Shown here: positions 1 through 64,000 of the stretch, piece by piece | Position numbering within the stretch: position 1 is the first letter of the stretch | How the letters are laid out: every line of letters begins with the position of its first letter | Assembly: GCF_032444005.1 (NCBI RefSeq) | Contig: NC_091284.1 | Span: forward strand, 513,422,001-513,486,000 | DNA from: Ranitomeya imitator | Lineage: Eukaryota | Reading direction: 5' to 3' | DNA length: 64,000 bases | The notes under the pieces: generated by a model | What the model saw: the letters and a program-made list of their open reading frames with translations, nothing else | What the model was told of the DNA's origin: nothing | Database searches by the model: none | Made by a program: the position numbers and the translations under genes

Positions 1-278
1 ACCCGCGGCATAACGTGGTCCGTTACCGCCGGCATTAACCCTGTGTTAACGGTGGCTGGAGGGGAGTATGCGGGCGCCGGGCAGTGACTGCGGGAAGTAA
101 GGAGCGGCCATTTTCGTCCGGACTGTGCCCATTGCAGATTGGTCGTGGCTTTTTTTCCGCGACCAATCAGCGACTTGGATTTCCTTGACAGACAGAGGCC
201 GCGACCAATGAATATCCGTGACAGACAGACAGAAGGACAGAAAGACGGAAGTGAACCTTAGACAATTATATAGTAGAT
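1..278. mobile_element. Partial non-autonomous interspersed repeat, DINE-1/Helentron-like 3' end (tentative)
   Basis: GACA/GACAG microsatellite followed by ...TTAGACAATTATATAGTAGAT end, resembling DINE-type termini. The left end is outside the window; class assigned by resemblance only. Confidence 0.35.
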
Positions 279-284
279 TGTTAT

Positions 285-534
285 TAGTGAGGTGTGCGCG
301 TGCTGGGATAAGGTGTTCTCCGACCATGCTCTGGTGCTAGCAGAGTGCCGTCGGCGTGCTCGAATAATATGTTCAAGCCCCCACGGCTGTTAGACAATCA
401 CTGCACGTGTTGCTGCTGTCTAACAGCCACAAGACGTGCAGTCAAGGGGACTTGAACATATTATTCGAGTGCACTCTGCTAGCACCTGAGCATGGTCGGA
501 GAACAGCTTATCCCAGCGTGCACACATATCACTA
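285..534. mobile_element. Palindromic hAT-like MITE (TAGTGA...TCACTA family)
   Basis: Long imperfect inverted arms (GATAAG-GTGTTCTCCGACCATGCTC...GAGCATGGTCGGAGAACAGCTTATC). Flanks ATTGTTAT/ACTATTAT look like a decayed 8-bp TSD; same family as 35295-35588. Confidence 0.6.
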
Positions 535-622
535 ACTATTATACAGAGACTAATCTGAAATATGGACACATGCCTTTTCTGAATCAAACAACAATATGGA
601 TAGCCAAACAATATAATTATAC

Positions 623-653
623 CTTTCCTACTACTGTTTTGGTGGGTTGACAT
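623..653 (-). CDS. ofd1: OFD1 centriolar/ciliary protein, 31-nt coding exon (MSTHQNSSRK+G)
   Basis: Acceptor ctttttttctcccgcag, donor gtataa. The 31-nt size and phase match the small fifth exon of vertebrate OFD1 as I recall it; continues the frame of the preceding exons. Confidence 0.8.
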
Positions 654-744
654 CTGCGGGAGAAAAAAAGAGAAATAAACAAACAATCATCAAAGCACAG
701 CATGTTGAAAGCAACAATAAAAATACAATAAAAATCAAAATTAC

Positions 745-813
745 CAGAGACTTGTAGATGCTGGATTTGGGGTTGATTTTCAGCAGCTGCATTAAATCTT
801 GGATCGAGAAATC
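745..813 (-). CDS. ofd1: OFD1 69-nt coding exon (DFSIQDLMQLLKINPKSSIYKSL)
   Basis: Acceptor ttttcctatgaag, donor gtaatt. Similar to human [23 protein letters not shown]; phase 0/0. Confidence 0.92.
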
Positions 814-872
814 CTTCATAGGAAAAGGAATGTGGTTTAGATGATGCTCCTTTACAGCGTGCTGCAAACATA

Positions 873-1400
873 CTGTATTTTCGGATTATAAGACGCACTT
901 TTTTTACTCTAAATTTGGGAGGAAAATAGGGTTGCGGCTTATAATCCAGAGTGAGCTCACTGGGGGACGGCGGCGGTGGAGTGGGTCACAGGAGGCAGGG
1001 TTGGTGCTTCAAAAGGTCGGCGGCAGAAGAGACACAATGCCTGGGATCTCAGAAAGTGTTGGCGCCGGATAGAGGAGTCCATGATATCCTTGCGGTGGGC
1101 TATAGGAAAATGGCCGCTGGAGGCGGTGCATGCACAGATTGTCTCCCAAGATCTCAATCTGCTCATGCGCCGCCTCTGGAGGCCATTTTCCGGACCCCAC
1201 CGAAGAGATATCATAAAGAAAATGGACTTTGGTCACCGGCGCCAAAATCTTCTGAGATCCCAGGCTGTGCCGCATTGCCCGGCTCCTGCCACCGCTGGCC
1301 TCCTGAAGCAGTGACCCTGCCTCCTGTAACCCCACTCCACTGCAGCCGCACCCACCGAAGCGTCTTCTGGGCCGGTGCGTCTTATAATCCGCAAATAAGG
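873..1400. mobile_element. Tc1/mariner (Tc2/pogo-like) non-autonomous element
   Basis: TIRs C(T)GTATTTTCGGATTATAAGACGCAC / GTGCGTCTTATAATCCGCAAATAAGG, flanked by TA at 871-872 and 1401-1402; no transposase. Confidence 0.75.
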
Positions 1401-1816
1401 TACTTAATCTTTGTTCATGTCAGGGTAGTGACGTGTGTTTAGCATATAAACTGGGATCAAAACGCATATTTTATGTTTACATGTGGATTTTCTGAGTCTA
1501 ATGCTTGTCTGTGGGGAAAATCCACACAGAAAACGCAGCATACCCACAAGAGAAATTGTCATGTTGTGGATTTCAAACTCTCACCGTGGGTCAGCTTGTG
1601 CTGTATAATATATATATATATATATATATATAAAGCACTGTGGGCGTGCGATTTCGGTAACTTATTTCAGTAATCATCAAAACACTCAATAAAATAGAAA
1701 AAAATCATCCCAGATGCACAACGTGTAGTTTCCAGCATAAGTGATAGGACAATGGCCAGGTGACATTTACCAGTAGATGTATGTCTCTAGGGTTCATCAC
1801 GCCAAATACGACCTAC

Positions 1817-2014
1817 CTTATCTTTCTCCAGACCACACTCTGGATAAAACACAGACAGAGAGAACTCATAGCCACATCTGCTCAGGTGATCGGCCACCAG
1901 ACTGTTGCAGGCCCTGTGCAATAGAGAGTCACCAGAAACCAGAGGAGACTGAAGGGACTGGCCACTGCCGACACGGAGCTTCAGATCTTGGATGAGCTGA
2001 TTTCTAAGTTGTGT
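1817..2014 (-). CDS. ofd1: OFD1 LisH-containing coding exon ([12 protein letters not shown]...[30 protein letters not shown])
   Basis: Manual translation gives 66 codons between acceptor ttttattttcaactag and donor gtaggt; clearly homologous to human [12 protein letters not shown]...[30 protein letters not shown]. Not in the ORF track. Confidence 0.96.
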
Positions 2015-2697
2015 CTAGTTGAAAATAAAAAATGAATAAAAAAAATATGTAATTTGATAGAAACTGGAACATTGATTTCAAGCATTTAGAATATTTAAAA
2101 GGTGGCCACTGATCGGCTGCTTGCCAGAAGTGAAAGCCAGGAGTCCAGCAAGGGACGCCAGCAGCTAAAGGTGGCACCAAATGAGTATGGGCTTTAATTT
2201 ATATTAAAAACAAAAAAGTGTTTTTAAATCGTGGACGACCCCTTTATTCTGTTTTACAGAGTTATGCGATTAAGCATTTTTTTAATCAATGCCCCAATTC
2301 ATCAAACAGCTTCCACCAAACATGTTGCAAACGTCTGTGGCTCTGCTGAGTTGCACAAGTTTTGGGACTTTTGCTGTTTTTACATCAGTCCCAGCCAGGT
2401 CGGCCTTACTTTTTAGTAATGAGCGGAGCTTAGCCATGAGGCTGACAAATTCATCATATGGAAATGTACTCCAATCTGAGATCACAGTACATTGTTTTGC
2501 CGCTGGAACATGCGAATAACTCATTAGGAGACACAAACCTCTTAATGGACTTGACGCATGTTACCCCAGCACTCCCTTCATCCAGCATACAAAATGCCAA
2601 TCCTGATGAATTACGGACATTGTAAGCAACGTTCCAATATACTTTGATGACAAGATTTCAGCCTCTGGATGTAAACCACTGAGAAACACAGAATTAC

Positions 2698-2793
2698 CTT
2701 CAATGAATCCAAAACTCCCTTCTTTTTAAATGTCTGATAAAGTCTTTTCCGCAGTTCTTCTTGGGACAAGGATTTCAGCTCGCCTTGAGACAT
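2698..2793 (-). CDS. ofd1: OFD1 first coding exon (MSQGELKSLSQEELRKRLYQTFKKKGVLDSLK); exon probably starts at acceptor 2815
   Basis: Matches human [24 protein letters not shown]; donor gtaatt at 2697; candidate acceptor caactttttcag 22 nt upstream of the ATG. Confidence 0.93.
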
Positions 2794-3089
2794 TTGGCCA
2801 GAAAAGATGGAGTCTCTGAAAAAGTTGACATGATCTATATTATTGCATATTTACATCTACAGCTAGTCACAATTTACAGCAGCCTGAATCATGTGGTCCA
2901 CCTAACAGTATATACATCTCATCCCTGCTTGTAGCCCAGTGCACGCTCCAAATGCTGACAATCACATGGATGAGAGACTTTGAGGAAGTCAGATTGGGCT
3001 TGTTCGGTGGCATCCCTACTTACTCTGTAATGTGAGGGGTTAATCCCAAATCCCAGAGGCCATTCAGCTTCTGTGTGCACAGAGCAAGG

Positions 3090-4600
3090 ACATAAGGCTT
3101 CAGGAGAACACAAAGCCCATACTATGACTGACAGGGGAGGAGATGTAGGACAAGGCTGCACAGTGGAGAGCTCTATTGGTGACAGTGATACGTTCACATT
3201 CTATTCTATAGCAGAAGGTGTCACGATAATGCAAAAACCATAGCTGAGGGATTTTTGCACATCTGACCATGGTTCTGACACCCCTCTCCCCCCCCATGAA
3301 TACAACAAACCAGCCCTATGGCAGACACTGGGTAACTTGAAGCTAGTGTGTGAGCAGAGTGTGGCTTTAAACTGCAGGTGACCAATCCTGCAAAGCCCAC
3401 CTGTTGTCCCTCCCTTCTCAGTCAGGAATTTCTTTTGTCTCCAGAGTCTAGGAAAGTAAATATCTCTGACCTCAGTGAATATCATTAACCAACACTTTAG
3501 TGATGTCACGAAGCTACAGTTTATACGTATTCTGCAAGGCACCCAGCAGTTAGTCTTACCTGAGGAGCTCTTACTGCCAGCCCTGATGAACTGGGATATT
3601 TGGAGCTCCGCCCACTAGTCTGGTTTTTCCTGAAATGACCTGAGAACATGTGAGTTGTACCTTTTCTCATTTAATCCCTTTATTTTATAATTGCTTGTAC
3701 ATATTTCCATTTGTTCTTATTGTAACATCCTTGTAATATTTTTATAAACACTGCCTGTTCTTTTACGGAGTAAAATATCTAAAATACTAGTTTCGTTCTC
3801 CTGCTCTAAAACGTACCCCAAGTCTTCTGAAGGGAATTACATTTTGGGTTAGCTTCGGACCCGTTAATCGAAGCTGGTGGCAGCATACCTTGGTCTGTGC
3901 CTTTGGGAGTCATTGTAGCGACAGCGGCATTGATAATTATTGTTCCTTCCTGAGTGGGAGTAGTTATATCGCCTCGCTGCAGCGTGCCCAATAGCCAGTA
4001 CATAGCAGGCAGCCTTTCTGGCGACTAATTACCCTAGGTGTAGTACCTAATCTGACCAGAGGGTAAGGGGGCGCCAGGGAGCTGCAAGTTTTCAAGCGGA
4101 ACTGTAAAGCGGGACATACATAAATCCCTGCAGTTCGTGTTATATTGCAGAGCAGTGGGATAACTAAAATAACCCCCTGCGGTAAACTAAGAGGTCAATA
4201 GCCTTGTGTGTGTTTTCATCACAGTGTAGCAGTGGAGGGATAACTAAGATAAGCCCCCTGCACTTGTGATAGCCGTCTGTTGGCCTAAAGTCACCCCGAT
4301 CCGTGACGTAGGGGTGACAGTCACGGTGTGAATCGTGACAGAAGGGTAACCAGTTCAGTGACTGGCACAGGATGGAGGCATCGCTGCAATGGTTGGACAG
4401 GCGGATGAGTCTGGATTCTGCCTTCAGTACAGATTGTAGAGGGGAAAGTTTAGTGAATGTAAAATGGGTTAGTGGCGAGTTACAGTAGCCCCGACAAGAA
4501 TTAATCAAAGTGACAGTAAGAGTTTTAGCCATTTCCGTGGTTACAATGGTTGATTTTGGAAATGTTTCTGAGGTGAGGATGACATGGGTAGCTGATTGAT
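3090..4600 (-). mobile_element. Decayed L2/CR1-clade LINE 3' region, interrupted by the solo LTR
   Basis: Translation TTEMAKTLTVTLINSCRGYCNSPL...LSPLQSVLKAESRLI...LCQSLNWLPF rejoins in frame across the LTR with CYRIECERITVTNRALHCAALSYISS, typical of the L2 RT C-terminus. Confidence 0.65.
3219..4340. mobile_element. Solo LTR (1122 bp) of an LTR retrotransposon
   Basis: Begins TGTCACGAT and ends ATCGTGACA (TG...CA, 9-bp inverted termini); exact 5-bp TSD GAAGG at 3214-3218 and 4341-4345; no internal ORFs. Confidence 0.85.
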
Positions 4601-5121
4601 GCAATTTAGAGTGAAGTAAAGATCAAACTTAAAAGCATTATTCCCACTAAATTAAGGATAAGGGATAACTTAGCAATTGTTGGAAGTCCAACTGCTAGGG
4701 CCTCCAGCATTAAACAAAAAAAAAACAAAACAAAAAAAAAACAGGCTCTGCAGGGTCCAGTCTGGAATAAAGTTTGCAGACTTGTCCACCAGCCACTCAT
4801 TGTCTATAGGAATAGCCGAGCGCTGCACTCCTATTTCCCAGGAGTCCTAAAGACAATGAATGGGGCGGAGGTGGAGCTTGTACAAATCTCTGCAGATCCT
4901 GAGTCTGGTTTGGGGTCATGGGGGTCCTAGAGACTGGACCCCCAGTGATCAGTAAGATTTCCCTTCTCCATGTTACTATTTTGGGAATAACCCTTTTAGC
5001 TCCAGATAGCAGACATGATACCTAGGGGTTGTTGTGGAAATAAAATGATTACGTGGCGATGCTGCTGATACCTATGTTGGGAGTGAATGAGATGTATACT
5101 GTCCTGTATTCCAGTGAAAGG

Positions 5122-8100
5122 TCCTGTACCTGTACAGCGTCCACAAACCGTGCAGACCCCCATAATAGAGGACACTGGCCCGCCTGGAGCACACAGCAGT
5201 GTTCACACCAATTACCTTTACCTGTACAGCGTCCACAAACCGTGCAGACCCACATAACAGAGGACACTCACCTCGCTGGAGCATACAGCAGTGGTCACAC
5301 CACAGGTCTGTACCGATACCGCAGCAATAAACCATGCAGACCACATAACAGAGGACACACACCTCCCTGGGGCATACAGCAGTGTTCTCTCCACAGGTCT
5401 GTGCCTGTACCACAGCCATAAACCTTGCAGACCACATAACAGAGGACAATCACCTCCATGGGGCATACAGCAGTGTTCTCACCACAGGTCTGTACCGGTA
5501 CCGCAGCCATAAACCGTGCAGACAACATATCAGAGGACACTCCCCTCCGTGGGGCATACAACAGTGTTCACACCATAGGTCTGTACCGGTACCGCAGCAA
5601 TAAACCGTGCAGACCACATAACAGAGGACACTCACCTCCCTGGGGCATACAGCAGTGTTCTCACCACAGGTCTGTACCGGTACCGCAGCCAAAAACTGTG
5701 CAGACCACATAACAGAGGACACTCACCTCCCTGGGGCATACAGCAGTGTTCACACCACAGGTTTGTACCGGTACCGCAGCCATAAACCGTGCAGCTCCAC
5801 ATAACAGAGGACACTCACCTCCCTGGGACCTACAGCAGTGTTCTCACCACAGGTCTGTACCGGTACCGCAGCCAAAAACCGTGCAGACCACATAACAGAG
5901 GACACTCACCTCCCTGGAGCATACAGCAGTGTTCTCACCACAGGTCTGTACCGGTACCGCAGTCATAAACCGTGCAGCTCCACATAACAGAGGACACTCA
6001 CCTCCCTGGGGCATACAGCAGTGTTCACAACACAGGTCTGTACCGGTACCACAGCCATAAACCGTGCAGCTCCACATAACAGAGGACACTCACCTCCCTG
6101 GGGCATACAGCAGTGTTCTCACCACTGGTCTGTACCGGTACCTCAGCCATAAACCGTGCAAACCACATAACAGAGGACACTCACCTCCCTGGGGCATACA
6201 GCAGTGTTCTCACCACTGGTCTGTACCGGTACCGCAGCCATAAACCGTGCAGACCACATAACAGAGGACACTCACCCCCCTGGGGCATACAGCAGTGTTC
6301 TCACCACAGGTCTGTACCGGTACCGCAGTCATAAACCGTGCAGCTCCACATAACAGAGGACAGTCACCTCCCTGGAGCATACAGCAGTGTTCACACCACA
6401 GGTCTGTACCGGTACCGCAGCCATAAAACGTGCAGACCACCTAACAGAGGACACTCACCTCCCTGGGGCATACAGCAGTGTTCTCACCACAGTTCTGTAC
6501 CGGTACCGCAGCCATAAACCATGCAAACCACATAACAGAGGAAACTCACCTCCCAGGGGCATACAGCAGTGTTCACACCACAGGTCTGTACCGATACCGC
6601 AGCCATAAACCGTGCAGACCACATAACAGAGGACAATCACCTCCCTGGGGCATACAGCAGTGTTCTCACCATAGGTCTGTACCGATACCGGAGCCATAAA
6701 CCGTGCAGACCACATAACAGAGGACAATCACCTCCCTGGGGCATACAGCAGTGTTCTCACCATAGGTCTGTACCGGTACCGCAGCCATAAACCGTGCGGA
6801 CCACATAACAGAGGACACTCACATCCCTGGGGCATACAGCAGTGTTCTCACCAAAGGTCTGTACCGGTACCTCAACCATAAAACGTGCAGGCCACATAAC
6901 AGAGGACACTCACCTCCCTGGGGCATACAGCAGTGTTCTCACCATAGTTCTGTACCGGTACCGCAGTCATAAACCGTGCAGACCAAATAACAGAGGACAC
7001 TCACCTCCCTGGGGCATACAGCAGTGTTCTCACCACAGTTCTGTACCGGTACCACAGCCATAAACCGTGCAGACCAAATAACAGAGGACACTCACCTCCC
7101 TGGGGCATACAGCAGTGTTCTCACCACAGGTCTGTACCGGTACCACAGCCATAAACCGTGCAGACCACATAACAGAGGACACTCACATCCCTGGGGCATA
7201 CAGCAGTGTTCTCACCACAGGTCTGTACCGGTACCACAGCCATAAACCGTGCAGCTCCACATAACAGAGGACACTCACCTCCCTGGGGCATACAGCAGTG
7301 TTCTCACCACAGGTCTGTACCGGTACCACAGCCATAAACCGTGCAGACCACATAACAGAGGACACTCACCTCCCTGGGGCATACAGCAGTGTTCTCCCCA
7401 CAGGTCTGTACCGGTACCGCAGCCATAAACCGTGCAGCTCCACATAACAGAGGACACTCACCTCCCTGGGGCATACAGCAGTGTTCTCCCCACAGGTCTG
7501 TACCGGTACCGCAGCCATAAACCGTGCAGCTCCACATAACAGAGGACACTCACCTCCCTGGGGCATACAGCAGTGTTCACACCACAGGTCTGTACCGGTA
7601 ACACAGCCATAAACCATGCAGACCACATAACAGAGGACACTCACCTCCCTGGGGCATACAGCAGTGTTCACACCAAAGGTCTGTACCGGTACCTCAGCCA
7701 TAAACCGTGCAGACCACATAACAGAGGACACTCACCTCCCTGGGTCATACAGCAGTGTTCTCACCACAGTTCTGTACCGGTACCGCAGCCATAAACCGTG
7801 CAGACCACATAAAAGAGGACACTCACCTCCCTGGGGCATACAGCAGTGTTCACACCACAGGTCTGTACCGGTACCGCAGCCATAAACTGTGCAGACCACA
7901 TAACAGAGGACACTCACCTCCCGGGGGCATACAGCAGTGTTCTCACCACAGGTCTGTACCGGTACCACAGCCATAAACCGTGCAGACCACATAACAGAGG
8001 ACACTCACCTCCCTGGGGTATACAGCAGTGTTCTCACCACAGGTCTGTACCGGTACCGCAGCCATAAACCGGGTAGACCACATAACAGAGGACACTCACC

Positions 8101-11100
8101 TCCCTGGGGCATACAGCAGTGTTCTCACCACAGGTCTGTACCGGTACCGCGGCCATAAACCGTGCAGACCACATAACAGAGGACACTCACCTCCCTGGGG
8201 CATACAGCAGTGTTCTCACCACAGGTCTGTACCGGTACCGCGGCCATAAACCATGCAGACCACATAACAGAGGACACTCACTTCCCTGGGGCATACAGCA
8301 GTATTCTCACCACAAGTCTGTACCGGTACCACAGCCATAATGCGTGCAGCTCCACATAACAGAGGACACTCACCTCCTTGGGGTATACAGCAGTGTTCTC
8401 ACCACAGGTCTGTACCGGTACCGCAGCCATAAACCGTGTAGACCAAATAACAGAGGACACTCACCTCCCTGGGGCATACAGCAGTGTTCTCACCACAGGT
8501 CTGTACCGGTACCGCGGCCATAAACCGTGCAGACCACATAACAGAGGACACTCACCTCCCTGGGGCATACAGCAGTGTTCTCACCACAGGTCTGTACCGG
8601 TACCGCGGCCATAAACCATGCAGACCACATAACAGAGGACACTCACTTCCCTGGGGCATACAGCAGTATTCTCACCACAAGTCTGTACCGGTACCACAGC
8701 CATAATGCGTGCAGCTCCACATAACAGAGGACACTCACCTCCCTGGGGCATACAGCAGTGTTCTCACCACAGATCTGTACCTGTACCGCGGCATTAAACC
8801 GTGCAGACCACATAACAGAGGACACTCACCTCCCTGGGGCATACAGCAGTGTTCTCACCACAGGTCTGTACCGGTACCGCGGCCATAAACCATGCAGACC
8901 ACATAACAGAGGACAATCACCTCCCTGGGGCATACAGCAGTATTCTCACCACAAGTCTGTACCGGTGCCGCGGCCATAAACCATGCAGACCACATAACAG
9001 AGGACACTCACCTCCCTGGGGCATACAGCAGTGTTCTCACCACAGGTCTGTACCGGTACCGCAGCCATAAACCATGCAGACCACATAACAGAGGACACTC
9101 ACCTCCCTGGGGCATACAGCAGTGTTCACACCACAGGTCTGTACCGGTACCATAGCCATAAACCGTGCAGACCACATAACAGAGGACACTCACCTCCCTG
9201 GGGCAAACAGCAGTGTTCACACCACAGGTCTGTACCGGTACCATAGCCATAAACCGTGCAGACCACATAACAGAGGACACTCACCTCCTTGGGGTATACA
9301 GCAGTGTTCTCACCACAGGTCTGTACCGGTACCGCAGCCATAAACCGTGTAGACCACATAACAGAGGACACTCACCTCCCTGGGGCATACAGCAGTGTTC
9401 TCAACACAGGTCTGTACCGGTACCGCGGCCATAAACCGTGCAGACCACATAACAGAGGACACTCACCTCCCTGGGGCATACAGCAGTGTTCTCACCACAG
9501 GTCTGTACCGGTACCGCGGCCATAAACCATGCAGACCACATAACAGAGGACACTCACTTCCCTGGGGCATACAGCAGTATTCTCACCACAAGTCTGTACC
9601 GGTACCACAGCCATAATGCGTGCAGCTCCACATAACAGAGGACACTCACCTCCCTGGGGCATACAGCAGTGTTCTCACCACAGATCTGTACCTGTACCGC
9701 GGCATTAAACCGTGCAGACCACATAACAGAGGACACTCACCTCCCTGGGGCATACAGCAGTGTTCTCACCACAGGTCTGTACCGGTACCGCGGCCATAAA
9801 CCATGCAGACCACATAACAGAGGACAATCACCTCCCTGGGGCATACAGCAGTATTCTCACCACAAGTCTGTACCGGTGCCGCGGCCATAAACCCTGCAGA
9901 CCACATAACAGAGGACACTCACCTCCCTGGGGCATACAGCAGTGTTCTCACCACAGGTCTGTACCGGTACCGCAGCCATAAACCATGCAGCTCCACATAA
10001 CAGAGGACACTCACCTCCCTGGGGCATACAGCAGTGATCTAACCACAAGTCTGTACCGGTACCGCAGCCATAAACCGTGCAGCTCCACATAACAGAGGAC
10101 ACTCACCTCCCTGGGGCATACAGCAGTGTTCACACCACAGGTCTGTACCGGTACCACAGCCATAAACTGTGCAGCTCCACATAACAGAGGACATTCACCT
10201 CCCTGGGGCATACAGCAGTGTTCACACCACAGGTCTGTACTGGTACCTCAGCCATAAACCGTGCAAACCACATAACAGAGGACACTCACCTCCCTGGGAC
10301 ATACAGCAGTGTTCTCACCACTGGTCTGTACCGGTACCGCAGCCATAAACCGTGCAAACCACATAACAAAGGACATTCACCCCCCTGGGGCATACAGCAG
10401 TGTTCTCACCATAGGTCTGTACCGGTACCGCAGCCATAAACCGTGCGGACCACATAACAGAGGACACTCACATCCCTGGGGCATACAGCAGTGTTCTCAC
10501 CATAGGTCTATACCGATACCTCAACCATAAACCATGCAGGCCATATAACAGAGGACACTCACATCCCTGGGGCATACAGCAGGGTTCTCACCACAGGTCT
10601 GTACCGGTACCGCAGCCATAAACCGTGCGGACCACATAACAGAGGACACTCACCTCCCTGGGGCATACAGCAGTGTTCTCACCATGGGTTGGAACCGGTA
10701 CCACAGTCATAAACCATGCAGCTCCACATAACAGAGGACAGTCACCTCCCTGGGGCATACAGCAGTGTTCACACCACAGGACTGTACCGGTACCGCAGCC
10801 ATAAACCGTGCAGACCACCTAACAGAGGACACTCACCTCCCTGGGGCATACAGCAGTGTTCTCACCATAGGTCTGTACCGGTACCTCAACCATAAACCGT
10901 GCAGGCCACATAACAGAGGACACTCACCTCCCTGGGGCATACAGCAGTGTTCTCACCACAGTTCTGTACCGGTACCGCAGCCATAAACCGTGCAGACCAC
11001 ATAACAGAGGACACTCACCTCCCTGGGGCATACAGCAGTGTTCTCACCACAGGTCTGTACCGGTACCGCAGCCATAAACCGTGCGGACCACATAACAGAG

Positions 11101-14100
11101 GACACTCACCTCCCTGGGGCATACAGCAGTGTTCTCACCACAGGTCTGTACCGGTACCGCAGTCATAAACCATGCAGCTCCACATAACAGAGGACAATCA
11201 CCTCCCTGGGGCATACAGCAGTGTTCACACCACAGCACTGTACCGGTACCGCAGCCATAAACCGTGCAGACCACCTAACAGAGGACACTCACCTCCCTGG
11301 GGCATACAGCAGTGTTCTCACCATAGGTCTGTACCGGTACCTCAACCATAAACCGTGCAGGCCACATAACAGAGGACACTCACCTCCCTGGGGCATACAG
11401 CAGTGTTCTCACCACAGTTCTGTACCGGTACCGCAGCCATAAACCGTGCAGACCACATAACAGAGGACACTCCCCTCCCTGGGGCATACAGCAGTGTTCT
11501 CACCACAGGTCTGTACCGGTACCGCAGCCATAAACCGTGCGGACCACATAACAGAGGACACTCACCTCCCTGGGGCATACAGCAGTGTTCTCACTACAGG
11601 TCTGTACCGGTACCGCAGCCATAAACCGTGCAGGCCACATAACAGAGGACACTCACCTCCCTGGGGCATACAGCAGTGTTCTCACCACAGGTCTGTATCG
11701 GTACCGCAGCCATAAACCGTGCAGACCACATAATAGAGGACACTCACCTCCCTGGTGTATACAGCATTGTTCTCACCACAGGTTTGCACCGGTACCGCAG
11801 CCATAAACCATGCAGCTCCACATAACAGAGGACAGTCACCTCCCTGGGGCATACAGCAGTGTTCACACCACAGGACTGTACCGGTACCGCAGCCATAAAC
11901 CGTGCAGACCACCTAACAGAGGACACTCACCTCCCTGGGGCATACAGCAGTGTTCTCACCATAGGTCTGTACCGGTACCTCAACCATAAACCGTGCAGGC
12001 CACATAACAGAGGACACTCACCTCCCTGGGGCATACAGCAGTGTTCTCACCACAGTTCTGTACCGGTACCGCAGCCATAAACCGTGCAGACCACATAACA
12101 GAGGACACTCACCTCCCTGGGGCATACAGCAGTGTTCTCACCACAGGTCTGTACCGGTACCGCAGCCATAAACCGTGCGGACCACATAACAGAGGACACT
12201 CACCTCCCTGGGGCATACAGCAGTGTTCTCACCACAGGTCTGTACCGGTACCGCAGTCATAAACTGTGCAGCTCCACATAACAGAGGACAGTCACCTCCC
12301 TGGGGCATACAGCAGTGTTCACACCACAGGACTGTACCGGTACCGCAGCCATAAACCGTGCAGACCACCTAACAGAGGACACTCACCTCCCTGGGGCATA
12401 CAGCAGTGTTCTCACCATAGGTCTGTACCGGTACCTCAACCATAAACCGTGCAGGCCACATAACAGAGGACACTCACCTCCCTGGGGCATACAGCAGTGT
12501 TCTCACCACAGGTCTGTACCGGTACCGCAGCCATAAACCGTGCAGACCACATAACAGAGGACACTCACCTCCCTGGGGCATACAGCAGTGTTCTCACCAC
12601 AGGTCTGTACCGGTACCGCAGCCATAAACCGTGCGGACCACATAACAGAGGACACTCACCTCCCTGGGGCATACAGCAGTGTTCTCACTACAGGTCTGTA
12701 CCGGTACCGCAGCCATAAACCGTGCAGGCCACATAACAGAGGACACTCACCTCCCTGGGGCATACAGCAGTGTTCTCACCACAGGTCTGTACCGGTACCG
12801 CAGCCATAAACCGTGCAGACCACATAACAGAGGACACTCACCTCCCTGGGGCATACAGCAGTGTTCTCACCACAGGTCTGCACCGATACCGCAGCCATAA
12901 ATCGTGCGGACCACATAACAGATGACACTCACATCCCTGGGGCATACAGCAGTGTTCTCACCACAGGTCTGTACTGGTACCACAGCCATAAACCGTGCAG
13001 CTCCACATAACAGAGGACACTCACCTCCCTGGCGCATACAGCAGTGTTCTCACCACAGGTCTGTACCGGTACCACAGCCATAAACCGTGCAGACCACATA
13101 ACAGAGGACACTCACCTCCCTGGGGCATACAGCAGTGTTCTCCCCACAGGTCTGTACCGGTACCGCAGCCATAAACCGTGCAGCTCCACATAACAGAGGA
13201 CACTCACCTCCCTGGGGCATACAGCAGTGTTCTCACCACAGGTCTGTACCGGTACCGCAGTCATAAACCGTGCAGCTCCACATAACAGAGGACATTCACC
13301 TCCAAGGGGCATACAGCAGTGTTCACACCACAGGTCTGTACCGGTACCACAGCCATAAACCGTGCAGCTCCACATAACAGAGGACACTCACCTCCCTGGG
13401 GCATACAGCAGTGTTCACACCACAGGTCTGTACCGGTACCTCAGCCATAAACCGTGCAAACCACATAACAGAGGACACTCACCTCCCTGGGGCATACAGC
13501 AGTGTTCTCACCACTGGTCTGTGCCGGTACCGCAGCCATAAACCGTGCAGACCACATAACAGAGGACTCACCCCCCTGGGGCATAGAGCAGTGTTCTCAC
13601 CACAGGTCTGTACCGGTACCGCAGTCATAAACCGTGCACCTCCACATAACAGAGGACACTCACCTCCCTGGGGCATACAGCAGTGTTCACACCACAGGTC
13701 TGTACCGGTACCACAGCCATAAACTGTGCAGCTCCACATAACAGAGGACACTCACCTCCCTGGGGCATACAGCAGTGTTCACACCACAGGTCTGTACTGG
13801 TACCTCAGCCATAAACCGTGCAAACCACATAACAGAGAACACTCACCTCCCTGGGGCATACAGCAGTGTTCTCACCACTGGTCTGTACCGATACCGAAGC
13901 CATAAACCGTGCAGACCACATAACAGAGGACACTCACCCCCCTGGGGCATACAGCAGTGTTCTCACCACAGGTCTGTACCGGTACCGCAGTCATAAACTG
14001 TGCAGCTCCACATAACAGAGGACAGTCACCTCCCTGGGGCATACAGCAGTGTTCACACCACAGGTTTGTACCGGTACCGCAGCCTTAAACCGTGCAGACC

Positions 14101-17100
14101 ACCTAACAGAGGACACTCACCTCCCTGGGGCATACAGCAGTGTTCTCACCACAGTTCTGTACCGGTACCACAGTTCTGTACCGGTACCGCAGCCATAAAC
14201 CGTGCAGACCACATAAAAGAGGACACTCACCTCCCTGGGGCATACAGCAGGGTTCTCACCACAGTTCTGAACTGGTACCGCAGCCATAAACCGTGCAGAC
14301 CACATAACAGAGGACACTCACCTCCCTGGGGCATACAGCAGTGTTCACACCACAGGTCTGTACCGATACCGCAGCCATAAACCGTGCAGACCACATAACA
14401 GAGGACACTTACCTCCCTGGGGCATACAGCAGTGTTCTCACCATAGGTCTGTACCAGTACCGCAGCCATAAACCGTGCGGACCACATAACAGAGGACACT
14501 CACATCCCTGGGGCATACAGCAGTGTTCTCACCATAGGTCTGTACCGGTACCTCAACCATAAACCGTGCAGGCCACATAACAGAGGACACTCACCTCCCT
14601 GGGGCATACAGCAGTGTTCTCACCACAGTTCTGTACCGGTACCGCAGCCATAAACCGTGCAGACCAAATAACAGAGGACACTCACCTCCCTGGGGCATAC
14701 AGCAGTGTTCTCACCACAGGTCTGTACCGGTACCGCAGCCATAAACCATGCAGACCACATAACAGAGGACACTCACCTCCCTGGGGCATACAGCAGTGTT
14801 CTCACCACAGGTCTGTACCGGTACCGCAGCCATAAACCGTGCGGACCACATAACAGAGGACACTCACATCCCTGGGGCATACAGCAGTGTTCTCACCACA
14901 GGTCTGTACCGGTACCGCAGCCATAAACCGTGCAGCTCCACATAACAGAGGACACTCACCTCCCTGGGGCATACAGCAGTGTTCTCACCACAGGTCTGTA
15001 CCGGTACCGCAGCCATAAACCGTGCGGACCACATAACAGAGGACACTCACCTCCCTGGGGCATACAGCAGTGTTCACACCACAGGTCTGTACCGGTACCG
15101 CAGCCATAAACTGTGCAGACCACATAACAGAGGACACTCACCTCCCTGGGGCATACAGCAGTGTTCTCACCACAGGTCTGTACCGGTACCACAGCCATAA
15201 ACCGTGCAGACCACATAACAGAGGACACTCACCTCCCTGGGGTATACAGCAGTGTTCTCACCACAGGTCTGTACCGGTACCGCAGCCATAAACCGTGTAG
15301 ACCACATAACAGAGGACACTCACCTCCCTGGTGCATACAGCAGTGTTCTCACCACAGGTCTGTATCGGTACCGCGGCCATAAACCGTGCAGACCACATAA
15401 CAGAGGACACTCACCTCCCTGGGGCATACAGCAGTGTTCTCACCACAGGTCTGTACCGGTACTGCGGCCATAAACCATGCAGACCACATAACAGAGGACA
15501 CTCACTTCCCTGGGGCATACAGCAGTATTCTCACCACAAGTCTGTACCGGTACCACAGCCATAATCCGTGCAGCTCCACATAACAGAGGACACTCACCTC
15601 CCTGGCGCATACAGCAGTGTTCTCACCACAGATCTGTACCTGTACCGCGGCCATAAACCGTGCAGACCACATAACAGAGGACACTCACCTCCCTGGGGCA
15701 TACAGCAGTGTTCTCACCACAGGTCTGTACCGGTACCGCAGCCATAAACCGTGCAGACCACATAACAGAGGACACTCACCTCCCTGGGGCATACAGCAGT
15801 GTTCTCACCACAGTTCTGTACCGGTACCACAGCCATAAACCGTGCAGACCACATAACAGAGGACACTCACCTCCCTGGGGCATACAGCAGTGTTCTCACC
15901 ACAGGTCTGTACCGGTACCGCAGCCATAAACCATGCAGACCACATAACAGAGGACACTCACCTCCCTGGGGCATACAGCAGTGTTCTCCCCACAGGTCTG
16001 TACCGGTACCGCAGCCATAAACCGTGCAGCTCCACATAACAGAGGACACTCACCTCCCTGGGGCATACAGCAGTGTTCTCACCACAGGTCTGTACCGGTA
16101 CCACAGCCATAAACTGTGCAGACCACATAACAGAGGACACTCACCTCCCTGGGGCATACAGCAGTGTTCTCACCACAGGTCTGTACCGGTACCACAGCCA
16201 TAAAGCGTGCAGACCACATAACAGAGGACACTCACCTCCCTGGGGCATACAGCAGTGTTCACACCACAGGTCTGTACCGGTACCACAGCCATAAACTGTG
16301 CAGCTCCACATAACAGAGGACACTCACCTCCCTGGGGCATACAGCAGTGTTCACACCACAGGTCTGTACTGGTACCTCAGCCATAAACCGTGCAAACCAC
16401 ATAACAGAGGACACTCACCTCCCTGGGACATACAGCAGTGTTCTCACCACTGGTCTGTACCGGTACCGCAGCCATAAACCGTGCAGACCACATAACAAAG
16501 GACACTCACCCCCCTGGGGCATACAGCAGTGTTCTCACCATAGGTCTGTACCGGTACCGCAGCCATAAACCGTGCGGACCACATAACAGAGGACACTCAC
16601 ATCCCTGGGGCATACAGCAGTGTTCTCACCATAGGTCTGTACCGATACCTCAACCATAAACCATGCAGGCCACATAACAGAGGACACTCACCTCCCTGGG
16701 GCATACAGCAGGGTTCTCACCACAGGTCTGTACCGGTACCGCAGCCATAAACCGTGCGGACCACATAACAGAGGACACTCACCTCCCTGGGGCATACAGC
16801 AGTGTTCTAACCACAGGTCTGTACCGGTACCACAGTCATAAACCATGCAGCTCCACATAACAGAGGACAGTCACCTCCCTGGGGCATACAGCAGTGTTCA
16901 CACCACAGGACTGTACCGGTACCGCAGCCATAAACCGTGCAGACCACCTAAGAGAGGACACTCACCTCCCTGGGGCATACAGCAGTGTTCTCACCATAGG
17001 TCTGTACCGGTACCTCAACCATAAACCGTGCAGGCCACATAACAGAGGACACTCACCTCCCTGGGGCATACAGCAGTGTTCTCACCACAGTTCTGTACCG

Positions 17101-20100
17101 GTACCGCAGCCATAAACCGTGCAGACCACATAACAGAGGACACTCACCTCCCTGGGGCATACAGCAGTGTTCTCACCACAGGTCTGTACCGGTACCGCAG
17201 CCATAAACCGTGCGGACCACATAACAGAGGACACTCACCTCCCTGGGGCATACAGCAGTGTTCTCACCACAGGTCTGTACCGATACCGCAGCCATAAACC
17301 GTGCAGGCCACATAACAGAGGACACTCACCTCCCTGGGGCCTACAGCAGTGTTCTCACCACAGGTCTGTACCGGTACCGCAGCCATAAACCGTGCAGACC
17401 ACATAACAGAGGACACTCACCTCCCTGGGGCATACAGCAGTGTTCTCACCACAGGTCTGTACCGGTACCGCAGCCATAAATCGTGCGGACCACATAACAG
17501 AGGACACTCACATCCCTGGGGCATACAGCAGTGTTCTCACTACAGGTCTGTACTGGTACCACAGCCATAAACCGTGCAGCTCCACATAACAGAGGACACT
17601 CACCTCCCTGGGGCATACAGCAGTGTTCTCACCAGAGGTCTGTACCGGTACCACAGCCATAAACCGTGCAGACCACATAACAGAGGACACTCACCTCCCT
17701 GGGGCATACAGCAGTGTTCTCACCACAGGTCTGTACCGGTACCGCAGCCATAAACCGTGCAGCTCCGCATAACAGAGGACACTCACCTCCCTGGGGCATA
17801 CAGCAGTGTTCACACCAAAGGTCTGTACCGGAACCTCAGCCATAAACCGTGCAGACCACATAACAGAGGACACTCACCTCCCTGGGGCATACAGCAGTGT
17901 TCTCACCACAGGTCTGTACCGGTACCGCAGTCATAAACCGTGCAGCTCCACATAACAGTGGACATTCACCTCCCTGGGGCAAAAAACAGTGTTCACACCA
18001 CAGGTCTGTACCGGTACCACAGCCATAAACCGTGCAGCTCCACATAACAGAGGACACTCACCTCCCTGGGGCATACAGCAGTGTTCACACCACAGGTCTG
18101 TACCGGTACCTCAGCCATAAACCGTGCAAACCACATAACAGAGGACACTCACCTCCCTGGGGCATACAGCAGTGTTCTCACCACTGGTCTGTGCCGGTAC
18201 CGCAGCCATAAACCGTGCAGACCACATAACAGAGGACACTCACCCCCCTGGGGCATACAGCAGTGTTCTCACCACAGGTCTGTACCGGTACCGCAGTCAT
18301 AAACCGTGCAGCTCCACATAACAGAGGACACTCACCTCCCTGGGGCATACAGAAGTGTTCACACCACAGGTCTGTACCGGTACCACAGCCATAAACTGTG
18401 CAGCTCCACATAACACAGGACACTCACCTCCTTGGGGCATACAGCAGTGTTCTCACCATAGGTCTGTACCGGCACCTCAACCATAAACCGTGCAGGCCAC
18501 ATAACAGAGGACACTCACCTCCCTGGGGCATACAGCAGTGTTCTCACCACAGTTCTGTACCGGTACCGCAGCCATAGACCGTGCAGACCACATAACAGAG
18601 GACACTCACCTCCCTGGGGCATACAGCAGTGTTCTCACCACAGGTCTGTACCGGTACCGCAGCCATAAACCGTGCGTACCACATAACAGAGGACACTCAC
18701 CTCCCTGGGGCATACAGCAGTGTTCTCACTACAGGTCTGTACCGGTACCGCAGCCATAAACCGTGCAGGCCACATAACAGAGGACACTCACCTCCCTGGG
18801 CCATAAAGCAGTGTTCTCACCACAGGTCTGTACCGGTACCGCAGCCATAAACCGTGCAGACCACATAACAGAGGACACTCACCTCCCTGGGGAATACAGC
18901 AGTGTTCTCACCACAGGTCTGCATCGGTACTGCAGCCATAAATCGTGCGGACCACATAACAGAGGACACTCACATCCCTGGGGCATACAGCAGTGTTCTC
19001 ACCACAGGTCTGTACTGGTACCACAGTCATAAACCGTGCAGCTCCACATAACAGAGGACACTCACCTCCCTGGCGCATACAGCAGTGTTCTCACCACAGG
19101 TCTGTACCGGTACCACAGCCATAAACTGTGCAGCTCCACATAACACAGGACACTCACCTCCCTGGGGCATACAGCAGTGTTCTCACCATAGGTCTGTACC
19201 GGTACCTCAACCATAAACCGTGCAGGCCACATAACAGAGGACACTCACCTCCCTGGGGCATACAGCAGTATTCTCACCACAGTTCTGTACCGGTACCGTA
19301 GCCATAAACCGTGCAGACCACATAACAGAGGACACTCACCTCCCTGGGGCATACAGCAGTGTTCTCACCACAGGTCTGTACCGGTACCGCAGCCATAAAC
19401 CGTGCGGACCACATAACAGAGGACACTCACCTCCCTGGGGCATACAGCAGTGTTCTCACTACAGGTCTGTACCGGTACCGCAGCCATAAACCGTGCAGGC
19501 CACATAACAGAGGACACTCACCTCCCTGGGGCATACAGCAGTGTTCTCACCACAGGTCTGTACCGGTACCGCAGCCATAAACCGTGCAGACCACATAACA
19601 GAGGACACTCACCTCCCTGGGGCATACAGCAGTGTTCTCACCACAGGTCTGCACCGGTACCGCAGCCATAAATCGTGCGGACCACATAACAGAGGACACT
19701 CACATCCCTGGGGCATACAGCAGTGTTCTCACCACAGGTCTGTACTGGTACCACAGTCATAAACCGTGCAGCTCCACATAACAGAGGACACTCACCTCCC
19801 TGGCGCATACAGCAGTGTTCTCACCACAGGTCTGTACCGGTACCACAGCCATAAACCGTGCAGACCACATAACAGAGGACACTCACCTCCCTGGGGCATA
19901 CAGCAGTGTTCTCCCCACAGGTCTGTACCGGTACCGCAGCCATAAACCGTGCAGCTCCACATAACAGAGGACACTCACCTCCCTTGGGCATACAGCAGTG
20001 TTCACACCAAAGGTCTGTACCGGTACCTCAGCCATAAACCGTGCAGACCACATAACAGAGGACACTCACCTCCCTGGGGCATACAGCAGTGTTCACACCA

Positions 20101-23100
20101 CAGGTCTGTACCGGTACCGCAGCCATAAACCGTGCAAACCACATAACAGAGGACACTCACCTCCCTGGGGCATACAGCAGTGTTCTCACCACAGGTCTGT
20201 ACCGGTACCGCAGCCATAAACCGTGCAGACCACATAACAGAGGACACTCACCTCCCTGGGGTATACAGCAGTGTTCTCACCACAGGTCTGTACCGGTACC
20301 GCAGCCATAAACCGTGTAGACCACATAACAGAGGACACTCACCTCCCTGGTGCATACAGCAGTGTTCTCACCACAGGTCTGTACCGGTACCGCGGCCATA
20401 AACCGTGCAGACCACATAACAGAGGACACTCACCTCCCTGGGGCATACAGCAGTGTTCTCACCACAGGTCTGTACCGGTACCGCGGCCATAAACCATGCA
20501 GACCACATAACAGAGGACACTCACTTCCCTGGGGCATACAGCAGTATTCTCACCACAAGTCTGTACCGGTACCACAGCCATAATCCGTGCAGCTCCACAT
20601 AACAGAGGACACTCACCTCCCTGGCGCATACAGCAGTGTTCTCACCACAGATCTGTACCTGTACCGCGGCCATAAACCGTGCAGACCACATAACAGAGGA
20701 CACTCACCTCCCTGGGGCATACAGCAGTGTTCTCACCACAGGTCTGTACCGGTACCACAGCCATAAACCGTGCAGACCACATAACAGAGGACACTCACCT
20801 CCCTGGGGCATACAGCAGTGTTCTCACCACAGTTCTGTATCGGTACCACAGCCATAAACCGTGCAGACCACATAACAGAGGACACTCACCTCCCTGGGGC
20901 ATACAGCAGTGTTCTCACCACAGGTCTGTACCGGTACCGCAGCCATAAACCATGCAGACCACATAACAGAGGACACTCACCTCCCTGGGGCATACAGCAG
21001 TGTTCACACCACAGGTCTGTACCGGTACCGCAGCCATAAACCGTGCAGACCACATAACAGAGGACACTCACCTCCCTGGGGCATACAGCAGTGTTCTCCC
21101 CACAGGTCTGTACCGGTACCGCAGCCATAAACCGTGCAGCTCCACATAACAGAGGACACTCACCTCCCTGGGGCATACAGCAGTGTTCACACCACAGGTC
21201 TGTACCGGTACCGCAGCCATAAACTGTGCAGACCACATAACAGAGGACACTCACCTCCCTGGGGCATACAGCAGTGTTCTCACCACAGGTCTGTACCGGT
21301 ACCACAGCCATAAACCGTGCAGACCACATAACAGAGGACACTCACCTCCCTGGGGTATGCAGCAGTGTTCTCACCACAGGTCTGTATCGGTACCGCAGCC
21401 ATAAACCGTGCAGACCACATAACAGAGGACACTCACCTCCCTGGTGCATACAGCAGTGTTCTCACCACAGGTCTGTACCGGTACCGCGGCCATAAACCGT
21501 GCAGACCACATAACAGAGGACACTCACTTCCCTGGGGCATACAGCAGTGTTCTCACCACAGGTCTGTACCGGTACCGCGGCCATAAACCATGCAGACCAC
21601 ATAACAGAGGACACTCACTTCCCTGGGGCATACAGCAGTATTCTCACAAGTCTGTACCGGTACCACAGCCATAATCCGTGCAGCTCCACATAACAGAGGA
21701 CACTCACCTCCCTGGGGCATACAGCAGTGTTCTCACCACAGATCTGTACCTGTACCGCGGCCATAAACCGTGCAGACCACATAACAGAGGACACTCACCT
21801 CCCTGGGGCATACAGCAGTGTTCACACCACAGGTCTGTACCGGTACCGCAGCCATAAACTGTGCAGACCACATAACAGAGGACACTCACCTCCCTGGGGC
21901 ATGCAGCAGTGTTCTCACCACAGGTCTGTACTGGTACCACAGCCATAAACCGTGCAGACCACATAACAGAGGACACTCACCTCCCTGGGGTATACAGCAG
22001 TGTTCTCACCACAGGTCTGTACCGGTACCGCAGCCATAAACCGTGTAGACCACATAACAGAGGACACTCACCTCCCTGGTGCATACAGCAGTGTTCTCAC
22101 CACAGGTCTGTACCGGTACCGCGGCCATAAACCGTGCAGACCACATAACAGAGGACACTCACCTCCCTGGGGCATACAGCAGTGTTCTCACCACAGGTCT
22201 GTACCGGTACCGCGGCCATAAACCATGCAGACCACATAACAGAGGACACTCACTTCCCTGGGGCATACAGCAGTATCCTCACCACAAGTCTGTACCGGTA
22301 CCACAGCCATAATCCGTGCAGCTCCACATAACAGAGGACACTCACCTCCCTGGGGCATACAGCAGTGTTCTCACCACAGATCTGTACCTGTACCGCGGCC
22401 ATAAACCGTGCAGACCACATAACAGAGGACACTCACCTCCCTGGGGCATACAGCAGTGTTCTCACCACAGGTCTGTACCGGTACCGCAGACATAAACCGT
22501 GCAGATCACTTAACAGAGGACACTCACCTCCCTGGGGCATACAGCAGTGTTCTCACCACAGTTCTGTACCGGTACCACAGCCATAAACCGTGCAGACCAC
22601 ATAACAGAGGACACTCACCTCCGTGGGGCATACAGCAGTGTTCTCACCACAGGTCTGTACCGGTACCGCAGCCATAAACCATGCAGACCACATAACAGAG
22701 GACACTCACCTCCCTGGGGCATACAGCAGTGTTCACACCACAGGTCTGTACCGGTACCGCAGCCATAAACCGTGCAGACCACATAACAGAGGACACTCAC
22801 CTCCCTGGGGCATACAGCAGTGTTCTCCCCACAGGTCTGTACCGGTACCGCAGCCATAAACCGTGCAGCTCCACATAACAGAGGACACTCACCTCCCTGG
22901 GGCATACAGCAGTGTTCACACCACAGGTCTGTACCGGTACCGCAGCCATAAACTGTGCGGACCACATAACAGAGGACACTCACCTCCCTGGGGCATACAG
23001 CAGTGTTCTCACCACAGGTCTGTACCGGTACCACAGCCATTAACCGTGCAGACCACATAACAGAGGACACTCACCTCCCTGGGGTATACAGCAGTGTTCT

Positions 23101-25845
23101 CACCACAGGTCTGTATCGGTACCGCAGCCATAAACCGTGCAGACCACATAACAGAGGACACTCACCTCCCTGGTGCATACAGCAGTGTTCTCACCACAGG
23201 TCTGTATCGGTACCGCGGCCATAAACCGTGCAGACCACATAACAGAGGACACTCACCTCCCTGGGGCATACAGCAGTGTTCTCACCACAGGTCTGTACCG
23301 GTACCGCGGCCATAAACCATGCAGACCACATAACAGAGGAAACTCACTTCCCTGGGGCATACAGCAGTATTCTCACCACAAGTCTGTACCGGTACCACAG
23401 CCATAATCCGTGCAGCTCCACATAACAGAGGACACTCACCTCCCTGGGGCATACAGCAGTGTTCTCACCACAGATCTGTACCTGTACCACAGCCATAAAC
23501 CGTGCAGACCACATAACAGAGGACACTCACCTCCTTGGGGTATACAGCAGTGTTCTCACCACAGGTCTGTACCGGTACCGCAGCCATAAACCGTGTAGAC
23601 CACATAACAGAGGACACTCACCTCCCTGGTGCATACAGCAGTGTTCTCACCACAGGTCTGTACCGGTATCGCGGCCATAAACCATGCAGACCACATAACA
23701 GAGGACACTCACCTCCCTGGGGCATACAGCAGTATTCTCACCACAAGTCTGTACCGGTACCGCAGCCATAAACCGTGCAGACCACATAACAGAGGACACT
23801 CACCTCCCTGGGGCATACAGCAGTGTTCTCACCACAGGTCTGTACCGGTACCACAGCCATTAACCGTGCAGACCACATAACAGAGGACACTCACCTCCCT
23901 GGGGTATACAGCAGTGTTCTCACCACAGGTCTGTATCGGTACCGCAGCCATAAACCGTGCTGACCACATAACAGAGGACACTCACCTCCCTGGTGCATAC
24001 AGCAGTGTTCTCACCACAGGTCTGTACCGGTACCGCGGCCATAAACCGTGCAGACCACATAACAGAGGACACTCACCTCCCTGGGGCATACAGCAGTGTT
24101 CTCACCACAGGTCTGTACCGGTACCGCGGCCATAAACCATGCAGACCACATAACAGAGGACACTCACTTCCCTGGGGCATACAGCAGTATTCTCACCACA
24201 AGTCTGTATCGGTACCACAGCCATAATCCGTGCAGCTCCACATAACAGAGGACACTCACCTCCCTGGGGCATACAGCAGTGTTCTCACCACAGATCTGTA
24301 CCTGTACCGCGGCCATAAACCGTGCAGACCACATAACAGAGGACACTCACCTCCCTGGGGCATACAGCAGTGTTCACACCACAGGTCTGTACCGGTACCG
24401 CAGCCATAAACTGTGCAGACCACATAACAGAGGACACTCACCTCCCTGGGGCATACAGCAGTGTTCTCACCACAGGTCTGTACCGGTACCACAGCCATAA
24501 ACCGTGCAGACCACATAACAGAGGACACTCACCTCCCTGGGGTATACAGCAGTGTTCTCACCACAGGTCTGTACCGGTACCGCAGCCATAAACCGTGTAG
24601 ACCACATAACAGAGGACACTCACCTCCCTGGTGCATACAGCAGTGTTCTCACCACAGGTCTGTACCGGTACCGCGGCCATAAACCGTGCAGACCACATAA
24701 CAGAGGACACTCACCTCCCTGGGGCATACAGCAGTGTTCTCACCACAGGTCTGTACCGGTACCACAGCCATAATCCGTGCAGCTCCACATAACAGAGGAC
24801 ACTCACCTCCCTGGGGCATACAGCAGTGTTCTCACCACAGATCTGCACCTGTACCGCGGCCATAAACCGTGCAGACCACATAACAGAGGACACTCACCTC
24901 CCTGGGGCATACAGCAGTGTTCTCAACACAGGTCTGTACCGGTACCGCAGCCATAAACCGTGCAGACCACATAACAGAGGACACTCACCTCCCTGGGGCA
25001 TACAGCAGTGTTCTCACCACAGTTCTGTACCGGTACCACAGCCATAAACCGTGCAGACCACATAACAGAGGACACTCACCTCCCTGGGGCATACAGCAGT
25101 GTTCTCACCACAGGTCTGTACCGGTACCGCAGCCATAAACCATGCAGACCACATAACAGAGGACACTCACCTCCCTGGGGCATACAGCAGTGTTCTCACC
25201 ACAGGTCTGTACCGGTACCGCGGCCATAAACCGTGCAGACCACATAAAAGAGGACACTCACCTCCCTGGGGCATACAGCAGTGTTCTCACCACAGGTCTG
25301 TACCGGTACCGCAGCCATAAACCATGCAGACCACATAACAGAGGACACTCACCTCCCTGGGGCATACAGCAGTGTTCACACCACAGGTCTGTACCGGTAC
25401 CACAGCCATAAACCGTGCATACCACATAACAGAGGACACTCACCTCCCTGGGGCATACAGCAGTGTTCTCACCACAGGTCTGTACCGGTACCGCAGCCAT
25501 AAACCGTGCAGCTCCACATAACAGAGGACACTCACCTCCCTGGGGCATACAGCAGTGTTCTCACCACAGGTCTGTACCGGTACCGCAGCCATAAACCGTG
25601 CAGCTCCACATAACAGAGGACACTCACCTCCCTGGGGCATACAGCAGTGTTCTCACCACAGGTCTGTACCGGTACCGCAGCCATAAACCGTGCAGCTCCA
25701 CATAACAGAGGACACTCACCTCCCTGGGGCATACAGCAGTGTTCTCACCACAGGTCTGTACCGGTACCGCAGCCATAAACCGTGCAGCTCCACATAACAG
25801 AGGACACTCACCTCCCTGGGGCATACAGCAGTGTTCACACCAAAG
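5122..25845. repeat. 91/92-bp tandem satellite, ~225-230 units, ~20.7 kb
   Basis: Consensus CACATAACAGAGGACACTCACCTCCCTGGGGCATACAGCAGTGTTCTCACCACAGGTCTGTACCGGTACCGCAGCCATAAACCGTGCAGAC. A 92-bp variant has GCAGCTCCAC. Central palindrome GTACCGGTAC (overlapping AgeI/KpnI). Units are diverged at the left edge and homogeneous at the right. Confidence 0.97.
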
Positions 25846-25900
25846 CCAACCGCCAGCTAATGTGTAAACACAGTGGACCCAGCAGACTGGATCATTGCTT
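25812..25900 (-). other. ofd1: Putative non-coding exon 1 of ofd1 (5' end uncertain); donor GAG/GTGAGT at 25812/25811
   Basis: First consensus donor on the minus strand downstream of the promoter island; the head-to-head OFD1/TRAPPC2 arrangement is known in mammals. Inference, no transcript evidence. Confidence 0.5.
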
Positions 25901-26215
25901 ACATGGCAACCAATCACAGCAAGAGCCGAGAGCCAACCTTCCTATCAGCAGCAAAGCGAAGTTCCCGCCCCTTCTAGAGTGAAAAGCCTATTTCCGCGTT
26001 CCAAACCTCTTTTTCCTGTAGTTTCCGGTTGTTATAAATAAAGTTATCAAATAGCGGAAGCGAAGATGCCGGAAAATCGTTCGTGTGACGTCATTGCTTG
26101 TTGACTAGCAGGCTAGGTTGTGCATGTGAGTATTTGAGCCTGGACCTGGCCCCTGACAGAGGTGAGCGCCGGGGAACCCCATTGTCGGGAGGGGATTATC
26201 GTGACGTCATTCTGT
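25850..26215. promoter_or_regulatory. Putative bidirectional ofd1/trappc2 promoter
   Basis: Cluster of motifs in the only unique sequence between the two arrays: X-box-like ATTGCTTACATGGCAAC (25894-25910), CCAAT (25910-25914), GC box CCCGCCCC (25964-25971), ETS-like TTCCGG/GCGGAAG/CCGGAA (26023-26075) and two perfect CRE palindromes TGACGTCA (26086-26093, 26202-26209). Confidence 0.7.
26060..26161 (+). other. trappc2: Putative non-coding exon 1 of trappc2 (donor candidates GTGAGT at 26126, GTGAGC at 26162; start uncertain)
   Basis: Two donor-like sites just downstream of the ETS/CRE cluster; the coding exon at 30024 has an acceptor and so needs an upstream exon. Confidence 0.45.
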
Positions 26216-26426
26216 ATCGCTAGGAATCCAGGCCGCTCCCAGCTCTGCTACATGTGTGGCGCTGCGGTGTGTCCCCGGGAGTGGGGACATGTGGACATGT
26301 CGGTTTTCACCAGCACTCTCTAAGCGGATTCGTAGTGATCAGTGGAAGCCATGATGAGAGTGGCACCTGATGTGGCGGAGCTTCTTACTAATGGCAGCTC
26401 AGATTACCAATGCACTAACAGGATGT

Positions 26427-29400
26427 AGGAGACCCCCATGATAAAGGTGGGGGGCTGCACAGGGCCTTATGTCATCCTGTCAGCCATTGTACACACAGAG
26501 AAATCCCGGCCTCACCATCTCCAGGTCAGATGAGGCACTAACAGGAGACCCCCATGATAAAGGTGGGGGGCTGCACAGGGCCTTATGTCATCCTGTCAGC
26601 CATTGTACACACAGAGAAATCCCGGCCTCGCCATCTCCAGGTCAGATGAGGCACTAACAGGAGACCCCCATGATAAAGGTGGGGGGCTGCACAGGGCCTT
26701 ATGTCCTCCTGTCAGCCATTGTACACACAGAAAAATCCCGGCCTCGCCATCTCCAGGTCAGATGAGGCACTAACAGGAGACCCCCATGATAAAGGTGGGG
26801 GGCAGCTCGAGGCCTTTATGTCATCCTGTCAGCCATTGTACACACAGAGAAATCCCGGCCTCACCATCTCCAGGTCAGATGAGGCACTAACAGGAGACCC
26901 CCATGATAAAGGTGGGGGGCTGCACAGGGCCTTATGTCCTCCTGTCAGCCATTGTACACACAGAGAAATCCCGGCCTCGCCATCTCCAGGTCAGATGAGG
27001 CACTAACAGGAGACCCCCATGATAAAGGTGGGGGGCAGCTCGAGGCCTTTATGTCATCCTGTCAGCCATTGTACACACAGAGAAATCCCGGCCTCACCAT
27101 CTCCAGGTCAGATGAGGCACTAACAGGAGACCCCCATGATAAAGGTGGGGGGCTGCACAGGGCCTTATGTCATCCTGTCAGCCATTGTACACACAGAGAA
27201 ATCCCGGCCTCGCCATCTCCAGGTCAGATGAGGCACTAACAGGAGACCCCCATGATAAAGGTGGGGGGCTGCACAGGGCCTTATGTCCTCCTGTCAGCCA
27301 TTGTACACACAGAAAAATCCCGGCCTCGCCATCTCCAGGTCAGATGAGGCACTAACAGGAGACCCCCATGATAAAGGTGGGGGGCAGCTCGAGGCCTTTA
27401 TGTCATCCTGTCAGCCATTGTACACACAGAGAAATCCCGGCCTCACCATCTCCAGGTCAGATGAGGCACTAACAGGAGACCCCCATGATAAAGGTGGGGG
27501 GCTGCACAGGGCCTTATGTCATCCTGTCAGCCATTGTACACACAGAGAAATCCCGGCCTCGCCATCTCCAGGTCAGATGAGGCACTAACAGGAGACCCCC
27601 ATGATAAAGGTGGGGGGCAGCTCGAGGCCTTTATGTCATCCTGTCAGCCATTGTACACACAGAGAAATCCCGGCCTCACCATCTCCAGGTCAGATGAGGC
27701 ACTAACAGGAGACCCCCATGATAAAGGTGGTGGGCTGCACAGGGCCTTATGTCCTCCTGTCAGCCATTGTACACACAGAGAAATCCCGGCCTCGCCATCT
27801 CCAGGTCAGATGAGGCACTAACAGGAGACCCCCATGATAAAGGTGGGGGGCAGCTCGAGGCCTTTATGTCATCCTGTCAGCCATTGTACACACAGAGAAA
27901 TCCCGGCCTCACCATCTCCAGGTCAGATGAGGCACTAACAGGAGACCCCCATGATAAAGGTGGGGGCTGCACAGGGCCTTATGTCATCCTGTCAGCCATT
28001 GTACACACAGAGAAATCCCGGCCTCACCATCTCCAGGTCAGATGAGGCACTAACAGGAGACCCCCATGATAAAGGTGGGGGGCTGCACAGGGCCTTATGT
28101 CCTCCTGTCAGCCATTGTACACACAGAAAAATCCCGGCCTCGCCATCTCCAGGTCAGATGAGGCACTAACAGGAGACCCCCATGATAAAGGTGGGGGGCA
28201 GCTCGAGGCCTTTATGTCATCCTGTCAGCCATTGTACACACAGAGAAATCCCGGCCTCACCATCTCCAGGTCAGATGAGGCACTAACAGGAGACCCCCAT
28301 GATAAAGGTGGGGGGCTGCACAGGGCCTTATGTCATCCTGTCAGCCATTGTACACACAGAGAAATCCCGGCCTCGCCATCTCCAGGTCAGATGAGGCACT
28401 AACAGGAGACCCCCATGATAAAGGTGGGGGGCTGCACAGGGCCTTATGTCCTCCTGTCAGCCATTGTACACACAGAAAAATCCCGGCCTCGCCATCTCCA
28501 GGTCAGATGAGGCACTAACAGGAGACCCCCATGATAAAGGTGGGGGGCAGCTCGAGGCCTTTATGTCATCCTGTCAGCCATTGTACACACAGAGAAATCC
28601 CGGCCTCACCATCTCCAGGTCAGATGAGGCACTAACAGGAGACCCCCATGATAAAGGTGGGGGGCTGCACAGGGCCTTATGTCATCCTGTCAGCCATTGT
28701 ACACACAGAGAAATCCCGGCCTCGCCATCTCCAGGTCAGATGAGGCACTAACAGGAGACCCCCATGATAAAGGTGGGGGGCTGCACAGGGCCTTATGTCC
28801 TCCTGTCAGCCATTGTACACACAGAGAAATCCCGGCCTCGCCATCTCCAGGTCAGATGAGGCACTAACAGGAGACCCCCATGATAAAGGTGGGGGGCAGC
28901 TCGAGGCCTTTATGTCATCCTGTCAGCCATTGTACACACAGAGAAATCCCGGCCTCGCCATCTCCAGGTCAGATGAGGCACTAACAGGAGACCCCCATGA
29001 TAAAGGTGGGGGGCAGCTCGAGGCCTTTATGTCATCCTGTCAGCCATTGTACACACAGAGAAATCCCGGCCTCACCATCTCCAGGTCAGATGAAGCACTA
29101 AGGCTACGTTCAGACTAGCGTTGTGCGCCGCTGCGTCGGCGACGCACGCAAAAACGCGGCAAAACGCACGCAAAAACGCTGCGTTTTGCGACGCGTGCGT
29201 CGTTTTTTGCCGAAAATCGGACGCAAGAAAAATGCAACTTGTTGTGTTTTCTTGGTCCGACGCTTGCGGCAAAAAAGACGCATGCGTCGCACAACGCAAC
29301 AAACAAAAACGCATGCGTCCCCCATGTTAAATATAGGGGCGCATGGCGCGTGCGTCGCCCGACGCTAACCCGACGCACACTAGCACAACGCTAGTCTGAA

Positions 29401-29839
29401 CGTAGCCTAACAGGAGACCCCCCATGATAAAGGTGGGGGGCTGCACAGGGCCTTTATGTCCTTCTGTCAGCTATTGTACACACAGAGAAATCCCAGCCTC
29501 GCCATCTCCAGGTCAGATGAAGCACTAACAGGAGACCCCCATTATAAAGGTTGGGGGCTGCACAGGGCCTTTATGTCCTCCTGTCAGCTATTGTACACAC
29601 AGAGAAATCCCAGCCTCGCCATCTCCAGGTCAGATGAAGCACTAACAGGAGACCCCCCATGATAAAGGTAGGGGGGGCTGCACAGGACCTTTTTGTCGTC
29701 CTGTCAGCTATTGTACACACAGAGAAATCCCGGCCTCACCATCTCCAGGTCAGATGAGGCACTAACAGGAGACCCCCATGATAAAGGTGGGGGGCTGCAC
29801 AGGGCCTTTATGTCCTCCTGTCAGCCATTGTACACACAG
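26427..29839. repeat. 116/117-bp tandem satellite, ~27 units, in putative trappc2 intron 1
   Basis: Unit AGGAGACCCCCATGATAAAGGTGGGGGGCTGCACAGGGCCTTATGTCATCCTGTCAGCCATTGTACACACAGAGAAATCCCGGCCTCACCATCTCCAGGTCAGATGAGGCACTAAC. The 117-bp variant has GGCAGCTCGAGGCCTTT; 233- and 349-bp higher-order periods are visible in the ORF spacing. Confidence 0.97.
29102..29407. mobile_element. PIF/Harbinger-type MITE (306 bp) inserted in the 116-bp satellite
   Basis: TIRs GGCTACGTTCAGACTAGCGTTGTGC / GCACAACGCTAGTCTGAACGTAGCC; TAA TSD at 29099-29101 and 29408-29410, reconstituting GCACTAACAGG. Confidence 0.9.
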
Positions 29840-30023
29840 CACTATGGTGCTATGAGTACAAGCCTAGTAATCCGCTGCTCCACATAAGCAGGAATGAAGC
29901 CGGCTCCATACATGTGCGTATCTGGTGAGCTTGTGGTGCATGTGCTGAGCATGGGTCTCTAATGTAATGGCCGCTCTGCTGCTGGGAATAGATGTGTTTT
30001 CTGATGCCTCTGCTTGTGTTTAG

Positions 30024-30197
<174 letters not shown>

Positions 30198-30657
30198 TAG
30201 TGTAGGGGCCTAGGGCGCTCGGCGTGAACCCAGACCACGCGGTGAGAATTGCGCTGGTTGTCAGATGGTAGGGAAATGAGTGGAATTGACAATTTGTCAT
30301 TAATGGCAGCTTAGTTATGCGAAAAAGTGTCATTAAGTGTCGGAGAACCTGACATCTGGCTTGTCTCCGCTGCTGACAGTCTCTGCCTATATACGCATGT
30401 AGGAGAGATCTGTCAATCCAGACAGCGGGCGAAGAGAAGGCGCTCGTCTGTGCGACTAGTCTGCCATGCGGCTCGGTCCCCAGCGGCTATTAAAGGTATA
30501 TCACAACCAGAATCCTGATCCTAGAAACAACGAAAAGCGCAAATAAGGGCTTATCCAGGTAAAACAGTGGTAAGTGCTCACCTTATGGGGTTGTGTGTGA
30601 CCCTCCCAGTATGTTCACCTTATATCAGGTACTGCAGCACCCACCAAGATGTCGAAC

Positions 30658-30900
30658 GTGTCAAGGTATTGGGATAGTGGACTTCACTCTGCGCTGCTGA
30701 TTTTCCAGTCAAAGATCCATGAGACAGAGGAGAGTTCACAGTGGTTTATTGTCATGCGTTGTTGTGTACATCCTGAAGGAGGAGTTTGATGAATTTGAAA
30801 CGCGTTGACAATAAACCACTGTGAACTCTCCTGTCTCCTGGATGTTTGACCGGAAAATCGGCAGCGCAGAGTGAAATCCACTATCCCAATACCTTGACAC
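30658..30900. repeat. Long inverted repeat (arms ~97/95 bp, ~51-nt loop)
   Basis: GTGTCAAGGTATTGGGATAGTGGA...GTGGTTTATTGTCA pairs with TGACAATAAACCAC...TCCACTATCCCAATACCTTGACAC, with few mismatches. Confidence 0.9.
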
Positions 30901-31423
30901 AACCGGAGTAAAATATACCTGGTTGTGATTAGGGAGCCAGTGTCTGATACTTGCTGCTCAGTCCACAGGCGGCGTGTATCAGGTGTGAGGTTCATGTTAA
31001 AGGGAGTGTGACAAAACCTTTCTTCAACAGCGCACAGCCTCACGGATTTCTGCTTACCCTGGTGGGGTTACAACTAAATAGAGGAGCTGATCGCTTCGTG
31101 CATCCTCCATCTATGGTCCAGGTCTGTGCCCCTAGTCTTATACTCACCAGCTGCTGTCTTCAGCTGTTCCTGGCACCATTCTGGTCCCGATTTGCCATCT
31201 TGTGATCGTTAAGTCTGCCTGACCGGAAGTCAGAGGTAACTTGGTCACAATCTCTCAAGGTCAGTCTATGAGAGGTTCTGACCTTTTTGCTGGCTCTCAG
31301 ACTTGCATTGAGAAGTGACCTGTGGCTTGACCAGCGCACACTGGAGCGATCTGACAGGTCACAAAGTGCAGAAGACGACCGCAGCGGCCAGAGACCACAT
31401 GAAAACTGCAGCTTCTAAGTATA

Positions 31424-33035
31424 CAGGTCCTTCTCAAAAAATTAGCATATAGTGTTAAATTTCATTATTTACCATAATGTAATGATTACAATTAAACTTT
31501 CATATATTATAGATTCATTATCCACCAACTGAAATTTGTCAGGTCTTTTATTGTTTTAATACTGATGATTTTGGCATACAACTCCTGATAACCCAAAAAA
31601 CCTGTCTCAATAAATTAGCATATTTCACCCATCCAATCAAATAAAAGTGTTTTTTAATAACAAACAAAAAAACCATCAAATAATAATGTTCAGTTATGCA
31701 CTCAATACTTGGTCGGGAATCCTTTGGCAGAAATGACTGCTTCAATGCGGCGTGGCATGGAGGCAATCAGCCTGTGACACTGCTGAGATGTTATGGAGGC
31801 CCAGGATGCTTCAGTAGCGGCCTTAAGCTCATCCAGAGTGTTGGGTCTTGCGTCTCTCAACTTTCTCTTCACAATATCCCACAGATTCTCTATGGGGTTC
31901 AGGTCAGGAGAGTTGGCAGGCCAATTGAGCACAGTAATACCATGGTCAGTAAACCATTTACCAGTGGTTTTGGCACTGTGAGCATGTGCCAGGTCGTGCT
32001 GAAAAATGAAATCTTCATCTCCATAAAGCATTTCAGCCGATGGAAGCATGAAGTGCTCCAAAATCTCCTGATAGCTAGCTGCATTGACCCTGCCCTTGAT
32101 GAAACACAGTGGACCAACACCAGCAGCTGACATGGCACCCCACACCATCACTGACTGTGGGTACTTGACACTGGACTTCAGGCATTTTGGCATTTCCTTC
32201 TCCCCAGTCTTCCTCCAGACTCTGGCACCTTGATTTCCGAATGACATGCAAAATTTGCTTTCATCAGAAAAAAGTACTTGGGACCACTTAGCAACAGTCC
32301 AGTGCTGCTTCTCTGTAGCCCAGGTCAGGCGCCTCTGCCGCTGTTTATGGTTCAAAAGTGGCTTTACCTGGGGAATGCGGCACCTGTAGCCCATTTCCTG
32401 CACACGCCTGTGCACGGTGGCTCTGGATGTTTCCACACCAGACTCAGTCCACTGCTTCCTCAGGTTCCCCAAGGTCTGGAATCGGTCCTTCTCCACAATC
32501 TTCCTCAGGGTCCGGTCTCCTCTTCTCGTTGTACAGCGTTTTCTGCCACATTGTTTCCTTCCAACAGACTTACCATTGAGGTGCCTTGATACAGCACTCT
32601 GGGAACAGCCTATTTGTTGAGAAATTTCTTTCTGGGTCTTACCCTCTTGCTTGAGGGTGTCAATGAGGGCCTTCTTGACATCTGTCAGGTCGCTAGTCTT
32701 ACCCATGATGGGGGTTTTGAGTAATGAACAAGGCAGGGAGTTTATAAAAGCCTCAGGTATCTTTTGCATGTGTTTAGAGTTAATTAGTTGATTCAGAAGA
32801 TTAGGGTAATAGGTCGTTTAGAGAACCTTTTCTTGATATGCTAATTTATTGAGACAGGTTTTTTGGGTTATCAGGAGTTGTATGCCAAAATCATCAGTAT
32901 TTAAACAATAAAAGACCTGACAAATTTCAGTTGGTGGATAATGAATCTATAATATATGAAAGTTTAATTGTAATCATTACATTATGGTAAATAATGAAAT
33001 TTAACACTATATGCTAATTTTTTGAGAAGGACCTG
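31424..33035 (-). mobile_element. Full-length Tc1 transposon (1612 bp, IR/DR type)
   Basis: 200-bp TIRs (31424-31623 / 32836-33035) differing at one position by my reading; inner and outer direct repeat AAATTAGCATAT; TA TSDs at 31422-23 and 33036-37. Confidence 0.97.
31702..32706 (-). CDS. Tc1 transposase, 334 aa, uninterrupted, DD34E
   Basis: MGKTSDL... paired-like HTH N-terminus with GRK(R) linker; VLFSDESKF, FQHDLAHAH and WPANSPDLNPIE with 34 residues between the second D and E; ends KGFPTKY. Confidence 0.95.
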   Translation of the reverse strand: MGKTSDLTDVKKALIDTLKQEGKTQKEISQQIGCSQSAVSRHLNGKSVGRKQCGRKRCTTRRGDRTLRKIVEKDRFQTLGNLRKQWTESGVETSRATVHRRVQEMGYRCRIPQVKPLLNHKQRQRRLTWATEKQHWTVAKWSQVLFSDESKFCMSFGNQGARVWRKTGEKEMPKCLKSSVKYPQSVMVWGAMSAAGVGPLCFIKGRVNAASYQEILEHFMLPSAEMLYGDEDFIFQHDLAHAHSAKTTGKWFTDHGITVLNWPANSPDLNPIENLWDIVKRKLRDARPNTLDELKAATEASWASITSQQCHRLIASMPRRIEAVISAKGFPTKY

Positions 33036-33163
33036 TATTATTAGGGGCAAGGAATATATTGGTGCCACCACTGCAGCGGTACAATTTATAATGGAGTGGT
33101 GATTTAACTATTTTTAATAGTCTGAAAAGCTAAATTTCAAGTTTGTTTTCCTCCTTTTCATGA

Positions 33164-34254
<1,091 letters not shown>

Positions 34255-34340
34255 ATATGAGATTTATTATGCTACATGACGTACGGCAAGAAGATGGAAT
34301 AAAAAATTTTTTCAACGAAGCATATGACTTGTACATTAAG
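34255..34340 (+). CDS. trappc2: TRAPPC2 coding exon 3 ([29 protein letters not shown])
   Basis: 86 nt; donor gtatgc at 34341. Confidence 0.97.
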
Positions 34341-34433
34341 GTATGCCATAGAGGTGGTATGTGCACATTGCGGTGTTCAGAGATTCTATCTGTGTATTTA
34401 TTCCCTTTACGGGTTTTTTTCTTTTTTTTGCAG

Positions 34434-34532
34434 TTTGCAATGAATCCATTTTACGAAGCAAATACTCCAATACGATCAACTGCACTCGATCGGAAAATAC
34501 AGTTCCTTGGAAAGAAGCATTTACTAAGCTGA
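34434..34532 (+). CDS. trappc2: TRAPPC2 last coding exon ([32 protein letters not shown])
   Basis: Acceptor ttttttttgcag. The four exons sum to 140 codons plus stop, the size of sedlin. AATAAA at 34532 and 34824 are candidate poly(A) signals. Confidence 0.97.
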
Positions 34533-35294
34533 ATAAAAATGTATATTCCGAAGTATACGTGTATGACCCTGCAGGTGCTACACTGTACGGTGTAAACCAG
34601 AGATTTATTCAAGGGTAGCTAAAACTAAAAAAAGAATATGTACGGTATATAAATACCATAGATATATAAACACTCACTGATAACTAGTGTTGATTAATGG
34701 GTATTGCATCACGAGACCCCCGCAGATAAATTAAATCATGTCCTGGTAGCAATATGAGGAGAATAGTATCTGCGCTCTACACAAAGTGTACGGATCCATA
34801 GACTGTCTGGCTCATATTTTTGAGAATAAACTGAGTGTTTCTGCCCCTTGGTGAGCGATTGTTTTTTTTTTTGTAGGGGTTTTACAGACCTAGACCACCA
34901 CCGATGAATCCTAATGTTTTGATATGGTATCCCCTGTACAAGTTAAAAAGTTTAGTTACTCTTGAATTGAAAGTCTTATTAGCAAATAAACATAATATTA
35001 ATCTTTGGATGTGGAATCAGTGGGCTAGCGAGAGGAATATATAATGTAAATATTAGAGTATATGTTCCATGAACTAAGCCTTTCTGATTGTATACTTAAC
35101 ATGTATTTGGTTTCTCATCATTCTGTAGATATTTCCCTGATGTGTCCTGTGACTTCCATGGTTTTTTTTTCAGTATTTATTTGTATTCCTTCTTAGAAGT
35201 TATTTCACTATTTAGGAAAATCTTGTCAACAATAAACACTTCTGTGCATCAGTTGAAATATACTCCTGTTTTACTGTGGTTTACTAATGGTAAC

Positions 35295-35588
35295 TAGTGA
35301 TGAGTGAGTATGAGTGAGTATGAAACCCGTTGCTCGGGTTTCCCAGAGCACGTTCGGATGGTCTCCCGAGTATTTGGATGTGCTCGGAGATGTGGTTTGT
35401 CGACACGGCTGCATGATTTGCGACTGCTGGACAGCCTGAACACGTGTGGGAATTCCCTAACAAACAGGCAACCCCCACATGTGTTCAGCCTGTCTAGCAG
35501 TCGCAAATCATGCAGCTGTCGACAAAAACTAAATCTCCGAGCACTCACAAATACTGTGAGATCACCCGAGCATGCTCGCTCATCACTA
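35295..35588. mobile_element. hAT-type MITE (294 bp)
   Basis: TIRs TAGTGATGAG / CTCATCACTA; exact 8-bp TSD ATGGTAAC at 35287-94 and 35589-96. Confidence 0.85.
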
Positions 35589-35736
35589 ATGGTAACTAAA
35601 TTATCCATACATTTCCATGATCACCTCCTTGACCTTACAAAGAACCCTTCCACATTGCAGCTTTGTGTTGCCTGGATCCATAAGATATCTGGCACATACA
35701 GCATTAACATACAGCATTAACATACAGCATTAACTC

Positions 35737-37030
35737 CATATCAGCATGGGTTTATGAGAAATCGCTCCTGTCAAACCAATCTAATCAGTTTTTATGAAGA
35801 GGTAAGCTATAGGCTGGACCACGGTGAGTCATTGGACGTGGTATATCTCGATTTTTCCAAAGCGTTTGATACCGTGCCACACAAGAGGTTGGTACACAAA
35901 ATGAGAATGCTTGGTCTGGGGGAAATTGTGTGTAAATGGGTTAGTAACTGGCTTAGTGATAGAAAGCAGAGGGTGGTTATAAATGGTATAGTCTCTAACT
36001 GGGTCGCTGTGACCAGTGGGGTACCGCAGGGGTCAGTATTGGGACCTGTTCTCTTCAACATATTCATTAATGATCTGGTAGAAGGTTTACACAGTAAAAT
36101 ATCGATATTTGCAGATGATACAAAACTATGTAAAGCAGTTAATACAAGAGAAGATAGTATTCTGCTACAGATGGATCTGGATAAGTTGGAAACTTGGGCT
36201 GAAAGGTGGCAGATGAGGTTTAACAATGATAAATGTAAGGTTATACACATGGGAAGAAGGAATCAATGTCACCATTACACACTGAATGGGAAACCACTGG
36301 GTAAATCTGACAGGGAGAAGGACTTGGGGATCCTAGTTAATGATAAACTTACCTGGAGCAGCCAGTGCCAGGCAGCAGCTGCCAAGGCAAACAGGATCAT
36401 GGGGTGCATTAAAAGAGGTCTGGATACACATGATGAGAGCATTATACTGCCTCTGTACAAATCCCTAGTTAGACCGCACATGGAGTACTGTGTCCATTTT
36501 GGGCACCGGTGCTCAGGAAGGATATAATGGAACTAGAGAGAGTACAAAGGAGGGCAACAAAATTAATAAAGGGGATGGGAGAACTACAATACCCAGATAG
36601 ATTAGCGAAATTAGGATTATTTAGTCTAGAAAAAAGACGACTGAGGGGCGATCTAATAACCATGTATAAGTATATAAGGAGACAATACAAATATCTCGCT
36701 GAGGATCTGTTTATACCAAGGAAGGTGACGGGCACAAGGGGGCATTCTTTGCGTCTGGAGGAGAGAAGGTTTTTCCACCAACATAGAAGAGGATTCTTTA
36801 CTGTTAGGGCAGTGAGAATCTGGAATTGCTTGCCTGAGGAGGTGGTGATGGCGAACTCAGTCGAGGGGTTCAAGAGAGGCCTGGATGTCTTCCTGGAGCA
36901 GAACAATATTGTATCATACAATTAGGTTCTGTAGAAGGACGTAGATCTGGGGATTTATTATGATGGAATATAGGCTGAACTGGATGGACAAATGTCTTTT
37001 TTCGGCCTTACTAACTATGTTACTATGTTA
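35737..37030 (+). mobile_element. 5'-truncated CR1 LINE (RT C-terminal half + 3' UTR), one frameshift near 36497
   Basis: QHGFMRNRSCQTNL, VDVVYLDFSKAFD-type motif, SGVPQGSVLGP, FADDTK, LERVQRRATK; ends in (TATGTTAC)n tail; three 13-bp ACATACAGCATTA copies at the 5' junction. Confidence 0.92.
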
Positions 37031-38259
37031 CAGAAAAGATTGCGATAGGCAAGGCTTGGATTTAGGTGCATCATGCTTTCCATTCTATGAAGCCTGTTTG
37101 TTTTTTTTGGTACACCACCGGTAATTGAGGTTGGCTTACCTGCCAGGTCTCTTCATTTAAATTAATCAGTTAATTTATTACAAGTTCACCGCTGTATGGC
37201 ACAGGGTTACGCTCGCTTATTTGTTTTCTACAAGCCGTGTTTAGAACGGGTTTTAAATCAAGGATAGTGCCCTATAAAGCCTATTCAATGTTGTCCCCAA
37301 GCCTTTTAACATCAGTAAGACCCCGATGCAACTGAAATGAGGACATGACTAAGGGCTCTTTACACAGGCCGACTTGCAGCATTAAATGACTGTTAATTGG
37401 CTACATACTTGATTTCTCAGTCGCCCATGACAGCACTACCAGAGAGGGGGATCCGCCCTTCAGGGACAGGAAACCTATAGGATAAAAGGGCGGTACCTCT
37501 CCCCTGCATCAGTTTGGTTTCCTGTCCCTGACAGGGAACCCTCTAGGATCGGTACCTGAAGATCCGGAGCCGGCCAGTCGAGCTATGACGGCGGGGAGGC
37601 CCCTGTCACGGCTGGTGCGGTGTCCGACGCCACCACTGCTGGGACCGAAAGGTCTGCAGAGTGCGCGGAGGGAAGCGCGGCCGCCTCCCCGGAATGGGGT
37701 AGGGGCTTTAGGGACCCGGTATGCCTGCTTCCGCATTCAAGCACTTCCTGATTCGGGGCGGGTGCATACGCATGGTGTGCGAGGTGCACCAAGATGGCCA
37801 CCGCCCCGGATCTAGTACATCTCTACTTCCGGGTCCCAGGCAACACGCGCGTGCGCAGATCAATGCATGGGGATCAGCGCTTCCCGATGACGCATCCCTG
37901 GAGGAGGGGGTGGATTGGGGCCAAATTTCTTTTAAAAAGTCACCACGGAAGTATCTCCTTGCTGCATGCAGTCCTAATAATGGAGGACAGCGATCTGTAG
38001 CTCCAGCCGCCGCAGCAGTCACAGCCCCAGCAGCAGCGTCACCAGCGCAAGCCATATGCACAAAGAAAGCGATCCTCAGCTGGCACCCGCAGTACTCGCT
38101 CCAGCAGCCATTCCATGCCGCAGAGTAAAGGCTCCAGTATGGCTAACCAGCCGACACCACCTACTACGGATCTCATACAGGATCCTATACCTCCTCCAGA
38201 ACCAGTACCTGTGGCTGCGCAAGATGGGTGAGTGATCTTCGTGAAAGTTCACCAAATAA

Positions 38260-39468
38260 TTGGGGTCCCCTCTTCTCCGTTTATTTTTAGGCGAAAAAAA
38301 AGAACGGAGAAAACTAAGCTCAAGTCCTGTCCCCTGTGCAAAAAAAAAACCCTTGTCGCAAACCTGGGATAAGAAATTGTGTGATTCCTGTATAGGACGT
38401 GTCCTTTGTGAGGAAACCCCTAATTTTGCCTCTGAGTTACGATCTGTAATCAAATCAGAGGTAGAGACAGCATTTAAATCCCTTAAAGGGGAAAGGGTTA
38501 AAGAGAAAACACCTGTACCCTATTCCCACTCCGATGCCTCTAGTTCTGAGGATGGAGATTCAGATAGGCGGGGTTCCTCCTCCTCGGATTCTGAGAGCGG
38601 AGGTCGCCACTGCTTCCCTTTAGATGAAGTCGATGCCCTTGTGAAGGCTGTAAGATCGACCATGGGGGTCTTGGATCCCTGTCCTGACAAAACGGTACAG
38701 GACACCATGTTTGGAGGATTAGGTCAGAAAAAGCGCAGAGTCTTTCCGCTTAACGAAAATGTTCAAGCATTAATTAAAAAGGAGTGGGAAAAGCCAGAAA
38801 GGAAAAACTCATCGGTACCCCCCCTTAAAAGGAAATATCCCTTTGAGGAAGAGGCTTCTACTTCATGGGATAAAGCTCCTAAACTTGACGTAGCAGTAGC
38901 TAATTCCTCAAAACAATTTGCGTTACCCTTTGAGGACATGGGAACTCTGAAATATCCCCTTGACAAAAGAGCCAATACCTTCCTTAAAGGGGCCTGGGAA
39001 GCGGCAGGGGGATGTTTAAGGCCTGCAATTGCAGCCGCATGTACTTCTAAATCTCTAATGATTTGGGTAGATAACTTGGAGAAACAACTAAGAGACAGTG
39101 TATCCAGAAATAAAGTGATAGATTCGATTCCCATGATTAGAGGGGCGACAGCTTTTTTGGCGGACTCGTCAGCCGACTCTATTAAACTCACTTCTAAATC
39201 AGCAGCTTTATCTAATGCAGCTCATAGGACGCTATGGCTAAAAAGTTGGCCAGGTGACCTACAGACTAAACAAAAACTTTGCTCAATTCCATGTGAGAGA
39301 AAATTTTTGTTTGGGGAGACCCTGGATGACATTTTACAAAAGGCAGGAGATAAGAAAAAAGGGTTCCCTAACCAGGCCACACCAATTGTTAAGCGGCCCT
39401 TTCGGAATAGGAAATTTTTTCGGAGACGTCCCCCAAGGGAACAGAACAGATGGGAAAAGGAGGGATAG
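38260..39468 (+). pseudogene. DIRS ORF1/gag-like (LAP2alpha-related region) remnant
   Basis: 402-aa open stretch with ...KEWEKPERK...WDKAPKLDVAV...DSIKLTSKS...RTLWLKSWPGD...LFGETLD motifs typical of vertebrate DIRS ORF1. Confidence 0.75.
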
Positions 39469-41953
39469 GGGGTTCCTTTTCGGTAATTCCCCAAGAGATA
39501 AAAAGACCCCTAAGTGACACCTCCCCCAGGGTGGGAGGGAGATTGTCTCAATACCTTCCGGCCTGGGAAAAAATCTCAACCAGCATCTGGATTTTGAACT
39601 TCATAAAAATGGGACTTCAAATAAACTTTACTTCCCGTCCTCCCCAAAACTATGTGGTCACCCCACTAAAATCCTCACCTCAGCAACAACATGCATTGGA
39701 ACAAGAAATTACAAAGCTCATTAACAAAGACGTCAATCAAGAAGTTCCCCCACTGGAAAGAGGGACAGGGTTTTATTCCCCACTGTTTCTGGTTCCAAAA
39801 CTGGATGGTTCCTTCCACACAATTATAAACTTGCGGAAGCTAAACAGTTATGTAAAGAATCAAAGTTTCAAAATGGAATCAATAAAATCAACAATGAGAA
39901 ACCTGTTTCCAAATTGCTTCATGATAGTGTTGGATCTCAGCAATGCATATTATCATGTCCCCATCCACAAGAACTCCCAGAAATACCTCAGACTAGCAGT
40001 AGTCATGGGAGGAGAAGTACGGGAATACCAGTACAAAGCCCTTCCCTTTGGCATTTCAGTGGCACCCCGTAAACCGTATTTTTCGCTTTGTAAGACGCTC
40101 CGGATTATAAGATGCACCCCAAATTTTGAGAAGAAAAATAGGAAAAAAACAAAACTTTTTTTAATTGGTGGGGCTTCTTATAATCCATGCGTCTTATTGC
40201 TTACCAGGGGTTGTGGCTGCGGTGGATCAGGGTCGTTGCTGGAGGCAGTAGTGGAACATTGCTGCAGGCTGGGATGAGGGGGTCTGCATGGGGGCTCCTG
40301 TGCTGCGGGGGTGTCTCTGGTGTGTGTGTGTGGGGGGGTCTCTGCCGACATTTTGTGGAAGGCCAGAGCCCCCGGCAATTAGTCCGTGCTTTCCTGTGCG
40401 CAGAAGGAGATCTTGAGACCAAGATCTCGAGAGATGAGATCTCAGCGCTGAAATCTCATCTCTCGAGATTCCGGCGGCCATTTTCCCGGAGTCCATCACA
40501 CAGGAAAGCATGGACGAAGTGCTGGGGGGCTCTGGCCTTTCACAAAATGTCGCCAGAGCCCCCCGCAGCATCGGAGCCTCCAGCATCACCCTGGACAGCA
40601 GCGGACAACTGCGGCGGCGGACACCCCTCATCCCAGCCGGTAACGGTATATCCGCTTTGTAACGCACACCCCCATTTCCCCCCCAAATTTGGGGGAAATA
40701 AAGTGCGTCTTACAAAGCGAAAAATACGGTATTTACCAAATTGATAGCAGAAATGATGGCCCATCTAAGAATAAAAGACATTTTAATAGTACCATACTTG
40801 GACAACTTTCTAATTGTCAGCAATTCAGCCCAACACTGTCGCCAACAATGTGACAGAGTAATAAAAACTGTAACAGAGTTGGGCTGGATTCTAAATCTCC
40901 AAAAATCAAAACTAGAACCGACCAGAGTTCAAGAGTTTTTGGGCCTAACTTTTGACTCGATAACACAGGAATGTCGTCTTCCAGACAAGAAAAAAACAAA
41001 AAATATTAAATCTTGTCGGAAGAGATTGCTCAAACCCTCATGACCTTGAGAGGTGCGATGTCATTACTGTGGTCCCTTTGTGCCTGCCTCCCAGCAATCC
41101 AGTGGGCACAAATCTACACGAGAATCCTACAGTGGGATGTTCTGAGGAATCAGATTACACTAAAGGCACATCTAGAAGGGCATATGACTCTAAATTCAGA
41201 CACTATTCATTCCCTAGCTTGGTGGTTGGATTCCAACAACCTATCAAAGGGGGTTCCTTGGGTAATAGACATATCCCGGATAGTTAACATGGATGCGAGT
41301 CCCACGGGGTGGGGAGCTCACCTGGGCAACAGTATCACTCAGGGAGTCTGGACAGATCAAGAATACGGAGCATCCTCAAACCAAAAAAAAATTTGGGCGG
41401 TGAGCCACGCTCTATCATACTTCCTTCCCAGCCTGCAGGGGCATCATGTCCGAGTTTTCTCGGACAATCAGGTGCTGGTAGCCTACCTGAACCACCAGGG
41501 GGATAATGTCTCAAGCCCTAATGAAGGCCACTTCCCAAATCTTCACTTTAGCAGAAAACAACTTCCTATCCCTCTCTGCATTACAGATAAAAGTGGTAGA
41601 GAACCAAAAAGCAGACTTCTTAAGCTGTACTCATTTAAAACGAGGAATGGACACTGAATCAAAGCGTCTTCGATCAGATCACCAAACTATGGGGGGGTCC
41701 CTGTAATAGACCTTTTTGCCAATGTAGAGAACAGGAAAGTAAAAGAATTTTGTTCTCTAGACCCCAGAGGAGGCCCTCAGGCACTGGATGCATTCACGAT
41801 TCCCTGGACGCAGGGTCTCGCATATGCCTTTCCCCCCCTCATATACTTACCCTGGCAGTTCTGCAGAAAATCAGACAGGACAGGGCGAGCCTCATTCTAA
41901 TAGCCCCCTTCTGGCCCAAAAGGACCTGGTTTTCCTGGCTGAGGATGCTATAG
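39450..41953 (+). pseudogene. DIRS RT-RNase H-methyltransferase remnant, interrupted by a MITE and frameshifts
   Basis: VGGRL..., FYSPLFLVPK, DLSNAYYHVPI, ALPFG, YLDN (normally YLDD), DASPTGWGAH, FSDNQ; MT motifs IDLFA (~41706) and AYAFPP (~41820). Confidence 0.85.
40074..40729. mobile_element. Tc2/pogo-like MITE inserted in the DIRS RT
   Basis: TIRs CCGTATTTTTCGCTTTGTAAGACGC / GCGTCTTACAAAGCGAAAAATACGG; TA at 40730-31 (left copy reads AA). Removal restores APR-IFTKLIAEM. Confidence 0.85.
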
Positions 41954-41998
41954 GTCACCGATCCCTTTGTTCTTCCGGATCTCCTATCGCAGGGACCG

Positions 41999-43061
41999 GT
42001 GTTCCACCCTCAGTCAGAAGAGTCTCCACTTGACAGCGTGGCACTTGAGAGGTCAATACTAAAAGCAAGGGGCTTTTCGGATAAATTAGTGTCCACACTA
42101 TTGAAAAGTAGGAAAACCGTAACAACTAAAATCTATGGCAAAACCTGGAAAAAGTTTCTGTCCACCTCTGGGGTAAATTTACAAGATGGGTTCAAGTTGC
42201 TAAAGTATTAGAATTCCTACAAAAAGGCTTAGATCTAGGCCTCTCGGTAAGCACCTTAAAGGTGCAAATAGCGGCTTTAGGGGCATTATACAGTGAGAAT
42301 ATAGCCGCTAATTCATGGGTAACAAAGTTTATTAAAGCTGCTGTAAGATCTAAACCCATAAACCTAAAAAGACTACCAACCTGGGATTTAAATTTAGTCT
42401 TGTCAGCTCTAACAGAACCCCCCGTTTGCACCCATAGATTTGATACCACTTAAAACGGCCCTTCGCACAGCTTTAACATCTGCCCGTAGAATAAGTGATC
42501 TCCATGCCCTATCTGCAAATCCTCCCTTCACGCAAATCATGGATGATAGGGTAGTACTAAGAACAGACCCTGCTTATCTACCCAAGGTTGTGTCCAATTT
42601 TCATAGGTCCCAGGAGATAATCCTTCCTTCCTTCCTTCTGCCCAAATCCTAAAAATAAGAAAGAGGAAAAATTCCACACATTAGATTTGAGAAGGTGTCT
42701 AGCTCAATACTTAGAATCCACCGAACAGCACAGGAAGGAAGGGTCTCTCCTTATCTGCTTTCAGGGACCCAGGAAAGGATTCAAAGCCTCCAAAAGCACT
42801 ATAGCTCGCTGGGTAACAGATGCGATAGCCTTGGCGTACTCGTCCACTGGAAACACAGTTCCTGAGAGGTTCAAAACGCACTCTACAAGAGCTATGTCGA
42901 CCTCCTGGGCCGAAAGGTTGGAGGTATCAATAAACAAAATCTATAAGGCGGCCACCTGGTTATCACCTTCAACCTTTTTTAGACACTTCCGCTTAGACCT
43001 AGCCTCTTCATCTGACTTAACCTTCGGAAGAAGGGTTCTGCAGGCTGTGGTCCCTCCCTAA
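41999..43061 (+). pseudogene. DIRS tyrosine recombinase remnant
   Basis: SARRISDL, HSTRAMSTSW, W-S-STFFRHFRLD (Phe at the catalytic Tyr position); several frameshifts. Confidence 0.85.
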
Positions 43062-46000
43062 GCAACAATCTCTGAAATTCTCTCTGGTAGTGCTGTCATG
43101 GGCGACTGAGAAAAGCATAGTTACTTACCGATAACGGTATTTCTCAGAGCCCATGACAGCAGCTGCTTATTCCCCCCCACCCCCTTGTCACATGTGCGGT
43201 GAGCATCTTATTATATGAAATGTGTATTTTTATTATAGACACGGTGTATACCTGTTAAGCAATATGTTAAAAGTGTATATCTTCTTGTCACTAACCTGGA
43301 GGACCTCTGATGCTCCTGTAAATCAAACTGACGCAGGGGAGAGGCTGAGGATCGCTTTCTTTGTGCATATGGCTTGCGCTGTGACTGCTGCGGCGGCTGG
43401 AGCTACAGATCGCTGTCCTCCATTATTAGGACTGCATGCAGCAAGGAGATACTTCCGTGGTGTCTTTTTAAAAGAAATTTTGCCCCAATCCACCCCCTCC
43501 TCCAGGGCTGCGTCATCGGGAAGCGCTGATCCCCATGCATTGATCTGCGCACGCGCGTGCTGCCTGGGACCCGGAAGTAGAGATGTACTAGATCCGGGGC
43601 GGTGGCCATCTTGGTGCACCTCGCATACCATGCGCATGGACCCGCCCCAAATCAGGAAGTGCTTGAATGCAGAAGCAGACATACCGGGTCCCCGAAGCCC
43701 CTACCCCATTCCGGGGAGACGGCTGCGCTTCCCTCCGCGCACTCTGCAGACCCCCTCGGTCCCAGCAGTGGTGGCGTCGGACACCGCATCAGCTGTGACA
43801 GGGGCCTCCCCGCCGTCAAAGCTCGACTGGCCGGCTCCAGATCTTCAGGTACCGATCCTAGAGGGTTTCCTGTCAGGGACAGGAAACCAAACTGACGCAG
43901 GGGAGAGGTACCGCCCTTTTATCCTATAGGTTTCCTGTCCCTGAAGGGCGCATTCCCTCTCTCTGGTAGTGCTGTCATGGGCTCTGAGAAATATCGTTAT
44001 CTGTAAGTAACTATGCTTTTTTTTTCTCTTTCATAGCTTGTTTAGAAAGGTCAAATATGCTTCGAATATGCACAAAATAGCAGTAGTCATTCTGTGCACA
44101 TAGACTGCCACTGTTCTCAGCAGCTCATCCTGTTTATGCAAGATGTGCTCCTGAGAAACAATTCTTCAAATAGCATTAAAGTCCATAGGACTGTGGGTGT
44201 ATATATATGCCTTGACACAAACAGGCTTGACACTAGGTGAAAGTTTTGGCTCTGCATGATTGACTGTACCTGCTCCATGGACCTAGTGTCCATAGGAGGT
44301 AGAGAAGACTAGAGTTCTGCTGCACTTTTTTTTTTTTTCTTTCCTGACGTGGTGAAGATGTTCCCAACCTCATTTTCACCATCCTATGACAGCGTTTATT
44401 CTACAATAGTGTACCTCCCACATGAAAGCCATTTCATCACTTTTCACCTCATACCCATGACTACTGCTGTAGATAAGAACCAGTGACCCCACAAATTATG
44501 CAAGGCCACCAAAGGTGTTGCCTTGTGGGTAACCAAAGATGTTGGATTGTTGAGTATATTCCCTGTCCCCACCACTGGATTTACTTCAAATGTTCCTCTA
44601 CAAGGGGTTTGCAGTGATTAACAGGGTCCCTCTGGCTCGCATTGCCAACGTCCAGGCTGCTGTTGACTGCAGAAGGTGTTACCACGCCACTGGAAGGGCT
44701 TACTGATTGTGGCCCTGGTTTTAGTTGCAACTAGTGTTCTACCCCTAAGGCAGCCTGATCAGAAAGTAGGCTTTTACTCCTGAAAAAGTACTACCCTGTG
44801 CATTGCGAGGATGTTAAACAAAAAAAAACTCCTGTGCCGAGAATCTTCTCAATGTGCCCCTTCTGTGTAAAGGCTGTCTGACCGTGCAGGAACATAGTTT
44901 GATCATGCCACATCTACTGGCCAGGGGAGGCATGGGATCACAGCTGGTGCTTTGAGGTAATACATTTTCCCTTCCTGTTGTGGAGGTTGGTTTTGAAGAT
45001 TAAAGCTCTTTTTAAAAGTTTAATGGTGAAGCTGAGAGGCAGCAAAAGGCAGGGTCATGAGAAGTTTCCTTGAGCCTGACTAGGAAAGAATGGAACTTGG
45101 GGCATACATATAGCTGCATGAATAAACATTGTAGAGGAATACTCCAGGGTACTTCACAAGCTTGGAGTATTTAAAGGGTCACAATTGTTTTAGCCATGCA
45201 TTGGAAACTTGACTCAGGAAGAGATGCGGATCTGTACTAAGGCTATAGTGGAACATTTAAAGAATTTAGCAAATTTCAGATGTCTGTCAGTCATCCTTCC
45301 TGAAAGGAGGTTGCCATGATCAAAAGCAAGATAATGGGCTTGGGAGTCCACTATTGGGAAAAAGGCTTTTAATTTTAGGTGGTCCTCAGGGAATATGCAT
45401 TAAGTCAATATGCTTGTTACAGTATTGGTCAGGGAATATGTACTTCCAGGAAATATTAAAATCGGTGACCTGGAACCACCAATGAAAGCGTTAAGTGAAG
45501 GAAGTTGTGGAATCCAAACCTACCCTTTTCTATAAGCAGAATAATGTTGCCTGTAAAAGAACATCTGAATCAGCATCACTTACCTACACCCATGGCAGAA
45601 GATGGAGAGAGTATCCATATGAGACCACCTGCACACGTGCAATATTTTACATCAGTATCTGTAAGCTAAAACCAGGAGTGGAACAACTAGAAGAAAAATA
45701 GAAACACGTCACCACTTCTGCATTTTTTCAACCACTCCTGGTTTTAGTATACAAATACCAATCGTGGCCTGACGGTATTACTCTTATAAAAGGTAGTAAG
45801 TATACAGCTAGACAACCGAAACACAAGTGGGGATTGCCTATCAAACAATCCCCACATGTGTTTGGGGTGGGGGGGCACATGGACTACAGAAAGTGCCAAT
45901 TGAGGGGGAAAAAAAAAAAAATGTTGCCGTGGAGTGAGGCAGGGGCCACACACACACTAATAAAAGTTGCTGCAGACATGGATGGAGAGGAAAATACGTT

Positions 46001-46240
46001 CAGTGAGGCCACCGGCAAGTGTGGAGCTAGGCGTTAGGAACTACCTCGAAGGCCGATACTGTCCTACAGTCTTCATGCAGAAACAGAGTGACCATAGAAT
46101 CTCTATCCACAAACAAGACACTCTGGACTGAAGAAAAGCGCATCTTGATGAAGAAGTCTCAAAACCAAATGGCTGCTAAATGTCTCTTCCTACAAAGTCC
46201 ATGGGCTGGGATAGAGCGAGGCACAACTGTTATCAGTTGA

Positions 46241-46792
46241 TAGTGATGAGCGAACGTGAGCAGATATTGTATTCTCCAACCATCTGTGAGTGCTTGTATA
46301 TTATGCTCAATTCCCCGTGCCTGCATGATTTGCGGCTGTTAGGGTATGTTCGCACAGTCAGTAAACGCTGCGGGTTGGACACTGCGTACATCCGCAGCGG
46401 CCAGATGTTACAGCATAGTCAATGGGATTTCAAGAAATGCCATGTCCACTATGCATGCACCCTACGGAGGCATATATGCGCCGCATCTCTCCAGACCGCA
46501 GCATGTCTATTTATCTTGCAGAGATTGCACGGTTCAACGAACACATGTGGAATCACCACGGGTACAAAAGCCGGCAGCACTATGGATGGAGCTGCGTTCA
46601 AAGCGCTGCCAAAATAATGTGGAAACATACCATTAGACAGTCTCAAGACATGCGGTGACTGCCTGTTTGTTGGGCAATCCCCATGTTTTCAGGCTGTCTA
46701 ACAGCCTCAAATCATGCAGCTGCAGGGACTTGAACATAATATACGAGCAATCCCAGATATGACGTTATTCCGAGAACATTTGCTCATCACTG
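46241..46792. mobile_element. hAT-type MITE with nested Harbinger-type MITE (46342-46632)
   Basis: Outer TAGTGATGAGC...GCTCATCACT; inner GGGTATGTT...AACATACCA flanked by TTA at 46339-41 and 46633-35. Outer TSD not clean. Confidence 0.7.
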
Positions 46793-47905
46793 TTGATAAT
46801 CCATCCTAAGAAATCTATGAAGTGCAAAGTGATCAGGAAACTGGACTATTATCCTCTCCGAATGGGGTCTTCATCAAAACATTTTCCAGGTAGGTGGATT
46901 ATTAACACCCCTTCGACACAAAGTAATGCCATGAGGGAAACAAGGACTTTGGTGAAGACCCTGAGAAATGTTACAAGTTGGAAGGGTAGGGCAGGAAACT
47001 GGAAATAAAAAACAGTGAAGAGAAGGAAGTGCAGGTGTGAACTAGATTTCAGAATATGAAACTATGTTGAGCAGATGTCAACCAAAACATAGGAACTCTC
47101 CTTGTGCTAGTGACTCGACTATGAATTGCAGAAATTCCAGGCAAAACCCGATTCATAATGTCCAAAATCACGTGGTTTCCCCATGAAACATAAAGGTATC
47201 TTTTCACATAAATATCTTTAATACTCTCATACAGCAACACTTTACCAGGAAGCAGCAAAATGATTGGACCTGTGCTACTGTGCAAAGATATGAAATTGGG
47301 GTTGAATAAAACTTTACCTAAGCCAACAAAAGACTGATCCCAAAGTTGTTAAATACATAAATGTAGCAACTGTTTTTATGGTGGCAGTAAAGGTAGAGCA
47401 GCAATTGCAGCTGGGTAAAAAGGTGAATGCCCCATTCACCATCATTCAACGATACAGACCTTTGTGCAAGAGAAACTGAAACACAAAGATTCATACAGAA
47501 TTTACACAGCTGTTGACCAGAAACTACATGAGGCTGATGGTATATTAAAATGGTCTTTTGATCACACAGCTTTTAATAAAGAAAACCAACATTCAGCTGT
47601 TCCTCTAACACACAAGACACATTGCAATTGCAAAAATTAATTTTAATCCAAACATGTCCAATAAACATAGGTTCAGAAACCTAAACTTTATAGATATATA
47701 TATATATAAAAAATTATTACAACCTGCAATGTTTGGTTTTGAATACCATTCTTACAACTGTGGTTAATAAAACAATCTGTGCAAATTCACAAAATAAGCC
47801 AACCATTTAAATAGTTTTTACACATAAAGGGCGCACACTTTATTGGCATAGCCTAAATGGTAAGTGCTAAATTATGTACAATTAGTTATGCTTTTATACA
47901 GAAGG

Positions 47906-48429
47906 TCAAAGGACCTCGGACACCTGGCCAACCTCTACTTCCACAGTTTCAATGTGATCAGTCTCTTCAGGAAGCTTCACCCCTTGTTGTTGGGCCAGTA
48001 CATAGTTTACTACTTGCATGATGCTATGGTCAGAAAGAGAAGACACTGCTGTTGAGCCATCTTGGGTGCCAGACTCATCTTCAATGACATCTTCAGATAC
48101 TTCAGATACTAAAACAGTCTCAATCTCCTCAGATACAATTTCTGAGTGTGACTGTCCAATGTCATTTGGCAGAAAACTGACAGCATGTTCAACCTGGGTT
48201 CCTTGGTGGTGAAACTGTAAGCTGTCTTTCTCCAACATAATTTTGCAAGGAATATAGTTATTGTGATACTTGGTCATGTGTTTGCGTAGGTTGCGGGCAT
48301 CGATGTAGGCTTCATTGCACACAGGGCAAACGTATGGCCTCTCTCCTGTGTGCGTCCTTACGTGGCGTTTTAGAGAACGTGCATCGGCCCAGGCTACACC
48401 ACATGTTAGGCACTCAAATGGTTTTACCC
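47906..48429 (-). CDS. zbtb11: ZBTB11 last coding exon (two C2H2 fingers + acidic tail)
   Basis: GVKPFECLTCGVAWADARSLKRHVRTHTGERPYVCPVCNEAYIDAR...CKIMLEKDSLQFH...SLSDHSIMQVVNYVLAQQQG matches the ZBTB11 C-terminus; acceptor ttattttttaaag at 48430, phase 1. No upstream exons found in the window. Confidence 0.93.
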
Positions 48430-50430
48430 CTTTAAAAAAATAAGCACAGTACATTACATAAGCAGTAATTATACAACACACCGAGGAAAGCAGATACATC
48501 ACATATGGCAAATTACACATTTTATTTGGATAACATTTATCTAATAAAGCTGACCATACTAACCAGAATGGGCCGATTCCATTTTCACTTTAAGTACCTA
48601 AAAAACTATTATTTGGGATAATATTGTTGATTGGACACATTTGCACCGATTGATCAAACCAGGAGATGTGTTTGTCATGTAGTGGATCACCACTGGCTAG
48701 TCAACAAAAGTAAAAGTCAGCTTGTTTGGCTAATGAAAGTCAATAATCACGGTCGCCTTTTACATCAGAAGAACGTTGCTCAAGTGTTAATTTTGGTGAT
48801 ATTTGCCTGAATAGTGTTCAAAAATGCAGAGTAAACTGCACAGTGTATAGCGGTATTTGCATGAGCATGCATCTGGCAGAATGTTTCAAATGGTCCCATT
48901 GACCACAGTTCCAGAATTAGTGTAAGGGGAGAGTCACGCGGCTGTATAAATCTGACGAGGATCGCAAAGCAATGCTTGGACTTTCCATCGGCTCACCCAA
49001 TAGGAGTTGGACAACTGCATAGAAATACATGTTCTCATGCTGGAGTGAGGAGAGCGAATGGCTAATCCAAGCATTGCATTGCTACCCTTGTACGAGTTAT
49101 ACGGTCGTGTAATTCTCCTGTAAAAATTAATATGATTATGATGTCCATTGTTTCCCGCTAACCACTACATAAGTAATCCTAATCGAGTATTTTCAGCGTG
49201 CTTGAAAAAAAACAAATGCTCGAGTCACCGCCGCTTCATGTCTCGCGTCTGTTTGTTAAGCAATCCTTGAATGTGTTTCAGCTGTCAAACAGCTGCTAAA
49301 CATGCAGTGGTGGCGACTCAAGCATTTTTTTTCCCCAAACACGTCGAAAATACTATGACATGAGCGTGCTAGGATAACATCTCATCAGAGCACGCTCACT
49401 CATGACTAGTATACACATAGTGCTGTATGAAGTGGTCACCAGCCAGTATGTGTACAAGTACAGACACAGAGGGCTATTAAGTTCATGGAGGATATATGAA
49501 AGAATGTTATGTAGAGTTGAGCAAAATTTTCAAAATTCGGTTCCGATTACAATCAGCGGGAATATTGGTTTTGCAATATTTGTTTAACATTGCTGAACAT
49601 CGCCGGTGAAAACAGGAGTAGAAATTACGGAATATGTTCAGAACCGATCATCAAATATAAATTTTGCACAAATATGGCAAATTCATATTTGGCGACTAAA
49701 TCCAAACATTCGCTCAACTCCAGTTATGAGGTAATCAGATATGGAAGAAAATTTTGGAAGGGCAAAACGGAAATAGTTATCGTATATATACTAGAGTATA
49801 AGCCGACCCCCCTAACTTTGCCACAAAAAACTGGGAAAACTTAATGACTCGAGTATAAGCCTAGGGTGGAAAATGCAGCAGCTACCGGTAAATGTCAAAA
49901 ATAAAAATAGATATCAATAAAAGTAAAATTAATTGAGACATCAGTAGTTTGTTTTTGAATATCCATATTGAATCGGGAGCCCCATATAATGCTCCATACA
50001 GTTCATGATGGCCCCATAAGATGCTCCATACAAAATACGCCCCATATAATGCTCCATACAGTTCATGATTGCCCATAAGATGCTCCATACAAAATACGCC
50101 CCATATAATGCTCCATACAGTTTATGATGGGCTCCATAAGATGCTTCATATTAAAATATGCCCCATATAATGCTGCACAAATGCTGATTATGGCCCCATA
50201 AGATGCTCCGTAGACACATTTGCCCCGTATAATGCTCCACAAAGGTGGATTATGGCTCCATAAGATGTTCCATACAGATATTTGCCCCATATAATGCTGC
50301 ACATGGCACCATAAGATGCTCCATACAGATATTTGCCCCATATAATGCTGCACAAATGCTGATTATGGCCCCATAAGATGTTCCATACAGATATTTGCCC
50401 CATATAATGCTGCACATGGCCCCATAAGAT

Positions 50431-53114
50431 CAGTGGCGTATCTAGGGGGGGGCAGCCGGGGCATGTGCCCCGGGCGCAGCTGGCAGGGGGGCGCAGTTGG
50501 GCCGCCAAATGTCTCCCCTGGCAGCTGCATTCTGCCGCCCTGCACTCGGAGTCAGCTGTTCTCTGTGTCGGACTGTCAAGCTGACATCCGGCACAGAGAC
50601 GCTGCAGCGCGCGGCTCCCAGTGTTCAATTATACTCGTATCTTACGGACATGAGTACAATTGAACATCTGACTGCAGTGCCTGTCTAGAATGGAGCTGAT
50701 TTTGGGAGGTAAGATGTCACCGGAAGGGGCGGGGCCTCCTTCAGTCCAGTGAAGACAGATAGCAGGAACCAGGAAGCTGCTGGAGTCGTGAGGAGGACTG
50801 AGGGTCTGCAGCATGCAGCCATGTGAGGAGATTACCGAGGTGTGTGGGGATTGGAGGGATAATGATGAGGGGCTGTGTAGTGGATGATGAGAGGCTGTGG
50901 GGATTGGAGGGATAATGATGAGGGGCTGTGTAGTGGATGATGAGAAGCTGTGGGGATTGGAGGGATAATGATGAGGGGCTGTGTAGTGGATGATGAGAGG
51001 CTGTGGGGAATGGAGGGATAATGATGAGGGGCTGTGTAGTGGATGATGAGAGGCTGTGGGGAATGGAGGGATAATGATGAGGGGCTGTGTAGTGGATGAT
51101 GAGAGGCTGTGGGGAATGGAGGGATAATGATGAGGGGCTGTGTAGTGGATGATGAGAAGCTGTGGGGATTGGAGGGATAATGATGAGGGGCTGTGTAGTG
51201 GATGATGAGAAGCTGTGGGGATTGGAGGGATAATGATGAGGGGCTGTGTAGTGGATGATGAGACGCTGTGGGGAATGGAGGGATAATGATGAGGGGCTGT
51301 GTAGTGGATGATGAGAGGCTTTGGGGAATGGAGGGATAATGATGAGGGGCTGTGTAGTGGATGATGAGAGGCTGTGGGGAATGGAGGGATAATGATGAGG
51401 GGCTGTGTAGTGGATGATGAGAAGCTGTCTGGGGAATGGAGGGATAATGATGAGGGGCTGTGTAGTTGATGATGAGACGCTGTGGGGAATGGAGGGATAA
51501 TGATGAGGGGCTGTGTAGTGGATGATGAGACGCTGTGGGGAATGGAGGGATAATGATGAGGGGCTGTGTAGTGGATGATGAGAGGCTGTGGGGAATGGAG
51601 GGATAATGATGAGGGGCTGTGTAGTGGATGATGAGAAGCTGTGTGGGGAATGATGATGGGCTGTGAAGTGGATGATGAGGGGCTGTGTGGGGAATGGAGC
51701 ATGATGAGGGGCAGTGTGGAAAAAGAAGGAATGATGAGGGGCTGTGTGGGAGAAGGGGGGTGATGAGGGGCTGTATGCTGGTGATGGGCTGTGTGGGGAA
51801 TGGGGGATGAGAGGCTGTGTGGGTGATAATGAGGGCCTGTGGGGAATGGGGGGATGATGAGGGGCTCTGTGGAGAAGCGGGGTGATGAGGGCCTTTTTGG
51901 GGAATGATGAGGGCCTGTGGGGAATGGGAGGATGATGAGGGACTGTGTAGGGGTGATGAGGGGGAGATGGGGTTGATGAGGGGCTGTGTGGGGGATCAGG
52001 AGATGGGGGTGATGAGGGGCTGTGTGGGTAATGGGGGGATTTATTGTGTGGGGTTGAATTGGAGTGGAGATGGGAGATTTGAGGACACAAAATGAACAGC
52101 AAAGGGGGTGATGGGGCACAGAATAGAAACTGAGTAGTGGATTCGTAGCATGGGGGCAGTGTAAGGGCACAGCCAGGAGGGGACAGTATACCAAGGAGGG
52201 GGAGTGTGATGAGAGAGTACAGTATAAATACTGGGCCCTATATGGGGGACACAGTGTGAGAGGACAGTGTGAAGAGGGGACCGGTATGGAAAGGAGAGGT
52301 CAGTGTGAAGAGCATGTACCATAAGAGGGACAGTGTGGGGGTCATATTTTGTGAAGACAATATAGTGAGGGGCAATTTTTCATTCAGGAGCATTATAATG
52401 ACATTTGTATCTTTAAGGGCATCGTAAAGATGAAGAAAAGAAGAACGACTCCAGAGACGACATCATCTATAAGGTACCTGGATGTAAATGTTATTTGTGA
52501 TACTGACTAACTCTCATGTTTTTATTTATGTTAGGAGCATTAAAGGGGATGTCCAGGTTTGTAATGAGTCTGCAGTCATTCTTCGTGACTGCAGACTTCT
52601 GAGTTCTCACAGTGCTCATTGCACGCTGTCAGGATTCTCTCGTGCTGGCAATTTACATACATGTGGTCACGTGCTGACTAGACATGTGTGGCCTCCGTCA
52701 ATGAAAATGAACTGAGCGAGGCTGGGCACGTCTAGTCGGAATGTGTTCAGAATTATACAAATCACATGCTTGTACTGACATGACCGTCCACCAGCAAGGG
52801 AGAATCCTAAAAGTGTCCAGTGCATTCGTTGTGAGAATTCAGAAGTCTGCGATGTTAGGATTCAGGTCAGCAGGTTCCAGTAGTCGTCACATGGACACCT
52901 CACTCATATGTGACTTTCACACTTATGGTCTGGTGACAACGAGCTTTTCTTCTGCTTCTCAGTTTTTCACTGAACATTGAGAGCATTAGGGAGAGGAGCT
53001 TGTGGGTACATGACTAAGTGCGCAAATCGCATATGTGCTGGGGGGGGGGGAAGAGTGGGGGGGCGCCAAAATGAATTCTTGCCCCGGGTGCCAGAAACCC
53101 TAGATACGCCTCTG
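50431..53114. mobile_element. Non-autonomous hAT element (2684 bp) nested in the Tc2-like element
   Basis: TIRs CAGTGGCGTATCTAGGG / CCCTAGATACGCCTCTG; exact 8-bp TSD CATAAGAT at 50423-30 and 53115-22. Confidence 0.88.
50840..52040. repeat. G-rich ~53-bp (30+23) minisatellite inside the hAT element
   Basis: GTGGGGA(A/T)TGGAGGGATAATGATGAGGGGCTGTGTAGTGGATGATGAGAGGCT repeated, degenerating rightward. Confidence 0.92.
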
Positions 53115-54149
53115 CATAAGATGCTCCATACAGATATTTGCCCCATATAATGCTGCACATGACCCCATACAGATATTTGCCCCATATAATGATGCACATG
53201 GCCCCATAAGATGCTCCATATAGATATTTGCCCCATATAATGCTGCACATGGCCCCATACAGATATTTGCCCCATATAATGCTGCACATGGCCCCATAAG
53301 ATGCTCCATACAGATATTTGCCACATATAATGCTGCATAAATACTGATTATGGCCCCATAAGATGCTCCATACAGATATTTGCCCCATATAATGCTGCAC
53401 ATGGCCCCATAAGATGCCCCATACAGATAATTGCCCCATATAACGCTGCACATGGCCCCATAAGATGCTCCATACAGATACTTGCCCCATATAACGCTGC
53501 ACATGGCCCCATAAGATGCCCCATACAGATACTTGCCCCATATAACGCTGCACATGGCCCCATAAGATGCTCCATACAGATATTTGCCCCATATGCTGTT
53601 GCTACGATATTAAAAAAAAAAAAAAAAAATCACAGTCACCTCTCAGGCCCCCGGCACTTGCTATATTCACCTGCTCCCCATTCCACCGCCGACCACTGCT
53701 GTGTCTTCTCCGTCCTGTGCACTGAGGCTCAGGCAGAGGGTGGCGCGCACACTAATCGCGTCACCGCACCCTCTGACCTGAGCGTCACTGCAGAGGACGT
53801 GGAAGACGCAGGCAGCTTCTTCCTGTAGTGAGCGGTCACATGCTACCACTCATTACAGTAATGAATATGTGGCTCCACCCCTATGGGAGTGGAGTGGGGT
53901 CCATATTCATTACTGTAATGAGCGGGACCATGTGACTGCTCACTACAGGAAGAAGCTGCCGGGGAAAAGACGTCCAGGGACCGCGCCAGGAGCAGGTGAG
54001 TATTATTACACAGCTCTGCTCCCCCTTCCCTGCCGACCCCTGCGTATGACTCGAGTATAAGCCGAGAGGGTTACTTTCAGCCCAAAAAAGTGGGCCGAAA
54101 ATCTCAGCTTATACTCAAGTATATACGGTACATAAGTGGGGTGAGTCAA

Positions 54150-54630
54150 TGGGCCAGTCTAAAGAAGTGCATTTTTAGGGCACTCTTAAAACTGTTGGTA
54201 TCAAGAATTGTCCTGGGTAGTGTATTCCAGAGCGCAGCTTGCAAGAAGTCCTGGAGATGTGATGTTCAGATTATTGAGGATGTGAGTGTTAGGTCATGAG
54301 CGGAACGGAAGGCACGAGTAGGATGAGGGAGATGTATTGTGGTGCTGAACCGTGGAGCGCTTTGCGGGTGAGAGTGAGGAGTTTATATTGCACTCTGAAG
54401 CACATGGACAACCTGCACAGGGTAGACATCGGTTTAACTGTTGGAAAGGAAAATTATCCTGGCTGCAGCATTCAGGACGGATTGGAGAGGGGATAGTTTA
54501 ATAAGAGGGAGAGTTGCAATAGTCCATACAAGAATAAATAACAGCAACTAAGAGTTTTTCCAGAGTCAAAGGTAAGAAAAGGTCAAATTCTAAAGATGTT
54601 TTTGAGGTATAGATGAAATGTGAGAGAGCT
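54150..54630 (-). mobile_element. Decayed L2-like LINE fragment
   Basis: The minus strand reads ...LVAVIYSCMDYCNSPL..., an L2 RT C-terminal motif with stops; same region as the 4340-4600 relic. Confidence 0.55.
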
Positions 54631-54678
54631 TAGGGATTTTTTTTTTTTTAAACTGAGACAACTTGGAAAGTTCCTGTA

Positions 54679-55245
54679 TTTATTCGATCCCCATGACAGC
54701 ATAATGACAGAGGTGATCCGCCCTTCAAGGACAGGAAACCTACAGACATAAAAGGGCGGCACCGCTCCCACGCATCAATTGGTTTCCTGTCATTGATGGG
54801 TGAACCTCTTACAGACATGCTTTTTAGAAGCATTATAGGCTTGACATGGGCACCTCTTCCAATCTCACATTTGGAAGAAGGGTGCTTCAGGCTGTGGTCC
54901 CTCCCTAAATTCTTACCTCTCTGTAATTCTCTTGTGGTGCCATCATGGGTGGATTGAATAAAGTCTTAGTTACCTGTAACGGATTTTTCGGAGCTCATCA
55001 CAGCACCCTTATATTCCCTCCCTTCAAGTGGGGGTGAGCACTTCTTCCACTTTTACGTATTCACGTGTGAGAAATTATCTGGTGTTCGGATTTTTATAAT
55101 TTTTTGCTATTAACCATGGGAGGTCCTTCTGTGCGTTGTAATCCAACTGATGCGTGGGAGAGGTGCCGACCTTTTACATCTGTAGGTTTACTGTCCTTGG
55201 AAGGGCAGATCCCCTCTCTCGTGTTGCTGTCAGGTATCATTTTAA
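54679..55245 (+). mobile_element. Internally deleted mini-DIRS (~570 bp)
   Basis: Left ITR homologous to 37413ff; YR tail KHYRLDMGTSSNLTFGRRVLQAVVPP* (54828-54908); ICR-like 54928-55007; right ITR 55140-55233. Confidence 0.8.
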
Positions 55246-55317
55246 TCAGTATAACGGTGCTGACCTGACACTGTATGTAGGTTACTGTGCACAATCCTGC
55301 TGATAGGTTCCCTTTAA

Positions 55318-57936
55318 ACCCTTTCTGACATTAGACGTACTATCCCGTCGAGATGACCTGGGCCCGTATGACAATCAACGGGATAGTACGTCTAAAGCGA
55401 TCAGCGCGCGCTCATGGGGAAAGCGTGGCCGGGTGTCAGCTGACTATCACAGCTGACATCCGGCACTATGTGCCAGGAGCGGTCTCGGACTGCTCCTAGC
55501 ACATTAACCACCGGAACACTGCGATCAAACAGTGCTTTCCTGCGTGCTTCCCTGAGACCCTCAAAGCAACGCGATGTGATCGCGTTGCTCCGAGCATCTC
55601 CTCCGTACTCCTCTCTGCAGGCCCCGGATCCAAGATGGCTGCGGGGCTCCTTCCGAGTCCTGCAGGGAGGTGGCTTGCAAGCGCCTGCTCACAGCAGGCG
55701 CCGGCAAGCCTCCTGCAGTGCCTCTCAGATCGCTGATCTGACACAGTGCATTGCAAAGTGTCAGATCAGACACTATAACATGATGTCCCACCCTAGGACA
55801 AAGTGAAAAAGTGGAAAAAAAAAAATATTTAAAAAAAAAAAAGACAAAAAACCCCAAAACTCCTAAATAAATAAATAAATATTGTTCCAATAAATATCTT
55901 TCTTTATGTAAATAAAAAAACAATAAAAAGTACACATTTAGTATCGCCCCGTCCGTAACGACCCGACCTATAAAACTGTCCCACTAGTTAACCCCTTCAG
56001 TAAACACCGTAAAAAAAAAAAAAAAAAAGACAAAAAACAATGCTTTATCATCATACCGCCGAACAAAAAGAAGGATATAAATAAACATTGTACCGCCGAA
56101 AACGTCATCTTGTCCAGCAAAAAACGAGCCACCATACAGAATCATCAGCGAAAAAATAAAAGTTATAGCCCTCAGAATAAAGCGATGCAAAAATAATTAT
56201 TTTTTCTATAAAATAGTTTTTATCGTATAAAAGCACCAAAACATAAAAAAATAATATAAACGAGGTATCGCTGTAATCGTACTGCCCTGAAGAATAAAAC
56301 TGCTTTATCAATTTTACCAAACGCGGTACGGTATAAACGCCCCATCCAAAAGAAATTCGTGAATAGCTGGTTTTTGTTCATTCTGCCTACCAAAAATCGG
56401 AATAAAAAGCGATCAAAAAATGTCACGTGCGTGAAAAGAATACCAATAAAACGTCATAATACGTCAACTCGTCCCGCAAAAAAAACAAGACCTCACATGA
56501 CTGTGGACCAAAACATGGAAAAATTATAGCTCTCAGAAGGGGTAACGCAAAAAATTTTTTTTTGCAATAAAAAGCGTCTTTTACTGTAGTCTGTGACGGC
56601 TGCCAAACATAAAAACCTGCTATAAAAATCTGCTATAAATAGTAAATCAAACCCCCCATTATCTCCGCCTTAGTTAGGGAAAAATAAAAAAATGTATTTA
56701 TTTCCATTTTCCCATTAGGGTTAGGGTTGGGGCTAAAGTTAGGGTTGAGGCTAAAGTTGGGGTTAGGGGTGTGTCAGGGTTAGGGTTGGGATTAGGGGTG
56801 TGTTGGGTTTAGGGGTGTGGTTAGGGTTGGGAATAGGCTTAGGGGTGTGTTGGGGTTAGAATTGGGAGGTTTCCACTGTTTAGGCACATCAGGGGCTCTG
56901 GAAACGCAACATGACATCCGATCTCAATCCATCCAATTCTGCGTTGAAAAAGTAAAACAGTGCTCCTTCCAAGCTCTGCCGTGTGCCCAAACAGTGGTTT
57001 ACCCCCACATATGGGGTATCAGTGTACTCAGGACAAATTGCACAACAACGTTTGGGGTCCAATTTCTCCTGTTACCCTCGGGAAAATAAGAAATTGGGGG
57101 CAAAAAAATCATTTTTGTGAAAAAAATAAGATTTTTTATTTTTACGGCTCTACATTATAAACTTCTGTGAAGCACTTGGGGGTTGAAAGTGCTCACCACA
57201 CATCTAGATAAGTTCCTTAGGGTGTCTACTTTCCAAAATGGTGTCTCTTGTGGGGGGTTTCCACTGTTTAGGCACATCAGGGGCTCTACAAACGCGACAT
57301 GGCGTTCGATCTCAATTCCAGCCAATTTTGCATTGGAAAGTCAAATGGCACTCCTTCACTTCCGAGCTCTGCCGTGCGCCCAAACAGTGGTTTACCCCCA
57401 CATATGGGGTATCGGCGTACTCAGGACAAATTGTACAACAACTTTTGGGGTCCAACTTCTATTTTCTACCATATAGAGCCCTCAAAGTGACTTCAAATAT
57501 GATGTGGTCCTTAAAAAAAAAAAACGGTGTTGTAAAAATGAGAAATTGCTGGTTAACTTTTAACCCTTATAACTCCCTAACAAAAAAATTTTGGTTCCAA
57601 AATTGTGTTGATGTAAAGTAGATATGTGGGAAATGTTACTTAAGTATTTTGGGTGACATACCTCATGATTTGAGGGCATGAAAATTCAATTTAAGAAAAT
57701 TGCAAAATTTTCCAAATTTTTGTTAAATTTCCGTTTTTTTCACAAACAAACTCAAGTAATGTCAAGGAAATTTTACCACCATCATGAAGTACAATATGTC
57801 ATGAGAAAACAAATGTCAGAATCACCGGGATCTGTTGAAGCGTTCCAGAGTTATAACCTCATAAAGGGAGAGTGGTCAGAATTGTAAAAATTGGTCTGGT
57901 CATTAACGTGCAAACCACCAGAGGGGGGTAAAGGGG
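55318..57936. mobile_element. Non-autonomous piggyBac-like element (TTAA flanks, (C)CCTTT...AAGGGG ends)
   Basis: TTAA at 55314-17 and 57937-40; contains a TTAGGG-like tract and repeated modules shared with 60250-63430 in opposite orientation; no ORF. Confidence 0.65.
56716..56870 (+). repeat. Degenerate telomere-like (TTAGGG/TTGGGG) tract
   Basis: TTAGGGTTAGGGTTGGGGCTAAAGTTAGGGTT...; counterpart on the minus strand at 62281-62404. Confidence 0.8.
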
Positions 57937-57940
57937 TTAA

Positions 57941-58413
57941 AGTGAACCTGTCAGCAGATTTTGCTGATATAAGTTGTGGCCACTGCCTTTCAGGTGTTAT
58001 CTACAGCATTCTATAATGCTGTAGATAAGACCTCGTTTTGAACTGCAAGTGAAGAAAAATTACCTATACTATACTCCATCTGGGGAGTGGGGGGGGCGAT
58101 CCCGTCCGATTGGTGTCGCAGGTCGGGCTCCGGTGCCTCCCACCATCTTGCGTTGCCGCCCTCCTGCTTCTTCATCGCTCCAATGCATCGGCACTCCTGC
58201 GCAGGCGTACGTCACTGCCCTGTTGAGGCCAGGGTAAAGTATTGCAGTGCGCATGCGCTAGGAAAGGTCAGAGAGGCCCGGCGCCTGCGCACGGCAGTTC
58301 TTTACCCTGCAATCAACAGGGCACAGACGTACACCTGCGCAGGGGTGCTGTAGAATGCTGTAGATAGGCAGTGGCCGCATCTTATAGCAGCAAAATCTGC
58401 AGACAGGTTCCCT
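57941..58413. mobile_element. T2/Kolobok-type MITE
   Basis: AGTGAACCTGTCAGCAGATTTTGCTG ... CAGCAAAATCTGCAGACAGGTTCCCT with TTAA at both ends (57937-40, 58414-17). Confidence 0.8.
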
Positions 58414-59296
58414 TTAAGAACACAAATGGCAACCACTTAATTGGCTGCATTCATACATGCATTTTTCTCATTTGTTTTAAAACTGACAGAAGGCTGACCC
58501 ATTCACACATCGGCTATTTGTGAAATTCATGCCATGTATTTTTCTCATCAGTTTCTGTGAATCATACTCAGCCAGTGAATTCGATCCATTAGAAATGTAT
58601 GAAAATTCTAAAAATCTGCGGCACGTCCTTCCAGAACGCAGCATGTCTGTTTATAATGCAGCGACGCTACGTCACCACACCGTAAATTTACCATAGACTA
58701 TCATTAGAAGCGGTAAAATCGCATCTGATGATTAGTCACATGCGTAGTAACTGTGTAAACGCAGCTTACTACGCATGTCTACCGCAGGAAGTCCGCGTCC
58801 ACTGCAGTTCTCGCGATAACTTAGTTTACCGCGAGAACTACCGTGCACATGACCGGGAGGTTATCAGGTCACCCTAGGCTGGTTCTCACGGTCAGCTGAC
58901 CGCGAGTGCTACAGTGTAGGTGATAACTCTCCAGAAATCATCTACAAGCTCTGCTATGTCTGGATGTCAGTCATCCAGATGTAGCAGAGCCGGACTCGTC
59001 GTGGGACACTCGTTATTAAGGACTTCATCGGACCAGGGAGTATGCTGTGGGTTTATTTATTTTTTTCCAGGAGATCGAGGGTTTCACTTGGATTACCAGT
59101 GTAATAAAAATGGCAAAACTGTGTGGTGTTTGATTTCATTAAAAGACTTTATTCTGCATGTGCTTTATTAACCCTTCACCAATTATATGATTGGTAATGG
59201 TAGGAGTCTTATTGACGCCTCTCTTACAAAAGGTGACATTGACCCCTTATTACCCCATATGCCACAGCTACAGGGCAGTGGGAAGAGAGAGGTTAA

Positions 59297-59624
59297 AGGG
59301 ACTCTGTCACCTGAATTTGGCGGGACTGGTTTTGGGTCATATGGGCGGAGTTTTCGGGTGTTTGATTCACCCTTTCTTTACCCGCTGGCTGCATGCTGGC
59401 TGCAATATTGGATTGAAGTTCATTCTCTGTCCTCCATAGTACACGCCTGCGCAAAGCAATCTTGCCTTGTGCAGGCATGTACTACGGAGGACAGAGAATG
59501 AACTTCAATCCAATATTGCAGCCAGCATGCAGCCAGCGGGTAAGGAAAGGGTGAATCAAACACCCGAAAACTCCGCCCATATGACCCAAAACCAGTCCCG
59601 CCAAATTCAGGTGACAGGTTCCCT
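59297..59624. mobile_element. T2/Kolobok-type MITE, almost entirely palindromic (328 bp)
   Basis: AGGGACTCTGTCACCTGAATTTGG... / ...CCAAATTCAGGTGACAGGTTCCCT; TTAA at 59293-96 and 59625-28. Confidence 0.85.
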
Positions 59625-59977
59625 TTAAGTGCCGGAATTGGCGCATCTTACAGATGTGCCATTTCTGGGGCGGCTGGGGGCTGGTATTTTTAGCCGGGGG
59701 GTCCAATATCCATGGTCCCTTCCAAGGCTATGAATATCGGCCCGCAGCTGCGTAGCCTTTCTGGCTATAAATTATAGGGGGCCCCCCTATTTAATAGCCA
59801 GGCTAAATATACAGCTGTGGGCTGATATTCACAGCCTGGGAAGCTTCATGGATATTAACCCCTTCCCAGTCTACAAACATCGGTCCCCCAGTCGCTGGCT
59901 TTCCCTCTCTGGTGCAGAAAATTGCGCAGGAGCCCACACCATATTTTTTTTTTAAATTATACAGATATTGCATTTAA

Positions 59978-60166
59978 GGCGGGGGGTCACACTTGCGAGA
60001 AACTTGCCCGAGTCTCGCACCTCAATACCCGGCACTGCCGCCGGCACTGGGACCGGAGAGTTCAGCTGCATAGAAATACATGCAGCCGCACACTCCGATC
60101 CCGAGTGCCGGCGGCAGTACTGAGGTGTGAGACTCATGCAAATTTCTTGCAAGTGTGACCCCAGCC
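59978..60166. mobile_element. PIF/Harbinger-type MITE (189 bp)
   Basis: GGC(G)GGGGGTCACACTTGC / GCAAGTGTGACCCCAGCC; TAA at 59975-77 and 60167-69. Confidence 0.8.
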
Positions 60167-60202
60167 TAAAGGAGAGTGTGTGTGTGTGTGTGTTTTATTT
60201 AA

Positions 60203-63200
60203 GGCCAGGATCACACATGCGAGAAACTCAGACGAGTCTCGTATCTTAACCCCTTCATGACCCAGCCTATTTTGACCTTAATGACCTGGCCATTTTTTGC
60301 AATTCTGACCAGTGTCCCTTTATGAGGTAATAACTCAGGAACGCTTCAATGGATCCTAGCAGTTCTGAGAATGTTTTTTTGTGACATATTGGGCTTCATA
60401 TGTTCGTGGTAAATTTAGGTCGATAATTTTTGCGTTTATTTGTGAAAAGAATGGAAATGTGGCTAAAATATAGAAAATTTCGCAATTTTCAAATTTTGAA
60501 TTTTTATTCTGTTAAACGAGGGAGTTAAGTGACAAAATAATTTTGGAAACAATTTTTTTTGCTAGGATGTTATAAGGGTTAAAATTTGACCAGTAATCTC
60601 ATTTTTACATCGAAATTTACAAAACCATTTTTTTTTTTTTAGGGACCACCTCACATTTGAAGTCAATTTGAGGGGTCTATATGGCTGAAAATACCCAAAA
60701 GTAACACCATTCTAAAAACTACACCCCTCAAGGTACTCAAAACCACATTCAAGAAGTTCATTAACCCTTCAGGTTCTTCACAGCAGCAGAAGCAACATGG
60801 AAGGAAAAAAAATGAACATTTAACTTTTTAGTCACAAAAATGATCTTTTAGAAACTATGTTTTTTTATTTTCCCAAGGGTAAAAAGAGAAACAGGACCAC
60901 AAAAGTTATTGTACAATTTGTCCTGAGTACGCAGATACCCCATATGTAGGGGGGAACCACTGTATGGGCGCACGACAGGGCTCGGAAGGGAAGGAGCGCC
61001 GTTTGATTTTTGAATGAAAAATTAGCTCCAATCGTTAGCGGACACCATGTCGCGTTTGGAGAGCCCCTGTGTGCCTAAACATTGGAGTTCCCCCACATGT
61101 GACCCCATTTTGGAAACTAAACCCCCCAAGGAACTTATCTAGATGCATAGTGAGCACTTTGAACCCCCAGATGCTTCACAAATTGATCCGTAAAAATGAA
61201 AGTGTACTTTTTTTTTTTTTTTTTTCACAAAAAAATTCTTTTAGCCTCAATTTGTTCATTTCCACATGGGCAACAGGATAAAATGGATCCTAAATTTTAT
61301 TGGCCAATTTCTCCTGGGTACACCGCTACCTCACATGTGGGGGTAAACCACTGTTTGGGCACACAGCAGGGCTCGGAAGGGAAGGAGCACCATTTGACTT
61401 TTTGAATGAAAAATAAGCTCCAATTGTTAGCGGACACCATGTCGCGTTTGGAGAGCCCCTGTGTGCCTAAACATTGGAGCTCCCCCACATGTGACCCCAT
61501 TTTGGAAACTAGACCTCCCATGGAAGTAATGTAGATGGGGGTTTAAAGTGGTCACCGTACAAGTGCTTCACAGAAGTTTATAACGCAGAGCCGTGAAAAT
61601 AAAAATAATTTTTCTTTCCTCAAAAATGATGATTTAGCAAGCAATTTTTTATTTTCACATGGGTAACAGGAGAAATTGGACCCCAATAGTTGTTGCCCAG
61701 TTTGTCCTGAGTACACTGATACCCCATATGTGGGGGTAAACCACTGTTTGAGCACACGTCGGGGCTCGGAAGGGAAGTAGTGACTTTTGAAATGCAGACT
61801 TTGATGGAATGGTCTGCGGGCGTCATGTTGCATTTGCAAAGCCCCTGATGTGCCTAAACAGTAGAACCCCCCCACAAGTGACCCCATTTTGGAAACTAGA
61901 ACCCCCAAGGAACTTATCTAGATATGTGATGAGAACTTTGAACCCCCAAGTGCTTCACAGAAGTTTACAAAGCAGAGCCGTGAAAATAAAAAAAAAAAAT
62001 CATTTTTCTTTCCTCAAAAATGATGTTTTAGCAAGCAATTTTTTATTTATTTTCACAAGCGTAACAGGAGAAATTGGACCCCAATATTTGTTGCCCAGTT
62101 TGTCCCGAGTATGCTGGTACCCCATATGTGGGGGTAAACCACTGTGTGGGCGCACGTTGGGGCTCGTAAGGGAGGGAGCACCATTTGACTTTTTGAACGC
62201 AAGATTGGCTTGAATCAATGGTGGCGCCATGTTGCGTTTGGAGACCCCTGATGTGCCTAAACAGTGGAAACCCCTCAATTCTAACCAACACTAACCCCAA
62301 CACATCCCTAACCCTAATCCCAACTCTAGCCATAACCCTAATCACAACCCTGACCCCAACACACCCCATTTCCAACCCTAGCCTTAATTCCAACCCTAAC
62401 CCTATGGCTATGTGCCTACGTTGTGGATTCATGTGAGATTTTTCCGCACCATTTTTGAAAAATCCGCAGGTAAAAGGCACTGCGTTTTACCTGCAGATTT
62501 ACCACGGATTTCCAGTGTTTTTTGTGCGGATTTCACGTGCGGATTCCTATTGAGGAACACGTGTAAACCGCTGCGGAATCCGAACAAAGAATTGACATGC
62601 TGCGGAAAATACAACACAGCGTTTCCGTGTGGTATATTCCGCACCATGGGCACAGCGGATTTGGTTTTCCATAGGTTTACATGGTACTGTAAACATGATG
62701 GAAAACTGCAACGAGTCCGCAGCGGCCAATCCGGAATTATTGTCCCTACCTATGGGTGTGATAAAGGGAAGGGAAGGGGGTCATTTACTGTTTTTTATTT
62801 TTATTTTGATCACTGTGATATAACCTATCACAGTGATCAAAATGTACCAGGAACGAATCTGCCTGCAGGCACTGCGCATGCGCCCGCCATTTTGGAAGAT
62901 GGCGGCGCCCATGGAGAAGACGGACAGACACCAGGAGGCTCGGTAAGTATGAGGGGGTGGGATCGGAGCACAGGGGGGTGGATCGGAGCACGGCGGGAGT
63001 GGACAGGAGGACGGAGGGGAGCGGACCACAGTACGGGACAGGACGGAGGACTGGGGAGGAGATCGGTGGTGGTGGCGGGGGGCAGATCAGGGTTTCCAGC
63101 CATGGCCGATGATCTTGCAGCATCGGCCATGGCTGGATTGTAATATTTCACCACTTTTCATAGCTGAAATATTACAAATTGCTCTGATTGGCTGTTAAAA

Positions 63201-63571
63201 GTGAAACAGCCAATCAGAGCGATCGTAGCCACGGGGGAGGGGGGCGGGCTAAGCCGCCCCCCTGGGCTGAAGTATTACTCCCCCTGTCGCTGCAGATCAG
63301 GTGAAATTGGAGTTAACCCTTTCACCCGATCTGCAGGGACACGATCCCTCCATGACGCCACATAGGCGTCACAGGTCGGATTGGCACCGACTTTCATGAC
63401 GCCTACGTGGCGTCACAGGTCGGGAAGGGGTTAATAGCCGGCACTCGGGAGTGGAGCGTGCGGCTGCATTGAAATACATACAACAGCACGCTCCACTCCC
63501 GAGTGCTGGCGGCAGTGCTGGGTATTAAGATGGGAGACTCATCTGAGTTTCTCGCATGTGTGATCCCGGCC
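60203..63571. mobile_element. Harbinger-type MITE split by a piggyBac-like insertion
   Basis: GGCCAGGATCACACATGCGAGAAACTCAGA (60203) pairs with TCTGAGTTTCTCGCATGTGTGATCCCGGCC (ending 63571); the halves rejoin at TTAA. Confidence 0.75.
60250..63430. mobile_element. Non-autonomous piggyBac-like element (3181 bp)
   Basis: TIR CCCCTTCATGACC / GGTCGGGAAGGGG; TTAA TSD at 60246-49 and 63431-34; four ~390-bp internal modules plus a telomere-like tract. Confidence 0.8.
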
Positions 63572-64000
63572 TCTTTGTGCACTTTTTTATTATGTTTATT
63601 ACTAAACATTGGGCTTGGTATTATCTATAGATCTATCTAGCAATCTATTATCTATCGATCTATTTATTATCTATCGATCTATCATCTATAGCAATATCTG
63701 TGTTTACTAGCAATATCTGTGTGTGTAAACATTATTCTTCAATGGAGTATGTAAAAGAAGAGAATGGACAAGAAAATTACATCACAATTTTTTTTTTTTT
63801 TTTAATATCTTTATTTAGCTTACAAAAGCACACACAAATCCGCATAAAAAAAAAAGCATCAAAAACGCAGGTGACCTGCCAGTGACCTCAGATGCAGAGT
63901 TTACCTGCGTCAAATACTGAGCCGTGGAAACATACCCTTAAGAATTCCCTTTTGGAGGAAGGAAACAAACCGGGAAGACTGAAAGTAGTAAGACCTTTAA

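What the first reader, a model, noticed from the sequence alone, without database searches (positions are those of the whole stretch)
5122..25845. 20.7-kb satellite made of ~225 copies of a consensus 5' splice site, apparently the amplified ofd1 exon 1/intron 1 junction
Seen: on the minus (ofd1 sense) strand nearly every 91-bp unit reads ...CTGCTGTATGCCCCAGGGAG/GTGAGTGTCC..., i.e. GAG/GTGAGT, a near-perfect U1 match. The array ends abruptly at 25845 inside a partial unit, joined directly to the promoter island (X-box-like, CCAAT, GC, ETS and CRE motifs). The ofd1 first coding exon has an acceptor at 2815 and needs an upstream exon. Established: OFD1 and TRAPPC2 are head-to-head in mammals, and U1 binding both defines donors and suppresses premature cleavage/polyadenylation (telescripting). 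Inference: the unit is the 3' part of ofd1 exon 1 plus the start of intron 1, amplified in place. The result would be a ladder of ~225 competing donors that could lengthen the 5' UTR in 91-nt steps, or a dense U1 landing array over a 23-kb first intron. Copy-number variation could act as a dosage control on an essential ciliary gene.
Basis: partly seen in the sequence, partly recalled or inferred. Interest (0 to 1): 0.82.

Follow-up and report, generated by a model that had tools for sequence, protein, structure and literature searches.

The report
Satellite grown from ofd1 splice donor
In a poison frog (most likely Ranitomeya imitator), the 91-base stretch across the end of ofd1's first exon and the start of its first intron has been copied head-to-tail about 227 times, so this essential cilia gene carries some 180 intact copies of its own splice donor; this origin is now shown by comparison with a related frog, but any function for the array is unproven.

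Summary
Window 5119-25845 holds 227 head-to-tail units of 91/92 bp. On the ofd1-sense strand, 180 units carry the exact 9-mer GAG|GTGAGT.

In Eleutherodactylus coqui, the orthologous trappc2/ofd1 head-to-head promoter is alignable, with blocks of 20/20 and 23/23 identical bases. There, the annotated ofd1 exon 1 ends in a single-copy CAGGGAG|GTGAGTGTC. That is 16/16 identical to the unit's donor block, and no tandem repeat follows it. The array also begins and ends at the same phase of the unit, as expected for growth in place.

The unit is therefore about the last 31 nt of exon 1, the donor, and the first 60 nt of intron 1. The array turns a roughly 2-kb first intron into one of about 23 kb.

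The functional ideas (donor ladder, U1 landing pad, dosage control) have no support:
- Donor positions -1 and +5 are among the most variable columns.
- CpGs are decaying.
- The array contains no poly(A) hexamers for U1 to suppress.
- Each unit would add three upstream ATGs to the 5' UTR.

No RNA data could be reached. The most likely reading is a locus-specific satellite that is tolerated, not selected. The scan had noted the flanking promoter island before, but not this origin.

The parts
5119..25845 (-). Tandem array of 227 units of 91/92 bp. Each unit is about the last 31 nt of ofd1 exon 1, the donor GAG|GTGAGT, and about 60 nt of intron 1.
   Evidence: for the array. for the orthology of the donor block to the single-copy E. 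coqui junction.
25806..25814 (-). First, promoter-proximal copy of the donor GAG|GTGAGT. If it is used, exon 1 ends at 25812.
   Evidence: Sequence. It is the first strong donor downstream of the island on the ofd1 strand, and it aligns to E. coqui 10323-10331.
5119..5400 (-). Degenerate distal units. They share old variants such as GGTTTGTGGACGCTGTACAGG, and one has lost the GT.
   Evidence: Divergence from consensus rises from 2.1 differences per unit at the promoter end to 4.8 at this end.
25846..26426 (.). Bidirectional trappc2/ofd1 promoter island plus the 5' part of ofd1 exon 1.
   Evidence: CpG o/e is 0.69-0.83 here against 0.35-0.41 in the flanks. The ofd1-side part aligns to E. coqui: BLAST 69% over about 265 nt, and 76% mean column identity in the MAFFT alignment of window 25740-26180.
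25904..25926 (-). Conserved 23-mer GCTCTTGCTGTGATTGGTTGCCA, containing an inverted CCAAT box and a GTTGCC half-site.
   Evidence: 23/23 identical to E. coqui.
25990..26009 (-). Conserved 20-mer GAGGTTTGGAACGCGGAAAT (ETS-like GGAA core).
   Evidence: 20/20 identical to E. coqui.
25899..25907 (-). Weaker alternative donor CAT|GTAAGC inside the island; absent in E. coqui.
   Evidence: PWM 7.7, U1 duplex -4.4 kcal/mol. E. coqui reads CCAGGGGAGG at this point.
2698..2815 (-). ofd1 ATG exon (ATG at 2793-2791), homologous to human exon 2. It has a tandem acceptor cAG/AG at 2817-2814.
   Evidence: The E. coqui orthologue is at L002 12479-12579. Human exon 2 spans c.13-111 (PMC9303915).
1817..2014 (-). 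ofd1 LisH exon.
   Evidence: Pfam LisH_2, E = 1.5e-14. 100% identical to R. imitator proteins P0122 and P0123.
745..813 (-). Next ofd1 coding exon (DFSIQDLMQLLKINPKSSIYKSL).
2816..5118 (-). Non-repetitive remainder of the putative ofd1 intron 1. It is CpG-poor and holds transposon fragments.
   Evidence: CpG o/e 0.35; inverted repeats. The only AATAAA and ATTAAA of the intron are at 3684 and 3675.
30024..30137 (+). trappc2 first coding exon (ATG at 30045), preceded by an acceptor.
   Evidence: 100% identical at protein level to the E. coqui exon at L002 7505-7413.
26427..29839 (+). Unrelated 116-bp array on the trappc2 side of the island, split by a 304-bp inverted-repeat element at 29103-29406.
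   Evidence: No homologue in the unmasked E. coqui locus.

Best explanation
Origin (shown). This is a satellite born at its present site. A 91-bp piece of ofd1 was duplicated in tandem in the poison-frog lineage and grew to about 227 copies (20.7 kb), presumably by unequal exchange. The piece spans the last ~31 nt of the non-coding first exon, its 5' splice site, and the first ~60 nt of intron 1. A related frog, E. coqui, keeps the single-copy state, with a 2.15-kb intron 1.

How it works now (inferred). Transcription starts in the conserved trappc2/ofd1 promoter island and runs through the array. One donor, most likely the cap-proximal first copy, is joined to the acceptor at 2814-2816, so the rest of the array is removed as part of a ~23-kb first intron. 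The start codon lies in exon 2, so the protein is unaffected. The many donors are passengers of the amplification and are not selected for. They are decaying at the same rate as the rest of the unit, and the array behaves like ordinary methylated repeat DNA.
For: Orthology:
- ofd1 exon B found E. coqui protein P0124 (91% identical; KAG9492399.1) and its locus L002.
- L002 has trappc2 and ofd1 head-to-head. The ATG exons are at 7505 (minus) and 12484 (plus), 5.0 kb apart, against 27.3 kb here.
- The island aligns with identical blocks of 20/20, 8/8 (GGGGCGGG) and 23/23 bases.
- The annotated exon 1 ends at L002 10325, with CAGGGAG|GTGAGTGTC at 10319-10334. This is 16/16 identical to the unit, occurs once in the locus, and is the only donor there with PWM above 8.1 before exon 2.
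- There is no tandem repeat in L002 7000-12806.
- The E. coqui annotation used transcript and homology evidence (PMC10794172).

Growth in place: both array ends share the same unit phase within 1-2 nt. A donor this strong has a chance expectation of about 0.002 per 91 nt.

Promoter position: the only CpG-enriched, conserved block between the two ATG exons is 25846-26426. Region 2816-5118 has CpG o/e 0.35.

No selection on the donors.

Methylated-DNA behaviour: CpG columns show C>T counts of 30 and 51 and G>A of 15. Array CpG o/e is 0.41.

No structure or known RNA family: fold z-score +0.3, and no Rfam match.
Against: - No RNA evidence from this species could be reached, so donor choice and even the TSS remain inferred.
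- Classical experiments with duplicated strong donors favour the one nearest the acceptor. That would predict very long 5' UTRs, not use of the first copy (own knowledge).
- The intron-derived 60 nt of the unit do not align significantly with the E. coqui intron (P = 0.67). The right-hand boundary of the original segment is therefore not confirmed by orthology.
- The unit-to-unit junction reads ...ACCT-G-TGGTG, whereas both array edges have T at that position. This is a small mismatch with the simplest duplication model.
- The promoter-proximal units are the most homogeneous. That could reflect constraint instead of recent exchange.
- The R_imi_1.0 annotation (P0122) places other upstream exons at 2921-3628 and at 31147-31179.
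Confidence: 0.72

Rival explanations
1. Donor ladder. A substantial share of ofd1 transcripts use downstream copies of the donor. The 5' UTR then grows in 91-nt steps, each adding three upstream ATGs, and this lowers productive ofd1 output. Array length would then act as an expression modifier, adaptive or harmful.
For: 180 units keep the exact authentic donor in its authentic -31/+60 context, so the copies are equivalent by sequence. Experiments with duplicated consensus donors favour the acceptor-proximal copy (own knowledge). Each unit carries ATGs at three positions. With the proximal AG of the acceptor, the unit's ATG opens a 17-codon upstream ORF that overlaps the main ATG. The R_imi_1.0 assembly spans the same gene model in at least 2.9 kb less DNA, which hints at length variation.
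Against: ofd1 is essential, so UTRs of many kb full of upstream ATGs would be near-null alleles. Cap-proximal donors are favoured for first exons (own knowledge). Donor positions are not conserved above background. The shorter span in R_imi_1.0 may be assembly collapse, and one of its contigs appears to break inside the array.
Confidence: 0.2
2. U1 landing array. The dense donors recruit U1 snRNP along 20 kb of nascent RNA. This would promote elongation, suppress premature cleavage and polyadenylation (telescripting), or hold the transcript on chromatin, and the array would be kept for that reason.
For: Predicted U1 pairing is very strong (-12.7 kcal/mol) at 180 sites, plus 147 weaker GTG|GTGAGA sites. 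The intron grew about tenfold relative to E. coqui.
Against: There is no AATAAA or ATTAAA anywhere in the array. The only two in the intron lie 1.4 kb past its end. The array itself creates the extra length it would be protecting. Positions -1 and +5 of the donor are among the most variable columns, and 21% of units have lost the 9-mer. CpG decay is typical of unprotected methylated DNA.
Confidence: 0.08
3. The array lies outside the working ofd1 transcription unit. In this species, ofd1 would start from a promoter or exon between the array and the ATG exon (2816-5118), or would use the island donor CAT|GTAAGC, so the array donors are never part of an exon.
For: The R. imitator R_imi_1.0 model P0122 uses exons at 3560-3628 and 2921-3094 spliced to 2815. 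A strong donor CAG|GTAAGA sits at 3559, and a new donor-like CAT|GTAAGC sits at 25902 in the island.
Against: Region 2816-5118 is CpG-poor (o/e 0.35) and transposon-derived. The P0122 exons have no counterpart in E. coqui or other OFD1 proteins. One of them reads through a TAA in this assembly, and the model's first exon lies inside a trappc2 intron. That annotation is homology-based (PMC12715915). The island donor is weak (PWM 7.7, -4.4 kcal/mol).
Confidence: 0.1
4. A dispersed, genome-wide satellite or transposon-borne repeat that happened to land next to the promoter and happens to contain a donor-like motif.
For: The rest of this genome could not be searched. Frog genomes are rich in transposon-derived arrays, and the neighbouring 116-bp array has no E. 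coqui counterpart.
Against: There is a 16/16 match to the single-copy orthologous exon 1 donor at the matching distance from the conserved island. Both ends share the same phase. No other copy occurs in the window. Nothing turned up in the scan's notes, in two metagenome scans, or among proteins translated from public assemblies; these blanks are weak evidence.
Confidence: 0.03

Closest known systems
Gene-fragment-derived satellites and tandem arrays born in place
   Same: A short piece of a gene is amplified head-to-tail to tens of kb. There are variant units, degenerate edge units, and CpG decay. The progenitor is still recognisable.
   Different: The progenitor here is an exon/intron junction, so every unit carries a working-type 5' splice site in sense orientation inside the parent gene's own first intron. 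It is known from one locus only so far.
Duplicated or competing 5' splice sites in splicing experiments (tandem-donor minigenes)
   Same: Identical strong donors lie in series upstream of one acceptor.
   Different: This is a natural allele of an essential gene, with about 180-227 copies at 91-nt spacing over 20 kb, against 2-3 copies within a few hundred nt in the experiments.
Recursive splice sites in long first introns (Drosophila Ubx type; vertebrate RS-exons)
   Same: A long first intron contains internal 5' splice site motifs. Each unit also has a CCCCAG just upstream of the donor.
   Different: The AG and the GT are 4 nt apart (CAG|GGAG|GT), not adjacent. The pyrimidine tract is poor. 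Each recursive step would leave 4 nt behind, and U1 and U2AF sites would overlap (inference).
U1 telescripting and U1-site-rich chromatin-retained RNAs
   Same: High density of U1-complementary sites on a nascent transcript.
   Different: There are no poly(A) signals in the array to suppress, and no sign that the sites are conserved.
Spliced-leader RNA gene arrays (nematodes, trypanosomes, some chordates)
   Same: Tandem units each hold a short exon followed by a consensus donor.
   Different: The units here have no promoter of their own and no clear Sm site. SL trans-splicing is not known in vertebrates. The unit is demonstrably a piece of ofd1.
Intronic VNTRs and minisatellites near promoters of vertebrate genes
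   Same: A repeat of variable length in intron 1, close to the promoter, that could modulate expression.
   Different: This array is much larger, and its unit contains the gene's own exon 1 end and donor.

Membership tests
Tandem repeat / satellite DNA | Head-to-tail units of constant length in a long array | tested here: met
   227 units of 91/92 bp over 20.7 kb at 92-94% identity.
Tandem repeat / satellite DNA | Family present at many loci or abundant genome-wide (classical satellite) | not testable with these tools
   Only this window is readable. There were blanks in scan notes, metagenome scans and translated public assemblies, and these are not informative.
In-place amplification of a local single-copy segment | Array is a whole number of units with both ends in the same phase | tested here: met
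   The array starts at CT|TTGGTG and ends at GACCT|, within 1-2 nt of the same phase. Chance is about 3-5%.
In-place amplification of a local single-copy segment | Single-copy homologue at the orthologous position in a relative without the array | tested here: met
   E. coqui L002 10319-10334 is 16/16 identical and occurs once, downstream of the aligned island. No tandem repeat is present there.
In-place amplification of a local single-copy segment | Whole unit, including its intron-derived part, alignable to the relative | tested here: not met
   The intron-derived 60 nt give P = 0.67 against shuffles, and the exon-derived 31 nt alone give P = 0.93. Only the 16-mer and the flank before the array align.
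U2-type GT-AG 5' splice site | Match to the 9-nt consensus and U1 complementarity | tested here: met
   GAG|GTGAGT: PWM 11.4 against 12.6 for the consensus, and -12.7 against -14.0 kcal/mol. The PWM is approximate and recalled from memory.
U2-type GT-AG 5' splice site | Orthologous site is an annotated exon end | tested here: met
   The E. coqui model KAG9492399.1 joins ...CAGGGAG to GCCAAATG.... That annotation used transcripts and homology (PMC10794172). Support for this particular junction was not seen directly.
U2-type GT-AG 5' splice site | Used in RNA of this species | not testable with these tools
   No transcript-derived sequence of this species was reachable.
Recursive splice site | Acceptor AG directly abutting a donor GT, preceded by a pyrimidine tract | tested here: not met
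   CCCCAG-GGAG-GTGAGT: there are 4 nt between the AG and the GT.
U1 telescripting element | Cryptic poly(A) signals within reach that need suppression | tested here: not met
   0 AATAAA or ATTAAA in 20.7 kb of array. The nearest are at 3684 and 3675.
Functional, selected repeat motif | Motif columns less variable than the rest of the unit | tested here: not met
   Donor columns against the rest give P = 0.31. The -1 and +5 columns have 21 and 17 variant units. Exon part plus core against the intron part give P = 0.07-0.13.
Conserved trappc2/ofd1 bidirectional promoter | Head-to-head genes with a conserved block between them | tested here: met
   Both frogs have this arrangement. The aligned stretch (window 25740-26180) shows 76% mean column identity, with perfect 20- and 23-mers.
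Known RNA family (Rfam) | Covariance-model match | tested here: not met
   There was no hit to either repeat unit at E <= 1.

The most novel reading that the evidence does not exclude
The array is a working part of ofd1 regulation. Its ~180 authentic donors compete or cooperate, through U1 loading, donor choice, or stepwise removal of the 23-kb intron, so that the repeat number sets how much productive ofd1 mRNA is made. Copy-number differences between individuals would then act as a tunable dosage allele of an essential cilia gene. A broader version: this genome tends to seed satellites at RNA-processing signals, since the scan also noted arrays of histone H1 3'-end signals.
Probability: 0.12. 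Interest if true: 0.85.

Novelty: new variant of a known kind. Interest (0 to 1): 0.6.

Why it matters
This is a rare case where a satellite's birth can be traced to the base. The progenitor is a functional exon/intron junction that still sits as a single copy in a related frog.

It is also a ready-made natural experiment on how the spliceosome chooses among many identical, authentic 5' splice sites spread over 20 kb of a first intron. The question is whether it prefers the copy nearest the cap or the one nearest the acceptor. RNA-seq data published for Ranitomeya imitator, to which I had no access here, should be able to answer this.

If repeat number varies and affects ofd1 output, it would be a new kind of dosage variant in a ciliopathy gene. 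If not, it shows how much repeat load and how many decoy donors an essential gene's first intron can tolerate.

Tried and rejected
- **Start-codon idea.** The unit reads ATG CCC CAG GGA G|GT. With the distal AG of the acceptor this is in frame with exon 2 (MPQG-DSIFSGQ-MSQ...). It recalls human MMAQ|SNMF, and human exon 1 holds the ATG and c.1-12 (PMC6732318, PMC9303915). I rejected it because E. coqui lacks this ATG (…GGTGCAGGGAG|GT) and the intron phase would differ from human.
- **Higher-order repeat.** TRF reports periods of 182 and 456, but no unit lag stands out. Rejected.
- **Relic units near exon 2.** The best nhmmer hit outside the array is 2875-2927 on the minus strand, E = 0.046. 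This is not significant.
- **RNA structure or known RNA family.** Fold z-score is +0.3 and there is no Rfam hit.
- **Satellite seen through its ORFs in public assemblies.** None found.
- **Exact-ORF look-ups for other samples of this species.** Four attempts found nothing on record.
- **Bullfrog trappc2 locus and both R. imitator R_imi_1.0 contigs.** The genes are listed, but no DNA is served.
- **Metagenome scans with 27-mer and 22-mer unit patterns.** No hits.
- **Spliced 140-aa trappc2 or ~130-aa ofd1 N-terminus as a query.** I left this out because those strings have no reference and would have had to be typed.
- **The trappc2-side 116-bp unit.** It has no counterpart in the unmasked E. 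coqui locus, so nothing can be said about its origin.

Full report
**1. What is there**

Tandem Repeats Finder reports one array at 5119-25842 with period 91. I cut the minus strand at a conserved anchor and obtained 227 units: 172 of 91 bp, 51 of 92 bp, and 4 odd ones.
- There are 144 distinct unit sequences, with a mean of 3.3 differences from the consensus.
- Identity between units does not depend on their distance (0.934-0.941 at lags of 1-20 units). The 182- and 456-bp periods from TRF are therefore not a real higher-order repeat.
- Only two short block duplications show up: 9 units at a lag of 55, and 7 units at a lag of 10.
- Divergence from consensus rises from 2.1 differences per unit next to the promoter to 4.8 at the far end. 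The last three units share old variants, and one has lost its GT.

On the ofd1-sense (minus) strand, GAGGTGAGT occurs 180 times and GTGAGT 206 times. GAGGTGAGT does not occur elsewhere in the window on either strand. All listed matches of a 27-mer around it lie in the array.

**2. The genes**

On the minus strand lie three ofd1 exons:
- The ATG exon MSQGELKSLSQEELRKRLYQTFKKKGVLDSLK, with coding part 2698-2793.
- A LisH_2 exon at 1817-2014 (Pfam E = 1.5e-14).
- The next coding exon at 745-813.

These exons are 100% identical to two Ranitomeya imitator proteins (CAJ0927592.1 and CAJ0938752.1). The window is therefore R. imitator or a very close relative.

On the plus strand lie four trappc2 coding exons from 30024 to 34532 (Sedlin_N). 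The two ATGs face away from each other, 27.3 kb apart.

Between them, the only CpG-enriched non-transposon block is 25846-26426 (CpG o/e 0.69-0.83). Region 2816-5118 has 0.35, the 91-bp array 0.41, and the 116-bp array 0.22.

**3. The donor is strong and unlikely by chance**

I scored sites with an approximate vertebrate 5' splice-site matrix (from memory) and a U1 5'-end duplex energy. The unit's site scores 11.4 and -12.7 kcal/mol. The consensus CAG|GTAAGT scores 12.6 and -14.0. The three coding-exon donors and two candidate trappc2 exon-1 donors scored in this window range from 5.8 to 9.9.

In 79.7 kb of non-satellite strand, only 2 sites reach 11.4. A random 91-nt unit would therefore have one on a given strand with P of about 0.002.

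**4. The decisive comparison**

A search of protein-cluster representatives with the LisH exon returned an Eleutherodactylus coqui protein, P0124 (91% identical; KAG9492399.1). Its locus L002 comes from assembly GCA_019857665.1 (species per PMC12270160).

L002 shows the single-copy state:
- trappc2 and ofd1 are head-to-head, with ATG exons at 7505 (minus) and 12484 (plus), only 5.0 kb apart.
- Our island aligns to L002 9990-10300. Perfectly conserved blocks are GAGGTTTGGAACGCGGAAAT (20/20), GGGGCGGG, and GCTCTTGCTGTGATTGGTTGCCA (23/23), followed by CTGGC(G/A)GTTGG right at the edge of our array.
- The annotated exon 1 of E. coqui runs through this block and ends at 10325. The 16 bases CAGGGAG|GTGAGTGTC at 10319-10334 are identical to the unit's donor block. 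They occur once in the locus. They form the only donor there with PWM above 8.1 before exon 2.
- No tandem repeat exists between trappc2 and ofd1 exon 2 in the unmasked sequence.
- Intron 1 is about 2.15 kb long.

The E. coqui gene set was built with transcript and homology evidence (PMC10794172). I did not see the evidence for this particular junction.

The 13 bases GTGTGAACACTGC and the ATG of our unit have no counterpart in E. coqui. Beyond the 16-mer, the intron-derived part of the unit is not significantly similar to the E. coqui intron (P = 0.67).

**5. Growth in place**

The array starts at ...GGTTGG-CT|TTGGTGTGAAC and ends at ...GGTACAGGACCT|TTCACTGG. Both ends fall at the same point of the unit within 1-2 nt (chance about 3-5%).

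Together with the orthology, this means one local 91-bp segment was duplicated and then expanded. A foreign repeat was not inserted.

One detail does not fit the simplest model. The unit-to-unit junction has G where both edges have T; 5 units still have T. A substitution that spread through the array would explain it.

**6. The acceptor**

E. coqui has ...CCTTTTCAG|GCCAAATG. Our frog has ...ATCTTTTCTG-GCCAAATG, so the orthologous AG is gone (A to T at 2800). An upstream TTTTTCAG-AG at 2817-2814 is the only plausible acceptor.

The R_imi_1.0 model P0122 also joins to 2815. In human OFD1, exon 1 carries the 5' UTR and the ATG (PMC6732318), and exon 2 spans c.13-111 (PMC9303915). Our ATG exon ends at the same ...LK| position as human c.111, judged from the human protein sequence as I remember it.

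**7. Is the donor motif kept by selection?**

- Variant counts across the nine donor columns are 0, 6, 21, 0, 2, 1, 1, 17, 1. The median is 1, against 3 for the other columns (Mann-Whitney P = 0.31).
- The two positions that matter most after GT, namely -1 G and +5 G, rank 9th and 11th of 92 columns for variability.
- Leaving out CpG and indel columns, the exon-derived part plus core does not differ significantly from the intron-derived part (P = 0.07-0.13).
- CpG columns show the usual C>T and G>A excess (30, 51, 15). This points to germ-line methylation.

**8. Tests of the proposed functions**

- The array has no AATAAA or ATTAAA. The only two in the putative intron are at 3684 and 3675. Telescripting therefore has nothing to suppress inside the array.
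- Each unit has three ATGs. With the proximal AG of the acceptor, the unit's ATG opens a 17-codon upstream ORF that overlaps the main ATG. Longer 5' UTRs would therefore be poorly translated.
- The CCCCAG upstream of each donor is 4 nt away from the GT, so these are not recursive splice sites. U1 and U2AF binding would overlap (inference).
- The RNA has no unusual structure (z-score +0.3) and no Rfam match.

**9. Other assemblies**

In R_imi_1.0 (GCA_958301615.1; species per PMC12715915), one contig carries model P0122 in 28,475 nt. The same model needs more than 31,300 nt here. Another contig begins 2,890 nt upstream of the ATG, which is about 6 units inside the array if the flanks are collinear.

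This fits either real length variation or collapse and breakage of an older assembly at the repeat. No DNA from that assembly was obtainable.

P0122's extra upstream exons (31147-31179, 3560-3628, 2921-3094) are not shared with E. coqui or other OFD1 proteins. One reads through a TAA in this assembly. I treat them as prediction artefacts, but they keep the 'TSS downstream of the array' rival alive.

**10. Verdict**

- Shown: the array, its donor content, its place between the conserved promoter and the ATG exon, and its descent from the single-copy exon 1/intron 1 junction.
- Inferred: that it is transcribed as part of a ~23-kb intron 1 and removed; that the first donor is the one mainly used; and that the array is tolerated, not selected.
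- Not testable here: RNA usage, genome-wide distribution of the unit, and copy-number variation.

The scan had already noted the island between two arrays (s1-279763), and gene-end-derived arrays elsewhere in this genome (s1-292465 and related notes). The latter are unchecked by me and may reflect what readers tend to notice.

Noticed in passing
window 26427-29101 and 29407-29839; insertion 29103-29406: An unrelated 116-bp tandem array (23 + 3.7 copies) sits on the trappc2 side of the promoter island, probably in trappc2 intron 1. It is split by a 304-bp CpG-rich element (o/e 1.86) with about 19-bp terminal inverted repeats (GGCTACGTTCAGACTAGCG...). Its two ends are not in the same unit phase. 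It has no counterpart in the unmasked E. coqui locus.
   Followed up: partly
window 33318-34254 (+): The trappc2 intron between the exons ending at 33317 and starting at 34255 begins ATATCCTTT and ends ...TTTTAC. These are the hallmarks of a U12-type AT-AC intron.
   Followed up: no
window 2797-2817 (-) versus L002 12470-12483: The ancestral ofd1 exon 2 acceptor (cag|GCCAAATG in E. coqui) reads ctg in this frog. An AG 15-17 nt further upstream (tandem cAG-AG) must have taken over, so both ends of intron 1 have changed in this lineage.
   Followed up: partly
window 31147-31179, 3560-3628, 2921-3094 (-): R. imitator R_imi_1.0 protein CAJ0927592.1 (P0122) is a gene model whose first exon lies inside a trappc2 intron. 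Two further 'coding' exons lie between the array and the ATG exon, and one has Q where this assembly has a TAA stop. The model looks like an annotation artefact spanning the array.
   Followed up: partly
window 2875-2927 (-): The best match to the 91-bp unit outside the array (nhmmer E = 0.046; CAGGGA...CTGTTAGGTGG...GGCTGCTGTA) lies 60 nt upstream of the ofd1 exon 2 acceptor in the same orientation. It is not significant, and could be chance or a very old relic.
   Followed up: partly
window 49979-50430, 50843-51699, 53115-53594: A 53-bp G-rich array of 16 copies has GC skew +0.8. It is flanked on both sides by 51/62-bp arrays of a GCCCCATA(T/A)AATGCTCCATACAG motif. This is possibly one composite repeat element.
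   Followed up: no
window 56720-56859 and 62285-62362: There are degenerate telomere-like repeats: GTTAGGG variants on the plus strand at 56.7 kb, and CCCTAA-like variants at 62.3 kb. They are in opposite orientation and about 5.5 kb apart.
   Followed up: no
L002 29817-30370 (-): In E. coqui, a second Sedlin_N ORF lies downstream inside the ofd1 gene region, on the opposite strand. It is 111 aa and includes an uninterrupted copy of the last trappc2 exon. This is probably a processed trappc2 retrocopy.
   Followed up: no
window 34146-34532 (+): The last trappc2 intron (34341-34433) has no in-frame stop, so the last two coding exons read through as one 128-aa ORF. The same is true in several other vertebrates, judging from ORF-level hits P0001-P0013.
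   Followed up: no
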